Source: Tubulanus polymorphus
Taxonomy: Eukaryota > Animalia > Nemertea
Assembly (NCBI RefSeq): GCF_964204645.1
Contig: NC_134030.1
Location: forward strand, 14,384,110 to 14,448,109
Length of the DNA stretch: 64,000 nucleotides
Direction of reading: 5' to 3'
In this document: positions 1 to 64,000 of the stretch, piece by piece
Layout: every line of letters begins with the position of its first letter
Position numbering within the stretch: the stretch's first letter is position 1
Made by a program: the position numbers and the translations under genes
The notes under the pieces: generated by a model
Database searches by the model: none
Seen by the model: the letters and a program-made list of their open reading frames with translations, nothing else
Told to the model about the DNA's origin: nothing

Positions 1-408
1 AAACCCAATGACCTTAAAACTCACCACAATCGTAGTACATATCATGAAATACAACTTTGCAATTGATCATGGTAACAAAATATGCCTAGGTACCAATCTA
101 ATAAGGAAATACTAAGCTATTCTACTATTCAACGCCCCCTGGTGACTATATGGAATAAATAATGTCCTTAAAAACTCACCACAATCATAGACGATGTCAT
201 GAACTACAACTTTGCAATTGATCATGGTAACAAAGTATGCCTAGGTACCAATAAAATAAGGAAATACTAGGTTATTCTACTATTCAACGCCCCCTGGTGA
301 CCATATTGAATAATTAATATCCTTAAAACTCACCACAATCATAGACGATGTCATGAGCTACAACTTTGAAATTAATTGTGGTAATAAAATATGTATTGGT
401 ACAAATAT
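1..408 (+). repeat. Partial ~154-bp tandem array of a pearl/HINE-type element (same family as 6491 and 17888), cut off by a BEL/Pao LTR
   Basis: AAACTCACCACAATC recurs at ~155-bp spacing; two TTCAACGCCCCCTGGTGAC motifs; the same unit is found in the arrays at 6.5-7.0 kb and 17.9-18.5 kb. Confidence 0.85.
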
Positions 409-928
409 TGTTATGCGCAATTCTCATTTTCGATGTATATTCTTTTTCGTACTTGTTAACCTGTGTTTAATTATTAGGTTAGGGTTTATCTTTTTATTTA
501 GTTCACTATTCAGTGTGTATACATGGATTTAGATTTTCATGAATAGTAGATTTAACATGTCCTGCTTAGTGTACTACACTTAATCGATCGCTGTATAAGC
601 AGCTTATATACGAATACAGAATTTCAATATAAAGGGTTTTGGGTATTTTTCATGGACACTTGCCATGTGAGTGCTGTCCTGTACAGATCTCCTGATCTTT
701 AGCTATCTACACCTAAATGTATATGATATCCATAAACTCGGTGAGTGTTAATCTGTACTGTTTTTCGTATCTTGATTATAATTGAGAAATGTTTAAAACT
801 GAGATTTATTGTATTTTTGTTTGTTTCTATTGTAGTAAATCGTTTCAACGAGAATAATTAAAAACGTATTTATGATAATGCATATGAAGCTTATTGATTA
901 AGTGTTGTTTTGGTCGTCGGTTACCACA
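409..928 (+). repeat. Probable 5' LTR of BEL/Pao element 1
   Basis: Starts TGTTATG exactly where the tandem array stops and ends TTACCACA just before the gag start; no second LTR in the window to confirm the boundaries. Confidence 0.5.
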
Positions 929-946
929 TCATTTACGAGTTTGAAG

Positions 947-3900
947 ATGAATCAAGATCATGTATTGGAGACTGGAGAAGACAGTGCTGAAAAAGCTGAT
1001 TCATTGGGGCGAGGTAAAAGGAAGAAGCCTTTTACTGAAAAGGGTCGCAGTTATACTATCGACACGTTAGAGAAAAGATTGGAGAGTAAATATTCGGAGC
1101 TTCAAAAAAGACAAATTTACTTCAATCTATGTTGATGGACCCTGATTGTAAAAGTGATGTCATTGAACCTCAGTATAAATGATGGCTCACTTTGATAGAG
1201 ACGTTTTATCAGTATCATGATGATCTGTGCAAGTGCTATGATGATTCAGAACGCCAGGCATATTTAGGGAAATTTAATGACAGGGAAGAATTCATCAAAC
1301 GATTCAAGTCAGAGACAGAACAAAGGTTTAAAGAAAATGTTCAGTTACCGATACCCATTGTAGTGGAAGATGATGTACTGTCGCAGAAAAGCAAATATTC
1401 ATTCGATTCCCGTTCACGGCAGTCTTCGATCGGTAGAACTATTGTGTCTGCAAAGATTAAAGAAGCCCAACGCGTTGCTGAGCTCACTACCCGGGCAGCG
1501 GCACTAAGGAAAAAGCAGGCTTTGGATGAAACGAAGTTTTGCCTAAAACAGGAGGAGGAGGCTCTAGAGATAAATACGGAGTTAGCAGTAGCGGGTGGTC
1601 GATCTAAGGTTTTAGAAAGTCTAGGTGAAAACTTTGATCCTCTGAATCTCTCGAAACTGGTCCAGTTACGGTGAAGACACAATTGGGTCCGCTATCACAG
1701 CCTTTCATCCCCTGTCGGCCTATGGTGCCGACCGAGATACGCGAACAGGGTTGTGAACAACCGAGGAACGAATTCGCAGATGGATCAGCATGGATGTCGA
1801 CAATGGTGCGCCAGTTAAAAAAACCTACGGTGGACATTAAGAAGTTTAGTGGTAGCCCCCTTGAATACAATAGATTTATGCGTCAGTTCAAGGTTATGGT
1901 TATTCAAATATCTGATAACTATGATGAAAAATTGAATTATCTTGAACAGTTTACAATCGGCGAAGCGAACAAAATCGTGACAGGTTTCAGTTATCTTGAC
2001 AGTGCTCATGGATTTGAATCAGCCATGCGAGAGTTGAAAGAAAGATACGGGGATCCTCAGCTTATAGCTCAGGCATTTATTTCAAAAGCTCTGCAATGGC
2101 CTGATGTCAAGGGAGATGAAGCTAAAAGTTTAGATGAGTTCTCTATATTCCTGGTGGAGTGCGAAAATGCAGTGAGGTGCAACGACGCGGTAAGAATACT
2201 TGAATATCCGGAAAACTTGAAACGTCTACCGTAAAAACCGGCGAAGTCGAGTTTTTAATCCTTGATTTTACCACTAAATTATTGACCTCGACTTATACCC
2301 CGAGTATAGTTTTCTACTAAGTATTTTCAGGTCACAAGAAATATTGATTCTACCAGACAAAAAAGACAGTGTTCATCTTCTCACTGCTATAACAGTTTGA
2401 ATAATTATTCATGATAAATAAAGTTATTTAATGAAAAAAACTTCTTTCATTTTGACACAGCTTCATTTAAAACGATGTATTCATATATGCACGCTAATAG
2501 CAGCGCTTGATAAATTAGGCTATATATAGCGTGTGACTCACACTACTGTCTCATTGAATGGTAGTGTATTATACCCGAGTGTGTGTGTAACAGTCTATTG
2601 ATTAACACACAGCAGCAATCAGGCTGACGCGCGGCGGCGTGCGTGAAGGCGCACATCGTTATCAAAACCAACTATTCAATATAATGATACAAGTAATTAT
2701 TCTTCTAAGAGAAGGGACTCGACTTATAAGCAGGATATATGTTAAAATCATGAAATGTAGGTCTAAAAATCGACCTCGACTTATACGCTGCGTAGACTTA
2801 TACGCCGGTTTTAACAGTAATCGCTAAGTTGCCACTATTCCTTCACAATAGATGGCGAACGATTGCCATGCAAAAAAGAGACACCGGACAGTCAGTTCAT
2901 TTTGGGGATTTAGTCACTTTTGTAAAACGTGAGTCCAAAAAGGCAAATGATCCCGTCTATGGACGCGATGCAATGGGAAGTAGCCGGAGGAAGCCGATGC
3001 TTTTCAGTCAGATGAAGCCTAGAATGAGTAGTAATTTTGCCTAAGATAAGACGCAGGATAGTATCCGAAGTTCGGGATTAGGCAGTGATTCGAAGACTTG
3101 TGCGTACTGTAGGGGTTCAGATCATGGCCTTAGTTGTTTGAAGAATGCTCATTTAAAGAAAAGAAGAACTTCTTACGAACTAGTTCACGTTGTTTTGGCT
3201 GCCTAGGTGAAGGTCACATCAGTCGCTTCTGTACTAAAAGATTTGTTTGTAAGAAGTGTCAGAAACTACATCCGACAATACTTCACATCGAACGATTAAA
3301 TCAACAGTCAACTTCATTGATTCCTCAACAGACTTCAGCGGTACCAAAGGTTAATGCATTCTCGGAATATGATGACGGGAAGTTTAATTACAAGATGGCA
3401 GTAATTCCCGTGAAAGTTCGTATTAATGGTTGCACTGGTCTAGTGGAAACATATGTTTTCATGGACACTGGAAACAATGTTTCCTTTTGTTCGACTTCTC
3501 TCATGCAGAAATAGGGTATTACTGGAAAAAAGAAAAGAATTAAGTTAGATACTATGGGAGAATCAGTTACGATGGAAACCTTTTGTCTAAAAGGAATTCA
3601 AATTGGTGATTTCAACGAAAAAGCCTTCATCGATTTACCAACTACTTATACGAAATCGACTATTCCAGTATCGAGGTTGCATATACCGTTACCCGAGGAC
3701 CTACAAAAATGGCCTCATTTAACAGGCATTGATCTCCCAGTCATTGATTCCGACATTGAGCTACTAATTGGAGGCAATGTAGCAGAGGCGTATTATCCGT
3801 TAGAATGTTTAACAGGGCCACACGGTAGTCCTCACGTCACAAGAACGATACTTGGATGGATTCCGTGGGGTGTACGTCAAGATGACTCGCAACAAGTTGA

Positions 3901-6490
3901 CTTATCATACGCTACTGATGCCCGTATAACTTCTGACTGTAAGGAGTTACAGAACCTGGATCGGATGGTTAGACAGGCAATGAATTTTGATTTTCCGGAG
4001 CGAGCCTTGGATGAGAAAGCAGAAAATTCGCAGAAAGACATGGCATTCCTTAAAAAGGCTACTCATTCTATTCAACTTAAAGAAGGCCATTACGTTATTG
4101 AATTGCCTTTTACAGATGATGATATCAAATTACCAGCCAACAAGGATCTCGCTTTGAAAAGATTAAAAAGCTTAGAACAAAAGCTAAGAGGTCAACCGCA
4201 GTTTAAAGCTGACTACGATAATTTCATGGCAACGATCTTAAAGAGAGGTTACGCGGAGTTAGTTCCTGAGAAAGACTTGAGCTGTGATGATGGATGGGTA
4301 TGGTACATACCATATCATGGCGTCTACCATGCACAGAAGAAAAAAATAAGAGTAGTTTTTGACTGCATGGCACGTTTTAATGGAGTTTCACGAATGAGGT
4401 ATTACTCCCAGGTCCCGCGATTTGACCAGCTATCTACTGGGCGTACTGCTTCGATTCAGAATGGAAAATGTAGCTATCATTGGCGACGTAGAGAAGATAA
4501 AAAGGACCTTAAAAGGATCGTGATTGTTTAAGATTTTATTGGTGGCCTGATGGCAATTAAGACTCCAAACCTCAGACCTGTTTGGTGCGGTTTCATCGCC
4601 TAGTTGTTCCAACATAGCTCTTCGTCAAACGGCCTTGGATTTTGCTGATGAGTATGATAGTGATGTTCTGGATGCAGTCACACGATGTTTCTACGTGGAT
4701 GATTGTTTGCGAAGTGAAGAATCTGTGTCAGATGGGATAAGGTTAATACGAGGCATTACATCTATCTGCGCGACAGGAGGGTTTAGAATGACGGGATGGT
4801 GCAGTAATGATCCAGAAGTCGTGGAAGCTGTACCTACGTCGGAACGAGCTGAAACCGATCAAGCGCGTCAGAGAGCTTTGGGCGTGACTTGGATATTGGA
4901 TTCTGATAGATTCGGTTTCACGGTTTCTATCAAAGACAAATCTCCCTTTCGACGTGGAATACTTTCCGTAGTGAGTTCGGTGTTCGATCCTTTAGGACTC
5001 ATATCACCGCATATTCTCCCTGGAAAAGAGCTGTTACAGGAGATATGTAAGAGAGGTCTAGATTGGGATACAGAAATAATGGGTGATTTGTTAGTTAAGT
5101 GGAAACGCTGGCAGGAAGATATCTCGCATCTGGAAAATTTGTCTGTACCTCGTTGTATCAAACCATCTGATTTTGGGAGCGTTATCTCAAAGCAAATCCA
5201 CTATTTCTCTGATGCGAGTGAGATCGGATATGGAACTGCGATATATTTGAGAGTGGTGAATGAAAGCGGCGATATTCATTGTCAATTGCTAATGGGAAAA
5301 TCGCGTGTCGCACCGCTTAAAAAAGTAACTGTTCCATGTTTGGAACTAAATTCAGCTGCTATGGGCGTCAAGATGCATGTTGTACTCCAGAGGCAACTGG
5401 ATCTGAAGTTCATTGAAAGCTTCTTTTTGAGTGATAGTGCATCGGTATTAAAATATATTAGAAATGAAAGCAGTCGATTCAAAACGTTTGTCGCAAATCG
5501 AATATCACTTATCCGAGAGGTGACATCTCCTGAACAATGGAGATTTGTTAATTCGTGTATGAACCCTGCGGATAAAGCATCAAGAGGAATGAAATAAGAC
5601 GATCCTAATCCTGAATTGTGGTTTCAGGGCCCTCATTTCCTGCATAAACCGGAGTCAGAGTGGCCAGTGGACCTAAGTTCGCAAACAAATATAAATGGCG
5701 ATGATAGTGAATTAAAGAAGGTGACGTGTGCTGCTTTCGCTGATGACACGCCAGAAAATGCTCTTGGAAAACTTATGAGCTATTGTTCAGAATGGGAAAA
5801 ACTAAGACGTTTTGTCGCTCATTTCATTCGAGTAAAGGATTTCCTTCGCTGGAAAGCCACTGAACGAAAACGGATCGATATTGGTCTTTGTATCGATACA
5901 CCAGTAGAAACTGAACGTCGTTCTGAAGTAGAAAAGATCCTGAAACGTTCTCAAGAAGGGAAAAACTTCATAACCTTGAATTTAGAATCTCTGAAAAAAG
6001 CTGAGTGTATAGGAATTATACTACTACTTCATAGCGAGCAACAGCACTACTTGAGCGAAGAGTTCAATCGTCTGGCTAGCGGCAAAACCGTTAAAAGGTC
6101 GAGCCCACTCTATAAGTTTGATCCGTTCGTTGAAAATGGTCTGATAGGGGTTGGAGGCAGATTGGAAAATGCACAAATACCTTATGATGCGAAACATCCT
6201 ATTATTAGTTCCTAAGTTGTCGACTCTGGCAGAGAAATTAATTCGACACACTCATATGCATACTGTCGGACATCTGGGAAAGAATGCAGTTCTATCGCAT
6301 TTACGGCAGAACTATTGGGTCATAGGAGCCAACAGTATTCTAAGAAAACTAATGTCATCGTGCGTTAATTGTATCAAATATAAAGGAAGATGTAATGAGC
6401 AAAAAATGGCAAACCTACCACCTGAAAGATAAGCTGTAGACCCACCCTTCACACATACAGGTGTGGATTACTTTGGACCGTTTGAAGTAA
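947..6490 (+). pseudogene. BEL/Pao gag-pol polyprotein, degraded (gag, Zn knuckles, protease, RT, RNase H, start of integrase)
   Basis: FSGSPLEY..F, KLNYLEQF, ELKERYG (gag); CFGCLGEGH..C..C..CQKLHPTILH; MDTG (protease); WYIPYHGVYH..KIRVVFD; FYVDDCL (RT); HYFSDAS..GYG, MGKSRVAP (RNase H); GGRLENA, HxxxxH..CxxC, GVDYFGPF (integrase). Many stops and frameshifts; truncated at 6490. Confidence 0.95.
2229..2817. mobile_element. Tc1/mariner (pogo-like) MITE inserted in BEL gag
   Basis: Imperfect TIRs CCGTAAAAACCGGCG / CGCCGGTTTTAACAG; TA duplication at 2227-2228 and 2818-2819; removing it restores ENLKRLIAKLPLFLHNRWR. Confidence 0.92.
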
Positions 6491-8763
6491 CTAGGGGTCC
6501 AGGGACACCATGCCCACTTGGGAAGTGGTTCCAAATGCTCAACAATCTAACAATTTCAATATTCAACGCCCCCTGGTGACCATATGCAAAAACCGATGAC
6601 CTTGAAACTCACCACAATCATAGAACATGTCAGCAGCTACGATTTTGTAATTGATTGTGATAACAAAATATGCCTTGTTACCAATTTAATATGGAAATAC
6701 TAATTTATTCTACTATTCAGCGCCCCCTGGTGACCAAATAGAATAACTAATGGCCTTAAAACTTGCCACAATCATAGATGATGTCATGAACTACAAGTTT
6801 GCAATTGATTATGGTTACAAATTATGCATTGATACGAATATAATATAGAAATACTAAGATATTGTATTATTCAATGCCCCCTGGTGGCCATATACAAAAA
6901 ACCAATGACCTTGAAACTCACCACAATCATAGAACATGTTATGAGCTACAACTTTCTAATTGATTGTGGTATCAAAATACGCTTAGGTATCAATATAATG
7001 TGGAAAAACTTTTTCCCTCCTACGAATGAGTACTGATGACACCAAGATGGCCGCTAATTGCGTCATAATTGGCTGATCAAAAATACCTGTCTCAGGTATA
7101 AAACATCCCTTTTCAAAGAATACCCATCACAAATTGCAATGAGAAATGGCAAACCAGTAGGGAGCTACAGGACTGAGAATTCGGGCCAAAATTGACATTT
7201 TTGGGCACTAAAAAGGTCATAGGACGGTCATCTTGAGTCCGATCAACCCAATTTTTGTCATGCTGATGGGCCCTGGGGGGATTCACATACATCCGAAAGA
7301 TCAAGGTAATTGATCAAAGCGTCTTCAAAAAGTGAAACAAGAAAATTAATTTTAGAAAATTATTTGACGCCTTATAATTATTTGACGAAAAAAATGTAGA
7401 ATTTCTGGGCTAAGCTAATGTGGAATTGCAAATTTGAAATCGAAGTTTTAAGAAATTTGGGGAATGATGAGATTTGGCGATTGGGTAGATGATACAGGTC
7501 TTCGACTCTAGTAGTGGTTTAAATTTTTTTATTGAAAATTCTCAATAATTGATCCCGAACTTGCGACCGACTTCATTTACTTATGCCTCTAAGCTGGTCT
7601 GCAACTTCATTGCCTCCATGGATGAAGAAAGAGCTCTTCTGATGTCTGCTTCATCATGACTTCGAGCATATCGTGTGGCCTAGCCAGCCGGCCCGGTCCC
7701 CGGGCCACGGGTTTGGCTCTCACTCGATATCCTAGAGTCTTGAGTCTGGGTGGGTTGAAGTAGACATTGTCATTTAAAATAACATGCTTATGTTGTTCTG
7801 TATGAATTACCCGTGTGTCATGTATGTTGTATTAATTTATTTTAAAATTTGTATTTATTGAATTTGGGAATTTTATCCCGGAATTTCAATGTAATAAGGA
7901 TCAATAAAGAATTGAATTGAATTGTCACCTAATACACATGCCATCAGAGGACGCGGAGCAGTATATGACAGCTATGCTATTATAAATTGCTAATCTCACG
8001 AAACCTGCATACTCCTAATATCAAACATATTTTCTAAAACGTTTGAATATTGAAATTATATGTTTACACATTTTCATATTGACCGCTTGTAGCCGCTGAT
8101 GAAATTCACGCCGGCCCTACACACATCGTAGATAGCTTCGTCATTCCACCGGCATGCCCACGTCAGGGTCTGACTTTTATATCAGACTTCCAAATCGTGT
8201 ATACATCCGCCATTTAACCGAATAATCCGATTTACTTATCATTTCTATTTATGCCTGCCGCTTCTGATATAATCATACATCCTTTACTATTACAAAACTT
8301 CTTCTAATGATATTCAATGCAATATAACATTTCGACGTTCAAATATAGGTCATTATATAATCACAGGAAGCCATTCTACATCTTCATCAATAATATTTTG
8401 CCAGATAGCTTGTTTGTGTGCACATAGACCTGTGACGTTTTGCACATAGATTTACGACTGTCGTTTGTAAAATGACGCTGAATGGTTAACATTGTTTAGG
8501 TTTCATAATGGTAACGTTTTATAAGGCGTCAAAAAAGTGTTGATTTTGGCGAACAACAATGGCTGCCAGTCGGCCATCTTGATTCTGACAGGGCCAGTTT
8601 TTGGGCTGAAGATGTGTCTAGGGTAGAAACATTTGTAACCCAAATATCAAGACATTACATTGAAGCGTCTTCAAAACTTCCCAAAATAACTGGATTCCGT
8701 CTACGAACGGACGGACGAAAAGTGAACGCAATAGCCCGCTGGGACTTAAGTCCCAAGTGGGCT
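6491..8763. mobile_element. pearl/HINE-type non-autonomous Helentron element, with a nested insertion
   Basis: Subterminal IRs GCCCACTTGGGA / TCCCAAGTGGGC, terminal hairpin GCCCGCTGGGAC-TTAA-GTCCCAAGTGGGC, ~154-bp tandem core, short (ACGG)n; colinear with 17888-19141. Confidence 0.85.
7336..8533. mobile_element. Second non-autonomous element (HINE/MITE-like) nested in the pearl-type element
   Basis: Absent from the 17888-19141 copy; 15-bp inverted repeat TTTGACGCCTTATAA (7363-7377) / TTATAAGGCGTCAAA (8519-8533); starts AACAAG. Confidence 0.65.
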
Positions 8764-9486
8764 AAAAAGGAAAGACAAATAACTAAATATTTATTTCAGG
8801 AGCTCAGGAGCATTTCCTTTAACTGTGAAGATGAATATTTCAACTTATTAGGCAAAGGAGATTGGGAAAAGTATATTTTTGGTTGGGAAAAAATTTGAGC
8901 AAGACAAGGCCTGGATTCTGGTGGAAAATACTAAAAAATTTGCCATTCGATATCCATTACTTGACTTATATTTGGCCGATTTCTTACTAAAGAATGAATT
9001 TATTGAGTAACATTGTCGTTTTAGTTGCTAAATTGCCATTTAGAGTAGCAAAAAAAACCAGGAAGTGTTTTAATTGATCAGCTGGCAGCCGGTGTGGAGC
9101 CGGAAGTGACCCGGATGTAAACAATTTTAAGCACCTCGCCAACTTTAGGTCAAAATCCGCGAAAGACTACTATAGGCCTAATCAATCATAAAAGTAATTA
9201 CAGAAAATGATTAATAAAGTATTCAATTTTAAAACGTATGGGTGTACTTTTTGTCAATTATTATAATTTTCGCATATTGAAGCATTGAAATACGTTCATC
9301 GCTTGAAAATAGCAAAAACACGGCCGGGCAAAAAAGTACGCACCACTACGTTATAGGCGAGAAATATTTTTAAAATGTTCGGAGGTCAAATAATCAGTCA
9401 ATCAACATGGCCGCCATTTTGTTTCCTAGAAATCCGGCGATGCGCACTGAACTACGATTTATTTCTCCGTAACTACGCAAGATACA

Positions 9487-11653
9487 CAGAGCTGCCAACC
9501 TTGATTTCATCTTTGGCTGAACACATGTCCAGATTTATCAGTATTTTCAAAAATTTTCCAGTAGTCCCAAATTTTCAAAACAGAAAACGCTTAAAAAGTC
9601 AGTATTAAGTTATCAAAAGTCTGTATTACAATTAACACATAGAACGTTATTCATAATAGAACAAATTCTATTAAAATATATAAAAATATATTGAAATACT
9701 TCAGTAACAGAAATATTATTGATTGTCGAGATCACAATTAACTAAAATTAACAGTCACAGTAGAAAAACACAACAAAACTTTTGTTTGTTGATAAACTAA
9801 AATAAAACATAACATAACATAGCAGTAACAATTATAATACTAAATTTATGATCAGGCACTAGATAATGCCAGTGTGTTGCGATTAATGATTTTTTAATGA
9901 CAACCTGGTTGTAGATTTGCATTTTCTTAATAAAGTTTCACTATGATTATTCAAATGGCATATCCCACCACGTGACTTCAAAAGCATCAGTGCCTCCAGA
10001 GTATCTGGAGCAAGGCAAGAACGAAAATCTGTCTTATTTTTACGGACGGTACTGAACACGCGTTCACAGCAGGCATTGGCCACTGGTATCAGAAGAATTA
10101 TCATCATGAGTCTGGGAAGCACATTAAATCTAAAAAAGATGACAGACAAGATGCTCATTGATAAGAATCTAATATATATGACATAAAGTGTTACACTAGA
10201 CAGGAATGAGCCTATGTACCTTTGAGATCCAGTACAATCAATAAGCTGTGCCATCAGTTTCCACTGTTCTTCGGCTGGTCTATGAACAGGATCCTTCATT
10301 TCAGTAGCAGACGGAATTATGAACAGATCTAATGGGAGATCTTCTTCCTTCAAGGTTTGATAATCATTGAATTCAGCCTCAATGACATCGAGATCAAAGT
10401 TGTCTCGAAGACAGGGGAATCGATCAATGAAGTACTTCATATCTCTAAATTTTGTGGTCCCTCTCAATGATATGTCAGCCACCTGTGAAGATTAGAAATG
10501 CACACACAAACATAAGCCTGCCACAGCAAAGACTATTAAGATGGCTTGCAAATTCTTTGTATCAAGGTAGTCACCAGTTTTTCGATCACTCTTCTCACTT
10601 TGTGGATTTGAGAATTTTCACTCTGCAAAGTCGAGTTAGTAGTCTCAAAAATCTACAAAACATGAATTAAGAATACTGTTTTACGATACATGAAGTTGTC
10701 ATTTAATAAGTCCACAGTATATTCACCACATTAATTATAGACAAATGAATACAGCTTAATATAGCAAGAAGTCTTGAGACAAAAAACCACATCAATAACC
10801 CTAGAATGTATTAATCTGTATTAAGGATTAGGCTACGTAAAAAATATTTGAAAGATTATAATTACCTCTACAGCTTTCATGACAAAGGCAGTATATAATT
10901 TAGCCGTGCGCCTGCTGAAGAAAGATTTCAGTGTTTTCTTCATAGAACCAGACGATTCAGTACCAAGTTCATCTTCATAATCCTCACCATCATTTTCACC
11001 ATCACTACATTCAGCATCGAAAAAAGATTTCAAGGCAGTCCACTGCTCCTGCTTTGATATCGTCGACGCCACCGTAGGCTACCGTAAAATCGCTTTTACA
11101 GTAGGCGCAGAAGGCATGATGTTTGGACTTACTACTCTTCTCAATACACGGATATTTCATTGAATATTCCTCCCGAAACTTTTGCATTCTACGCTTTTTC
11201 TTTGCAGGGCAAGCCGCTTTAGTATTCAGCTCCGAAACATCAGAATCAGACGATTCTGAATCAGATCCTACCGAAATCAAAAGGCCGGTCGCCATTTTGT
11301 CAACAAACTTCTGACACCGTACTAGTGCGCCATCTTCACTTCAATGAAGGTGGCGCACTAGTACGGTGTAAGAGAAATTAGATAAGGACCGGCGGGGTCC
11401 TCGGGGATGAACAAATGAAGATCGTCGATCATCGGGCCAAACTCCCCCCTCAACTTACAAGTTTGATTGAGAGAAAATCAGGAAAAACGAAGTAAATTGC
11501 TTTAAAAAGACATTTTGTCAATCCGTAATATATCAATTTTTTCCGTACTCTCTGGTGAAAATATCCGTAATGATTTTTCAAAAAACGGAACCCCGTATTT
11601 TGTCACGATTTTCCGGAACTGTTACGGAAAAATCAGAACGGTTGGCAGCTCTG
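9487..11653 (-). mobile_element. Internally deleted hAT DNA transposon
   Basis: 14-bp TIRs CAGAGCTGCCAACC / GGTTGGCAGCTCTG; GATACA on both flanks; transposase remnants inside. Confidence 0.9.
9883..11295 (-). pseudogene. hAT transposase remnant (N-terminal zinc finger and C-terminal dimerisation region; catalytic core largely missing; intron-containing)
   Basis: KFREEY..KYPCI..AFCAYCKSDF...GGVDDIK and LLIPVANACCERVFSTVRKNKTDFRSCL. Confidence 0.85.
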
Positions 11654-11747
11654 GATACACTCATGAAATTTACACCACAACAAATAACCGGTAAATTGAG
11701 CATACTGAGCAAGTTTGGTTTCAATCAAATATAAAATGCGTTTTTTG

Positions 11748-12366
11748 GGTGCTATTGCAGTTTCGTACCCCCTCCCAAAAATGTTTATTTCTGTATATTA
11801 TTAATCAGGGAGGTCGGTAGAGTCAAAATAAATCACTTTTGACAAAAAAAAAATTTTTTTCCAAGCCAAAATTCTGATAATTTGGGGCCGATTTCCTCGA
11901 TTCAAACCGATGGGTCGGCCATGTTTCCGCACTAATTACCACCTTAAAACATCTGAATAAATATATCTCAATAAATTTAATTGAATTGACAAAATTTCGT
12001 TTTTGAGCATATAACTTTTCTTCATCAGAACATCTTTAAATCAATAGCTAAGTATGAAAATAATGCAAACATACGCGTCATTTTCAGAGATGGTTATGTT
12101 TGAAAACATGGTTTTTGCAAAGTTTTAATGTCATGACATTTCAGTGGAGGTTTAGAAACTTTGATTGACATCCAATATGGCGTTGTTTGACGTCGCGAGT
12201 CGGCTACTTTACACGCGATTTAGGGCCCAAAATAACAAAATTCTAACCGAGAAAAAGTAAGTTTTTTGGGTCAAAAGTTACTGATTTTGAATCCCTAGAC
12301 CTCCCTGATAATAAATATGCTGAAATAAAAATTTTTGGGAGGGGGGTACGAAAATGCAATAGCGCC
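11748..12366. mobile_element. MITE with ~95-bp imperfect TIRs and 8-bp TSD (Merlin- or MULE-like)
   Basis: GGTGCTATTGCAGTTTCGTACCCCCTCCCAAAAA... vs ...TTTTTGGGAGGGGGGTACGAAAATGCAATAGCGCC; TSD GTTTTTTG at 11740-11747 and 12367-12374. Confidence 0.9.
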
Positions 12367-12411
12367 GTTTTTTGTGAGTGAATAAAAATTTGAAGCGAGG
12401 AAAACGCTAAT

Positions 12412-12481
12412 TATGACACATTTTGATCACGTGACCTGAAATCCCTATGACACATTTTGATCACGTGACCTGAAATCCCTA
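12412..12481 (+). repeat. 34-bp tandem duplication
   Basis: TATGACACATTTTGATCACGTGACCTGAAATCCC twice. Confidence 0.9.
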
Positions 12482-15139
12482 CCTCATGGCACAGGCACTT
12501 GAATATGGGCTTTGATAAATAATAAATATTTGGTAATTCGCCAGCGATATGTTATTCCTGACTTCGATAATCCGCCATGTTTTATAATGAATTTACCCAT
12601 GATGCAACGCGCGCCCGTCGTTTAACTATACTATACAGAAAGGCTGGAAACACTCCTTTCTCCGTAATGCTTATAGTTAAACGAGGGTAGGTACGTTCAT
12701 GTCCGTGCGGGGCGCCACTATCGATTGTGACAACCATTATTGATTAGGAAAAGTGTGATGCGCGTTTCTACTACGTGTTTTGACATCGCGTAGTAAAATC
12801 ATTCATAAAACCTGTCTATCAATGCAAATGAGCTAAAATCTTTTGGAATCAACCAATAAGATCGATCTTTATCACTTGGGTGTTGGTTTAGTGTATAAAT
12901 CCGCATTTAAGTCGAAGAAAATAGAAATCGAAAAATACCCTTTTTCAAGAGCAAAATTCGTCAGCTTAGGACCCGGAATAAGCGACGAATCATCATTAAA
13001 ATTCAAATACTGAAGACCGCATGATTTTATTTCGTGTCGGGGCTGAGCGATCGCTGCCGGAAAAGTCGATGTCTAAGTTTTGCGTTGAAGTGAGCGATAC
13101 AAAATGGCGGCAGCACTTGTTATTGAATGACGACGCGCCGCACTGCTCGTGATGAGATCAATATTCAACAATTATTCATCGGTCTAGCAGTGAATTATTG
13201 TATTTATTTTCCGATTCATAATTATTCATCACTATATTTCTGAATATTAGGACAGATTTAGCGAAATGATCGGCAAATTTTTTTTTTGCGCGCGGACCGC
13301 CACTTCGCTCCCGTCGGTAAAGTGGCTGTTGAAAGAGGGAGGCATCTAATGGGATGAATTGAGGCTTATGACGGGCAAAATAGAGGCGCGAGGCTCCCGA
13401 GGGGATTTTCCAAAAGCAGCAAAATTGAAATATATAGGCCTATAAAATATTGTTGAAATTTAGCTCAAAACAAAACAAATGGATTATTATTTAGTTATTA
13501 TTAGTAGTATTATTACTATTGCTTGGTTTATGTTTCTAAACTGATTGATTTTATTATGATATCATGAATATATTTCAAATTTCAGCGTTTTGAGCTAGGC
13601 CAAACCTGATTTTCTGCTATTCTTTACCTAAATTCATTTAGCAAATAATATATAAAATTGGTATATTTAAATCAATTTGCAATAGGAGCCTATGGCTATA
13701 GACCTAACTGACAGGCCTTGACAATCATGTTTGATTCATTTCAAAAATTATGTAGTGAAAAAAATAATTTCACCTGAAATCATATCAATATTTCTCAATA
13801 TTTCACATTTTTTTCTTGCCGTTACCATGGAAACCTAATAATAATAATCTGTATAATCATAGATATTCCTAGATAAACTTAGGGCAAACATTAACTATTG
13901 ATAACTAGTTATTCTATCCCCTTTCTACATCATAACTTTTGATCTAACATCGATATTTTCATTATTTTAACATTTTTTGGCTGGTTTCCATGGAAACAAT
14001 AGGCATTTGGAATCAGATGAAAATTTTGGGTCTTTCAACTGTCACCTGAAAGTGCTATGAGTGTATTGCTCTTTAAATTTCTAGTCTATCTCTTTTAGTT
14101 TAAGAGATATTGAAGTTTGTTTTTACATGAAATATTGCCTTCTTAGATCACAGTTTTTGTGTATTGAAACATGAAGACACTTTTCACTCAAATTTTCCAA
14201 CTTCAATTTGCGATATCTCGAAAACTACCGAAGATAATTCAAAAATTTAAAAAGCATATTGTTATTTGAGCCCTCCCCATTCCAACAAGCTTTCTTTCAG
14301 ATTGAAGCTATTTGAATTTTTTATGGATATAGCTAACGAGGGGTGCGCATTGGATCATGGGTAAAACAGTTGCATCATGGATGATTAAGATGGCAACCCC
14401 GGTGGTGTTTTATCGTAGATTACGGTAAATTTTATCATTTTTACCGCACCAACCAGGCACTTGAACAAAAATTTCAAATCATTGCTAGAGCTTTTAAAAC
14501 ATGATAGATGGATAGAACTAAGAAAGAAAAATCACACGCTTTTTAAATTACCTTTCTATCTTATCTAGAAGTGGAGATATTTATATTTAAGTGTTGAAAG
14601 ATTAGCCGATTTATGTATTTGAATTAACTTAGACAATAGTTCGAAAAACTGTGATTTTTTTAGATGTTTTCCTTGTTAAAACAGCCATATTTTCTCTCTT
14701 AGTCATGGTATCAGCCTGAAATTTTCACCATGGATGGATAATATGTCCTTATATGATAAATCAAAGTTTTTGGAATTGTGCGACCTTTATGAAGGTCATA
14801 GTGACCTTGACCTTTGACAAATCGCACTGGTATCAGAACAGCACAGTATATTATTCTAATTTCTAGAATGGTTAAAGCATGTTATTGCTTACTGATGGTT
14901 AGGGAAATATCATTGTGTTATTACTAACTGCAGATATTGGGGTAAAATCGTAAAAGAAACAGTTTTAATTTTTTTAGGCGGCCATATTGGATATCATTAA
15001 GTCGGCCATATTGGATTTCCGATTCAACTCTAGTTAACCAAACATAGCCATGTGAGGTATCAAACTTCATGTTTTTTGAAGGAGAATTAATGTTAAGGCA
15101 TTTTAAACAGATAAACATATTTTATACCTTACTGAATTA

Positions 15140-17243
15140 ACACCAAGTCACCAAAATACAAGTCTGTAAGGATCTCCGAAACCAAGAGTTTGTAGTCAAC
15201 GGATGCCTCCTCCTTTTCATTATCTGACCAATAGGCAATAGTGTATTCGGGTACATCAATTTTGTTTATTTTATGCGATTTCACATTTAAGATTTTCCCA
15301 TGATAGACACACTCATGGTAATCATCCTCAGTCCATAAATGATCGATATATTTATCTTTCAGTATAGATGGATCATTGATAATTGAACGAATTTGTTCAT
15401 CAGTACCATCGACAAGTTCCTTAGAAACTAAGACTGCCTCGAATTGTCTCGTAACACGGTTACGTTCACGTGTGTCTTTTTTCTGTTGCTTTGCCTTAAT
15501 TCACTTTTCTTTTTCGATAGTAATTTTATCCGATTGAAGTTTCCGGAGATTTCTTATATTACGTCCACGAGTGATGGCAAATCTGACTATTTGCTCCTGG
15601 ATATTTGCCGGTTTGGTGTTAAGCCACTGAAGAGTATTGTTCCGTTTACTTTTTACAGTCCCATCGACAAACCCACTCTGAGCATTGGGCGCATGGCGGC
15701 AGAGTGAGTCTACAGTCCCCATAATTCTTTCTGCAAACATATTATGCACTGGTGCAGAGCTTGTCTGCAATAACATACTTGCAGTAGGAGATGATAAATC
15801 CCCAACTAAGTATCTGCGCAACTGATTCTCCAAAACATATATATATCCGGATGTAAGCGACTTACAAACATCAAAGAATTCATCAGCCTGAGGCGGGATG
15901 ACTTGAAGACATTGGAAAATTTCATCTACTGGTAATTCCTCACCAAATATATCGCTTTCGGCTGATAACAAATCTAAAGGTAGCTCATTTAATGATTTCA
16001 AATTTTCGACGCAGTGTTTCAGATACGGCACCATCTCCAGGTTACTGAGTTTCTTTCGATTAGCATACAATTTTCGCATCCACGGCCCAGTTACGACCTT
16101 TCCTAACAGTCCCAGCACCTGTAGATGAATAATTATGTGATCGTTCATTAAATCCTCAATCAGTGCAGTTTTAAATGTTGTATTGTTGTTACAGGCATAC
16201 TTCAGGTAATGAAGTAATTTTTTGTGCAAGTAAAAGTACACTCCACATAAGTGGAATAAGACGTGGAACCAGTTACCCACGTAACAGACGATCATACCAA
16301 ACGCTATATTTTCACATTTCATAAAAAGTTTGAAACCAGCCGGATCTCCTTTGCCATCTTTAAACCTTATTTTGTTTAATGCAATAATAACATTCACAAC
16401 CTTACAACTACTACCGAATAGTTTTTCCAACGACGTTATAACTTGTGTCAATGTTCTTGAGAACTGTGATAGTTTTATGCGATAAGCCATCCAAGGGATG
16501 AAGATTAAAATTCAGTTCTAGCAATTTCATCTCTAATTTTTCTTCGAGCTGAGCCACAACTTGAACTAATTGAGCTTTGGTGGCAGTAAATGATGTAATC
16601 GACTTTAATTCTGATAATGTTCTCCGGTAATTTCAGTTCGATTTACATATCTTTTTAACAGCTCCTCGGCGATGACAACAACTCGAACAATCAGCTCTTA
16701 ACTTTTCGGTGATGGTGAGTACACATCATGGTTTAACAATCGCTTAGATGTCGTCGACGTAGACAATGGCGTGGAAATAAGTCCTGATGATTGGAAAAAA
16801 TCTGCGGCTAGGCCTTCTGATAACTGAGACCCAGAGAGATTTTCTGTCAATCATGACCATTGAGATGTTTCAGATCTGGTTGCACTTAAATCCAAAGACT
16901 GGAATGGACACGGGCAGTCTTCATCCAGAAACTTTGAAATAGAGTTCCAATTTCTGTCGATTTGTTTCTTTAAACTTTCAAGGTCCAGAACTTTTCGCCG
17001 TATAAGTTTACACAGAGCATCAAAATTACAATGGCTGAAATCCTGTGATAAATTCCTAACTTTTCCACCAGTTGATTTGAATTGCTTTGCTGTCTTATTC
17101 AGGCTATGAAGATAGAACACTAGTCCAAGACGAACAGACGTGTGGCTGAGTCGACCAGTACCAGGATCATAGTCATTCTTATACGACTCTATCAGATCAC
17201 GTAGTCGCTGTGCCATGATAATGAATTCTATAAAGAAAAACAA
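15140..17243 (-). pseudogene. Degraded DNA-transposase-like gene, superfamily uncertain (divergent hAT-like?)
   Basis: 329-aa ORF with KGDPAGF, YVGNWFHVLFH, GKVVTGPWM and SAPVHNMFAERIMG (resembles the hAT C-terminal N..AER motif), plus an upstream 130-aa piece and a frameshifted C-terminal tail. Confidence 0.5.
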
Positions 17244-17887
17244 AATTGTATAAGCAGATGATATAAAAAATAAGAAAATTCAAATAAAAATGACATTCCT
17301 CATTCTTTGTATTTTTTCCAATATTCAGATTCATTATTCAATGGGGAGGTAATTGTAAAAATGTCTCATGTAGTCAAAAGAGGCCAAAGAATGAGATATT
17401 AAAATTACAGTGGACATGCTTGTGTCACAACAAAATTAACACAATGTGAAATATAAGTTCAAATGCCTACTATTTTGACAGAAGAAAGCATGTAAACATT
17501 GACATGTGTTTAGCCACGTGCTTATGTTATTGTAGAGAAGCAATCAGGGCATCGCTCTGTGATCACGTGAACTAATTAGGCTATGCATGAGCAGGCGGTT
17601 AGTAAACAATATTCCAAGCAAAAAAATATGTTTACTAACATGAAAATACACAAATGAGACATCAATTAGGCCTATAGATAATGACCCCTTAGTCATATAC
17701 CAATAAAGAATAAGAATGAATGCTTAAATCATTTTTCTTATCGAGAAATTCGATCGTCATAATTGACGAAATTTACGTGAAGAGCCGCCATATTGGCTTC
17801 CTCTCTTGAGACATCGATGATGGCGGCCTCCATAAAACTTGATTGAGTTGAAGGATGCACCCCAAAACGATGTTTTTTAACTAAAAA

Positions 17888-19141
17888 CTAGGGGTCCAGG
17901 GACACCATGCCCACTTGGGAAGTGGTTTCAAATGCTCAACAATCTAACAATTTCAATATTCAACGCCCCCTGGTGACCATATACAGAATACAATGACCTT
18001 GAAACTCACCAAAATCATAGAACATGTCAGCAGCTACGATTTTGTAATTGATTGTGATAACAAAATATGCCTCGTTACCAATTTAATATGGAAATACTAA
18101 GTCATTCTACTATTCAACGCCCCCTGGTGACCATATTCAAAACCCAATGACCTCGAAACTCACCACAATCATAGAATATGTCACGAACTACAACTTTGCA
18201 ATTGATCATGGTAACAAAATATGCCTAGGTACCAATATAATAAGGAAATACTAAGTTATTCTACTATTCAACGCCCCCTGGTGACCATATAGAAAAACTT
18301 ATGTCCTTAAAACTCGCAAAAATCATAGATGATGTCATGAGCTACAACTTTCCGATTGATTGTGGTTACAAAATATGCATTGATACGAATATAATAAAGA
18401 AATGCTAAGATATTGTATTATTCAACGCCCCCTGGTGGCCATATGCGAAATCCAATTACCTTGAAACTCACCACAATCATAGAACACGTTATGGGCTACA
18501 ACTTTCTAATTGATTGTGGTATCAAAATACGCTTAGGTATCAATATAATGTGGAAAAACTTTTTCCAACTTATGAATGAGTACTGGTGACCCCAAGATGG
18601 CCGCCAATTGCGTCATAATTGGCCGATGAAAAATACCTGTCTCAGGTATAAAACATCCCTTTCCAAAGAATACCCATCACAAATTGTAATGAGAAATGGC
18701 AAACCAGTAGGAAGCTACAGGACTCAGAATTCTGGCCAAAATTAACATTTTTGGGCACTAAAAAGGTCATAGGACGGCCATCTTGAGTCCGACCGACCCA
18801 ATTTTTGTTATGTTGATGGGCCCTGGGGGGATTCACATATATCCGAAAGATCAAGGTAAATGATTGAAGCGTCTTCAAAATTTCCCTCAAAAAGTTCAAA
18901 AATGTGTAAAAAGTGCTGATTTTGGTGAACAACAATGGCTGCCAGTCGGCCATCTTGATTCTGACAGGGCCAGTTTTTGGGCTGAAGATGTGTCTAGGGT
19001 AGATACATGTGTAACCCAAATATCAAGACATTACCTTGAAGCGTCTTCAAAACTTCCCAAAATAACTGGATTCCGTCTACGGACGGACGGACGAAAAGTG
19101 AACGCAATAGCCCGCTGGGACTAAAGTCCCAAGTGGGCTAA
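17888..19141. mobile_element. Complete pearl/HINE-type non-autonomous Helentron element with four 154-bp core repeats
   Basis: CTAG start, subterminal IR pair GCCCACTTGGGA / TCCCAAGTGGGC, core motif at 17964, 18118, 18272 and 18426 (period 154), (ACGG)n, terminal hairpin, A/T-run flanks, no TSD seen. Confidence 0.88.
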
Positions 19142-19932
19142 CAAGTCAAATTTTGCGTCTGGAATATTCTCAAAAGCATCTTGGCACTCCTTTTATATGA
19201 AATAAAAGACATGAAACTCACCTTTTTACCGAAATTGTTGCCGATTTGTCAATTTTCGTCGTATCCAAAAAATTCAAGAACCGTGTGCAAAATTATAATT
19301 ACGCGCATGCGCATACAAAATCTCGTAGATTTAGGCCTACGTTGAAAAACGCGATTTCAGTGTGATTTTGAATTGTAAGACTCCAGAGACTGTCAAAAAA
19401 TCAGCGATATTGTTGGGAATGATTTTTATTACCGCGAGTCGCTCGTTTGTTGCGACTTGTGCAAGTGCCTACACCAACAAGGTCAAAGCCCATAGGCCCT
19501 ATTCAAGTGCCTATGCTCATGGCCCGTGCATTCCAAAGCGATTTTCAGCCGACAAATTCCTTCAGAACTTTTGAAAAGCTTGGCCGATTTTAGTTCTGTA
19601 AATTGCTATGATCATATATCAAACCCTTCTTTCACTTACGCCTTTTAAATTGTGTTAAACCCTTCTTTCATTTACGCCTTTTAAATTGTTTTAGTCACAG
19701 GGGTTTGGTGATGGGCTTGGATTTTATTTCCGGGTTGTTGATAATCTCGCGAGAATGGCGCTAAATATGAACTGCGAATAAATTCAAAATATCATGGAAA
19801 TACCTTGTGTTTATATTGTTTATTTATCCGCTATAAAGTTCCGATAAACAATTGGTCATTAAGGATCATCATCAGACGGTCGTCACGCTTTACTATATAA
19901 AATCACAAGGGATGAAACGCAGTTCAAGTCGT

Positions 19933-20237
19933 GCCAGCCAGAAAGTTGGGACAGTCACGTGACTTAACGCTTCTTATTTGACTGAATGCAAACCTGAAGC
20001 ATCTAAGATGGAAACTATGATACGAAAAATATTTGAGGATAACTTACATTCAAATGCATTTTTTGTCTATGAATTATATATTTGATCATAATTTATTCTT
20101 TATAAGTTATTAATTTCATATGAACCATAATCTGACAATTGATATCGGTCTGTGAATATGTTAACTTTTCATGTTAAAGTTTTAAATGTGATGACATCAT
20201 CAGAATGTCACGTGACTGTCCCAACTTTCGGTTTGGC
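19933..20237. mobile_element. MITE-like element
   Basis: Perfect 23-bp IR GAAAGTTGGGACAGTCACGTGAC (19941-19963 / 20207-20229). Confidence 0.7.
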
Positions 20238-20332
20238 GATGGGCTTTGATTTTATTTCCGGGTTGTTGATAATCTCGCGAGAATGGCGCTAAATATGAAC
20301 TGCGAATAAATTCAAAATATCACGGAAATACC

Positions 20333-20535
20333 GGTGCGATTCAAGAATAGGGGACTATAGCAATATATATGTAGTGATAGTAATCAATTAAGTAATAATA
20401 TTAGTAATTGATAATGATGATATATAATGATAGTAATGTATAGGCCTATAGGCCTAGTAATTAATGATGATTAGGGAACTAAACCTAACCCTAACCCTGA
20501 TCCTTACCACTAGTCCCCTATTCTTGAATCTTACC
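20333..20535. mobile_element. Short MITE with GG termini
   Basis: TIRs GGTGCGATTCAAGAATAGGGGACTA / TAGTCCCCTATTCTTGAATCTTACC. Confidence 0.75.
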
Positions 20536-22432
20536 CCCCTGTGGTTTTAGTGTTTGGAAAATTTTCACTTGAAAACTCTGAGAGCCAGATACAGATCTGT
20601 TCGGTAAAAGTGCAGGGCCGCACCTCTCCGCGCAAACGGTTCAATCAATTACGTTAAATAGGCTATCATTGTTTCAGATTCAAAATGTCATCTGCAATTC
20701 AGTACATAGCCATTGGTTAATTTTAAGATATCTTCACTAGAGTAGAAAGATTTTAGCCAGGATTCTGTCATTCAGCAGATTGCATCAATCACGAGTGCGG
20801 ATCTGCACTTTTACCATCTGTTTTTTACCCCCTGGTCTCCGGCCTCCTACCTTCCTATTATAACCAAAAATGATTTTCATTCGGTTAAAATGACGAAAGA
20901 ACTGTCTGTAGAGATTGCGAGATAACAACGTCGAGTTGGATGCAGCCGCCATCATCGCAATTTGGTTGATGTTTGCCTGTGAACGGAATCTTTCATATAG
21001 GCATATATATGAGCCATCCACGTTCCCGTCTCGACCCGTTACTGTCAAGCTAATGCCATACAGTGTGAGTAGGTTCGAATCCCATATTGTGCTTCGGGCG
21101 CAATTTATACCTACTTAGCGGTCTGTTCATAGCGCGTGTACAATCATAGCTTCCAACTGTAATTTCCACTCATGCTACGGTTATTGCCGTTGTTTAATTA
21201 AACCCCAAAAGTTTGATTTTTGGTTCTGGCCGTGGAGAATAGAATACACGGAATTTAGAGAATTGGACCATCTATACACCCACACGACTGAACTCTCTAA
21301 GTGAAGATCGAAACAATACAGTAATACTATATAATATACCTACTCTATTTTATTACGGGGAACCCCCTATAATTATCGGGTACCCCTTTTAAGATCCCCC
21401 TTAGTTACTACTACCCCCTACTACAATGAGTGATATTACGTACAAACTCATTGGTTGGTCTGATGGTGACATCATATAGGCCGGAACTACGAGAACAAGA
21501 ACAAGAACAAGAATACTTTTTCACGTTTGAAATTTATTTTACCAATAAGAAAAATGTATAGCAAAAAACAAATACTGGAAAATAATCAAAATAAAAACGA
21601 TTTACGTTGCTCAAAAGATTAGAAAATTCGCTAAATTCGGATCACCAGCAGGGGATGGGAAATTTTGTCAATTGAACGAAATGCAAATAATGTGTTTTCG
21701 AACTTAAAAACGTTTTTCACTAGCAAAAACGTTTTCTGAAAAACGTTTTCTGTTTCGGCGAAACAAATGTTTTGCCGTGTGCGTTGGGCTTTAGCCGATA
21801 CAAAAACTGATTTCGGTTGATGTCAAATGATAACTCACATGATAATTGACAGTTTATTTTTATTATAAGTCGCACTGATTTTGGTTCTATGTGCATTAGA
21901 TATAGGTTTAAAAACGGAATCCATTTATTACGATAATTTTCCGTGAGGCTTTAGAAGGCACCATGGTGCTTTCCAAAATGATTTCGTCTTGGTGTAGGGC
22001 CGGTAGGCCTACTGTAAATTAATAACATTAAATCAAAGAAATGGACAACAATTCACCAACATATTTCTATCGTATACGATGATTTTAATAATTGAAAATT
22101 GGGCCAGGTGAGAATCAAAATTGCCTTGTCACCATCAATTAAAGTATATAAATCGTTTAATTCGGCTTATGATGATTTAGGTCGACTGCTTGTCCTTTCT
22201 GGTTCTACTAAGACCTTTATCAGGTATGTACTACCAAAAATAAGCGAGCTAGGCCATCCGGAATGCTCTCAAGTCAGGTTGAAATAGACATTAAATATAG
22301 TCAGAACCCTGTCTGTGGTTTAGTTTCACGATCGGATATTTTCACAAACCACATAGGCCTAAGGTATAAGCCCATCCGATTATATATTGCTTACCACCAA
22401 CGATTAGGTAACTAAGTAGGGAAATATCCCGC

Positions 22433-22567
22433 CGGCTCATAGGCCAGCATCTTAGCTACGCATTGAAGTGGTTTTCGCCCCACATACCCAACCTAACTTT
22501 CGAAATAATCAAACCTACAGAAAGGAGGGGTATCCCAGTACAGGTATGCCAGTACATATCCGAGCCC
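22433..22567 (-). repeat. Dispersed fragment of the 1.28-kb repeat unit (inverted relative to the 39-42 kb array)
   Basis: Reverse complement matches the unit segment containing AAAACCACTTCAATGCGTAGCTAAGATGCTGGCCTATGAGCC. Confidence 0.85.
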
Positions 22568-22993
22568 TATATCTGTAAGTGTACAAACATGTATTCAATA
22601 TTCACGTGTCTGTGCCGCTTTCTTACTGACGGTCTATCAATACGCATAGCACTGTCCGTTTGATTGCGATACATTCACGGACCTAGTCATAGTTGACTCC
22701 AAACCGGCGTGTTTCACGTTATGGTGGGCGTCTAATACAACGAGTTCGGTTAACCTTGATTTCGACGGCAAAGGAGCCGGGAAGGTTGTGCTGTAATTTA
22801 GTGGCGCATTCTGTAATCTTCCCCCAACGCGCACAATTCCATCGTTAGCCATGAAGAGGCGTAAATGTTTGATTAACGTTGAATTTGTTTTTTTCTGAAG
22901 TAGTTCATTATATTCCTTTGTAAAGTATGTCTTTTGTACCGATCTAATGATAGCTTTTTCGGATTTTTGAAACTCGGCAACTGTTAGGGTCTG

Positions 22994-23250
22994 TGTCAGT
23001 GCAGTTCAGCGCACTGTAGAATGTGTATCAACCGTGTACATACATTTATGTGTGAATAATATTAGTTATATTCAAGTTAGGTTGTTAGATTGTGAATCAT
23101 GACCCATGTAAATTGTATTGTGACTGACTTATGTATATAATAAAGTTCGAACAGTATTCAGCACTGTGAGTAAGTCATTCCTGTAGTTTGTTTCGTACCT
23201 TCTGGACAGAAGCCCTCGAGGATACAGTCAGGTCCGTCGCTGTCAGGACA
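22994..23250 (+). mobile_element. Solo LTR, 257 bp, 5-bp TSD
   Basis: TGTC...GACA termini, TSD GTCTG at 22989-22993 and 23251-23255, internal AATAAA; removing it restores pol ...ATGQTLTVAEFQKSE. Confidence 0.9.
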
Positions 23251-25998
23251 GTCTGACCTGTCGCCTGTTTATTTACCCTTAAGAGTGAGACAAATCTGAG
23301 AACGTACGCACATATCCGGACCATTTTCGGTAAGTCGGGATAAAACGCTGGATTTACTTCTTTAATGATTCCGAATTTCTGGCGGGCTGGAGAAGCGATT
23401 GCGCTTCCTTGGGAGTCTAATGATTCCGTTTCAGTTAACAGGATTGTTGAATCGAACAGTTCGCAAATGGGCCAATCGCATTGGCCTAACCAATGTGGTC
23501 CCTTCCACCATAGGTCGCAGTTCTGCAAGTCGGCTGCGCATATTCCACGAGAGAGAATATCGGCCGGATTATCTTTCGTCGGGCAGTACTTGAATTCATC
23601 AATATTTACCGATTTGATTTGAGTTACTCCGTTTGATACAAAAACAGGTAGTTTCTTGTCGCTATGAATCCAATGTAATACGATTTGGCTGTCGGACCAC
23701 AGAATAGTTTTAGATATATTTATTTTCGACGCGAGAGCACGATAGACATATGTGATAAGCCTGGCAGCAGTAAGCGCTGCAAGCAGCTCGAGCTGAGGAA
23801 TGGTAAGTTCCTTTACCGGAGCGACGCGCGTTTTTGCCATCACTAAGGATGTGTCGGTGAGGTTACGTAAGTAAACAACAGATCCATAGGCTTCCTTGCT
23901 ACTATCTCCGAACGCGTGGATCTCGTTGTCTGATCTACGGTCAGATTCCTCGAAGTATTTCCGTGAAATGTGGATCGCTGAAGCGTCGCAAAGATCAGTC
24001 GCAATATGTATCCATTTAAGCTTTAGGTCATCGGGTATGCGTTGGTGGTCCCAATCGAATTTCTCTTTCCACAGTTCCTGAATAAAGATCTTAGCCCTTA
24101 TCTGAACTGGGGCTAAAAACCCCAATGGGTCATATACTTTCGAAGCTCGACTGACGACAGCATCGCAACAGCATCGCATGACAGTTCGTTTTTAAGCTTA
24201 TGTGGAAATCCGATAGAATCCCGTTGGGTGTTCCGGATTAAGCCAAGAATTTTCGATTCGGTATTTTAGTCGGCCACTTCATCGGTTTCTAGTTGTTCAC
24301 GTAATTTTCCGGAGTTAGTTGCCCAGGATCGTAGGTTGAGTCCGGCGGATTTGGTAATGTCGACGGATTCGTGGTAGAATCGAAGCGCTTCGGTATCGGA
24401 GCTTACACCCGTGACAACGTTATCAACGTATATGTTATCAGAGATATCCCGAGCGGTTTCCGTATCTATACTGCGTAAATGTGATTTCACGGTGACGTTT
24501 ATGATGTATGGGCTGCAAACCGCTCCGAAGAGAACTGAACGGAATTGGTAAGCCTTCAATTCACTTTCTGGGTTTGATTGGTCGGAAAGCCAAAGAAATT
24601 TTGTGAATTTTCGATCGTTTGAATCAAGGCCGATTTGTAGGAAAGCTTTCTCAATGTCTGCAGATATCGCGAATTTGTGTAATCGGAAGCGTATTATGAT
24701 CGACGCTAGATCGTTAAGCAATGACGGTCCAGTCTCAAAGCAATCGTTCAAACTAGGTTCATGTCCGGACTTACAGCTGCAGTCGAATACTATTCTCATA
24801 GGTGTGGTTAGTGAGTCCCTTTTTACCCCACGGTGAGGTAAGTAGTGTCCCGAGTGATCGTCGTTTTCGACTTCTTCGATTAAGCCACGTGATAGTTGTT
24901 CGTTGATAATATTATTGTAGACGCTTCGCATTTCCGGTTCAAGTCGGCGGATCATACCACGTGTTCGTCTCTCAGCCACCATTCGGTTGGTTGGCAAGGG
25001 GGCGTGGTCATCTTTCCAGGGTAGCTTCGCGGTGTATTTTCCATTTTCAAAGCGCAAGTGTGTCTGACAGTAATTCGACATGGATTTGCTGACTGCAGTT
25101 CCGGTTGTATGCGCGTCATCTTTGATCCCGATTGTTTCCAGGTTCCAGAAACGTTGTAGATTTATTTCCTCGCGTTTGTTTTCGACAAATCGACGGCACA
25201 ATCAGGGTTCGAATTTTCAAATCTCCATCACTGGTATTTAGCTTTATGGTCCCGACGTCTAAAGACCGAGCAGGTCCTGATATACCACCAAAGGCCGATA
25301 TCTGAATGTCTTCGGACTCATTTGACACTAGATGTAAGGCTTTTGCCATTTTCTGTGTGATGAAGGATCTTTGGGCACCTTCGTCAAATGAGATGATCGC
25401 ATTAATTGATGTCGATTCAGAAGAGATACGGGCGAACGCTGTTTTTAGTAGAACGGCTCCTCCAGTAGGAGTTTTACTTCCACTTGATGGGTGGTAGTTT
25501 GTGAGTCAGTGTTAGTTCGTAGCGGTTGCGTTGCCATGTGGTTTCTCGTCGGGTCACATAGAGATGAATGATGTTTCCGTTGGCAATTTCGGCATCTGTA
25601 TTTGGATTTGCAGTCGGCGGAACGGTGTGAACCTAAACAGTTAAAGCATAAGCGGTCTCGAATTACTGTTTCTCGCCTTTTTCCGGGTCCGTTGACAACG
25701 CGACATTCGTGATAAATTATGGTTGTTCGATTTACAGTAAGCGCAATTAGATCGTGAGAATGTTTTCTGCTTGGACGTAGATACACGGGTATGGAAGGCT
25801 GCGGTTGGGTAAGTGAGATCGTGGTCTTGAAAGTCGTTGTTTAGCGTATCCCCCGCGCGAAGGGCTTCGATTTCTTTTGGTAGCGAAGTTCTGAGGTCGA
25901 CGATAATCCAACCATTGTTTCCGCGTTGTCTCGTCATTTGTTGGCGGATATGACCGGGTAACTTATCCAATACGACAGGCACGAGTAAATCTCCGTAT

Positions 25999-27245
25999 TG
26001 ATCCACAGCTAGATTTTCGTAGTATTTGAAAATGTTTCGTAGTATTTAGAAATGTTCTTAATGTTGTTTCCGTATGCGTGGGGGTTACGTTAAAGCCGTC
26101 AGACAAGAACGTACTAGTAGTAAGAATTACGAAAGTTCTTGTTTGATGCTTTCATCTACCAACGCAAACCATAAATCAGTCTATAAACAACAATTCTTTC
26201 TCGGTTCTTCTGCTGTGAGATCTGGCAAACATTCAGAAAATCTTTATATAAAACTTTTAAATAGTTGGAACCATATTTGGTTGGGTCGGAACAATGGAGT
26301 GTATTTATAATGAGGCTCGTGAAGGGATCACGCTGATACTTGATGATATTCCCGGCTACTTTCCGTAAAAGGAAAAACCGGATGTTTAGGAAGATGTGGT
26401 TGTTTTGCTTATCCTGTATTAAAATAGAATTAGTTAAATTGTAGATAAAATAATTAGTATAAGTATTTCAAATAATTTAAGAATTGATAATCAATCACAA
26501 TGTATTCCGAATCGTAGTTAATTATAATAATTAAAAAAGAAACAATGAATTTGTACTGTAATTAGAAAAGAAAACAAAGTTTTGAAAAGATATTTAATTT
26601 GAGTAATCTAGATGTTGTTAAAGAACAAATTGTTAATAATCGCTAATGTTTTAGAAAAATTAATTTGTGTTAAATGTTAAAACTAGCTGTCTGAAGTTTC
26701 TGTTGTCTGTATGCGCTCGTTGGTAATTCACAGACAATAGCTGCTCTCTCAACAACGACTAGCAAGGAGTGAGTAAATCACAACGCGTCATGACAGGAGG
26801 GTTGGAAGGAAAAAGTTAGTTTAGCAAATCAGTTTTGAGATCAGCGAATCATTAAGGCCAAATTCTATATGACCAAAACAGTCATGACAGTAAGGTTGCT
26901 GCTCCTTGCCAAAAGTCGAGTGGGAGAGTATTTTAAGAATGCCGATTCTTTCTATAAAAGGGACCCGCATCTTGAGAGAGCAGTCACTCGAGAGAATCTG
27001 TACCTTAGTAAGACGAGTGTCGACAGCAGGACAGGAGAAGCTTCGGAACGATAGGGATTCATATACAATAGGGATTAGGAAAATCATTCTGTGTTCAAGG
27101 TAAATAAAATATATTATCTTCAATATTATCATCCGGTATTTCAATTTATACATTCGGATTTGTGCACGGACACGTTCTCTCGCCAGGGCCTTACTCAAGT
27201 ACTTTATAGATAACGATTAAAGAGAGGATTGTGACCGGCGTATCA
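25999..27245. mobile_element. Solo LTR, ~1.25 kb, 4-bp TSD (Gypsy-like), copy A
   Basis: TGAT...ATCA termini, TSD GTAT; removing it restores gag KPEETYGDLLVPVVLDKLP; near-identical to 52743-54003. Confidence 0.92.
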
Positions 27246-28007
27246 GTATGTTTCTTCTGGTTTACCCAGAGATCTTAAACCTCTTATGTAAGCCACAAAA
27301 CGGTCGTAAAAGTTACGTAATGATTGGTGGTTGGCGCTAGGTGGTTCAAGCTCCCACAGCGCGCGCATATATGCGCCGATGATAACACGAGGTTTACCGT
27401 GTCGATCTTTGAGTAATTCCAACGCGTGATAGTAGTTACCATCGGTGAGTGATAATCCGTTTATCACCTGAGCCGCTTCGTCCGTTGTTTGAGCCAGTAC
27501 GTATTGGAATTTCTGGACGTCAGTAAGGTTTTCGTCCATCCCAACTGCCGAATTAAAGGAATCGAAGAATTCCAACCAGTTCTGTATATTTCCATCAAAT
27601 TTCATTAAGGAGAGTTTTGGTAAGTTGACCGTTCGTCGCGAGTTACGGTCGCTGCGCGCAGACTGATCTGAGATCAAGCTGGTATCGTGTTGATCTGCAG
27701 CTAACCTTCTATCGATTTGTCTTTGTAGTACCCGGAAATTCTCTTTGATATCCGTTAGGTATTCGTCTGCGTCCGTAATAAATGTATCCAAGTCCGCCTC
27801 CTCGACGGTCAGTAGGAGTCTTTGATCTAGATCGGCGAGGATGTTAATTTTCTCCTTGTGCGTCTCCATGGCTGCGAGTAGCTGATCGCGATCGAATTCC
27901 GAGATCGCGTCGTTTCCAAGAATAGTTTGAATTTTAGAAATTGTTTTAGTCAAAAGTCCTCTGTTCGTCGTGCGGTTTTGCATCAAGCGTTTGTCCTGAG
28001 CTGCCAT

Positions 28008-28023
28008 CCTGGTCACCGCACCA
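28008..28023 (-). promoter_or_regulatory. Primer-binding site (tRNA-His-like) of BEL/Pao element 2
   Basis: TGGTGCGGTGACCAGG on the minus strand, just inside the LTR; resembles the complement of the tRNA-His 3' end. Confidence 0.7.
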
Positions 28024-28027
28024 AAAA

Positions 28028-28188
28028 TGTGGTAAAGATTCCACTAGAACAGGATCGAGAACAGCTGAGAAGAATTCCGTGTGTACAGTATGAGAAACTT
28101 TATTACAGTGCCAAGTGGCGGGAAAGGGGGCTGCATGCAGTGTTACATATAGGTCATATTGATTGACAGTTCAGTAGTACCAATAACA
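28028..28188 (-). repeat. 5' LTR of BEL/Pao element 2 (~161 bp)
   Basis: TGT...ACA termini, AATAAA on the minus strand, adjacent PBS. Confidence 0.7.
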
Positions 28189-28361
28189 TCGTTGTTTCCG
28201 ACAATCTCATCAAATTTATTTCGGTTCGTTATCGGTGGTCACCTACTGTTGTAAGGGGAAACATATTATTTATCTATATTTGTTTACTTTTTCTTTACCT
28301 ACTGTTGTAAGGTATTTTGAATTTGTATGTTTTTTGCCATGGCGGCTTATAAAAATTAGAT

Positions 28362-29036
28362 TTGCTTGACATTGGGTCTGAAATTACGGTCGCCAATGAG
28401 GATGAGTCAGCTTGTTCTGCTGGTCTCGTGGCTGACGAAATGTCGGTTCAACAGGCTATTGATGAAGGACGGAGTCAGTCTTTCCTCCTTCTGTCTGACT
28501 ATTATGAGTCTTCGAATAAGGACACTCGAGCTGCAAGTGTTGATAAAAAAGATAAGGACAAAGCAACTAAATTGAAAGCAATTCCTAAAATTTCTCGTCG
28601 AGTTGTTACGTCAAATAGCTCAAGTTCATCCCAGCCAGAGACTTTATCTGAAAGTCATGTCGATCCTGTTTTGACAGAGTTTTTAAAGATGAAGAAAAGA
28701 CTTGACTTCATGACCTGTATTATGTCAGAGATGGAGGGTCTTAAAAATGTCGGACCCCCAATAAAAAATCAACAGTTAGCACAAGCCGTTGATAAACTGA
28801 TTACAGGGTTTAGTGGAGAAAATTCTGATATTAAGAAGGATTATGCTTGCCCTGAAAATATCACGAGTTTGGCCGTCACTAAAGTAAATCAGCCAATTTG
28901 GCCTAAGTTAAATAAAGAGTCAGCCGCTTTCGATTTTAAGTGCCAGAAGATTCAGAATTATAACCTAAGAGGTATAACTGCGGTTTGTGGTTTGTCAGTA
29001 TGTATTGTTGATTTCAGGGTTGATGTACATTCATAA
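28362..29036 (+). pseudogene. DIRS-type (tyrosine-recombinase retrotransposon) gag-like remnant
   Basis: Y.CPEN...L.V.KVNQPIW..L.......D..CQKIQ pattern typical of DIRS ORF1; no RT or YR downstream. Confidence 0.6.
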
Positions 29037-30859
29037 ATAAAGTGGTTTAATGGTGAAATTCACATAGAATACCACATCTTTGTTTTGTTCTTGTGGAGTT
29101 CAGAAAAAAATGAAACATATAATCAGGCTTTTAAAGAGAAAAAGTTTTTTTAAGTGATAAGAAAAAAACTAAAGGAAAACATAAAAAGAGAATAAGAACA
29201 CATTTACGAGAAGAAATATCATACGACCGTACGCACGTGCGTATGTTTATTGTAAATATTTACATTGCCGACATGCCTTGGAATCGGTTTCGGTGACAGT
29301 TTCTGAGTCATCGACGATCTCGAATGGGATCTACCAACAACCCATTAGAACAGGTCAAGTGACTCTTTCAGACGCGAGCTCCACACGACCTTGAAAATCA
29401 TCGATGATGTCATCAGGACTCATGACGCCATGACACCTCGGACCCACGTCTAGAAAATAGATCTAACCATATCTTTAGACTGGTTGCCGGTCTCTAACTC
29501 GTTGCCGGTTTGACTATATCGTATCACTCACAACCACCTTTTGATTGCTAAGTCTAGTTCCTATCCATCGATTCCGCTGCCCTCTTTATTACTCTGAATA
29601 CCAGTCGTTGTTGCCGGTTACCTACAACGTCTCACGCTAAAGTATCATATAGAGGTTAACTCCTGTTAATTGCAATGCAACAACTGATTTTAGTGTCATA
29701 TCAAACCTTTGTATTAAAATTAATAAATTAGTTACCGTACCTTGTTGAAACGTATAACGTGTTTTTTAATAATATTTTTTGATGATTTGAATCGCGAACC
29801 GAAGAATTTATTTATTTGATTTGAATTGATTGCCACAATCCGGATTTCCAATACGGACTAAATTAATAAAATGTGAAAATTCAGTATGTCTCTCTAAAAT
29901 TACTCTAAATGTTATTTTTTGTTGATAAAACGCATAAATTTTGGTCAATTTTAACCTTTAGATTGGTTGCCTGTCCCATTCAATATGGGACTATGGGACA
30001 GGTTTTGCCCGTCCGCCATCTTCCGCGGATTTTACGGATCCAATCAGATTTCAGTATTTCATCACGTGAACAATGTAACATGGCCGCCTACACAGTGTCT
30101 CAATTTACGTTCCATGGACCTCTTTAAAGTAATTTTTTATACCAATGAAGAAAGAAATTCCGTTAAAACTGCCAGGTAACGCTTCTGCAGGCACTTGTTC
30201 AGCGTGTGGTACCGAAAATATCGGTATTCAATTGAGGATGGCTGCGTGACAGCGCCGTCGAAACCTACCGGTCGTCAATCAGCAATTTGGACTGGTGGAT
30301 GGAAACAACAATGCATACACTACTACTATACCACTACTGACATACTGAACGTTACAGCAGAGGCTTGTTTGTTCACTCGAGGCGATTGATTGATTGTTCT
30401 TAATGTGATATTGGACATCAGCAGTTGATCCAATGAAAATAATGACATCAACAAGGTAACTTCACCTACTTACTTAACAAGGTAACTTCACCTACTTACT
30501 TCGTAAAAATGTGAACATTGAATATTCTATTTCACAAACACTATTGATTATCTATTGTAGATTATTGTGAGCGTTTTAGTGATGATTTTGTGAGTCACAA
30601 CTCGTAGGATGTTTTAAGAAATTGAAGTAATGCATATTAAATTAGCTCAACATGAAAATAATAGATTGCAATGCATCAAGGTAAGTTTGAAAAATGCATT
30701 CTGAACCATTAATTGTAAAGTCAATCCAGGTTTAATTGTAAGTGTGATATGTATTTTGATTTCAGAATGATAACATCATGCAGTAATCAAAGAGAATAAA
30801 GAATCAGCACTAGCTGTCATGAAATGAGATTCCAAATAACAGGCGGTGAAACTCCTTGA

Positions 30860-31470
30860 TTCTGATAAACTCATCATCATCAGTTACATCAGCAAGCGCC
30901 GCTGCGCCAAGATGTTGTGTACTTCATTTCTCCACTGCTCACGATCTGATAATCTGATGAGGTTTAAAGAGCTGGATTCTGTGAATAACTGCACTAGCGA
31001 GCCTTCAATTTGGATTGTGATTGGATTATCTGTCTGGTCGAGACTTGGTCTTTATGATTCTAAAGACACTATCATTCAAATCAGGGATATCAGGATCGTC
31101 CCAATTTGTCCATAAAAAAAAAACTTCTGTTCTATGTCATGAAATACATAGTGTCATTGCTTATTCTCTTGTCAATTGCTTATTCTCTTGTCAGGGGCTG
31201 AACAAGATTTCGTACCAGAAGTGAACAATAAATATCGAATTCAGTGAAAAAGAATTGGTCGTGATGAATTTTATAATCGATTTCTAGCAAAGTCAACATT
31301 GACATTGTGTGGTCCATGAGTAGAGAGGATATTGCGAATTTCCAGTGTGATCTCAGTAACTTGTCTTGACCAAGTCTCTTAATTTGACTGTCCCAACTTG
31401 CTGTCTGTATCAGCAAATCAGTAGACTGAGGTGGATCCAAATATCTGATCTCAAAAAGCGCTAAGGAGTT
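30860..31470 (-). pseudogene. Highly degraded non-LTR (RTE-like) ORF2 3' fragment
   Basis: Frameshifted pieces resembling YLGS near 31440 and a terminal ...DREQWR near 30930; weak. Confidence 0.3.
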
Positions 31471-32571
31471 CAACGATTGTAAACTTTATTCAGTCAACTG
31501 TATTAAAACATCAATTCACTAAATACATCTCAGAAAGGATGTCCCCTGTTCCTTCAGAATGTTCTGTATTCGGTGACGGTCGCGGCAGAGCTCACCGCGC
31601 ATTAGATTTCGATCCTTGTTAGTTTGTATGGCGAGTACTAGGTAAATTATCAGCGGATTTATCTGATACTTACGCAATTAATGTCTTTCTGTCCATTGTA
31701 AAGGATAATTTTGATATCGCTCGAAGCTAAGCAAATTCGAAGAGACGCCATCTTAACCAGGAAGTAACTTGCTACTTTACATGTTTGACCTTATTTGATA
31801 TGGATCGAAAATGTAAAATAGAGGATGGGCACAACCGGTCTCTAATTGAAGATAGAGACCGGTAACCAGTCTATTTTAACCTTAAGAATTTGAAACAAAT
31901 ATAATATCTACATTGGCGTTAAATGTCAGTCCAAGTTCAAGTCCGATTCCGTAATTTCCACTCCCATCATGCACCACGAAAAGCCGCCATATTTTTCATG
32001 TTGCTTCACTTCAACTAGTTTTTTTGAGGCGACTAGTCAAAAGTTTTGAGCTACTACGATCGTAGATGAATCTAAATGCTTCAAGTGTTTAGAGTTCTTG
32101 TAACCAACCCCACACCTCCCCTACTCCGTCTGACCTGTCTGTGGTACAAAACCTATCATTCAAAAAACTAACAGTAAATTCTGCCCCAGCCGTTTTTAGG
32201 CCCCTCCTCGTTCGATCTTTGAACTTTCTATACTGACCACGCCACCCGTAAGTTTATTTAAAAAGCTCCTCCATTCAACCAACGAATTGTATGATATTAT
32301 CCTTAAATTGAGGGACGATTAATTGAAAATTGCCGAGATTTTGCATTACTGTTTGACATTATTTTTTGATATCTCTCACATACATTTTCTTAAGAGAGTC
32401 CCTGTCAGAATAGTACGTACATTTTACTTTGACCCCTCCCCGTACAAAGTTTTACATTACCGTATTTGTTTACCCTTCCCCAAAAACCGTATGTACTATT
32501 TGAAAGCTCTCTTATAACATTTACCACGAACGCATGCATCGGCAGCCCCCAGAGCCATTCCGAGAGGCTCC

Positions 32572-32629
32572 GTTGAAAGGTCGAAAAATAAATTCTCGCA
32601 CACTCGAATTTATTTTTCGACCTTTCAAC
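32572..32629. repeat. Terminal fold-back hairpin of copy 1 (24-bp perfect stem, 10-nt loop)
   Basis: GTTGAAAGGTCGAAAAATAAATTC-TCGCACACTC-GAATTTATTTTTCGACCTTTCAAC. Confidence 0.95.
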
Positions 32630-32721
32630 CTTTGATACGAAACAACATATTCCCTATTACTCTTAAAATATAAAAATGAATAACTTCTAAAATCAATTTT
32701 AATAAAAAATTTGATATTAAA

Positions 32722-33050
32722 ATGGAGAGTAAACAAATACACAGTGAGAACAACAAATCATATCTAGATAGAATAAAAGATACTACAAATGTCAAATCAG
32801 TAGATTATAAATTTAAGAAGTTAACAGAATTAACAATTCATAAGAAATATTTAATTACAAATATTAATACAGTTACTACCAAATATGGAGATAAATAAGT
32901 TATCCACTTAGAATATGAAGGATTAAAAGGAAATAAATATAAATTCAGAACATATTTACCAGATAGATTTCATAGATTATCAAGTGAAGATTTTGAAGAA
33001 TTATGTTCTGGTGATTTCTATTTCATATATAAGGGTAAGAATGAAAAATT
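32722..33050 (+). pseudogene. Disrupted paralogue of the 117-aa gene at 61886 (not in the ORF track)
   Basis: MESKQIHSENNKSYLDRIKD...FRTYLPDRFHRLSSED.EELCSGDFYFIYKGKNE, with an in-frame TAA near 32896 and a truncated end. Confidence 0.9.
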
Positions 33051-33060
33051 GGATATTAAA

Positions 33061-36000
33061 ATGGAAGCAAATAAGTACTACTGTTCAACATGTAAAGTTG
33101 ATATAGATAAATCTCAAAAAGCAAGACATAATAAAACTAAAACACATTTAGAGAATAAATTAAAGTTAAAATATAAAGATGATATATTAGAAACTAAATT
33201 AGATGAATTGAAGAATGAAAAAGAAACATACAAATGTGATACATGTAATCAATCATTCAGTGATAAAAGATATTATAAAGAACATTTAAAATCTAAAAGG
33301 CATATTAGAAATATGAATAATGATATTTTAGGTGAAGATTATTTTGATAATGATAATAATAAACCGAAGACAATTATAAGAATAAAAGATACTCTAAATA
33401 ATAAGAAATCATATATGGAAAATGTTAGAAATTATATTTATTCATTAGATAATAAAAAAAGAAATATAAATAACCGAAGCATTTGAAAGTGATATTGGAC
33501 CAGCTGCTATTGAATTTAAATTTCATAAAGGCAAAACATTAGAAGAAAATAAAAAACATTTAGAAAATATGAAAAATATTATAAGAATAATTACAGACGT
33601 AGAATACCCTAAGTTTAGTATATCGGCTAAAGTTAAATTTCTAAAATCTGAAGATAAACCAATATATAATATAAATTCTCATTCACAACATATCATTTCA
33701 AACCAGCATATAGATGATAAATTAGGTAAATGTTATAATGAAATGAAAAATAAGATAGAAGAGAAATATTTTGAAGGATCAGGTTTAATATTTGATGAAA
33801 TAATATTTACGACTTTACATGTATACAATACAAAATATAATAAGTTAACTAAATCAAAACCAATAGATGAAAATAATTAATCATATTATAAAGATGATAA
33901 TATAAATGGAACAAGTTATATCAAATTACCATTTAAAACTAATGCTGTTATAAATGTACAAAATTCTGATGATAAATGTTTTCTATGGACAATTATAAGT
34001 TGCTTACATCCAACAGAAGATATTACACATAGTTTTAGATTATCAAATTATATACAATTTGAAAATAATTATAGGATAGATAATTATCCTGTTAGAATTA
34101 AAAATATCCCAAAAATAGAGAGATAATAATATAAAGATAAATGTGTTTGATTTAGTGAAATTACCAAAAACAAAAGGTAATAATATTAAACATTTTACAT
34201 TAGAGCCTTTATACCTAACAAAAGATTATGATTCAAATGATGTTATAGATATAATATATTATGAGAATCATTATATGTGGATTAAAAGAATTGATTTATT
34301 TTTCAAATCAGAAAATGATTTTGATAATAAAATATATCTATGTAGAAAATTTATAACTAAATTCAGAACCGAAAGTGCATTATCAAATCAAAAACAATTA
34401 TGTGAAAATCATGATTATTGTAAAATAGCTTTACCAAATGAAAAGGATAAAGTATTAGAATTCGAAAATATGATTTCAAGAATAAAGTACCATCTGTAAT
34501 ATATGGAGATTTTGAATCACTCAATAAAGAATTAACTGATCAAGATAGAAAAGAAATATATTATAAAAGAAAGAAATTAAATTCTGAAAATGATATAATT
34601 GATTATTCAGATCCTCTAATAACAAATACAATTAAAAAGATTCATCAATCAGCTGCAGCTTTCGGGTTATATATTAAATCTGATTATCCAGAACTAATCA
34701 AAAGTGAATATTATAATTATAGAAATGAAAATGTAATCAATCATTTTTGTGACTTATTAATTGAGTATGAAATCAAATTTAGTAAACTATTAGATACAAA
34801 TAAAGAAATAGTTATGACAGAAGAAGATAAAGAAGAATTTGAGTTTGCTGATAAAAGTTATTATTGTGAAAAGATATATAATCTTAAAGATAAAAAAGTT
34901 AGAGACCATGATCATTTGAATGGAAAGTTTAGAGGTGCAGCACTTGAGAATTGTAACTTACAAGCTAAGAAAATTAACTTTGTTCCAGTAATATTTCATA
35001 ATTTATCAGGGTATGATGCTCATTTATTTATCAAACAGCCATGCCAAAAAATATAAGAGATCAATAATGAAATAGTAAGAGTAAATTTAATTAGATCAAA
35101 GGATAAAATACCAACATATAAATTTAAGATGTTAGCTAAAACATCTGAGAATTATATATTTTTCCAATTTGGGTGTCTAAGATTTATAGATTCATATAGA
35201 TTTTTAAGTTGTTCATTAGATAATTTATCAAAATCATTAGTTGATGATGAATTAAAACTATTAAAACAACACTATCCAAATAATTATGATTTTCAATTAA
35301 TGAGATATAAGGGAACAATTCCATATTCATTTTATAAATCGCATAATGATTTTAACAATAATGAATTATTAAAAGAACAATTCTATGATGAATTAAAAAA
35401 TGAATATGTTAAAGATGAAGTCTATGATAGAACATTGAATATTTGGAATCATTTTAGAATGAAAAATCATGGAGAATTAGTAGATTTATATCTAAAATCA
35501 CTTGCGTTATTATTAACTGATATATTCGAAAGGTTTAGAGATGTAAATCTAAAATATTTTAATATTGATCCATGTCATTGTTATTCTAGTCCAGGATTAA
35601 CTTGGGACTGTGGTTTAAAATTTACAGATATAAAAATGGATTTGTTAACAAATATAGATCAATTATTATTATTTGAAAAATCTATAAGAGGAGGCGTTTC
35701 AGGTGTATTAGGCGATTGATATGTCAATGTAAATGATAACCCTGGTTATAAGTTATTATATATAGATGCAAATAATCTATATGGTTGGGCAATGATGGAA
35801 CCTCAACCTTATGGAGTATTTGAAATAACTGAAGTTTTACAACATGAAAATAATGATAAATTTGATTGGAAGAAAAGAATTTTAGATATTGCAGATGATT
35901 CAGATACTGGTTACTTCTTTGTTGTAGATTTAGAATATCCTGAAGATAAAAAAATTTAAATCTAGAAATCTAGCTTACTGTCCCAAACATAAAACTGTAA

Positions 36001-37057
36001 CACATGAAGAATTATCAAATTATCAAAAAAGAATTAAACCTGAAAATCATATTCATACAGAAAAGTTAATGGTAACTCGGGAAGATAAATATAATTACGT
36101 AGTACATTATAGAATGTTAAAATTCTATTTGAATCAAGGAATGGTTCTAAAAAAGTACATAGATATATTTCATTCAGTCAATCTAAATGGTTAGAAAAAT
36201 ATATAGATTTTAAGACCAAACAGAGAACTAAAGCTTAAACTGATTTCGAGAAAGATTTCTTCAAGTTAATGAATAATGCATTCTATGGTAAGACTTGTGA
36301 AAATATTAGAAATAGAAATGATATTGAGTTAGTTAGTAATGGTAAAAGAATTAGACATTTACAAACATATCCAAAATTTATTGGTTACAGAATATTTGAT
36401 GAAAATTTTGCAGCTGTAAAAATGAAAAGAACTTCTATCGAATTTAATAAACCAATTTATGGTGGTGCTTCAGTTTTAGAAATATCAAAATTATTAATGT
36501 ATGAATTTTACTATAACGTATTACAACCTCATTTTGGAGAAAAGCATATAGAAATCTTATATTTTGATACCGACAGTTACATATTAAAGATAAAAACTAA
36601 TAATATCACAGATGATTTGAAAACATTAAAACATCATTTTGATTCCAGTAACTATCCAAAAGCTCATGAATTGTTTAACAATGATAATAAAAAGGTGCCA
36701 GGGAAGTTTAAGGATGAATTAGGAGGTGAAGAAATGATAGAGTTCATTGGAATTCGATCTAAAATGTATAGTTATAAAACCAAAACTCATGAATCAAAGA
36801 AATTGAAAGGAATTATCAAAAGCGTAGTAGAAAAGAATATTCATTTCAAAGATTACGTCAATTGTATATTCAATGAAGAAGTTAGAAAACACAAGATGAA
36901 ATGTTTAAGATCTGAGTACCACGAGATGTTTATTGAAGAAATTGAAAAGGTAAGTCTAAATCCATTTGCTTATGGCTGCAATTTAGAAGAATACTTAAAA
37001 TTTAAAAGAGAAGAAACAAAAGAAAAGGAAATAATGAACAGGATTATAACGTGTTAA
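33061..37057 (+). pseudogene. Family-B DNA polymerase, protein-primed type, with N-terminal C2H2 fingers and an endonuclease VII-like insert (frameshifted)
   Basis: VIYGDFES, RDHDHLNGKFRGAA..NCN, IFHNLSGYDAH, RFIDSYRFL, YIDANNLYGWAM, KLMNNAFYGKT, YFDTDS. Confidence 0.93.
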
Positions 37058-37086
37058 TCAAATTTTAATAAAAATATGTATCATAA

Positions 37087-37727
37087 ATGGAAAGTACACA
37101 AGCACAAATTATCAATATTACAAACAATAATAATGGTGTTATAAATATATATCAGAAGACATGTTGCAAATGTAAAATAAGTAAGCCATTTACAGATTAT
37201 TATAAACGTAAGATTGGTAAAGATGGTTTACATCATAATTGCAAAAGCTGTTATAATCAGAATAATCAACAATATTATAGAGATAATATTGAAGCACGCA
37301 ACGATAAAATCAAGCAATGGAAGGAAAATAATCCAGAACGCGTTAAAGCGTATCAAAATAGATATCATAAAGAAAGATATCAAACAGATTTTAATTTTAA
37401 AATGAAACAATGTCTAAGTAATAGATTAACAAAATTATTCAGTAAACAAGCGCATTCAGTTACACTCTCTAATTTATTGGGGTGTTCAGATGAATTTCTC
37501 AAATCATGGAATGTATATCAATTCGACGATAAAATGAATGAAAAAAACTATGGTGAATACTTTCATATTGATCATGTGTTGCCGATTTCTAAATTCAACA
37601 TGAATGATGAACACAATCAGAAGTTGATATGGAGCTGGAGAAATTTAAGGCCTCTTGAAAAGAAGGAAAATATAATTAAATCAAATAAACTAGATTTTCA
37701 GTTATATTTGGATCAGCTGTGTAAAGC
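37087..37727 (+). CDS. HNH-type (homing-like) endonuclease with N-terminal CxxC...CxxC; the ORF then reads on into a LINE fragment to 37872
   Basis: KTCCKC...CKSC; LLGCS.EFL; NYGEYFHIDHVLPISKF...WRNLRPLEKKENIIKSNK, as in HNH nucleases of large DNA viruses. Confidence 0.75.
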
Positions 37728-38136
37728 TTATTTCAGAACTGTAACTAGAAAATCTTCTGTCAAAATATCCGGTCCCCTATTATGGAATACTCTATCTGAA
37801 TCAATTCAAACTATTCAAAGCGAACCTGCCTTTAAGCGTACCTACATGAAATCATTATTCAACACTTTGTAAATTTTCATTCTATACAAACCTATGTTAA
37901 TGTGTAATATGTGAAACTTTTTTTCTTTTCTTTTCGCCTGTTAATTACTTGTGTGCATGATGTGTGAGTGTGATGAATGTTGTGTGGATGCTTCTGGGTG
38001 ATACGGCTAAGATAGACTGTTTCAGTCTCTCCGTGTAGCCCCATTATCCTGTTACATTTTTTTCGTCTAATCATACTTATTATATCGTTCAATAATGTAA
38101 CATCGTAATGAAAATAAATTTCAATTTCAATTTCAA
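37728..38136 (+). mobile_element. 5'-truncated CR1/L2-group LINE (ORF2 C-terminus and 3' UTR)
   Basis: GPLLWNTLSESI...S..AFKR motif; AATAAA followed by a (TTTCAA)n tail. Confidence 0.75.
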
Positions 38137-38693
38137 CTTCATGTGTTTGACATTGGAATCAACATCATACCCATTTGAACTGTAAAATATTCATACAACA
38201 TGAAAACCTACAGTACATGTATACAGTAATCAAACTTTCACCGATGTTGGATATTTGAATGAACATTAGGCTTATTTCAGTATTCTAAAGCAGGAAATAA
38301 TAAGCCCAATCAATAGGCCCTATTCCCATTGGTATAATGCGTACAGCTGTACCGTACACTTATACCAAACCTACGTACAGCAAAATGTACAGGCCTACAA
38401 CGATTTCTGGTATACAAGCCGTGACCACATGAACGTTTTGGATCTAGGTTTGACTATTAATGTCAGCAGGTCAGAGAAGGCCTGAGTAAAATGTAATTGC
38501 ATGGCTCAAATCAATTAGCCTTTCTGCGTGTGAATACTTCACTGAATTGTTTTAATATTATCGAGTGAATAGTGCATAGACTAAGACTTTAGGTTAGTCC
38601 TGACCAAATCCTATCCATATGATAATGGCACCCGTTATACAAACATCATTGTAGGGTTATCGTACTCGCTTAATACTTAAAACGCTGTTGTTT

Positions 38694-38988
38694 CCCGTAC
38701 GTGACCGTATACGGTGATTTCCACATAGCCGTACGTTTACGCACCGACTTGGAATATTGGGATTCGAATCCAAACACATAAAAGATCCAGCAGAACTCTA
38801 GTGATTTACCCACTGAGTAACAGAACGTAACTGCAGGGTGGATGAAAGTTGATTTACAAATAGCCTCACCTAACCCAGACCCTATTCTTTCACGCATGCG
38901 CGTACATAGATTATAGGAAGTCACAGCGTTTGTAGGGTACTCAGCCGTACGGTCAACCTATGGAGATCGCCGTACAGTCACGTACGGG
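38694..38988. mobile_element. MITE
   Basis: Imperfect TIRs CCCGTACGTGACCGTATACGGTGATTTCCA / TGGAGATCGCCGTACAGTCACGTACGGG. Confidence 0.75.
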
Positions 38989-39213
38989 TAAGAACTTCGT
39001 ACTCAAAATGGTATTGGTTACTAATAGGCCTAGAGAAAAATAAATACCGTAGGCTTTCTTATCTTCCCACACTTCACAACCGAACCGACTGACCAACCAG
39101 TATATTTTAGCCCCAGTACACACCAACCGGCAACGGCCTCATCACTTTTTGTCAACTGTGTGTTCCGTAGGCTATCGATAATCACCTGATACTTTTCTGT
39201 CGTTTCTTTTCTT

Positions 39214-42200
39214 TCCGGCATCAGACCACAATTAGGTTAGTAGCTCGAAGATGCGTTGGGCCGGACCCCAAAAATAGTACCTAGAGTGAAGAAGAGGTCC
39301 CCCATTAATGTTGCTATAATTTCTGCAAATGGGATAGGTAACGAATTTCGGTTATATGTATGAAATCCATTGATCCTGAGGGACAGATTGATGATGAAAT
39401 AAGGGATTCCCTGGACTTTTTTTGCTTGGAGTAAGAGTACCAAACACGGTGGGGGATTCCCTTAGATATTTGGCTCGGATGTACTGGCATACCTGTACTG
39501 GGATACCCCTCCTTTCTAAAGGTTTGATTATTTCAAAAGTTAGGTTGGGAATGTGGGGCGAAAACCACTTCAATGCGTAACTAAGATGTTGGCCTATAAG
39601 CCATAAGCAGGATTTCCCATGGATTTACACGCTTATATATGAACTAAACTCTCGAATTTCTTGTTTTTACTATAGGATATAGAAGATTTTGGAATAGTGG
39701 TCTGAGCTCTGACAGCCAATACAGCCAAAATGACAAATTTTGAGGTTTTGATGAAATTTCACAAATAATTTTTATATTATACATCTTTTGCACATAGGCC
39801 CTATAAGTCGTCTTGAGGCATTCATTGAGACCTAATTTGCTGAATTTAATCAGCTTCATGGTAGGATTTGGTAATATCTTTGCTTGAAGAAGGCTTGAAT
39901 CGCAGATTTCGGTCAACTTTTAGGCATAGATCGTAAGATATTTTCTCGTAGGCTCGGTCTAGGCTCATATCCCATTTCATAAAGGCCATCCTTGCCCATG
40001 CAGAATAATCACATTAATTCAGCTTTCTTTGATTTAGTTATCTAGTTTGGCTGACTTTTTGGTGCCAGATACTGTCAGGAATTTAAGGGGTAGAGGAAAT
40101 GCATATTTTCGTTGAAACCATGGCAACCGAAAGGACATTGTCAGAGGCCAGTTGTGATATTTTTTCTAACTAGTACTGGTGACAGCTACGCTTGGTATAT
40201 AAAAGGCAAAGGCCTGTGGACGCAGTAGGGTGCATTCGAATTAGGCCTTGTGGGCAAGAAAACGCCAAATCTAAAGGTTTCAGCCAATTCGATGATGTAA
40301 ATGGCATTTTTTTCAGAAAATGCTTAAAGATTGTGTTTCTGATTTTTATCCATAGCCATATATTTATATCCATCAGTGAAAAAACCTATAAAGTATTCAG
40401 AAAATGCTGTATAATTGTTTTATTCATATTTTGAAATGAATGTTTGACTTAGATGATATTGATAGAAAACTTGGATTTTGTTTGGGTACTAGTCAGGCAT
40501 CAGACCACAATTAGGTTAGTAGCTCGAAGATGCGTAGGGCCGGACCCCAAAAATAGTACCTAGAGTGAAGAAGAGGTCCCCCATTAATGTTGCTATAATT
40601 TCTGCAAATGGGATAGGTAACGAATTTCGGTTATATGTATGAAATCCATTGATCCTGAGGGACAGATTGATGATGAAATAAGGGATTCCCTGGACTTTTT
40701 TTGCTTGGAGTAAGAGTACCAAACACGGTGGGGGATTCCCTTAGATATTTGGCTCGGATGTACTGGCATACCTGTACTGGGATACCCCTCCTTTCTAAAG
40801 GTTTGATTATTTCAAAAGTTAGGTTGGGAATGTGGGGCGAAAACCACTTCAATGCGTAACTAAGATGTTGGCCTATAAGCCATAAGCAGGATTCCCATGG
40901 ATTTACACGCTTATATATGAACTAAACTCTCGAATTTCTTGTTTTTACTATAGGATATAGAAGATTTTGGAATAGTGGTCTGAGCTCTGACAGCCAATAC
41001 AGCCAAAATGACAAATTTTGAGGTTTTGATGAAATTTCACAAATAATTTTTATATTATACATCTTTTGCACATAGGCCCTATAAGTCGTCTTGAGGCATT
41101 CATTGAGACCTAATTTGCTGAATTTAATCAGTTTCATGGTAGGATTTGGTAATATCTTTGCTTGAAGAAGGCTTGAATCGCAGATTTCGGTCAACTTTTA
41201 GGCATAGATCGTAAGATATTTTCTCGTAGGCTCGGTCTAGGCTCATATCCCATTTCATAAAGGCCATCCTTGCCCATGCAGAATAATCACATTAATTCAG
41301 CTTTCTTTGATTTAGTTATCTAGTTTGGCTGACTTTTTGGTGCCAGATACTGTCAGGAATTTAAGGGGTAGAGGAAATGTATATTTTCGTTGAAACCATG
41401 GCAACCGAAAGGACATTGTCAGAGGCCAGTTGTGATATTTTTTCTAACTAGTACTGGTGACAGCTACGCTTGGTATATAAAAGGCAAAGGCCTGTGGACG
41501 CAGTAGGGTGCATTCGAATTAGGCCTTGTGGGCAAGAAAACGCCAAATCTAAAGGTTTCAGCCAATTCGATGATGTAAATGGCATTTTTTTCAGAAAATG
41601 CTTAAAGATTGTGTTTCTGATTTTTATCCATAGCCATATATTTATATCCATCAGTGAAAAAACCTATAAAGTATTCAGAAAATGCTGTATAATTGTTTTA
41701 TTCATATTTTGAAATGAATGTTTGACTTAGATGATATTGATAGAAAACTTGGATTTTGTTTGGGTACTAGTCAGGCATCAGACCACAATTAGGTTAGTAG
41801 CTCGAAGATGCGTAGGGCCGGACCCCAAAAATAGTACCTAGAGTGAAGAAGAGGTCCCCCATAAATGTTGCCATAATTTCTGCAAATGGGATAGGTAACG
41901 AATTTCGGTTATATGTATGAAATCCATTGATCCTGAGAGACAGATTGATGATGAAATAAGGGATTCCCTGGACTTTTTTTGCTTGGAGTAAGAGTACCAA
42001 ACACGGTGGGGGATTCCCTTAGATATTTGGCTCGGATGTACTGGCATACCTGTACTGGGATACCCCTCCTTTCTAAAGGTTTGATTATTTCAAAAGTTAG
42101 GTTTGGAATGTGGGGCGAAAACCACTTCAATGCGTAGCTAAGATGCTGGCCTATGAGCCATAAGCAGGATTTCCCCTGAATTTACGCGCTTATATATGAA

Positions 42201-42269
42201 CTAAACTCTCGAATTTCTTGTTTTTACTATAGGATATAGAAGATTATGGAATAGTGGTCTGAGCTCTGA
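39214..42269 (+). repeat. Head-to-tail tandem array of a ~1279-bp unit (2.4 copies), possibly a non-autonomous Helitron concatemer
   Basis: Units at 39214-40492, 40493-41770 and 41771-42269; junctions read ...GTACTAG|TCAGGCATC; duplicated ORFs in the track confirm near identity. Confidence 0.9.
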
Positions 42270-42672
42270 TTCCGAGTCGAACATAATTCTAGTAGCCACC
42301 CGTGACTCAACGACCTTGATTTAAACTTGATCAATTCAAAATTTATTTATTGACGCTTCTGGTTACATGAACAGATCAGCAATATACTTAAACAAAATAA
42401 CCGGAATAACAAGAAATCAATAATATAAAAGTGGTAACAAACAAATGCCCGTAATCCTGTCGGACTCGCGAACGCCGGACTAGTAAACTTGCCTTTGCAC
42501 TTTTAACAAAAACTGTGTGGAAAAGTGATTAAACAAGATAAATATAGCTGCAAAGCAGCGTTAACGGGTTTCTGCCTTGCTGGTTTAAATTTCGCACTGA
42601 GATGCGCACAAAGATTTCACCAAGATAATTCTTATCAGTTCATTACATGCGACTATTTTGAAGGAGCGCGAC

Positions 42673-43050
42673 GGGTGTTACTAAAACTATGCACTACTAA
42701 AACGAAGACCGAAGACCTATGCACTTTGCGAGACTAAAACTATGCACTACTAAAACGAAGACCGAAGACCTATGCACTTTGCGAGACTAAAACTATGCAT
42801 GACTAAAACGAAGACCGAAGACCTATGCACTTTGCGAGACTAAACCTATGCATGACTAAAACGAAGACCTATGCACTCATTAGAAATCATAACTAGGGGC
42901 GCTATCTGTATATTCAACCACCTCTGTCGATGAGTATAGGCAATAGGGACCTACTCGATATAAACATACATAAGGAAACGTAAAATGTTCGTTTATTTTT
43001 CTCGGGTGCATAGGTCTTCGTTTTAGTAGTGCATAGTTTTAGTAACACCC
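42673..43050. mobile_element. MITE with a TIR-derived 53-bp internal tandem array
   Basis: 38-bp TIR GGGTGTTACTAAAACTATGCACTACTAAAACGAAGACC and its reverse complement ending at 43050; 53-bp unit ~3.7 times; a further partial unit at 43062-43102. Confidence 0.85.
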
Positions 43051-45317
43051 ACACACGCAAAACTAAAACTATACATGACTAAAACGAAGACCTATGCACT
43101 TTTACAAAACTTACTTCAAACATGGAATTATTCACGCAACCACTTCGGGGAAGCTCCAGTTACGACTATGCCAACAAATGTACGTATTTACGACGAATGA
43201 AACGAAGTTTTCATCTATAAATGTGCGATTTTTATTATATTCGATTTGCTGCGTTGTCGTTGCTAATACATTATTTTCATCAATACACGTTTACGATTCT
43301 ATTTTACGAAGCAAAGTTAGCCTATATATTATAAGGAACAGATTAAGGGATTTATTTTCGATTTCGTTTCACAATTCACGTGGTCAGAATGGTCCCTACA
43401 AATTCTCGTTTACTATGCTGTTCTGAACTTATATTATATATTTGTCGAACACATTACGAGGCCGTTGCTTCAGAGAATAATGGCAATTTAACGTAACGAA
43501 ATATCCATTATGGAAGGCCGAACGTAGAGTTTACTATGGTGGCTACAAAGTGTCAGTCTGGACAACAATAGCATTTGGTCCGGATATACGGAAAAGAATA
43601 TATAACCGATCTATGAATGAATTATCATGGAAATATGTTCCAAGGGTTATTGCGCAACGCTCCGTCACTATTATAACTATCCCGGTCATAATTCAGTACG
43701 GTATGCCCTACCGTAATAAATCAAAAACAAAATACTACCTGGTACTCGAAAATTCCTAAATGCATCTTTCACATACTTTGGAAAATATTCAACTGAAATA
43801 ATTTGAAAGTTTCCTCAATTTATGTTGATAACTGCTACTGCCTACCGGCAAATGTACTATATGCCTGACCATGAGCCAAAATGTCTTTCTAGAATACACG
43901 TTCAGTACAGCAATAAAATTGGTCAGACAATTGAAGTAACATATTCCCCCAAAGCATGTTTAATCACGTTATTTACAGTATTTTGACTCAACTATTTCGT
44001 TTACCGGTACGAATACGCTAGAAATATTCGTTACGGTATAACGGTACTAACCGTAGAGCTTGCCGACTAACGCCAGTTCTACTGCAATTCCTCTGATTAC
44101 GGAGCCGGATCTAGGTCGAGGTCCAGGCAGTTATCCAGAAAAATCTAGACGAGGGGATTACTAAAATTGAAAAATGTCAGTCGAAATCAGTTTCAGTTGT
44201 TCTACAATTAGGCGTTATTGTAACTGTTTTAATTCGGGTACCGGTAGAGATTTTTAACTTTGGTCTTTCTTCAATCCCGAAGTCGGAAAATTCCAAGGTC
44301 CCGATTTTTTCAGTTCGTTTTCCTATCAAAATCTGTCTCAATTCGGATTCTAGAAATCGGAAATTCGGCTAAGTGGGCTAGAATATATGTCCCGAACGTT
44401 TCAAAGCAATGCATTTTTTCCATCTCTAAGTCAGTTCTTTTTAAAAAGATCATCGTTACTGGCGCGCGGTGTCTATGGTAGATTGATTTTTCTGTCGACG
44501 GACAGTTAAGCACATGTTTACAATATTAGTCGGCTATAAATTCTTCATTTTTACAGATTGAAACTCAACTTAAATCTCACCTGTTTACATCAGCCCCGTC
44601 GTTATATTGAAAGAAGTTAAACGTTTTCAGAAGAACCAGAGCGATACAAAAGCGAGGTAAATTTTGATAAGGGATTGAATTATGGAATTTCGGTTAAACA
44701 TGCCAATAGGCCCTACAACAATTACATATCGGTATAGGAAATCTAAGAAAACGAAGATCATAGCTGTAAAACGAATTAAATCGATAGATGGGCACCTTCT
44801 TTTTGAAGGATATCCAAAAGAAGAAAAAGAAGGTAATGTCATCGGTGCAGTAGACATTCTAAATTAAATTGGTATATACTAAACCCATGTAAGTCATTTA
44901 TGCCATTGTATAATTATTTACATTTTCTAGACGGAAACAAATTGGTCGTTCTGACGAAGATCACAAACCTGGGTCAATTGATAAAGCCAACATGGCGTAA
45001 AGGATTGTCTGTTCTTGTCAATAACAATTATGATTTAATTAAATAATATAATGTTCAATCATGTTTTATTCAATCATTTATATTCAAGTTAATTTGATAG
45101 TGATCGAAAATCAATGGATTTCTATCAGTGATTTCAGGATATCATGTTTATTTGTTTTTTAAAAGGAGCATTTATTATCTATTCACGTATTCCTAAATCT
45201 ATAACATCTAACAAAATGCCTTATGCGCTTACAAAGATTACACCTAGATATCAATGCATGACACTTGTGTGAATAGACCTGATCACTTACCACACCGTTC
45301 ACATTTATCATGGAAGT

Positions 45318-45488
<171 letters not shown>

Positions 45489-45645
45489 CATTTTCCGACG
45501 TTTTATCACGAAATAACCGCTAAAAAACTGATTTTAACAACCGCACATTTACCAACGTCTGAAATCGGCCAATAGTGATTTCCGTAGCGATCAGACTATA
45601 GACCCTACAATGGTTAATAAGTAGGTCAGGTGGAAATGTTATTAA

Positions 45646-48565
45646 GTGCAGTCATCTACGTCACGGTCATTTACGTCACATTCTGCCTCCTCAGAAAAGT
45701 GACGTAGATGACCAAAATTTCGACCTTTTCCTCACCAACCTCATATGCACCTAAAAAACTTATAGAATGTATAATTATTTCGTTTTAAAATAAAAATATC
45801 TAATTTATGTTTGTAGGATGCCGTTAACTGCCGCCGAGCGGGCAAAACGTTATCGCGAAAGACAAAAGGCCAAAGGCGCGGAATTTCTTGAAAAAGAGCG
45901 CACACGGCAGAAAAAACTTTATGTGCCAATACAGGAAAAAACATCGCGGGATCAACGACATCAACGACGAAGATGGAAGGTAAATGTAGCCGCATACAAA
46001 AAACGGAAACGCGAGTTCACTGAAATAGAGAGGGCTTTGGGCACGCCCCCAACGACACTGACACAAGAAGATGGTCCAACACCACCCAGGCCAAGTGAGC
46101 GGCGTCAGCAGTGGCGCAACAAAGTTAAGCGTGATAGGGCTGCGGCCTATAGGCAGTTGAAATCCCTAAAAATTAAACTCTTCAATGAGTCTCGCAAAAG
46201 GGAAATGTATCGGAAACGCTGTGAGAGAACTCGGCATAAGTTAAGCACCTTGTTGTCTCCCGTAAAACAAAAAAAGGAAGGAATGCGCAGTTACTAGATC
46301 GTAGCAAGTTGAAAAAAGCATTGACATTCCACAACGCGTTGATACACGATATTAACTAAAGCAATAAGGCAGAAGCAAATCTTTAAAATGATGACATGCG
46401 GTCGGCTCATTCGAAAGTATAGATTGTTGAATTATGCACGAAAAGTGCTTGGCTATCACCACAACACACCCGTCTTAGGGTCGATCTTAAATCCATCTCG
46501 TAAGAAACGATCCGACGCGATATCCAATGAGAATATAAATCACATTCGTGAATTTTATCAGAGAGATGACAATAGTCGAATGTTACCTGGCAAGGAGGAC
46601 ACCATCACAAGAGGAAAAGTAAAAATGCAAAAAAGCATGTTGACGGATGATATAAAAATTCCTCATCAAAAGTACCTCTTGACCATCCCGCCAGGGAAGT
46701 AAGCTATGGGCTGTTTAGCAGACTACGACCATATTGGGTTGTGTTCCCTCGCCTATCAGGTAGGAATACATGTGCCTGCAAAAGACATAGCAACGTACAA
46801 CTATTAGCCGATAGGCTGCACACAGAAGGGTCTCTAACCAGTACAAGACCCAGAGAACATGTGTCGTTTCTAGTATGTGACATCAATGATAAAGCCTGTA
46901 TGTACGGTGAATGTGACAAATGTGCGGGGCAAAGACTTCCCCCACTACCGCTGAATTTAGATAAGGAAAAGAAGGTATCTTATTCACAGTGGGTAACAGC
47001 AGAGATATAGGATCGGAGCGAGAAAAACGACCAATAAAAGTAACGGTCAAAGAAGAGAGGATGGACTCGTTGTTCGACATATATGATAAATATGAAACTG
47101 ACCTGAAACCAAGGTTTACAACCCACATATTTAACATTAGTCATCAATTTCATTCTTTCCGAGAATTAAAACAGAATCTAGACATAAATGAACTTGTTGT
47201 TCACATGGACTTTTCCGAAAACTACAGCTGTTGTAATTCTACAGAGATTCAGAGCACGCACTTCGGTGGATCGCACGCACAGGCATCCCTGCACACTGGA
47301 GTCATGTATACCAAAGAGGGCGACTCGTCATTTTGTAGTATATCGTCGAATACCCGTCATGACCCATCTGGTATTTGGGCCCACGTTCGCCCTGTACTTG
47401 TGGATGCAATGAAGATAAATCCTGATCTTAATACCGTTCATTTCATTACCGACGGGCCCACGAAACAGTACAGAAGTAAAACCAATTTTTCCTAGCCTCT
47501 GATATTCCACAAAGGTTAGGCTTCATCAAAACAACGTCGAACTTTTTGAAAGCTGGCCACGGAAAGGGGGCGGCTGATGGGATAGGTGGTTCCGTCAAAC
47601 GTTTGGCTGATCGTTTAATTGCTGAAGGAATGGATATTCCGAATCCTAGATTGATGTACACCGCCCTGGTCTCAAGAAAGTCAGATATCAAATACTACTA
47701 CATCGAGCACGAAGATATAACAGCATTTGACAACAGGATCCCTCAGAATATCATGACTATCAAGGGAACAATGAAGATACATCAGGTAGGCCCTAATGTA
47801 CTACAGAATATTATCTAAACATAGCCAAAAGCCATGTATACGTCCAGGATAATATTTTTCATTCATTTTCATTTTCAGTTTCTCTTTGACGATCAAATAA
47901 CTGTCCGACATCGTCCGTTAAGTTGCTTTTGTAAGAAACCAGAATTCTGTAAATGTTTTGGGTTACAATCATCAAACCTCCAACCAGCTATAGATAGAGC
48001 AACAAATGCACATACAGGTAGGGAAACGAGTAAAACTTTTGTTTAGTAAATAATCGATGGCGATAACCTCTCATGGCAATCAAGGTTTTGTGGTCACGTC
48101 AGCCGACATCACCGGAACCTAATGGGTTACATTGACAATATCAGGCTGTCGTTGCAATGAAAAAGTTCTTAACTGAACTTAATTGTACTGTACCTTCTAT
48201 ATTTTTGGCATTAAAATACTTAATTAATTATGATCATATTTCGTTTTGCAGATGAACTTCATACATGTGTTTTTCAACCTGTATCAACAAGTGATGAAAA
48301 CCTCAAAGGAAAGTGGGTCGTGGCATTGTATGATGGTCAGCCATATCCCGGAATTATCACTGACTTCGATGAGGACTCCGTTGAAGTTAAATCAATGAGC
48401 CGCATAGGTCAAAACAGATTTTTCTGGACAATGAGAGACGATATAATATGGTATGACTATGTAGCCATCCTATCTCTCATACCGCCCCCAACAAATGTCA
48501 CCTCCCGACATGTTGAGATTGAAAAAAACGTGTGGGAATATATTGTTTATAGGTTAGGCATGTAA
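45646..48565 (+). mobile_element. Sola2-like DNA transposon with a degraded, intron-containing transposase
   Basis: FYQRDDNSRMLPGK.D, R.TCACKRH.N, CM.GEC.KC, VHMDFSENY, FITDGPTKQYR, GHGKGAADGIGGSVKR; 3' exons (47879-48017, 48252-48565) with WVVALYDGQPYPG; repeated GTCAT(C/T)TACGTCAC motifs at the left end; superfamily assigned from memory of motifs. Confidence 0.75.
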
Positions 48566-48672
48566 CATGCCCCCTGATCACTTCGGTCAGTTCAAGGAAT
48601 TTACATTTCACAACATGTATTTGCGTTATTAGTTGATAGATTCCGAATTTTTGACGCCGTAAAAACCATTTA

Positions 48673-48845
48673 CAGTAGACTACTCTCAACTCGAATCCTA
48701 TTAAGTCAGCATATCAGCATAATTTTTTTTCTGTCTCCTATGTTAAACCATACATTTGAATTCACTCTACTCGAAATCGCTTAGTTCAACTCGAACTATT
48801 TTTGAACAAAATACGTTCAAACTCCTCTCAACTCGAATATCTGAA
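48673..48845 (+). mobile_element. Left end of a Tc1/pogo-like MITE
   Basis: TA-CAGTAGAC... start with repeated (A)ACTCGAA subterminal motifs; right TIR not found. Confidence 0.4.
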
Positions 48846-49478
48846 CGACTTCCAGGCAGCAAACACGAAGTATCGAATAAAAACATGCATGTATTTACTG
48901 CTTTAATTAGTAGGCCACCAGTAGTAATACGTGTAGTAGAAGATTCACGCTACACATAAAGACAATACATCGCTCGCGGAGACATTCAGTCATTCAGTAC
49001 GTACACAATCTCCAACAGGGCTAGCGATCCAAAAAACCCGAAAATTAACAGCCCGTTGCCCGTTACACATGTTTATTGATTATCAATGAATGTTAGCATC
49101 GTTACGTTCGTTTCGTCTACTTTTGTTGAGCCAAAAAAAGTTCACAGTAAAATGATTCAAGTCGCATTTCATGATCGCTCCTTTTTCTTCACACCAAGTA
49201 AGTTCTTTGGAGGTAACAAGAGACTAAACAAGCTTTGCTTCAATGGAATTAATTTTTATTTAGCATCTAATTGTCAAACAATGATATGAGGCGTATTCGT
49301 TTACACTAAAACCCGTTTAGGTTTTCAAGACGGTTTACTCCAAACGCATTCGTTTACCATCGAAACCAAATCGGTTCGACGAAACCGACTCATTCGTTAA
49401 CCATCAAACCTAAAACATATAGCTGATCGACCAAGTATGCTACGGAGTATACTTGGTCGGTTTGATGACGTTTGCAAA

Positions 49479-51087
49479 ATGGCGGACATGGAAAGTTGTG
49501 CGCGGTAAGTTCACTAAAATAATCGTATTATTCTATACTTTCGCGTGATATTCAATTGCTAGATCTGTTGAGATGTATAATACATATATCAGTGTATTGA
49601 TAATTAATTAGCAAAACAATGTATGCAGTGCTTCGTCCTACTTTCTCCTTCATTCTTCACTTGGCCATCACGTCACCACACACACATTACACAATCACAT
49701 GCGTGCGTGGTGGTAGGCCTACGTAAACACGCTTCATCACATCTGATGTACAAATGAGCAGTCACTTGTCTTTTCGTAAACAGGTTACGTTCGTAAAAAA
49801 TGGCTTTATTATATTTGTAGGCAGGAAAATGGTTGGTGGAGACCATTATCATTAGATTTTGATGATCGAATTGTCAGTCTTGTGGTTGATTTACCAACAT
49901 GGAGCAAAGTTCAAGATAATGGTAAGTGTCAACAATTCAACCCTGGCCAAATCAATGTCAAACATTTGTATAAACATTAGGTAGGGACAGTGGATTGATT
50001 TTTTTAAAGAAATTTGTCGACCATCAATTTTGTTTTTAAGCTTATACATGTATTTGCATTTAGATACAGAGACCATCGAAGAATTGAAGAAAACGGTAGT
50101 GGAATCAGAGAGAGATGCTCAATGTGAACTTGGTAAGTCTGATTTTCTTTGAGGGAGGGATGTGATATACTTTTTGGAATTCCAATTCTCAATTTTTTTA
50201 ATCTTTATGTGGGATGGGAAATAACAAATTTTCTTAATTCTTGGTATAGAAAAATTATTGTTATTTTTCAATTCTACCAGCTAGTCTTGCTCTATATGTA
50301 AATCTAGTTAACTTACTCTCATCATTCCCAAAGTAAACACCGATCACCCAGCTACATTGTTCAAAGTCTTACTAGATTTTAATTTCTAAAATTGCTTCTC
50401 TCTTCAGTTGCATCTGTTGCAACAGAAGCTCCACCAAGATCAGAAAACACTGAGTCATCAGAAACGGAATCAGAAATATCTGCCATTGGTGTTACATATA
50501 ATACTGCAATGCCAAGGGAGGCAGTTATTCATATCATACAGCTGCACAAAAAACATGCCAGGGAATTTTCGGATCCGCGAATCAAGAAAAGGACTGTTTG
50601 GGAAAAGCTCTCCAAGGAATTGCAGAAACTTGGATATTCTTTTTCATGGCAGCAGATAAAAACCAAATGGAATAATGTAACTCTCAGATACAGAAAAACC
50701 AAGACCGAAAATGATAAAACAGGATATTCTCCTAAAACTTGCCCATATTATGATGAGTTGGATGAATATTTATCTGATAAGCCAAATGTTTCAGCTGAAA
50801 TTGTTATTTCATCTCACGGTAGTGGCCACAATAGTGCAAATATCTGCTCAAGTGAGGATGATGTTACTGATGTTAATCGAGGTGAGGATACCCAGCCTAC
50901 CAAAAGGCAGAGGCTAAAACCTCGAAAGCAAAAAGTTTTTGAACTCATTCAAAAGCAGGATGAACAAAATAAACTTAGACACGATGAGCTAGTTAAAATT
51001 GAAAAGGAACGCCTTGACATTGAAAAGGCCAAATTGGAGGTATTCAAAAAATCCTGGATAAATTTTGATTTAAGCAGTCAGGAGTAA
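49479..51087 (+). CDS. Harbinger Myb/SANT (trihelix) DNA-binding protein, 4 exons (49479-49504, 49821-49921, 50064-50132, 50408-51087)
   Basis: GT-AG introns join in frame; KRTVWEKLSKEL..LGY....QIKTKWNNV..RYRK....N..TG......CPYYDELD; C-terminal coiled coil. Confidence 0.85.
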
Positions 51088-51504
51088 AATAATTTTCATG
51101 TTTACTGCCGGGTACCTATTCTGTGGGGAGTATATTTAAACGAGAGGGTTTTATATACGTATATATAAAATTTAAACCTCAATATGAGGTTCAGTTTTTT
51201 TTTACATTTTTTATCTGTAGGCAAATGTCGCCTGTAAGATTTTGAATTTTTGTTGTTACAGTTTTTATCTGGTGGCCAAGTCAAATATCGCCTGTAAGAT
51301 TTTATATTTTGGTAATTTTTATACTGTTCAGTTATGAAAATAAACAATTATAATTTGAGATCTGGATTAATTATCAAGATGTCCTGAATTATTTCTCTTT
51401 TCTCTAATAGTCTGAGGCTTTGTTCTCCAATCCAATCAATGTAAAAGTCGAAGAAACAAAGAATAAATTGATACACAATGAAACATTTATTCTTCAACGA
51501 TAAG

Positions 51505-52432
51505 TTACATGGACAAAATAATGCTCAGGGCATTACGCTTCTGTTCTGCAGTGGGTTGTATTTCAGCTACATTGTCTATTTGAGGAACAGTTTCTTCAGC
51601 AAGTCCTTCCTCCAAGTAATCGATAAAATCGTCTTCGCTTGTCAGACAAATATTGTGCAGAACGAATACACTAGAAATGAAGGAAACGATTCGCTTCATG
51701 TCAATCATGTCTATATACTTCAACCTACGAAAGCGTCCCTTCGAAACACCAAAAGCATGTTCTATTGGCATTCTTGTAGAACTTTGCTTATAATTGTAAT
51801 CCTTTTTAGCACGGCTTAGGTTGCCCGTGTCTTTATATAGTACCATGATGAAATCTGTTAACGGGTAGGCAGAGTCTCCAAGAATATGACTATTGTTGGG
51901 AAACATTTGTAATCGAGTTGTCGGATTTTCAACCGAATCGCAGAACGGACTGTTACTATATACCCTGGCATCATGCGAGGAACCTGGCCAACCAACGAAT
52001 ATTTCAGTGAAATATAGTTCATGGTCACAAATAGCCATAACAGTTAATTGAGTGAAATTTCTTGCGATTGATATACGTTTCTGGGTTTTTAATCGGAGCG
52101 CGTATAGGTATATGTGTTCCATCGATTGCTCCCAAAACTTTAGGAAACCCTTTCATTCGCGAAAAACCATCCATCACCTCCTGTACTCGACGTCCTGTTG
52201 GCCATTTTACGAATGTAGACATCAGGTGGTTATTAATAAACGACGAGATGGATCCTGAAAAAATGAAATATTTCAAACAACTTATGTGACAAAGATTATG
52301 TGGGTTAAAGACTTCTGATATTGTGCAGTAGGCCTACTTACCGATTATTTCGAAAACTGTGGACTCTGCAACGTTAAAGATATCAGCAATTCGTATTATT
52401 GGTGTTGGTGTGGCAGCATAATAAATGGCTAT
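51505..52432 (-). pseudogene. Harbinger (HARBI1-like) DDE transposase, frameshifted and 5'-truncated
   Basis: IADIFNVAESTV exon; GFPKVLGAIDGTHIPI, YINRKKFHS, GWPGSSHDARV, LGDSAYPL, SSTRMPIEHAFG..KGRFRRL, LHNIC. Confidence 0.92.
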
Positions 52433-52695
52433 ACGACAAACTAACCACAAGATGATTTCTGTGTTTCTGCTTCTTTATTGCTGTTTCTGATGTGTCTAAA
52501 TTTCGACTTTTGAACTGCTCTAATATACTAAATTCTTATCATTTTATCTTCAAAACCTATTATCACTAATTATATTCAACATTCATCATCATGTGAATTC
52601 GTCAGAAAGTCTAGATAAAGTGTAGCGCAGGTATTAAAATGTCATTAGTCTAATCAATGAAAGTTTTACATATTACACTTGTTCGCTTCACAACA
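52433..52695 (-). repeat. 3' LTR (truncated) of BEL/Pao element 3, preceded by a polypurine tract
   Basis: Minus strand reads GGAAGGGGAGAA-TGTTG...; AATAAA within. Confidence 0.7.
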
Positions 52696-52742
52696 TTCTC
52701 CCCTTCCTGATAATCCTACGGATTATCATGTTTTTAATCTAC

Positions 52743-54003
52743 TGATTCACAGCTAGATTTTCGTAGTATTTGAAAATGTTCGTAGTATTTAGAAATGTTC
52801 TTAATGTTGTTTCCGTATGCGTGGGGGTTACGTTAAAGCCGTCAGACAAGAACGTACTAGTAGTAAGAATTACGAAAGTTCTTGTTTGATGCTTTCATCT
52901 ACCAACGCAAACCATAAATCAGTCTATAAACAACAATTCTTTCTCGGTTCTTCTGCTGTGAGATCTGGCAAACATTCAGAAAATCTTTATATAAAACTTT
53001 TAAATAGTTGGAACCATATTTGGTTGGGTCGGAACAATGGAGTGTATTTATAATGAGGCTTGTGAAGGGATCACGCTGATACTTGATGATATTCCCGGCT
53101 ACTTTCCGTAAAAGGAAAAACCGGAAGTTTAGGAAGATGTGGTTGTTTTGCTTATCCTGTATTAAAATAGAATTAGTTAAATTGTAGATAAAATAATTAG
53201 TATAAGTATTTCAAATAATTTAAGAATTGATAATCAATCACAATGTATTCCGAATCGTAGTTAATTATAATAATTAAAAAAGAAACAATGAATTTGTACT
53301 GTAATTAGAAAAGAAAACAAAGTTTTGAAAAGATATTTAATTTGAGTAATCTAGATGTTGTTAAAGAACAACTTGTTAATAATCGCTAATGTTTTAGAAA
53401 AATTAATTTGTGTTAAATGTTAAAACTAGCTGTCTGAAGTTTCTGTTTTCTGTATGCGCTCGTTGGGAATTCACAGACAATAGCTGCTCTCTCAACAACG
53501 ACTAGCAAGGAGTGAGTAAATCACAACGCGTCATGACAGGAGGGTTGGAAGGAAAAAGTTAGTTTAGCAAATCAGTTTTGAAAATAATTTTAGATCAGCG
53601 AATCATTAAGGCCAAATTCTATATGACCAAAACAGTCATGACAGTAAGGTTGCTGCTCCTTGCCAAAAGTCGAGTGGGAGAGTCGGTATTTTAAGAATGC
53701 CGATTCTTTCTATAAAAGGGACCCGCATCTTGAGAGAGCAGTCACTCGAGAGAATCTGTGCCTTAGTAAGACGAGTGTCGACAGCAGGATAGGAGATGCT
53801 TCGGAACGATAGGGATTCATATACAATAGGGATTAGGAAAATCATTCTTTGTTCAAGGTAAATAAAATATATTATCTTCAATATTATCATCCAGTATTTC
53901 AATTTATTCATTCGGATTTGTGCACGGACACGTTCTCTCGCCAGGGCCTTACTCAAGTATTTTATAGATAACGATTAAAGAGAGGATTGTGACCGGTGTA
54001 TCA
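52743..54003. mobile_element. Solo LTR, ~1.26 kb, 4-bp TSD (Gypsy-like), copy B
   Basis: TGAT...ATCA termini, TSD CTAC at 52739-52742 and 54004-54007. Confidence 0.92.
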
Positions 54004-54153
54004 CTACCATTTCAACAATCAATTCAGCTAAAATACAATTATATACATATCTATGAAATAAATTCTACACATGTTTTACAAATCTTTAATTCTAGTTACT
54101 AATATACATGTAATTTTAATCCTTTTAAATGAATCAATAATAATCTACAATTG

Positions 54154-55066
54154 CTACTCGGTAGTTTCTATCGGACACAATTTTGCAATTGGTCTAACCA
54201 ATGTTGTTTTACCAACTTGTAACTTAACTACTCGAACGTGCCCGTCTTTCCCTGGAAAGATCTCTAACACGCGCCCTAAAGGCCATTTACCCCTTGGTGT
54301 ATCTGACGATATTACTAAAACGACATCCCCGACTTTAAAATCTCGTTTAGTATCTGTCCATTTTTTGCGCGAATTCAACTGTGGTAACCATTCTCTCATC
54401 CATCTTTGCCAAAAATGTTTCATAAGTTCTTGGACACGTCGCCATCTTCTTCGTGGACTGAAATCCGTTTCATCTACAGTATCTGGCGCGAACTCACCTC
54501 CCATTTGACCGAACAAGAAATGATTTGGTGTCAACGGAACGTCATCATCTGGGTTAGCCGACTGGTATGTTAACGGCCTGGAGTTAATCAGTGCTTCAGC
54601 TCCAGTAAATGCCGACAATAACTCTTCATCGTTTACGTCTGCGTTCCCCAGTATAGCGTATATAGCTCGTTTCGCTGACTTGATCATCGTCTCGTGTACT
54701 CCTCCAAAATGGGGTGCGAGTGGCGGATTGAAGTACCATTTCACACCTTGGTTTGCCGTTGTACGTCTCATATTTTCTTTGTCTAAAAGTTTCACCAATT
54801 CTTTGAGTTCGTTGTTGGCTCCAACAAAATTCGTTCCGTTGTCTGAGTTCATCTCTATTGGCAGCCCTCGTCGATTAACCATTCGGTAGAATGCATTCAA
54901 AAACGCATCTGTGTCCAAACCGAATGCGAGTTCTAAATGGACTGCTCTCTTGACAAACATGTGAAAAGACACAAGTAACGCTTTTCTCTGCTCTTTCCGC
55001 GACCCTGTTTTGTGATGAATGGTCCACCAAAATCCACTGCTGTTCTTGCGAATGCGCGTATAGGCA
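54154..55066 (-). pseudogene. BEL/Pao element 3 integrase core and C-terminus
   Basis: [74 protein letters not shown]. Confidence 0.93.
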
Positions 55067-55069
55067 TTT

Positions 55070-55116
55070 TTGATGGGTTTCGTCGTCAGACGAACCCATC
55101 TATGGCATCGTCGTCA

Positions 55117-55148
<32 letters not shown>

Positions 55149-55150
55149 GA
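55070..55150. mobile_element. End of another HINE/pearl-like element (hairpin plus microsatellite) truncating BEL element 3
   Basis: T-run, hairpin GATGGGTTTCGTC-GTCA-GACGAACCCATC, then (GTCT)n. Confidence 0.6.
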
Positions 55151-57287
55151 TGTTTCTTTATGACACGATTTAAGCTGTTTGTGTCGACCGACAATTCTGT
55201 AATTTCACACAGGTATTCTCTACTTGATGTAGATGGTGCAGCTTGGTTTATATTTGATTCCGATGGTTATAAGTGCTCTAATTTGGTTAAAAGATAATTA
55301 ACGTTACTCGCTAGTTCAAGCCGCTGTATAGCGCGTTGCTACGACGACGCTCGATCAACATACTGGTACTCGCTGTGTAATACTGAACACGTATATACCT
55401 GTAGATATTGATCGTACTAGCACCGGTTTTAGATAGCGCGCGCGCTGATCGGTCTTAACACTTCTCGGAACTGCTGTGCTAAATGCTGAGAGGCCGAATC
55501 TATGCGCAATCATTTATTGGGCTCGTCACATTTGATAGTGAATGGATAAATAACCGGTGTCAATGCCGGTCGCTACTCCCCATCAGTATAACTCATCAGT
55601 ATAAAAAATAATTCTTTTGAGTTTTTTTTTTCAATCCCCGAAGTTGTTGTTACTATGTTGACCTCGCCGTTTTATAAGCTTACCGATGATTCTTCTAGTA
55701 TTTTCAGGGTCACAAGACATGACGAAGTCGCAAAGTTTTGTACAAATTTCACGAAACAAACAATTATTTAGGCGGCACCTGATCTATTGATTAATTATGA
55801 TAAATAATGTTTATTTCATTAAAAATTTGTTTTATTCAAACACTACTTTCATCGCAGATAGCGTGATCGGTAGGCCCTACTATTCTACGGTAGGACATGG
55901 ACTCTTTCATGTGGTAGGCCTATTACAAATGATACAATCCGCGTGTCCGTGAATAAGTGACACGTGGTGGGGCGGGTTGTGAGGAGCATCGAAACTAATC
56001 CGTCACAAATAATAGATAGAAAACAATACCTTAAGAGGTTAACTTTTATTAACATCATTACCAAATCAAAACCTGCACATCCTATCATAAATAGAAATTC
56101 TAAGAATTTATTTCAAAGAATAATAAATTACGTCTAAATATTGGGATTCGAACTCGTAGCATCGATTCAGGTGCCTTTCCCAAAGCGGGTATCCCGCGGG
56201 GAAAACCCATTACTATTTATATCGAGAATCGCCTTTTTGCGACAGCGCCACGGCGCTGGAGCATATTAAGTTGATCGAACCACCTGGTGTCTTCCAATAC
56301 CACCACCTAGTGGGCTCAAATTCAAGTTCAAATATACTTTATTGATACTCATCAAATACTTAATTATACTTAATTGTTACTTTATTCAATACTTTATTGT
56401 TCCCAGTACTGCAAATACATCGGATTTCCGCAATTAGGTAGACAGAACACAAATAAAATCAAGAATCTTTTAGTATTCAGAAAACAACGTACATGTTATT
56501 TTTCAACTTTAATTAGCAATGAGATAATTTTTTGCGACACTCACGGATGATGCGCATTCCCTTTCTGGAAGGCTGATCGGCTCTTCCCTGAAAAATTAAT
56601 TTCTGAATCGACGTCCCGTAATGATGAATACTATTTTTAGATCCCCTGATTTCAAAATTCAAAAATATAGATTGATATGAACCTTAGGTCTACCCTTGTA
56701 ATTAACAAATTATTCGAAAGCAAAGATCTTGCATTCGAGTTTATTCATTTTTTAAGCAGTTTCTTTATTTCAAGCCGCCGAATTGATTGTCTAAATCTCT
56801 TTGCTCTTCTCGGAACTTGTATTCAATTAAATTTTCTATTCTCATTCTACAATATGTACGTGAATACTATCAACGGTAGCATTTGTTTCTTTTCATTTCG
56901 TTTTTCATAATGATTTTGTAATATTTAAATCTTCATTCTATCGCGACGGGTGCTTCCGCTTTTAAACTGTTCGTTTGTTACTTCCGATTTTGTAATCTTC
57001 ATTAATTTATTCATTCTTTATGACTTCTCTCTCTCCAAAATCGGAATAATTGTATCCTTAGATACAATAGGATCTTGATTTTTAATGACTTTGCAAAACC
57101 ACCTGTCGCAGTATATTTCCTTTTAGAAATATACCTTGTTGACAGCGAGTTCGGTGAATGAAACAGAAACAATTACACAGAAACCCATCATGGAAAGTTT
57201 CTTTCTGGTTACCCTAAGTCGTGGCAACGGTTCCATGACCTGTGTTGCAGCCTTAGCTTTTCGTTTCTTATGTGCAGCATTCACGTT

Positions 57288-57554
57288 AGTAATAGGGATA
57301 ATAGGCTTTCAAGCCAAAGGTCGAACGGTCGAGCTCGTAAAAATGAAAAACATGAAAATAATAACAATTTCTACTTGAATTACTCGCGAAACTCATTAAA
57401 ATGAAAAATAAATTCTCACACGCTCGAATTTATTTTTCATTTTTATGAGTTTCACTCCTAATTCAAGTAGAAATTGTTATTATTTTTATGTTTTTCATTT
57501 TTTACTCACCCGCCCGTTCAACCTTTAGCTTGAAAGCCTATTATCCCTATTACT
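57288..57554. repeat. 267-nt imperfect terminal palindrome (fold-back hairpin) of copy 2
   Basis: AGTAATAGGGATAATAGGCTTTCAAGC... pairs with ...GCTTGAAAGCCTATTATCCCTATTACT; loop TCACACGCTC at 57416-57425. Confidence 0.97.
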
Positions 57555-57815
57555 CTTAAAATATTTATATACATGAATAAAATATATATGAATAACATAT
57601 AAATTGATAGATTATTCAATATAAAAGTGTGAGTAAAGTGTGAGCTCTTATAGAATAGATATAAAAGTATATATTTACAACATTATTTCAATATTCATAT
57701 TTGTGTGAGTTAGATTTTTAAACATTAAAAGTGTTAGTAAAGTGTGATTGAAATAATACATAATATAAATCATTGAACTTCTAAAATCAATTTTAATAGA
57801 AAATTTAGTATTAAA

Positions 57816-60800
57816 ATGGAAGCAAATAAGTACTACTGCCCAACATGTAATATCAATATACATAAATCCCAAAAATCAAGACACAATAAAACTAAAACAC
57901 ATTTAGAGAATAAATTGAAACTAGAATATAAAGATGATATATTAGAATCTAAATTAGATGAATTAAAGAATGAAAAAGAAACATATAAATGTGATACATG
58001 TAATCAATCATTCAGTGATAAAAGATATTATAAAGAACACTTAAAATCTAAAAGTCATGTTAGAAATAAGAATAATGATATTTTAGGTGAAGATTATTTT
58101 GATAAAGATAATGATAAGAAACAGAAGACAATTAAAAGCATAAAAAATAAATTAAACAATAAAAGACCATACATGGAAGATGTAAGAAATTATATTAATT
58201 CATTAGATAATAAAAAAGATATAGAAATAACCGAAGCATTTAAAAGTGATATTGGTCCAGCAGCTATCGAGTTTAAATTTCATAAAGGAAAAACGTTAGA
58301 AGAAAATAAAAAACATTTAGAAAATATGAAAGAAATAATAAAAATAATAACTGATGTTGAATATCCTAAAATCAGTATATCAGTTAAAGTAAAGTTTATA
58401 AAATCTGAAGATAAACCAATATATAATATAAATTCTCATTCACAACATATTATATCTAAACAACATATAGATGATAAATTAGATAAATGTTATAATGAAG
58501 TAAAAACTAAAATAGAAGAGAAATATTTTGAAGGATCTGGTTTAATATTTGATGAAATAATATTTATGACTTTACATGTTTATAACACAAAATATAATAA
58601 GTTAACTAAATCGAAACCAATTGATGAAAATAATGTATCATATTATAAAGAACCAGATATTGAAGCATCGAGTTATATTAAACTACCATTTAAAACTAAT
58701 GCTGTAATAAATGTACAAAATGAAGATGATAAATGTTTTCTATGGGCTATAATAAGTTGTTTACACCCAGTTGAAGATTATAAACAACATAATTTTAGAT
58801 TAACTCATTATAAACCATTTGAAAATAATTATAAGATAGATAAGTATCCTGTTAGAATTAAAAACGTCCCAAAGATAGAAAGAGATAATAATTTAAGAAT
58901 AAATGTATTTGATTTAATCAAATTGCCAAATACAAAAGGTAACAATATAAAACATTATACATTAGAACCTTTATATCTATCAAAAGATTATGATTCAAAT
59001 GATGTTATAGATATATTATATTATGAGAATCATCATATGTGGATTAAACAAATAGATTTATTCTTTAGAACAGAAAGTGATCACCATAATAAAATGTATC
59101 TATGTAGAAAATGTTTACTTAAATTCAGAACTGAAAGTGCATTATTAAATCATAAACAATTATGTGAAAATCATGATTATTGTAAATTAGTTTTACCAAA
59201 TGAAAAAGATAAAATATTAGAATTCAAAAAATATGATTACAAAAATAAAGTACCATTTGTAATATATGGAGATTTTGAATCATTAAATAAAGAACTAACT
59301 GATCAAGATAGAAAAGAATTATATTATAAAAGAAAGAAATGAAATTCTAATGAAAATGATTTTTCAGATGAACCACCAAAAACAAATACTATTAAAAAGA
59401 TTCATCAATCAGCTGCTGCTTTCGGGTTATATATTAAATCTGATTATCCAGAACTAATTGAAAGTGAATATTATCATTATAGAAATGAAAATGTAATCAA
59501 TCATTTTGTGACTTATTAATTGAATATGAAATAAGATTTAGTAAATTATTGAATGCAAATATAGAAATTATAATGACAGAAGAAGATAAAGAAGAATTTG
59601 AGTTTGTAGATAAATGTGATTATTGTGAAAAGATATTTAATTATAAAGATAAAAAAGTAAGCGAACATGATCCTTTGAATGGAAAGTTTAGAGGCGCAGC
59701 ACATGAGAATTGTAACTTACAAGCTAAGAAAATTAACTTTGTACCAATTATATTTCACAATCTATCAGGATATGATGCACATTTATTTATCAAACAGTTA
59801 TGCCATAAAATAGAAGAAATTAATAATGAAATAGAAAGATTAAATTCAAATAGATCAAAAGGTAAAATACCAACTTATAAATTTAGAATGTTAGCTAAAA
59901 CATCTAAGAATTATATATCATTCCAATTTGGTTGCCTAAGATTTATAGATTCATATAGATTTTTAAATAGTTCATTAGATAACTTATCAAAATCATTAGT
60001 TGATGATGAATTAAAGATATTAAAACAACACTACCCAAATAATGATGATTTTCAATTAATGAGATATAAAGGCGCAATTCCATATTCATTTTATAAGGAT
60101 CATAATGATTTCAATATAACTGAATTATTGAAAGAACAATTCTATGATGAATTAAAAAATGAATATGTTAAAGATGAAGTATATAATAGAACATTGAATA
60201 TTTGGAATCATTTTAGAATGAAAAATCATGGGCAATTAGTAGATTTATATTTTAAATCAGATGTATTATTATTAACCGATATATTCGAAAGGTTTAGAGA
60301 TGTAAACCTAAAATATTTTAATATTGATCCATGTCATTGTTATTCATCACCAGGATTAACATGGGATTGTGGATTAAATTTTACAGATATAAAAATGGAT
60401 TTGTTAACAAATATAGGTCAATTATTATTATTTGAAAAATCTATAAGAGGAGGAGTTTCAGGTGTATTAGGTGATAGATATTTCAATGTAAATGATAACC
60501 CTGGATATAAGTTATTATATATAGATGCAAATAATTTGTATGGTTGGGCAATGATGGAACCACAACCTTATGGAGTATTTGAATTAACTGAAGTTTCACA
60601 ACATGAAAATAATGATAAATTTGATTGGAAGAAAAGAATCCTAGATATTGCAGATGATTCAGATACTGGTTACTTCTTTGTTGTAGATTTAGAATATCCT
60701 GAACATATTAAATTTAAATCTAGAAATCTAGCTTACTGTCCAGAACATAAAACTGTAACACATGAAGAATTATCAAATTACCAAAAAAGAATTAAACCTG

Positions 60801-61871
60801 AAAATCATATTCATACAGAAAAGTTAATGGTAACTCAAGAAGATAAATATAATTATGTAGTACATTATAGAATGTTAAATTTTTATTTGAATCAAGGAAT
60901 GGTTCTAAAAAAAGTACATAGATATATTTCATTTAGTCAATCTAGGTGGTTAGAAAAATATATAGATTTTAACACCAAACAGAGAACTGAAGCTAAAACT
61001 GATTTCGAAAAAGATTTCTTCAAGTTAATGAATAATGCATTCTATGGTAAGACTTGTGAAAATATTAGAAATAGAAATGATATTGAGTTCGTTAGTAATG
61101 GTAAAACGATAAGGCATTTACAATCATATCCTAAGTTCATTGGTAACAGAATATTTGATGAAAATTTAGCCGCAGTTAAAATGAGAAGAACATCAATGAA
61201 ATTTTAAACCAATCTATGTTGGCGCTTCAGTTCTAGAATTATCAAAATTACTAATATATGAATTCTATTATAATGTATTACAACCACTTTTTGGAGAAAA
61301 ACATATAGAAATATTATATTTTGATACCGACAGTTACATATTAAAGATAAAAACTGATAACATAACTGATGATTTAAAAACATTAAAACATCATTTTGAT
61401 TTCAGTAATTATCCTAAAGATCATGAATTTTTTAGCAATGATAATAAAAATGTTCCAGGGAAGTTTAAGGATGAATTAGGTGGTGAAGAAATGATAGAGT
61501 TCATAGGTATTAGATCTAAAATGTATTCATATAAAACTAAAGAACATGAAGCTAAAAAGTTAAAAGGAATAACCAAAAATGTAGTAGAAAAGAATATTCA
61601 TTTCAAAGGTTACATCAATTGTATATTCAATGAAGAAGTTAGAAAACATAAGATGAGATGTTTAAGATCTGAAGATCATGAAATGTTTATTGAAGAAATT
61701 GAAAAGATAAGTCTAAACCCATTTGATGATAAAAGATATATTTTAGATGATGGAATTCATACAGTTGCTTATGGATGTAATTTAGATGAATACTTAAAAT
61801 TTAAAAGAGAAGAAACAAAAGAGAACGAGATAATGAAAAGAATTCTAACGTGTAAATCAAATTTTAATTAA
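57816..61871 (+). pseudogene. Family-B DNA polymerase, protein-primed type, with zinc fingers and an endonuclease VII-like domain; one stop (59340) and frameshifts near 59.5 and 61.2 kb
   Basis: CPTC..H...H and CDTC..H...H fingers; DDKCFLWAI; VIYGDFES; CDYC...EHDPLNGKFRGAAHENCN; FHNLSGYDAH; SDVLLL; YIDANNLYGWAM; KLMNNAFYGKT; YFDTDS; PFDDKRY. Confidence 0.95.
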
Positions 61872-61885
61872 AATATGTTATTAAA

Positions 61886-62239
61886 ATGGAGAGTAAACAA
61901 GCGCACAGTGAGAACAACAAATTATTTCTAGATAGAATAAAAGATATAACAAATGTAAAATCTGTAGATTATAAATTCAAAAAGTTAACAGAATTAACAA
62001 TCCATAAGAAATATCTAATTACAGATATGGTTACAGTTACTAATAATTATGGAGATAAATTAGTTATACACTTAGAATATGAAGGATTAAAAGGAAATAC
62101 ATATAAATTCAGAACATATTTACCGGATAGATTTCATAGATTATCAAGTGAAGACTTAGAAGAATTATGTTCTGGAGATTTCTATTTCGTATACAAAGGT
62201 AAGAATGAAAATGGGCACCATGAAATAGATTTCGAATAA
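61886..62239 (+). CDS. 117-aa protein, possible OB-fold ssDNA-binding or replication accessory factor
   Basis: Intact ORF directly after the polymerase; beta-rich pattern FKKLTEL...Y.I...YGDKLVI.L...YLPDRF; function is inference. Confidence 0.6.
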   Translation: MESKQAHSENNKLFLDRIKDITNVKSVDYKFKKLTELTIHKKYLITDMVTVTNNYGDKLVIHLEYEGLKGNTYKFRTYLPDRFHRLSSEDLEELCSGDFYFVYKGKNENGHHEIDFE

Positions 62240-62256
62240 GAAAATATGTAAAATAA

Positions 62257-63017
62257 ATGGTAGAATTAAAAGAATACAGAATATTTGTTGATTCTAGAAG
62301 ACTTACAGATTATAAATCACATAATTTACTAGTACAATTAGATAGAGAATTCAAGAATTGTGTAGATTTAAAATTAGTTAATATAAGTTTATGCAATTCT
62401 TTTTATAATATATCGAATAAAACTGTTGAACATAGAGCCTTTTTAATTTTTGATAAAAGTAAAAATGAATGGTCCTCTATATTCTTAAAACCGGGGTTAT
62501 ATAATTTAGATACATTAGTACAAGAAATTAATAGAAAAGCCTGGCACAAATTAGGTAGTAGTTCTGGGTTTGGTATTAGATTTTTAAAAAGTGAGAGTTC
62601 TGATAGAATAAAGGTAAGGTTGTCTAATAGTGAAAAACATAAATTTATGGTAAAAAGCCTATAGCTAAACTGTTAGGAATTCTTCCAGATAGATCTTTTA
62701 CAAATATTGACGCTACTACACCAAACTTAATACCTTACACACATTTTTATATTTATTGCAGTTTAATCGATCCTACAAAAACATTCGAAGCAACTAAAGA
62801 TATAACTTGTAATTCTGGTTTACTAAACATTTTACAATTGAAGAATGTTAAAGAATTTGGAACGCAAATAAATTATAATTTAACAGAATGTGATTTCAAA
62901 CCATGCATTCCTCATTTTAATAATTTTAGATTAGAAATTAGAAATCATAATGGATACTTAATTGATTTAAATAATTTCCCTGTAATTTATGAATTAGTTA
63001 TAAGATGTAGAGAGTAA
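62257..63017 (+). pseudogene. Minor capsid (penton, single jelly-roll)-like protein, one frameshift near 62655
   Basis: IFVDSR..., LVNISLCNSFYNI, PGLYN, then in a shifted frame AKLLG, FYIYCSLID, RLEIRNHNGYLIDLNNFPVIYELVI, matching the Polinton penton pattern. Confidence 0.7.
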
Positions 63018-63034
63018 TTTTTTTCACTATATAA

Positions 63035-63373
63035 ATGAATATAACTGTTGGACCGAGTATATGTTTTGGGTTTGATTTTAAACATGGTAAAGAAATAAGA
63101 ATTAAACTAAATGATGTAATTACTGATATAAAAAGTAAATCATTTAACAATGCACCAATGATTGATAAAGAAAATTATAATATAGAAAAAGTAATTGATT
63201 TAATTAAAACGCCTTTAGAATATTATGAATTAAATGAAGATGGAATTATTGATGATATTAAAAACATATTAACGAAAATATATGATAATCATGAAAGTAG
63301 TAATGAAATAAATGTTGAATTAATCATAAATAAGTTAACTAAATATTTTGATGATAGTAATTTTTTTGAGTGA
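63035..63373 (+). CDS. Hypothetical 112-aa element protein
   Basis: TATAAATG start, co-oriented, same composition as neighbouring genes. Confidence 0.6.
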   Translation: MNITVGPSICFGFDFKHGKEIRIKLNDVITDIKSKSFNNAPMIDKENYNIEKVIDLIKTPLEYYELNEDGIIDDIKNILTKIYDNHESSNEINVELIINKLTKYFDDSNFFE

Positions 63374-63587
63374 TAATAAGTGGATAATAACTGGATTATA
63401 TAATGGAGCATTACTATCAGTTGGAACTGTTGGTTATTCAATGGTATTAAAAAAAGTATTCAAAATGGGAAGTGTTAATGTTGATAGATTTGATATAAAT
63501 GATATTTTAAAATTAACATTAGCAGTTACTTTATCTAATTTAACTATTGATTATTTGGAAAAACAAAAATATATTCCTCCCATATAA
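63348..63587 (+). CDS. Small protein with two hydrophobic helices (putative membrane or virion protein)
   Basis: GLYNGALLSVGTVGYSMVL and ILKLTLAVTLSNLTIDYL segments; start codon uncertain. Confidence 0.6.
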   Translation: MMIVIFLSDNKWIITGLYNGALLSVGTVGYSMVLKKVFKMGSVNVDRFDINDILKLTLAVTLSNLTIDYLEKQKYIPPI

Positions 63588-63611
63588 ATGCGTAATTATT
63601 TTACTAAATAA

Positions 63612-64000
63612 ATGGCTTCTGCAGTTATAACTATAATAGAATCGGCAATTGTTAACGCTTTGGCATTTACTGGTGGTGGATATTTATTTAAACATATTGA
63701 TGAAAATAGTTCATTAGGAGAACAAAGAAGACATAACTTAGCATTAGAGAAATACAATAAAGCTGCAGAAGAATATAGTGAAAAGAGGCAAAACTATATG
63801 GATTATATTAACAAGGAATTATATGATCAGAAGATTTCACATAGAGATTTTCAATTAGTTGATGATGCAATGAGTTTATATAACGCGGTAACCAATAAAG
63901 AAAAATTACATCTATACAAACCTAAATTATCAGATTATTATACCCCAAGTAAAGAACAACAGAAATATGAAATAATTTGGATTTTAGGTGGAACAGTTAT
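63612..64000 (+). CDS. Putative membrane-anchored coiled-coil protein, runs off the window (not in the ORF track)
   Basis: MASAVITIIESAIVNALAFTGGGYLF...EQRRHNLALEKYNKAAEEY...PKLSDYYTPSKEQQKYEIIWILGGTV; open to the window end. Confidence 0.75.
   Translation, partial: MASAVITIIESAIVNALAFTGGGYLFKHIDENSSLGEQRRHNLALEKYNKAAEEYSEKRQNYMDYINKELYDQKISHRDFQLVDDAMSLYNAVTNKEKLHLYKPKLSDYYTPSKEQQKYEIIWILGGTV

What the first reader, a model, noticed from the sequence alone, without database searches (positions are those of the whole stretch)
32572..32665. Copy 1 has the same hairpin apex but a shorter stem and a different breakpoint
Seen: both copies share the apex GAAAAATAAATTC-loop-GAATTTATTTTTC. The loops are TCGCACACTC vs TCACACGCTC, and both continue into TTCAACCTTT...CCCTATTACTCTTAAA. 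Copy 1 lacks the middle of the stem on both arms yet pairs perfectly, and its outer arm stops earlier. Inference: structure is maintained rather than sequence, and variable outer-arm length fits integration of a closed hairpin end opened at variable positions instead of integrase joining at a fixed TIR tip.
Basis: partly seen in the sequence, partly recalled or inferred. Interest (0 to 1): 0.7.

Follow-up and report, generated by a model that had tools for sequence, protein, structure and literature searches.

The report
Fold-back ends of a Polinton family
The hairpin is the end of a multi-copy, virus-like Polinton element whose copies join the host DNA at one fixed base, and this copy has simply lost its outer tip; the fold-back ends themselves are unusual for such elements and likely act on single-stranded DNA during the element's own copying.

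Summary
In detail: copy 1 (32572-32629) shares the apex of copy 2's 267-nt terminal palindrome, is 72/73 nt shorter on both arms, and its outer arm is 32-35 nt short. In raw reads of the same species 2,011 reads join unrelated flanks at one tip (57288, 5'-AGT; the next base by chance), other short-stem copies keep a whole outer arm, copy 1's left flank is another repeat, and the loops are point variants, not flip/flop isomers. Copy 1 is a tip-truncated member of a short-stem subfamily of a Polinton/Maverick with a protein-primed polymerase (terminal-protein-like and vOTU domains kept). What survives is of some interest: the family's ends are fold-back palindromes with mirrored stem-length variants and fixed polarity, also seen in some distant relatives; such ends were reported before mainly in protist elements without this polymerase. 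Target-site duplications and the right ends could not be tested. New variant of a known kind.

The parts
32150..32574 (.). Host repeat flanking copy 1; joins the element inside its tip-side arm
   Evidence: Read depth about 150-300 in X5 and many variant reads; three contigs (X2 record 12, X4 records 17 and 18) match it up to 32574
32575..32595 (+). Remnant of copy 1's tip-side arm (32572-32574 pair too but also fit the flank); 32-35 outer bases missing
32596..32605 (+). 10-nt loop of copy 1
32606..32661 (+). Inner arm of copy 1 (56 nt), ends on the complement of the AGT tip
   Evidence: 381 reads with unrelated letters behind 32661
32722..33047 (+). ORF-X of copy 1 (unknown function), with a stop near 32896 and run into the polymerase frame
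   Evidence: 90% like 61854-62211; 62% like an ORF at the same place in relative L005
33061..37057 (+). Broken protein-primed DNA polymerase B gene of copy 1 (several stops and frameshifts), with an endonuclease VII-like insert
   Evidence: 88.7% like copy 2; PF02945 E 7.7e-4, below cut-off; stop-free pieces
37087..37728 (+). ORF with an HNH-like motif (motif recalled), cut off after residue 214 by unrelated DNA
   Evidence: 62% like the ORF that follows the polymerase in L004/L005
57288..57415 (+). Tip-side arm of copy 2; fixed first base of the family (5'-AGTAAT)
   Evidence: 1,635 + 376 reads with unrelated letters before 57288/57287
57416..57425 (+). 10-nt loop of copy 2
57426..57554 (+). 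Inner arm of copy 2; pairing stops exactly at the tip; C/T-rich unpaired bubbles
57816..61871 (+). Broken protein-primed DNA polymerase B gene of copy 2: zinc fingers, terminal-protein-like domain, vOTU, polymerase
   Evidence: PF03175 E 2.1e-15; model and fold search; conserved S241, C307, H406
61886..62239 (+). ORF-X of copy 2, here downstream of the polymerase

Best explanation
The hairpin is the left end of a multi-copy Polinton/Maverick-type element whose copies join host DNA at one fixed 5'-AGT tip, and copy 1 is a short-stem subfamily member missing the outer 32-35 bases, likely lost by a deletion after insertion; the fold-back is likely made and renewed by arm-to-arm copying on single strands during protein-primed replication, and likely kept because the folded strand rebuilds a double-stranded copy of the tip. 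Shown: fixed tip, several mirrored stem lengths, one polarity, kept priming domains, truncation of copy 1 (about 0.9). Inferred: insertion by an rve integrase (seen only in a close relative). Inferred and open (about 0.45): a strand started at the protein-primed tip folds at the short apex and copies itself back to its own first base, which would put the end of the pairing exactly at the tip, copy length changes into both arms, and leave no flip/flop; the folded end would then serve as a local duplex tip for the integrase or the origin on displaced single strands.
For: Fixed tip: of 16,850 X5 reads laid on 56900-58400, 1,635 have unrelated letters before 57288 (agreement 0.34) and 376 before 57287 (0.36; 19%, as expected when the flank's last base happens to match); depth at 57298 is 2,943. 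The same tip is seen for copy-1-type arms: 381 reads diverge behind 32661 (0.38). Short stem is a subfamily: joint 57330-57403 in 115 reads from 71 starts and in contigs of X1-X3; 11 contigs and 54 reads (35 starts) continue copy-1-type stems outward into the mirror of the inner arm. Mirrored variants: 57 nt left (66 reads) with 58 nt right (91 reads); apex-less form on the same axis (187 reads). Polarity: no loose-end row behind 57554 reaches the six listed for X5 (lowest 365 reads), so reversed ends are under about 15% of tip junctions; loops differ by two transitions and are not reverse complements. Priming kept: residues 148-260 match the Y-family little-finger fold (Z 8.1, rmsd 2.7, 94 aligned) and 292-414 viral OTU (Z 7.6, rmsd 3.4, 101 aligned), with invariant S241 (in a Gly-flanked loop), C307 and H406 in 46 sequences, as described for Polinton polymerases (PMC11071308). 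Relatives: L005 has the same inner-arm landmarks and copy 1's gene order; L004 adds an rve integrase 2.15 kb downstream; L027 has a host-flanked AGTAGT tip with a 124-nt fold-back and falls in the same clade.
Against: No right end, no target-site duplication and no integrase of this family were seen (window ends at 64000; no genome held). L007, a closer relative than L027, keeps a similar tip-side arm but no long fold-back (z = 0.04), so the palindrome is not needed in every member, or L007 is itself deleted. An asymmetric variant (57343-57453, 160 reads, X5 only) breaks the mirror rule. Full re-copying of one arm would erase the bubbles, yet bubbles recur at similar places, so copying must be patchy or the bubbles selected. 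Both read tables list only the best-supported rows (742 and 497 loose-end rows hidden), so rare other breakpoints are not excluded. No read was seen to span copy 1's own junction; an assembly join is not excluded. Fold Z-scores of about 8 are middling.
Confidence: 0.45

Rival explanations
1. Same fixed-tip Polinton and truncated copy 1, but the fold-back is a self-priming end: the 3' end of a displaced strand folds back and primes second-strand synthesis, and the closed end is later opened in a way that keeps one polarity, perhaps by the endonuclease VII-like domain of the polymerase.
For: The 3' end of a strand would pair exactly at the tip. This is the model proposed for palindromic virophage/PLV ends (10.64898/2026.07.28.741278). 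Single-orientation hairpins with bubbles are reported for a parvovirus left end (PMC1185569 passages). Endonuclease VII-like insert present (PF02945, below cut-off).
Against: Plain hairpin transfer would give flip and flop ends (reasoning from recalled parvovirus replication); reversed ends are under about 15%. The terminal-protein-like domain and vOTU residues are kept, so self-priming is not needed. L007 lacks the long fold-back.
Confidence: 0.25
2. Same fixed-tip Polinton, but the palindrome is a neutral relic of snap-back copying errors at the end, re-made now and then and not selected.
For: L007 has the tip arm and a 10-bp apex stem without the inner arm; an asymmetric variant is amplified; only 13 of 83 related loci show a strong fold-back.
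Against: Three stem-length variants keep the mirror; paired positions change together between copies 1 and 2; tip, fold-back and a similar loop motif persist out to L027 (39% polymerase identity).
Confidence: 0.17
3. One reading: a covalently closed hairpin end is opened at variable positions on integration, so outer-arm length varies from copy to copy.
For: Copy 1's outer arm is 32-35 nt short and its remaining stem pairs perfectly. Hidden rows of the read tables could hold rarer breakpoints.
Against: 2,011 reads at one tip against a depth of 2,943, and no other junction in the outer arm among the listed rows; short-stem copies keep the whole arm; the tip is the usual Maverick AGT motif (PMC8097293); no flip/flop; copy 1 is old and broken throughout.
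Confidence: 0.04

Closest known systems
Polintons/Mavericks (Polintoviricetes, adintovirus-like) with terminal-protein-vOTU-pPolB
   Same: Protein-primed polymerase with terminal-protein-like and vOTU domains, AGT-type first bases, polymerase next to the end, AT-rich, many decayed copies; rve integrase in a close relative; best viral fold matches are adintovirus and MELD virus polymerases.
   Different: The end itself is a 120-270-nt fold-back palindrome with bubbles; the passages read on animal Polintons describe plain terminal inverted repeats. Tip is AGTAAT, one base off (AGT)2.
Halocafeteria seosinensis virophages and PLV subtype 4 with palindromic TIR ends (bioRxiv 10.64898/2026.07.28.741278)
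   Same: Palindrome at the very end of the element, next to the host junction; hairpin priming proposed there.
   Different: There the palindromes go preferentially with non-pPolB replication genes and are about 52 nt in the example given; here they sit beside a pPolB with its priming module, are longer, and come in mirrored length variants.
Hairpin-ended parvoviruses and poxviruses (largely recalled; one paper's passages seen)
   Same: Imperfect terminal palindrome with bubbles; structure kept over sequence.
   Different: No flip/flop, no Rep or telomere-resolvase gene in the part seen, fixed integrase-type tip.
Integron attC sites and IS200/IS605 ends (recalled, analogy only)
   Same: Folded single-stranded DNA with fixed-polarity bulges and variable stem length used as a recombination substrate.
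   Different: Unrelated enzymes and hosts; no test made here.

Membership tests
Polinton/Maverick | [quoted passage not shown] | tested here: met
   PF03175 E 2.1e-15 on 59573-61204; broken in both copies
Polinton/Maverick | N-terminal terminal-protein-like and vOTU domains | tested here: met
   Little-finger fold Z 8.1, rmsd 2.7, 94 aligned; vOTU Z 7.6, rmsd 3.4, 101 aligned; S241, C307, H406 invariant in 46 sequences. Z values are middling; support rests on the known domain order.
Polinton/Maverick | Fixed 5'-AG(T) first bases | tested here: met
   2,011 reads join at 57288/57287; motif per PMC8097293
Polinton/Maverick | rve integrase gene | tested here: inconclusive
   Not within the window's part of either copy; PF00665 E 6.5e-9 in close relative L004
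Polinton/Maverick | Terminal inverted repeats at both ends | tested here: inconclusive
   Right ends not in the window; end depth about 2,900 against 800-1,540 in the polymerase fits two such ends or short derivatives
Polinton/Maverick | 5-8-bp target-site duplication | not testable with these tools
   Only one end per copy; no genome held; pattern scans found no other copies
Polinton/Maverick | Capsid, packaging ATPase and protease genes | tested here: inconclusive
   ORFs at 62257-63998 have no Pfam hit; 62257-62661 matches unnamed clusters and DUF5901 at 13% of members; the rest of the element is outside the window
Hairpin-telomere replicon (parvovirus/poxvirus type) | Flip and flop end isomers | tested here: not met
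   Loops are not reverse complements; reversed tip junctions under about 15%. Single-orientation parvovirus ends exist, so this does not exclude every hairpin model.
Hairpin-telomere replicon (parvovirus/poxvirus type) | Rep/HUH nickase or telomere resolvase | tested here: inconclusive
   None among the ORFs scanned; most of the element is not in the window
Integration from a hairpin opened at variable positions | Variable outer-arm breakpoints among copies | tested here: not met
Palindrome-ended virophages/PLVs of Halocafeteria type | Palindrome at the element end next to host DNA | tested here: met
Palindrome-ended virophages/PLVs of Halocafeteria type | Preference for non-pPolB replication genes | tested here: not met
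   pPolB lies next to the palindrome

The most novel reading that the evidence does not exclude
Fold-back ends with fixed-polarity bubbles are a widespread, overlooked working part of protein-primed Polintons: on single-stranded proviral or displaced DNA the end folds into a local duplex tip that the integrase (or the polymerase's endonuclease VII-like domain) cuts, which would supply the missing step by which Polintons leave the chromosome.
Probability: 0.2. Interest if true: 0.75.

Novelty: new variant of a known kind. Interest (0 to 1): 0.42.

Why it matters
How Polintons are excised and how their displaced strands are copied is still a model from sequence alone. A high-copy family with a fixed tip, a palindrome that ends exactly at that tip, natural mirrored length variants and no flip/flop gives a population of natural variants on which these models make different predictions, and it extends palindromic ends from protist elements that mostly lack pPolB to an element that keeps its protein-priming module. 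The specific claim given (variable opening of a closed hairpin) is wrong, which lowers the score.

Tried and rejected
No genome is held, so copies could not be aligned end to end. Pattern scans for the apex in viral contigs and for the tip in metagenome contigs found 0 matches. Two further viral-contig scans (alignment A2; integrase of L004) found no relative. Earlier findings of this scan: nothing in three look-ups. Copy 1 as a post-insertion derivative of copy 2: rejected (different gene order, 88.7% identity; copy 1's order is that of L004/L005). Loops as flip/flop isomers: rejected. A second piece of copy 1's tip elsewhere in the window: none (3 matches of the tip motif, all accounted for). 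A 6-bp duplication around the palindromic repeat pair of L054: an AT-rich 6-mer fits one choice of tip only, not counted. Contig-start test: only 2 of 46 contigs that begin 100-1500 nt before the polymerase start with a stem of score 12 or more (1 of 46 at the other end, 0 of 230 interior); absence is uninformative because contigs need not reach the end. Shuffled controls understate the background of fold-backs in real DNA: the window itself gives 12 rows, several in host repeats. Foldseek against solved structures gave no match at E 0.001 or below. Paper 10.1101/2022.05.25.493380 uses 'hairpin' for protein strands, not relevant. The original Polinton paper was not held; Repbase is not searchable here.

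Full report
Observation. The sequence is as described. Copy 1 has a 24-bp perfect stem (32572-32595 with 32606-32629) and a 10-nt loop; none of 200 shuffles folds as well (z -8.7). Copy 2 has a 267-nt palindrome, 57288-57554, paired at 115 of 129 columns (z -25.3). The 13-bp apex arms are the same. Anchored at apex and outer end, copy 1 lacks 72 nt on the tip-side arm and 73 nt on the inner arm; its inner arm (56 nt) is whole and ends at 32661 on the complement of the AGT with which copy 2 begins, while its tip-side arm is 32-35 nt short. The two loops differ by two transitions and are not reverse complements of each other.

What the element is. Both hairpins lie at the left edge of AT-rich islands that carry a broken protein-primed DNA polymerase B gene (PF03175, E 2.1e-15), among BEL/Pao, hAT and Harbinger-type remnants; the host is likely an animal (inferred from these neighbours, not identified). 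The N-terminal frame of copy 2 (508 aa, mean pLDDT 79) has zinc fingers, a domain with the Y-family little-finger fold (residues 148-260; Z 8.1, rmsd 2.7, 94 aligned) and a viral OTU domain (292-414; Z 7.6, rmsd 3.4, 101 aligned), with S241, C307 and H406 invariant in 46 sequences. This is the terminal-protein and protease module described for Polinton polymerases (PMC11071308, sections 7 and 9 read). An endonuclease VII-like insert scores below Pfam's cut-off. Copies 1 and 2 are different subfamilies: 88.7% alike over the polymerase, with ORF-X before the polymerase in copy 1 and after it in copy 2. The closest relatives found (70% identity over the N-terminal frame) lie on metagenome contigs L004-L006 and show copy 1's order: end, ORF-X, polymerase, HNH-like ORF, then an rve integrase.

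Five runs of the same species label were found, four from one study. On 56900-58400, 16,850 of 12.9 million X5 reads were laid at 80% likeness. 1,635 reads carry unrelated letters before 57288 (agreement 0.34) and 376 before 57287 (0.36), against a depth of 2,943 at 57298; no other junction in the outer arm is among the six rows listed for X5, the lowest of which has 365 reads (742 rows over all runs are hidden). That is one fixed tip with many different flanks; for any genome of 0.3-2 Gb it implies hundreds of ends or more (inference; genome size unknown). The tip AGTAAT is one base off the common Maverick end motif (AGT)2 (PMC8097293, passages). Copy 1's short stem is a subfamily trait: the same joint is in 115 reads from 71 starts and in contigs of X1, X2 and X3. 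On 32150-33050 (7,170 reads laid), 11 contigs from three runs and 54 reads from 35 starts continue this stem outward into the mirror of the inner arm, and 381 reads diverge at random exactly behind 32661, the same tip seen in reverse. The DNA left of copy 1 is another repeat (depth about 150-300), matched by three contigs up to 32574, so the outer three 'paired' bases probably belong to it (these contigs end two letters later, so what follows in the repeat is not known). Copy 1 is therefore a truncated copy; no read was seen to span its own junction, so an assembly join is not excluded. Reversed ends would appear as unrelated letters behind 57554; no such row is listed, which bounds them to under about 15% of tip junctions. 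Target-site duplications could not be tested: there is no genome, the right ends are outside the window, and pattern scans found no other copies.

What survives. Structure is kept over sequence. Besides the 72/73-nt variant, reads show a 57-nt left and 58-nt right deletion that mirror each other (66 and 91 reads; between short direct repeats) and an apex-less form on the same axis (187 reads). Against this, an asymmetric joint 57343-57453 has 160 reads, in X5 only. End depth (about 2,900) is two to three and a half times the depth in the polymerase (1,541, 964 and 802 at three places), which fits palindromes at both ends or short derivatives. Among 83 related loci, 13 have a strong fold-back against 1 of 83 shuffled controls (real DNA has a higher background); five of them lie within about 800 nt upstream of the polymerase. 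L027 has a host-flanked AGTAGT tip, a 124-nt fold-back (z -8.4) and a similar loop motif and groups with the window's copies on a FastTree of all 85 segments, midpoint-rooted, support not shown. L021, a distant element with polymerase, ATPase, protease and integrase, begins with a 249-nt fold-back (z -16), at a contig end. L005 begins with part of one. L007, closer than L027, keeps a similar tip-side arm and a 10-bp apex stem but no long fold-back (z 0.04).

Mechanism. Shown: fixed tip, mirrored variants, one polarity, priming domains kept. Inferred: integrase joining at the tip, and loss of copy 1's tip after insertion. For the palindrome I favour arm-to-arm copying on single strands from a protein-primed tip, kept because the folded strand rebuilds a duplex tip: it explains why pairing stops exactly at the first base, why length changes are mirrored, why there is no flip/flop and why a relative can lack the inner arm. 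Self-priming with polarity-keeping resolution (0.25) and a neutral relic (0.17) remain open; the variable-opening model is unlikely (0.04).

Comparison with print. Six searches found one report of palindromic ends in this group: Halocafeteria virophages and PLVs, where they go preferentially with non-pPolB genes and particular integrases, and hairpin priming is proposed (10.64898/2026.07.28.741278, passages and section 7). Passages of PMC10748475, PMC8502044, PMC11131425, PMC8097293, PMC11296320 and PMC4196379 describe plain terminal repeats; their supplements were not read, the original Polinton paper was not held and Repbase is not searchable, so earlier notice in animal Polintons is not excluded. 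The parvovirus, poxvirus and attC comparisons are recalled, apart from the passages of PMC1185569.

Verdict. Real feature, wrong inference: a tip-truncated copy of a fixed-tip Polinton family. The fold-back ends are a new variant of a known kind. Interest 0.42.

Noticed in passing
window 32690-32724, 33040-33063, 37050-37089, 57780-57818, 61850-61888: A shared AT-rich motif precedes several start codons; copy 1's ORF-X runs into the polymerase at this motif, gene order differs between subfamilies, and 24 X5 reads show ORF-X in tandem, which suggests gene shuffling at these motifs.
   Followed up: partly
window 37729-38130: Copy 1's HNH-like ORF stops matching its relative at residue 214 and runs into DNA that looks like the 3' end of a LINE (recalled likeness, not tested).
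   Followed up: partly
window 62257-63017: Two adjacent ORFs in different frames that look like a split minor capsid gene (recalled motif); Atlas hits are unnamed clusters and DUF5901 at 13% of members.
   Followed up: partly
window 63351-63998: Two small hydrophobic ORFs with relatives in L012 and L061; no Pfam family.
   Followed up: partly
window 34245-34341 and 59007-59103: A weak fold-back (about 72% paired) inside the polymerase coding region of both copies.
   Followed up: no
window 57608-57747: Short direct repeats with a GTGTGAG-like core just inside copy 2's palindrome; many subfamilies skip this stretch (joints to 57766-57776).
   Followed up: no
window 57134-57287: Copy 2's flank reads on the minus strand like a BEL/Pao integrase region (recalled motif; rve and DUF5641 at 54157-55113); 365 reads show another junction at 57134.
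   Followed up: no
L054 7073-14499: A 7.4-kb polymerase plus integrase module bounded by inverted repeats that are each fold-backs, inside a larger virophage-like contig; duplication ambiguous.
   Followed up: partly
L002 4657-4840: An internal 184-nt fold-back with a 61-nt tandem of nested small hairpins, 144 nt before the polymerase; may be two ends joined by the assembler.
   Followed up: partly
L007 150-330: Tip-side arm like copy 2's and a 10-bp apex stem, but no inner arm, before an unbroken polymerase frame.
   Followed up: yes
window 1-408, 6489-7330, 17886-18880; 39214-42269; 42673-43100; 45317-45488; 25996-27248 with 52740-54006: A 154-bp satellite in three blocks, a 1,278-bp tandem at 97-99%, 53-bp tandem arrays in inverted arrangement, a long (AT)n run, and a 1.27-kb repeat pair at 97.5%.
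   Followed up: no

Follow-up and report, generated by a model that had tools for sequence, protein, structure and literature searches.

The element and its genes

The right end of the window (the whole stretch of 64,000 nucleotides that was analysed) holds the left part of a decayed copy of a many-copy, virus-like Polinton (Maverick) with a long fold-back end. The element begins with an imperfect palindrome, AGT...ACT, at 57288 to 57554, followed by a polymerase gene at 57816 to 61871 on the plus strand, where all the other genes described here also lie. The gene matches PF03175 (E 2e-15), and its intact natural homologues encode 1319 to 1365 aa at 61 to 70% identity. This copy is broken by a stop at 59340 to 59342 and by frame breaks near 59.50 and 61.20 kb, and a further frame break follows downstream near 62.65 kb. 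The domain order is ZnF-ZnF-terminal protein-vOTU-ZnF-exonuclease-polymerase, with an EndoVII-like insert between ExoI and ExoII. An earlier note on this DNA had described a ZnF-EndoVII-PolB gene; such a gene is indeed present, but the terminal protein and the vOTU protease had been missed and the gene is not intact.

The same note had proposed to look for a terminal-protein domain by structure prediction, and in fact the N-terminus is predicted to fold as a Polinton terminal protein plus vOTU. The terminal-protein domain (D1, LF/PAD fold; 58203 to 58598) was assigned from its AF2 topology, conservation and VIA matches, and the vOTU domain, with Cys307 and His406 (58689 to 59060), from a VIA match and conservation. 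The VIA scores, which at Z 7.6 to 8.3 lie in the tool's middling range, were 8.3 for Pol eta (rmsd 2.9, 104 residues aligned) and 8.0 for Pol IV with the former, and 7.6 for a nairovirus OTU (rmsd 3.6, 99 residues aligned) with the latter. Ser241, in an EGSG loop (codon 58536 to 58538), is the predicted linking residue; in the AF2 model its loop connects helix 2 to the final strand, and the D1 terminal protein of Polintons has been described with a serine in that loop (PMC11161782). C307, W310 and H406 are invariant in the homologue alignment, and the vOTU domain looks active as judged from sequence and model. The terminal-protein and vOTU residues, S241 included, are invariant in 78 of 78 rows and also occur in the distant Polinton L119; the dispensable terminal-protein priming of hairpin-transfer replicons was thus not found. 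The Polinton hallmark, a protein-primed family B polymerase with terminal protein and vOTU, is present, disrupted in each of the two copies of the window and whole in relatives.

The EndoVII-like (bba-metal) insert lies at 59615 to 59716, between ExoI (59265) and ExoII (59753). T4 endonuclease VII (PF02945) has the active-site residues Asp40, His41 and Asn62 (PMC5481773), and intact relatives of the element share its zinc-binding bba-metal core and D-H...N pattern, whereas here the insert comprises about 40 core residues within the exonuclease domain, and nothing else in the profile is matched. The match spans positions 24 to 62 of 82, with 24.8 bits in an intact relative; both window copies stay below the Pfam cutoff of 23.6 bits (16.6 in the copy described above, copy A, and 21.4 in the upstream copy B), and the motif is degenerate in both. 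It is intact in 110 of 120 homologues, and just 1 of 110 has a glutamate at N+3, the counterpart of Glu65 in T4 endonuclease VII. The insert rejoins the exonuclease strand within about 12 residues, and a PDB sequence search with it gave chance matches only. Nuclease insertions in pPolB have already been reported (Jeong et al., bioRxiv 10.1101/2023.08.22.554363). We take the insert to be a general accessory nuclease of the polymerase clade. The dedicated telomere resolvase that the earlier note had seen in it is not borne out by a motif that is routine among homologues, matches the core of the profile only and is degenerate here.

Downstream of the polymerase the gene order is as previously described. 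A 117-aa, predicted OB-fold SSB-like protein (61886 to 62239) adjoins the polymerase across the clade; the fold evidence is weak (model pLDDT, 66; best VIA Z, 5.6; many SSB/OB rows with Z of about 4), and two unrelated rows in the alignment may have lowered the quality of the model. Two penton-like (minor capsid) frames at 62257 to 63017, separated by the frame break at about 62.65 kb, are members of a single family, about 255 aa in length, that matches, with 97% probability, the open reading frame adjoining the ATPase in capsid-bearing Polintons; a PDB search gave a weak row, P1v1 (E 0.73). Two small frames follow at 63035 to 63587, the first of 112 aa and the other, which is hydrophobic, of 82 aa, with no family found for either. 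The last protein (63612 to 64000), with a hydrophobic N-terminus, is cut by the window end; most homologues have about 140 aa, and one adjoins the polymerase gene in L018. None of 25 viral-contig candidates matched it. A protein atlas search with one protein gave unnamed clusters and a DUF5901 lead. No integrase, MCP or ATPase match was found within the 64-kb window, past the end of which the element continues; a protease, a TIR and a TSD were not seen in it either, and the remainder of the virion module may be located past 64000; an rve integrase is present in the close relative L006, whose polymerase belongs to the clade of the window element with 98% support.

A second, diverged copy about 25 kb away with the same hairpin apex had also been claimed. 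This copy, copy B, in fact extends from 32572 to about 37735, 24.8 kb upstream of copy A; the two are 88.7% identical along 4.1 kb and have the same apex, but copy B is missing the outer arm. What remains is a shortened hairpin with a 24-bp stem, together with the inner arm end (32572 to 32661), followed by broken SSB-like, polymerase and HNH-like genes (32722 to 37735; truncated on the right, where the border is approximate) in the order SSB-polymerase-HNH, as in L004 and L005.

The terminal fold-back

The 267-nt fold-back reported earlier is real: 57288 to 57554 folds with a minimum free energy of -100 kcal/mol, compared with a mean of -19.5 for shuffled sequences (z, -25.6), and none of 200 shuffles was as good. 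The outer arm (57288 to 57314, plus strand), the predicted duplex origin core, pairs perfectly over 27 bp with 57528 to 57554. A tandem GG(T/G)CGA motif at 57319 to 57333 (plus strand), shared with L004 and L008 in the alignment, is likely a protein-binding site. The apex is a 10-nt loop (57416 to 57425) that resembles that of copy B and is unrelated to the loops of L004 and L119. The arms are 86.6% alike with asymmetric mismatches, among them those of 57315 to 57340 against 57503 to 57527, and raw reads independently cover both arms and the apex. It is therefore hardly credible that the fold-back arose by misassembly, to which palindromes are prone, or as a single inverted duplication; L004 and L119 also keep the structure, with another sequence. 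The TCGA and TCAA boxes seem to show a polarity between outer arms (copy A, L004 and L008) and inner arms (copy A, L004 and L005), which was not counted, with three cases each and symmetry in copy B.

The palindrome forms the left end of the element, as read from folding and read flanks. In the sheared Illumina reads and contigs, 2,011 reads left the element at this point, 1,635 before 57288 and 376 before 57287, and the flanks were loose and mutually unlike (agreement of 0.34 and 0.36, respectively). The AGT at 57287/57288, with its many unlike flanks, is a true, fixed element end, and it carries the 5'-AG...CT-3' motif of Polintons/Mavericks, for which AGT-type ends are the norm (PMC8097293). 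GC drops from 0.335 to 0.24 at this boundary. The first six bases are AGTAAT, as in L004; those of L119 are AGTAGT.

In this lineage the terminal palindrome is conserved and not a single occurrence. The same fold-back is present in L004, whose polymerase gene shows 81% DNA identity, and of the outer 27 pairs 15 are the same, 9 are changed on both sides and 3 are unpaired in L004. The fold-back is partly present in L005 and L008, the latter with the outer arm only, and L119 has one as well. Arm complementarity is kept across relatives, and loop and arm length vary. In a quick polymerase tree of 47 rows, restricted to uninterrupted frames with both anchor motifs, this architecture is found in two separate, supported branches. 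At L012, which has the EndoVII motif and noncoding upstream DNA, no strong fold-back was found in the 2 kb scanned, where the end was not identified. L087 and L102, whose TIRs are long, lack a local fold-back, in records from which the outermost bases may be missing. The sequence ahead of the polymerase reached 400 nt or more at 36 loci, and most of these have other genes there. The 47 viral-contig loci from a DNA-motif scan were rejected as chance matches because none had a pPolB match. Assemblers tend to halt inside palindromes, and L005 seems to be an example.

One orientation of the palindrome dominates among the read ends listed. Among the six raw-read rows listed for loose ends, beyond which there were 411 more, the smallest has 336 reads, against 2,011 before 57287/57288, and none is a pileup of mutually unlike flanks behind 57554. 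Provided that the rows run in order of support, inverted outer junctions thus amount to at most about 14%, a bound qualified by the length of the table beyond these six rows and by the perfect outer stem, which allows short reads to be placed on either arm. The similar amounts of flip and flop typical of hairpin-transfer replicons were therefore not seen in the rows listed. Length variants cross the axis or shorten an arm (joints at 57388 to 57453 and 57330 to 57403), likewise in copy B. Of the 15 joints listed, beyond which there were 148 more, none changes strand at the apex or at 57288/57554. The sheared Illumina reads and contigs show no position at which many molecules start or stop. The depth of the outer arm was about 1.8 to 1.9 times that at the polymerase start, which fits, if weakly, two ends per element.

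Replication of the fold-back end

Animal Polintons/Mavericks with a pfam03175 ("Alpha") pPolB (adintoviruses in Starrett et al. 2021, PMC8502044; for the anatomy of pPolB, Krupovic et al. 2024, PMC11161782) have the same TP-vOTU-Exo-Pol polymerase, an AGT-type terminus, a penton-like gene, many dispersed copies and an rve integrase (here in L006). The elements described here differ in a terminal fold-back of 130 to 270 nt with double-sided changes and in starting with AGTAAT, not AGTAGT. "Hairpin" and "palindrom" do not occur in Jeong et al. or in Barreat and Katzourakis.

On balance we favor a protein-primed Polinton in which the terminal fold-back is a local panhandle that rebuilds the duplex origin on displaced strands. 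With terminal-protein and vOTU domains in the polymerase, protein priming at the open AGT end is likely, and the fold-back is likely a local start point for copying single strands rather than a poxvirus-style hairpin tip. Given a matching TIR at the right end, the 3' end of the displaced strand would snap back onto its own inner arm, within 270 nt, and not onto the other end of the genome. The TP-polymerase would begin synthesis across from the snapped-back 3' end and displace the inner arm, and would then round the loop and copy the rest of the strand. By this route the palindrome would stay in one orientation, and such an origin role would explain why the outer 27 bp and the GG(T/G)CGA boxes are held symmetrical and the middle is free. 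Neither free forms nor replication intermediates were seen, and the panhandle role is inferred. Since the snapped-back 3' end is a ready primer, self-priming would have to be suppressed or processed. The earlier note had kept a Polinton end that is palindromic as its fallback, and with the AGT end, the TP/vOTU domains and the integrase of L006 this fits best. Its main proposal, a non-Polinton system in which hairpin priming and a resolvase replace protein priming, is not supported in view of the presence of TP and vOTU, the EndoVII-like insert being routine in the clade, the rve integrase in a relative, the integrated copies that start at AGT with the whole palindrome and the single orientation favored by the read ends listed.

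It is unlikely that the fold-back is not an origin but serves integration, excision or packaging, or that its symmetry results from arm-to-arm repair (snap-back, proofreading and recopying) with little selected role. The arms covary while length (58 to 267 nt) and apex are free to vary, in L008 the outer arm alone is present, and L012 has the EndoVII motif with no strong fold-back in the region scanned (end not identified), all of which would fit. Against this, the like architecture at the terminus in two supported branches and the shared tandem motifs suggest selection.

In our view a hybrid route is improbable. In it, the first strand would be primed by the terminal protein and the second by the displaced strand itself, folded back on its own end; the hairpin or dimer junction would be nicked or resolved by the bba-metal domain within the polymerase, after which the terminal protein would patch the end. 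A 3' end with perfect pairing could readily act as a primer, a nick at the border of arm and interior would preserve the single orientation, and D-H...N is intact in all fold-back relatives with readable genes (L004, L005 and L119). Terminal protein and folded palindromic ends coexist in the linear replicons of Streptomyces, where Tpg/Tap patch the ends (PMC4513846); these replicons are bacterial, with an internal origin, several short palindromes and unrelated proteins, so the analogy is functional only. However, the motif is found in homologues whatever their known fold-back status, the short profile match and the prompt return to the exonuclease strand speak against a resolvase, and the listed joints include no strand change at apex or termini. 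Equally doubtful is the wider idea that EndoVII-polymerase Polintons recurrently carry long terminal fold-backs as a cis-element so far overlooked, with such a hybrid cycle and with nicking or resolution by the bba-metal domain.

The ends of poxviruses and asfarviruses (hairpin telomeres) and of parvoviruses (terminal palindromes) are long, imperfect, AT-rich fold-backs, and single-orientation ends occur in some parvoviruses. Here, no sign of closed ends was seen, nor of a flip/flop mix in the rows listed, and the protein-priming domains are kept; compared with poxviruses and parvoviruses, no Rep/NS1 or A22-type resolvase gene is present in the visible part of the element. Poxvirus hairpins are described in PMC11296320 and PMC12085832. 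The poxvirus-like closed hairpin of the earlier note, self-priming and resolved by EndoVII with protein priming dispensable, would account for a long, AT-rich, imperfect fold-back with a variable apex, but it is very improbable: TP and vOTU are intact in the clade, which also has an integrase, the integrated ends are open AGT ends with the full palindrome, and one orientation dominates in the rows listed, which counts against hairpin transfer, expected to mix both. The endogenous virophages and PLVs of Halocafeteria seosinensis, which are related to Polintons, carry RVE integrases and have palindromes at the extreme ends of their integrated copies, have been proposed to prime from hairpins (bioRxiv 10.64898/2026.07.28.741278). 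Those palindromes, however, accompany mainly non-pPolB replication genes, and the illustrated one has 52 nt, whereas the palindrome here is up to five times longer, with a likely animal host and an intact terminal-protein module.

Meaning for Polinton replication

We know of no direct experiment on Polinton replication. The copying of Polintons rests on a panhandle model (summarized in bioRxiv 10.64898/2026.07.28.741278), and a paired fold-back beside an intact terminal-protein module offers a short, defined substrate for testing it. The polymerase-nuclease fusion itself is already known, and shorter terminal palindromes have been reported in protist virophages and PLVs. The fold-back may be either a local substitute for the panhandle or the sign of a hybrid protein-plus-hairpin route with a job for the EndoVII-like insert. 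If true, the hybrid cycle would unite adenovirus-type with hairpin-type replication in a single enzyme and would give the widespread insert a function.

The fold-back and the end of the element

The earlier note placed a long fold-back at the start of copy A (57288 to the window edge at 64000), and folding bears this out. The computed hairpin spans 57288-57554, with its loop at 57416-57425, and reaches -100 kcal/mol versus -19.5 ± 3.1 for shuffled sequences (z -25.6); 0 of 200 shuffles were as good. The outer 27 bp pair perfectly, the arms are 86.6% alike overall, and the GC content drops to 0.24 inside the element from 0.335 over the adjoining 1 kb on the left. X5 consists of raw whole-genome reads that come from a second study. 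In these, both arms often varied at partner positions (57298/57544, 57303/57539, 57312/57530), short reads in a perfect stem being placeable on either arm, and joints 57388-57453 and 57330-57403 in the reads are shorter hairpin variants.

In X5, the depth was ~65 immediately left of 57272 and climbed to ~3400-3660 over the outer arm, and 1635 and 376 reads exited the sequence before 57288 and 57287, respectively, into flanks with a mutual agreement of only 0.34-0.36. Position 57287/57288 is a true, multi-copy element end. Since the flank depth further left was ~180-215 (stricter likeness), compared with that on the outer arm, the number of such ends in the family is put at roughly 15-50. The depth at the polymerase start was ~1850-1920; the resulting ratio of ends to starts, ~1.8-1.9 to 1, fits two ends per element as weak evidence. 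A site where many molecules begin or end was not found in the read and contig tables.

The summed contig depth of 57204-64000 was ~100 times that of the adjacent flank in run X1 and ~10 times in runs X2 and X3, and only ~2-6 times in the raw reads of X5. The excess in X1 could be amplified or free element DNA or a library effect, summed depth being no copy number. Immediately left of the element, a segment of 902 bp (56237-57138) is missing from many reads and contigs and is therefore an insertion polymorphism. The element sits among remnants of Pao, Harbinger and hAT elements, which mark the host as a eukaryote, likely an animal. They comprise Pao/BEL retrotransposons that are broken, a pairing of Myb/SANT with DDE_4 (Harbinger-type) and a hAT fragment (1722-6215, 23175-28007, 54154-54960, 50509-52122, 9883-10440). 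A 1278-bp tandem unit, present three times, and then a 53-bp tandem array occupy 39214-43100. The 283-nt AG...CT element at 19944-20226, with its outer 18 bp perfectly paired, is unrelated to the Polinton end and is probably a MITE.

Polymerase anatomy and gene content

The polymerase gene of copy A is in pieces, with a stop at 59340-59342 and the frame broken near 59.50 and 61.20 kb. Its N-terminal part, an uninterrupted frame of 508 aa, was modeled from a 78-row alignment (mean pLDDT 79.5). As had been proposed as a check, a terminal protein (TP) domain was sought in the model and its topology was found. Residues ~136-256 run strand-strand-helix-strand-strand-helix-loop-strand, with Ser241 in an EGSG loop ahead of the last strand, which is the topology and linking-residue position of the Polinton TP domain in the accessible text of Krupovic et al. 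(PMC11161782). The best structural matches were also those named there: Y-family polymerase little-finger domains for residues 130-261 (Z 8.3, rmsd 2.9, 104 aligned; Foldseek only E ~0.01) and viral OTU proteases (vOTU) for residues 292-415 (Z 7.6). Taken singly, each Z score is middling; domain order and identity agree with the published Polinton anatomy. The best viral match was an adintovirus protein (E 1e-16). S241, C307, W310 and H406 are invariant in 78/78 rows, and of 120 homologues, simple patterns recovered the TP loop in 99 and the cysteine of vOTU in 118; both are retained in L119, a pPolB locus on another contig. The model thus describes a polymerase of the ordinary protein-primed type with predicted TP and vOTU domains. 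Two relatives carry intein-like insertions, P0008 with PF14890 and PF14528 and P0010 at the DTD motif.

The earlier note saw in a pPolB-resolvase fusion the mark of a candidate new system, which was not supported. The EndoVII-like insert lies between ExoI and ExoII in 110 of the 120 best homologues (66 of the 120 bear a precomputed PF02945 label by our own count) and matches only positions 24-62 of the 82 in that profile. [quoted passage not shown] Judged from these alignments, the insert, a predicted nuclease, is routine in this polymerase group. HNH and VSR insertions in Polinton pPolBs are reported in the available part of Jeong et al. (bioRxiv 10.1101/2023.08.22.554363), and such inserts are attributed to intein invasions in that of Krupovic et al. 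(PMC11161782).

Downstream of the polymerase, copy A continues with a 117-aa ORF, then two frames resembling penton genes, and small ORFs up to the window edge. Modeling gave the 117-aa protein the form of a small beta-barrel, for which matches to OB-folds were weak; it is tentatively SSB-like. The penton-like frames form one family of ~255 aa, which aligns at 97% probability with the ATPase-adjoining ORF of the Polinton loci L087, L086 and L036; we take that ORF to be a putative penton from its position and one weak PDB row. No integrase, major capsid protein or ATPase was matched within the window, and L006, in the same clade, has an rve integrase 2 kb after its polymerase (E 6.5e-9). A second copy with the same hairpin apex had been noted: copy B (32572 to ~37735) lies 24.8 kb upstream, matches copy A at 88.7% identity along 4.1 kb and shares the apex in a 24-bp hairpin, but its outer arm is absent. 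The SSB-like gene lies 3' of the polymerase in copy A (61886-62239) and before it in copy B (32722-33047), L004 and L005. A contig of X2 joins 62239 back to 57782; therefore, both gene orders are present in the family. By its anatomy, the element works like a Polinton with a pfam03175-type polymerase and very probably is one; the polymerase anatomy of such Polintons, in the part of PMC8502044 available, is shared with the window element, known here up to 64000 only.

The fold-back in relatives

L004 shares 81% DNA identity with the window element in the polymerase gene and has 189 nt of higher-GC flank and then a 257-nt AGTAAT...ATTACT fold-back (-69.4 versus -17.9 ± 2.8 in 60 shuffles). Only 167/277 columns are identical to the window fold-back. 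Among the 27 outermost pairs, L004 keeps 15 as they are in the window, differs at both partners in 9 and leaves 3 unpaired. L005 starts within the hairpin, with the inner arm visible, and L008 has the outer arm only. The L119 polymerase is ~33% identical and groups in a different supported branch, together with capsid-bearing Polintons such as L087; 150 nt ahead of this polymerase, L119 has a 129-nt AGTAGT...ACTACT fold-back (z -10.3). When 930,006 bases were scanned for AG...CT stems, 29 matches were obtained, versus 11 after a single shuffle; as we read the matches, those in the window, L004 and L119 lie at a flank/element boundary upstream of pPolB. Lack of a fold-back at most other loci means little because their termini are not visible. 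These comparisons indicate that the terminal fold-back is conserved in relatives, with co-varying arms and with loop and length free.

L119 has 5.6 kb without long ORFs left of its element end and belongs to eighteen pPolB contigs within prokaryotic MAGs (L104-L121), probably eukaryotic or viral contaminants. In L008, a close relative, 4372-6465 is a 697-aa zinc-finger-rich gene facing pPolB. In L002, a Polinton with ATPase and integrase, a 184-nt internal, non-terminal fold-back (4657-4840) separates an HNH-like gene from the start of pPolB. At L059:2288-2464, a near-perfect 177-nt fold-back, either an insertion or an assembly artefact, lies exactly where the pPolB match stops.

In the portions of the sources available, Polinton ends have AGT motifs and 6-bp TSDs (PMC8097293), terminal palindromes occur in protist virophages and PLVs, mainly non-pPolB ones (bioRxiv 10.64898/2026.07.28.741278), Streptomyces combines TP with palindromic ends (PMC4513846), and hairpins are mentioned for giant viruses only (PMC11296320, PMC12085832). 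The literature searched, which includes few subscription papers or Repbase reports, yielded no account of long terminal fold-backs with co-varying arms in animal Polintons that encode pPolB; they may have been noted elsewhere.

Orientation of the ends and replication

Under hairpin transfer or staggered-cut resolution of snap-back dimers, as in parvoviruses and poxviruses, about one end in two would carry the asymmetric palindrome in inverted form. Inverted outer junctions would map to the inner arm, and unrelated sequence would follow 57554. Such flanks were absent from the six X5 rows listed (the smallest with 336 reads), versus 2011 reads before 57287/8; thus, inverted junctions amount to at most ~14% if rows are ranked by support. 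No strand change at the apex or palindrome borders occurred among the 15 joints listed. These orientation data disfavour hairpin transfer. Of the hairpin-end model in the earlier note, the terminal palindrome stands as real and conserved; the new resolvase system is not supported, given the intact TP/vOTU, the routine insert, the integrase in the clade and the orientation bound.

The observations are a fixed AGT end, co-varying arms, a lack of constraint on loop and length, TP and vOTU domains that are intact, and an integrase in the clade. Replication would be protein primed, by strand displacement. The standard model, in the part of bioRxiv 10.64898/2026.07.28.741278 available, has the displaced strand pair two distant TIRs to remake the origin. 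A terminal fold-back would let the 3' end remake the same duplex within 270 nt, and TP-primed initiation at the snapped-back end would run round the loop with orientation kept. A hybrid route, with the snapped-back end extended directly and the nuclease insert used, is unlikely, yet keeps some weight because that same end could be extended directly. That the element is a protein-primed Polinton we consider highly likely and, given that, an origin role of the fold-back is reasonably probable; taken together, a protein-primed Polinton whose fold-back may serve as a local origin is somewhat better than an even bet.

Follow-up and report, generated by a model that had tools for sequence, protein, structure and literature searches.

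To our knowledge, it has never been demonstrated by what means Polintons start and maintain their ends; in the standing model, the two ends pair into a panhandle. Vertebrate Mavericks have an (AGT)2 end motif, according to the accessible text of PMC8097293, in which neither 'hairpin' nor 'palindrom' occurs. Terminal palindromes are already known from related protist viruses, the Halocafeteria virophages and PLV of subtype 4, where they abut the virus-host junction and a putative hairpin role has been proposed for them; in the subtype shown as a figure they are 52 nt long, and they mostly accompany non-pPolB elements (10.64898/2026.07.28.741278, main text). No word in the main text of that preprint begins with 'mismatch' or 'imperfect', and its supplements may bear on this point. 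Among terminal-protein replicons, the closest working analogue is the Streptomyces telomere (Tap/Tpg), whose 3' strand folds with sheared G:A pairs and whose fold-back templates the repair of a shortened 3' end (available part of PMC5449611). The left end of MVM is a 3'-terminal hairpin with a GA-containing mismatch, occurring mainly in one orientation (PMC1185569, likewise in part). Finally, in the excerpted NMR structures of PMC10085684, the context pyrimidine-GA-purine forms sheared, cross-stacked pairs.

Here we show how a 267-nt imperfect palindrome makes up the exact left terminus of a Polinton-type element within a 64,000-nt stretch of DNA, hereafter the window. Like Polintons and Mavericks, this element has a protein-primed family B polymerase (pPolB) with terminal-protein and OTU regions adjoining its end. 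Its terminus starts with AGT, close to the (AGT)2 motif of vertebrate Mavericks, but here the end itself is the palindrome, with nested length forms. As in the Halocafeteria virophages and PLV, the palindrome abuts the junction with unrelated flanks; it differs in measuring 58-267 nt, in accompanying a pPolB rather than a non-pPolB element, and in its strand-biased mismatches. Streptomyces telomeres consist of several small palindromes with GNA loops and depend on the Tap primase, whereas here a single long stem with tandem G.A goes with a B-family polymerase. Instead of Tap/Tpg end patching, the element encodes a pPolB with its own terminal-protein-like domain, and as such it is not a member of the Streptomyces type. 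In MVM, GA opposite GAA forms an asymmetric spacer read by NS1, whereas the sites described here are symmetric (2x2); neither this asymmetric spacer nor, among the eight element ORFs scanned, the HUH/NS1 nickase of a parvovirus origin was found. Bubble 1 and the tip resemble the CGAG block of tandem sheared G:A pairs in that each strand reads pyrimidine-GA-purine, but the blocks sit isolated in an AT-rich stem, and their sheared geometry is a prediction. In the literature covered, which took in neither most subscription papers nor Repbase entries, we came across no description of Polinton ends with strand-biased mismatches or nested tiers; within that same coverage, the Halocafeteria preprint alone offered a direct precedent for Polinton end hairpins or for sheared pairs in viral hairpins. 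What we describe is a real and inherited structure that is mechanistically suggestive, and whose function is proposed.

The hairpin marks the end of a high-copy element

The hairpin starts with AGTAAT and its inner arm ends with ATTACT. When the arms (57288-57415 and 57426-57554) are aligned, 13 non-Watson-Crick pairs and one 1-nt bulge remain, and 57288-57554 folds into a single long stem at -100.9 kcal/mol, far beyond chance (z -23, 0/100 shuffles). The initial annotation, made from the letters of this DNA, had described two CTC bubbles and a loop ending in CTC, all of which lie in the arm alignment where it had placed them (Table 1). Its 3-nt bubbles are indeed present in the window copy, but the core common to copies is only 2x2, TC opposite TC, and occurs three times: in bubble 1, in bubble 2 and at the base of the tip loop.

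Table 1. Features of the element and of its second copy in the window
Feature	Position	Strand	Remarks
Second copy, hairpin	32572..32661	.	58 nt, perfect 24-bp stem, same tip, no bubbles
Second copy, pPolB (broken)	33045..37106	+	88.7% identical to 57800-61905
Terminal hairpin	57288..57554	.	267-nt imperfect palindrome, exact left terminus of the Polinton-type element
Perfect terminal stem, 27 bp	57288..57314	.	Partner 57528-57554
Two GGTYGA-type direct repeats, outer stem	57318..57332	+	Candidate protein-binding sites, from sequence
Bubble 1, outer half	57334..57336	-	CTC opposite TCA (57506-57508); minus strand reads T.G, then tandem G.A/A.G
Bubble 1, inner half	57506..57508	-	
Bubble 2, outer half	57383..57387	-	Partner 57454-57458; CTC (57383-57385) opposite TCC (57456-57458)
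Bubble 2, inner half	57454..57458	-	In shorter copies, contributes to the tip loop
Tip loop, 10 nt	57416..57425	-	Ends in CTC; third TC/TC site (minus strand GA/GA)
Three GTGTGAG copies	57627..57709	+	Complementary to tip sequence 57415-57421
pPolB, first piece	57816..59342	+	Zinc fingers, terminal-protein-like domain (Ser241), OTU-like domain (Cys307, His406)
pPolB, second piece	59549..61207	+	Pfam DNA_pol_B_2, E 1.9e-15
pPolB, last piece	61491..61871	+	C-terminal sequence type as in intact relatives (by eye)
Small ORFs of the element	61886..63998	+	Element runs off the window

Copies were compared through reads only: raw 150-nt reads of one run with the same species label, unphased and with 12% of the run read, where reads less than 80% alike or clipped were not counted. 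Such reads count the descendants of few master copies rather than events. At 57287/57288, 2,014 of 8,953 reads exit into unrelated flanks (1,635 + 379 before 57288/57287, agreement 0.34-0.36), and read depth is 2,939 inside the element against 8 just outside, a difference of about 370-fold. Therefore, a high-copy element truly ends at 57288. The depth at the tip amounts to 1.8-2.6 times that of the first gene, as could result either from an element with two ends or from copies that are truncated. A free-standing MITE was rejected: the depth is unbroken across the inner end at 57554 (2,346 to 2,386), and host-like loose ends at that end fall outside the six best-supported loose ends.

The element is filed as Polinton-type on its protein-primed family B polymerase and on the terminal-protein and vOTU domains at the N-terminus of pPolB, and is known here from its left part only, its right end lying beyond the window, where the second inverted repeat and the 6-bp target duplication of Polintons would be expected. 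Genes for an ATPase, a protease or a capsid would likewise lie outside the window, and none appeared in the closest relatives, whose contigs are short. An rve integrase is absent from the window's part of the element and present in L005, a relative with a pPolB that is about 80% identical. The end motif AGTAAT, shared by the window element and the related loci L004 and L007, is one base off (AGT)2, which along with (AG)3 is an end motif of Polintons and Mavericks. Elsewhere in the window lie remains of Pao-type and Harbinger-type transposons; Pao elements are mostly animal, and these neighbours point to an animal host. A 1,278-nt unit occurs three times in tandem at 39214-42269, and a 53-nt tandem repeat comes next at 42675-43100.

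The polymerase keeps features of protein priming

In the window copy the pPolB gene is broken into three pieces, starting 262 nt inside of the hairpin. Across 81 aligned proteins, Ser241 (80/81), Cys307 (80/81) and His406 (79/81) are near-invariant. In a structure model (pLDDT 77.5, pTM 0.41), the serine of the terminal-protein-like region is flanked by the final helix and strand of an alpha/beta domain, as described for the terminal-protein fold in the available part of 10.1101/2024.03.18.585575. The model matches polymerases of adintovirus, MELD and mavirus, with viral matches at E 5e-17; its PDB matches are weak and consist of Y-family polymerases (best E 0.006), a resemblance that fits the fold described in that same source. 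Because of the near-invariant residues and the match of the model to viral pPolB, protein priming has likely been retained.

Several smaller observations concern the other genes. A small gene that follows the polymerase in the first copy (61886-62239) precedes it in the second (32722-33045), and also in L004 (344-685) and L007 (586-933), so that gene order differs between subfamilies. The small ORF at 63612-63998 has 25 homologues at 35-78% identity and belongs to no Pfam family, and none of the 67 candidates for its family in viral contigs was a member.

Mismatches are inherited across copies

Letter changes were called when present in at least 20% of reads, giving 40 changes in all. At nine of the 13 mismatched pairs no such change occurs on either side. 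The remaining four vary: 57397 is private to the window copy, with 92% of reads differing; at 57383, the leading C of bubble 2, 55% of reads carry a G instead and so close the pair; 57510 is changed in 62% of reads, again closing the pair; and 57354/57487 is polymorphic. The outer half of bubble 1 shows no change at this threshold, the tip loop varies at 57418 and 57422 only, and 57527 is deleted in 222 of 1,641 reads. As such, nine of the 13 pairs cannot be put down to sequencing error or to decay private to this copy, an explanation that we accept for 57397. The bubble mismatches are inherited across copies, which is inheritance and not proof of selection. This agrees with the initial annotation in that the mismatches are not random decay, since their positions do not differ randomly between copies. 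The core bases, however, are not significantly better conserved than the stem, with 0 of 12 varying against 32 of 267 positions overall (P=0.21).

The stem itself co-varies. Of the 12 inner-arm positions that vary, eight lie opposite an outer-arm position that varies as well (hypergeometric P=1e-5, from unphased reads); among these 12 inner-arm positions, seven are compensated, two close a mismatch and three break a pair. The pairs of the terminal stem change together, at 51%/53% for 57298/57544 and 49%/48% for 57303/57539, where the inner-arm reads can be taken as anchored because depth continues across 57554.

Bubbles as split tip loops

Besides the full-length hairpin, the reads reveal shorter forms. 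A joint of 57388 to 57453 with two letters between is found in 187 reads and is symmetric about the axis; other joints connect 57343 to 57453 (160 reads), 57330 to 57403 (115) and 57334 to 57540 (11). By eye, each loop of the 57388-57453, 57343-57453 and 57334-57540 forms is composed of the two halves of a bubble, the left one before the right, and these three loops resemble the tip loop. Because the shorter forms use both halves of a bubble as their loop, the bubbles are the split tip loops of a nested series of hairpins. Growth at the tip is the simpler direction for such a series, with loss in the other direction as a second option. In 69 reads, 57435 and 57445 are joined on opposite strands, a variant whose tip is either inverted or deleted.

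A second copy of the element spans 32572-37106. Its inner arm ends at 32661 and its outer end is lost, and its tip loop is that of the main copy with two differences. Thus, the bubbles are optional tiers: absent from this second copy, and not kept in L007. GTGTGAG occurs seven times in the window against 3.9 expected, with four of the seven within 300 nt; the copies of Table 1 are absent from the second copy of the element and variable in reads.

On the opposite strand, the bubbles read as G.A and G.T pairings

Eleven of the 12 strand-distinguishing mismatches are G-free on the plus strand (one-sided binomial P=0.003, the sites not being independent). The minus strand, which carries the 3' terminus at the left end, folds at -109.5 kcal/mol and thus 9.5 kcal/mol better than the plus strand at -100.0 kcal/mol. 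On this strand five C.A mismatches turn into G.T, and TC/TC into tandem G.A, with bubble 2 reading tandem G.A/A.G plus G.T. At two of the three sites, bubble 1 and the tip, the context is pyrimidine-GA-purine on both strands, and the flanks of bubble 2 are mixed. The fold model and the sequence context predict that the G.A and G.T pairings of the minus strand stack. On the plus strand, A.C outnumbers G.T by 5:1 here and by 8:1 in L007 (combined P=0.004). The bubbles had been thought of as functional unpaired pyrimidines; a single-stranded fold is still likely, but on the better-folding minus strand these sites are purine-rich G.A and G.T. What reads as a pyrimidine bubble on one strand can, in other words, amount to a motif of stacked purines on the other.

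The same strand bias would be expected from RNA, in which G.U and tandem G.A are also common. That a minus-strand transcript folds at 57288-57554 is nevertheless highly improbable, with a stem that ends exactly at the last base of the element, and with none of the eight Rfam matches reaching its gathering score. miRNA families were rejected, as every one of the eight matches lies under that score.

Closed-end inversion and self-priming as less likely explanations

Hairpin ends of the poxvirus or AAV type would alternate with a complementary flop form, which the initial annotation expected to have GAG-rich bubbles. On neither arm are flop letters present in at least 20% of reads, and the loose ends with host flanks at the inner end number at most 379 (at most 16%) versus 2,014 at the outer end. 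The 150-nt reads speak against an inversion of the whole hairpin, an inversion of the inner tier only being beyond their reach. The missing flop form argues against a closed-end inversion of the poxvirus or AAV type, and inversion of the whole hairpin is largely refuted. Of the proposal of single-stranded or closed-end DNA, the terminal structure stands and a single-stranded fold is likely, but not the closed-end inversion; for nicking or packaging sites we found no supporting evidence. Taken together as plus-strand pyrimidine bubbles kept open, or a covalently closed end, with flip and flop forms and sites for nicking or packaging, this explanation has in its favor that the bubbles are inherited and have a motif in common. 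We consider it very unlikely given the absent flop letters, the few host flanks at the inner end and a plus strand that folds worse than the minus strand.

Could the folded 3' end itself prime synthesis, as in parvoviruses, with the bubbles spacing a resolution site? The 3' end of the minus strand is paired perfectly for 27 bp with the template continuing beyond, the origin at the left end of MVM contains a GA/GAA mismatch (PMC1185569, available part), and a model of this kind has been proposed for the ends of Halocafeteria virophages and PLV (10.64898/2026.07.28.741278, main text). Against this, the polymerase keeps its terminal-protein and OTU motifs, no Rep/HUH family matched among the eight element ORFs scanned, no flop was seen, and insertions end at the outer arm rather than at the tip. 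We therefore regard self-priming as rather improbable.

The end hairpin is a feature of the clade

The related locus L007, with 78% polymerase identity, has a complete end hairpin of 257 nt that runs from AGTAAT to ATTACT. L004 retains the inner arm of such a hairpin and L008 the outer arm, so that hairpin parts are found in three of the six closest loci (L004-L009); in the other three (L005, L006 and L009) less than 200 nt lies upstream of the match. Among 103 loci screened for inverted repeats, most distant relatives have no end hairpin, many contigs stopping short of the end; the distant loci L085 and L102, which have full terminal repeats, have no such hairpin. L007 has no TC/TC sites, its strands fold equally (-69.4/-69.5), its transversion mismatches run the opposite way (3 against 6), and its tip reads C-GAA-G on the minus strand. 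As judged from these sequences, the end hairpin is a feature of the clade, and these particular bubbles are a feature of the family in this host. In viral contigs, the tip pattern had no match, and the outer-stem pattern had four matches that lack hairpin similarity to the window.

Paired GGTYGA-type repeats lie about 30-45 nt from the end in the window element, L004, L007 and L008. At their variable place, C is favored on the outer arm and T on the inner one, so that a G.T recurs on the minus strand.

It may be that the hairpin matters and the bubbles do not, being leftover halves of tip loops carried along by few master copies, with the strand bias arising from strand-biased deamination or from a loop motif copied three times. 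The core conservation (P=0.21), the bubble-free second copy, the different bubbles of L007, and the shorter forms that use bubble halves as a loop all accord with such neutral relics. However, the mismatches persist beside compensated stem pairs, and the G.T bias recurs in L007. Furthermore, strand displacement would leave the 5' end single-stranded longest, for which the opposite bias is to be predicted. On balance we think this explanation unlikely, though a serious contender.

A proposed 3'-strand fold-back at protein-primed ends

So what exactly would the hairpin do? The explanation that we put forward, and hold to be about evenly poised between right and wrong, is that the 3' strand folds back to serve protein-primed ends, with the bubbles as inherited repeats of a tip-loop motif that read as tandem G.A. 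During protein-primed replication, the displaced single strand would fold at its 3' end, where sheared and stacked G.A pairs may render the stem compact and nuclease-resistant. The fold would then provide a duplex end locally, along with a template on which a 3' end that had become shorter could be re-extended, by which the last 27 bp could stay perfect, and new stems would be added at the tip, each splitting the old loop into a bubble. Speaking against a function of the bubbles are the bubble-free second copy, the lack of these bubbles in L007 and the core conservation of P=0.21. The equal folding of both strands in L007, its opposite transversion mismatches and the mixed context of bubble 2 also weigh against our explanation. 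Moreover, re-extension of the 3' end without erasing bubble 1 cannot explain the compensations that lie deeper than bubble 1.

More tentatively, and to our mind doubtful in this full form, the ends of a Polinton clade may have come by convergence to resemble Streptomyces telomeres. Each would be a long fold-back of the 3' strand that grows in nested fashion at its tip, with tandem sheared G.A blocks recognized by the polymerase or terminal protein of the element itself, and that protects, repairs and primes the end with no panhandle needed. Together with protein-priming features, a 3' end that folds on itself would be a local alternative to the panhandle, and it names short motifs that can be tested with oligonucleotides. 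Even if the bubbles are relics only, such ends have left a record of their growth in the nested series.

Palindromes in distant relatives

Two palindromes were observed in distant relatives. L054 has a 181-nt hairpin, 93% perfect, at the 3' end of its polymerase match (2286-2466). In L002, an internal 184-nt imperfect palindrome (4657-4840) is bounded by ACTACT and AGTAGT, and consists of two direct copies of a double mini-hairpin located between the integrase and the polymerase of this distant Polinton.
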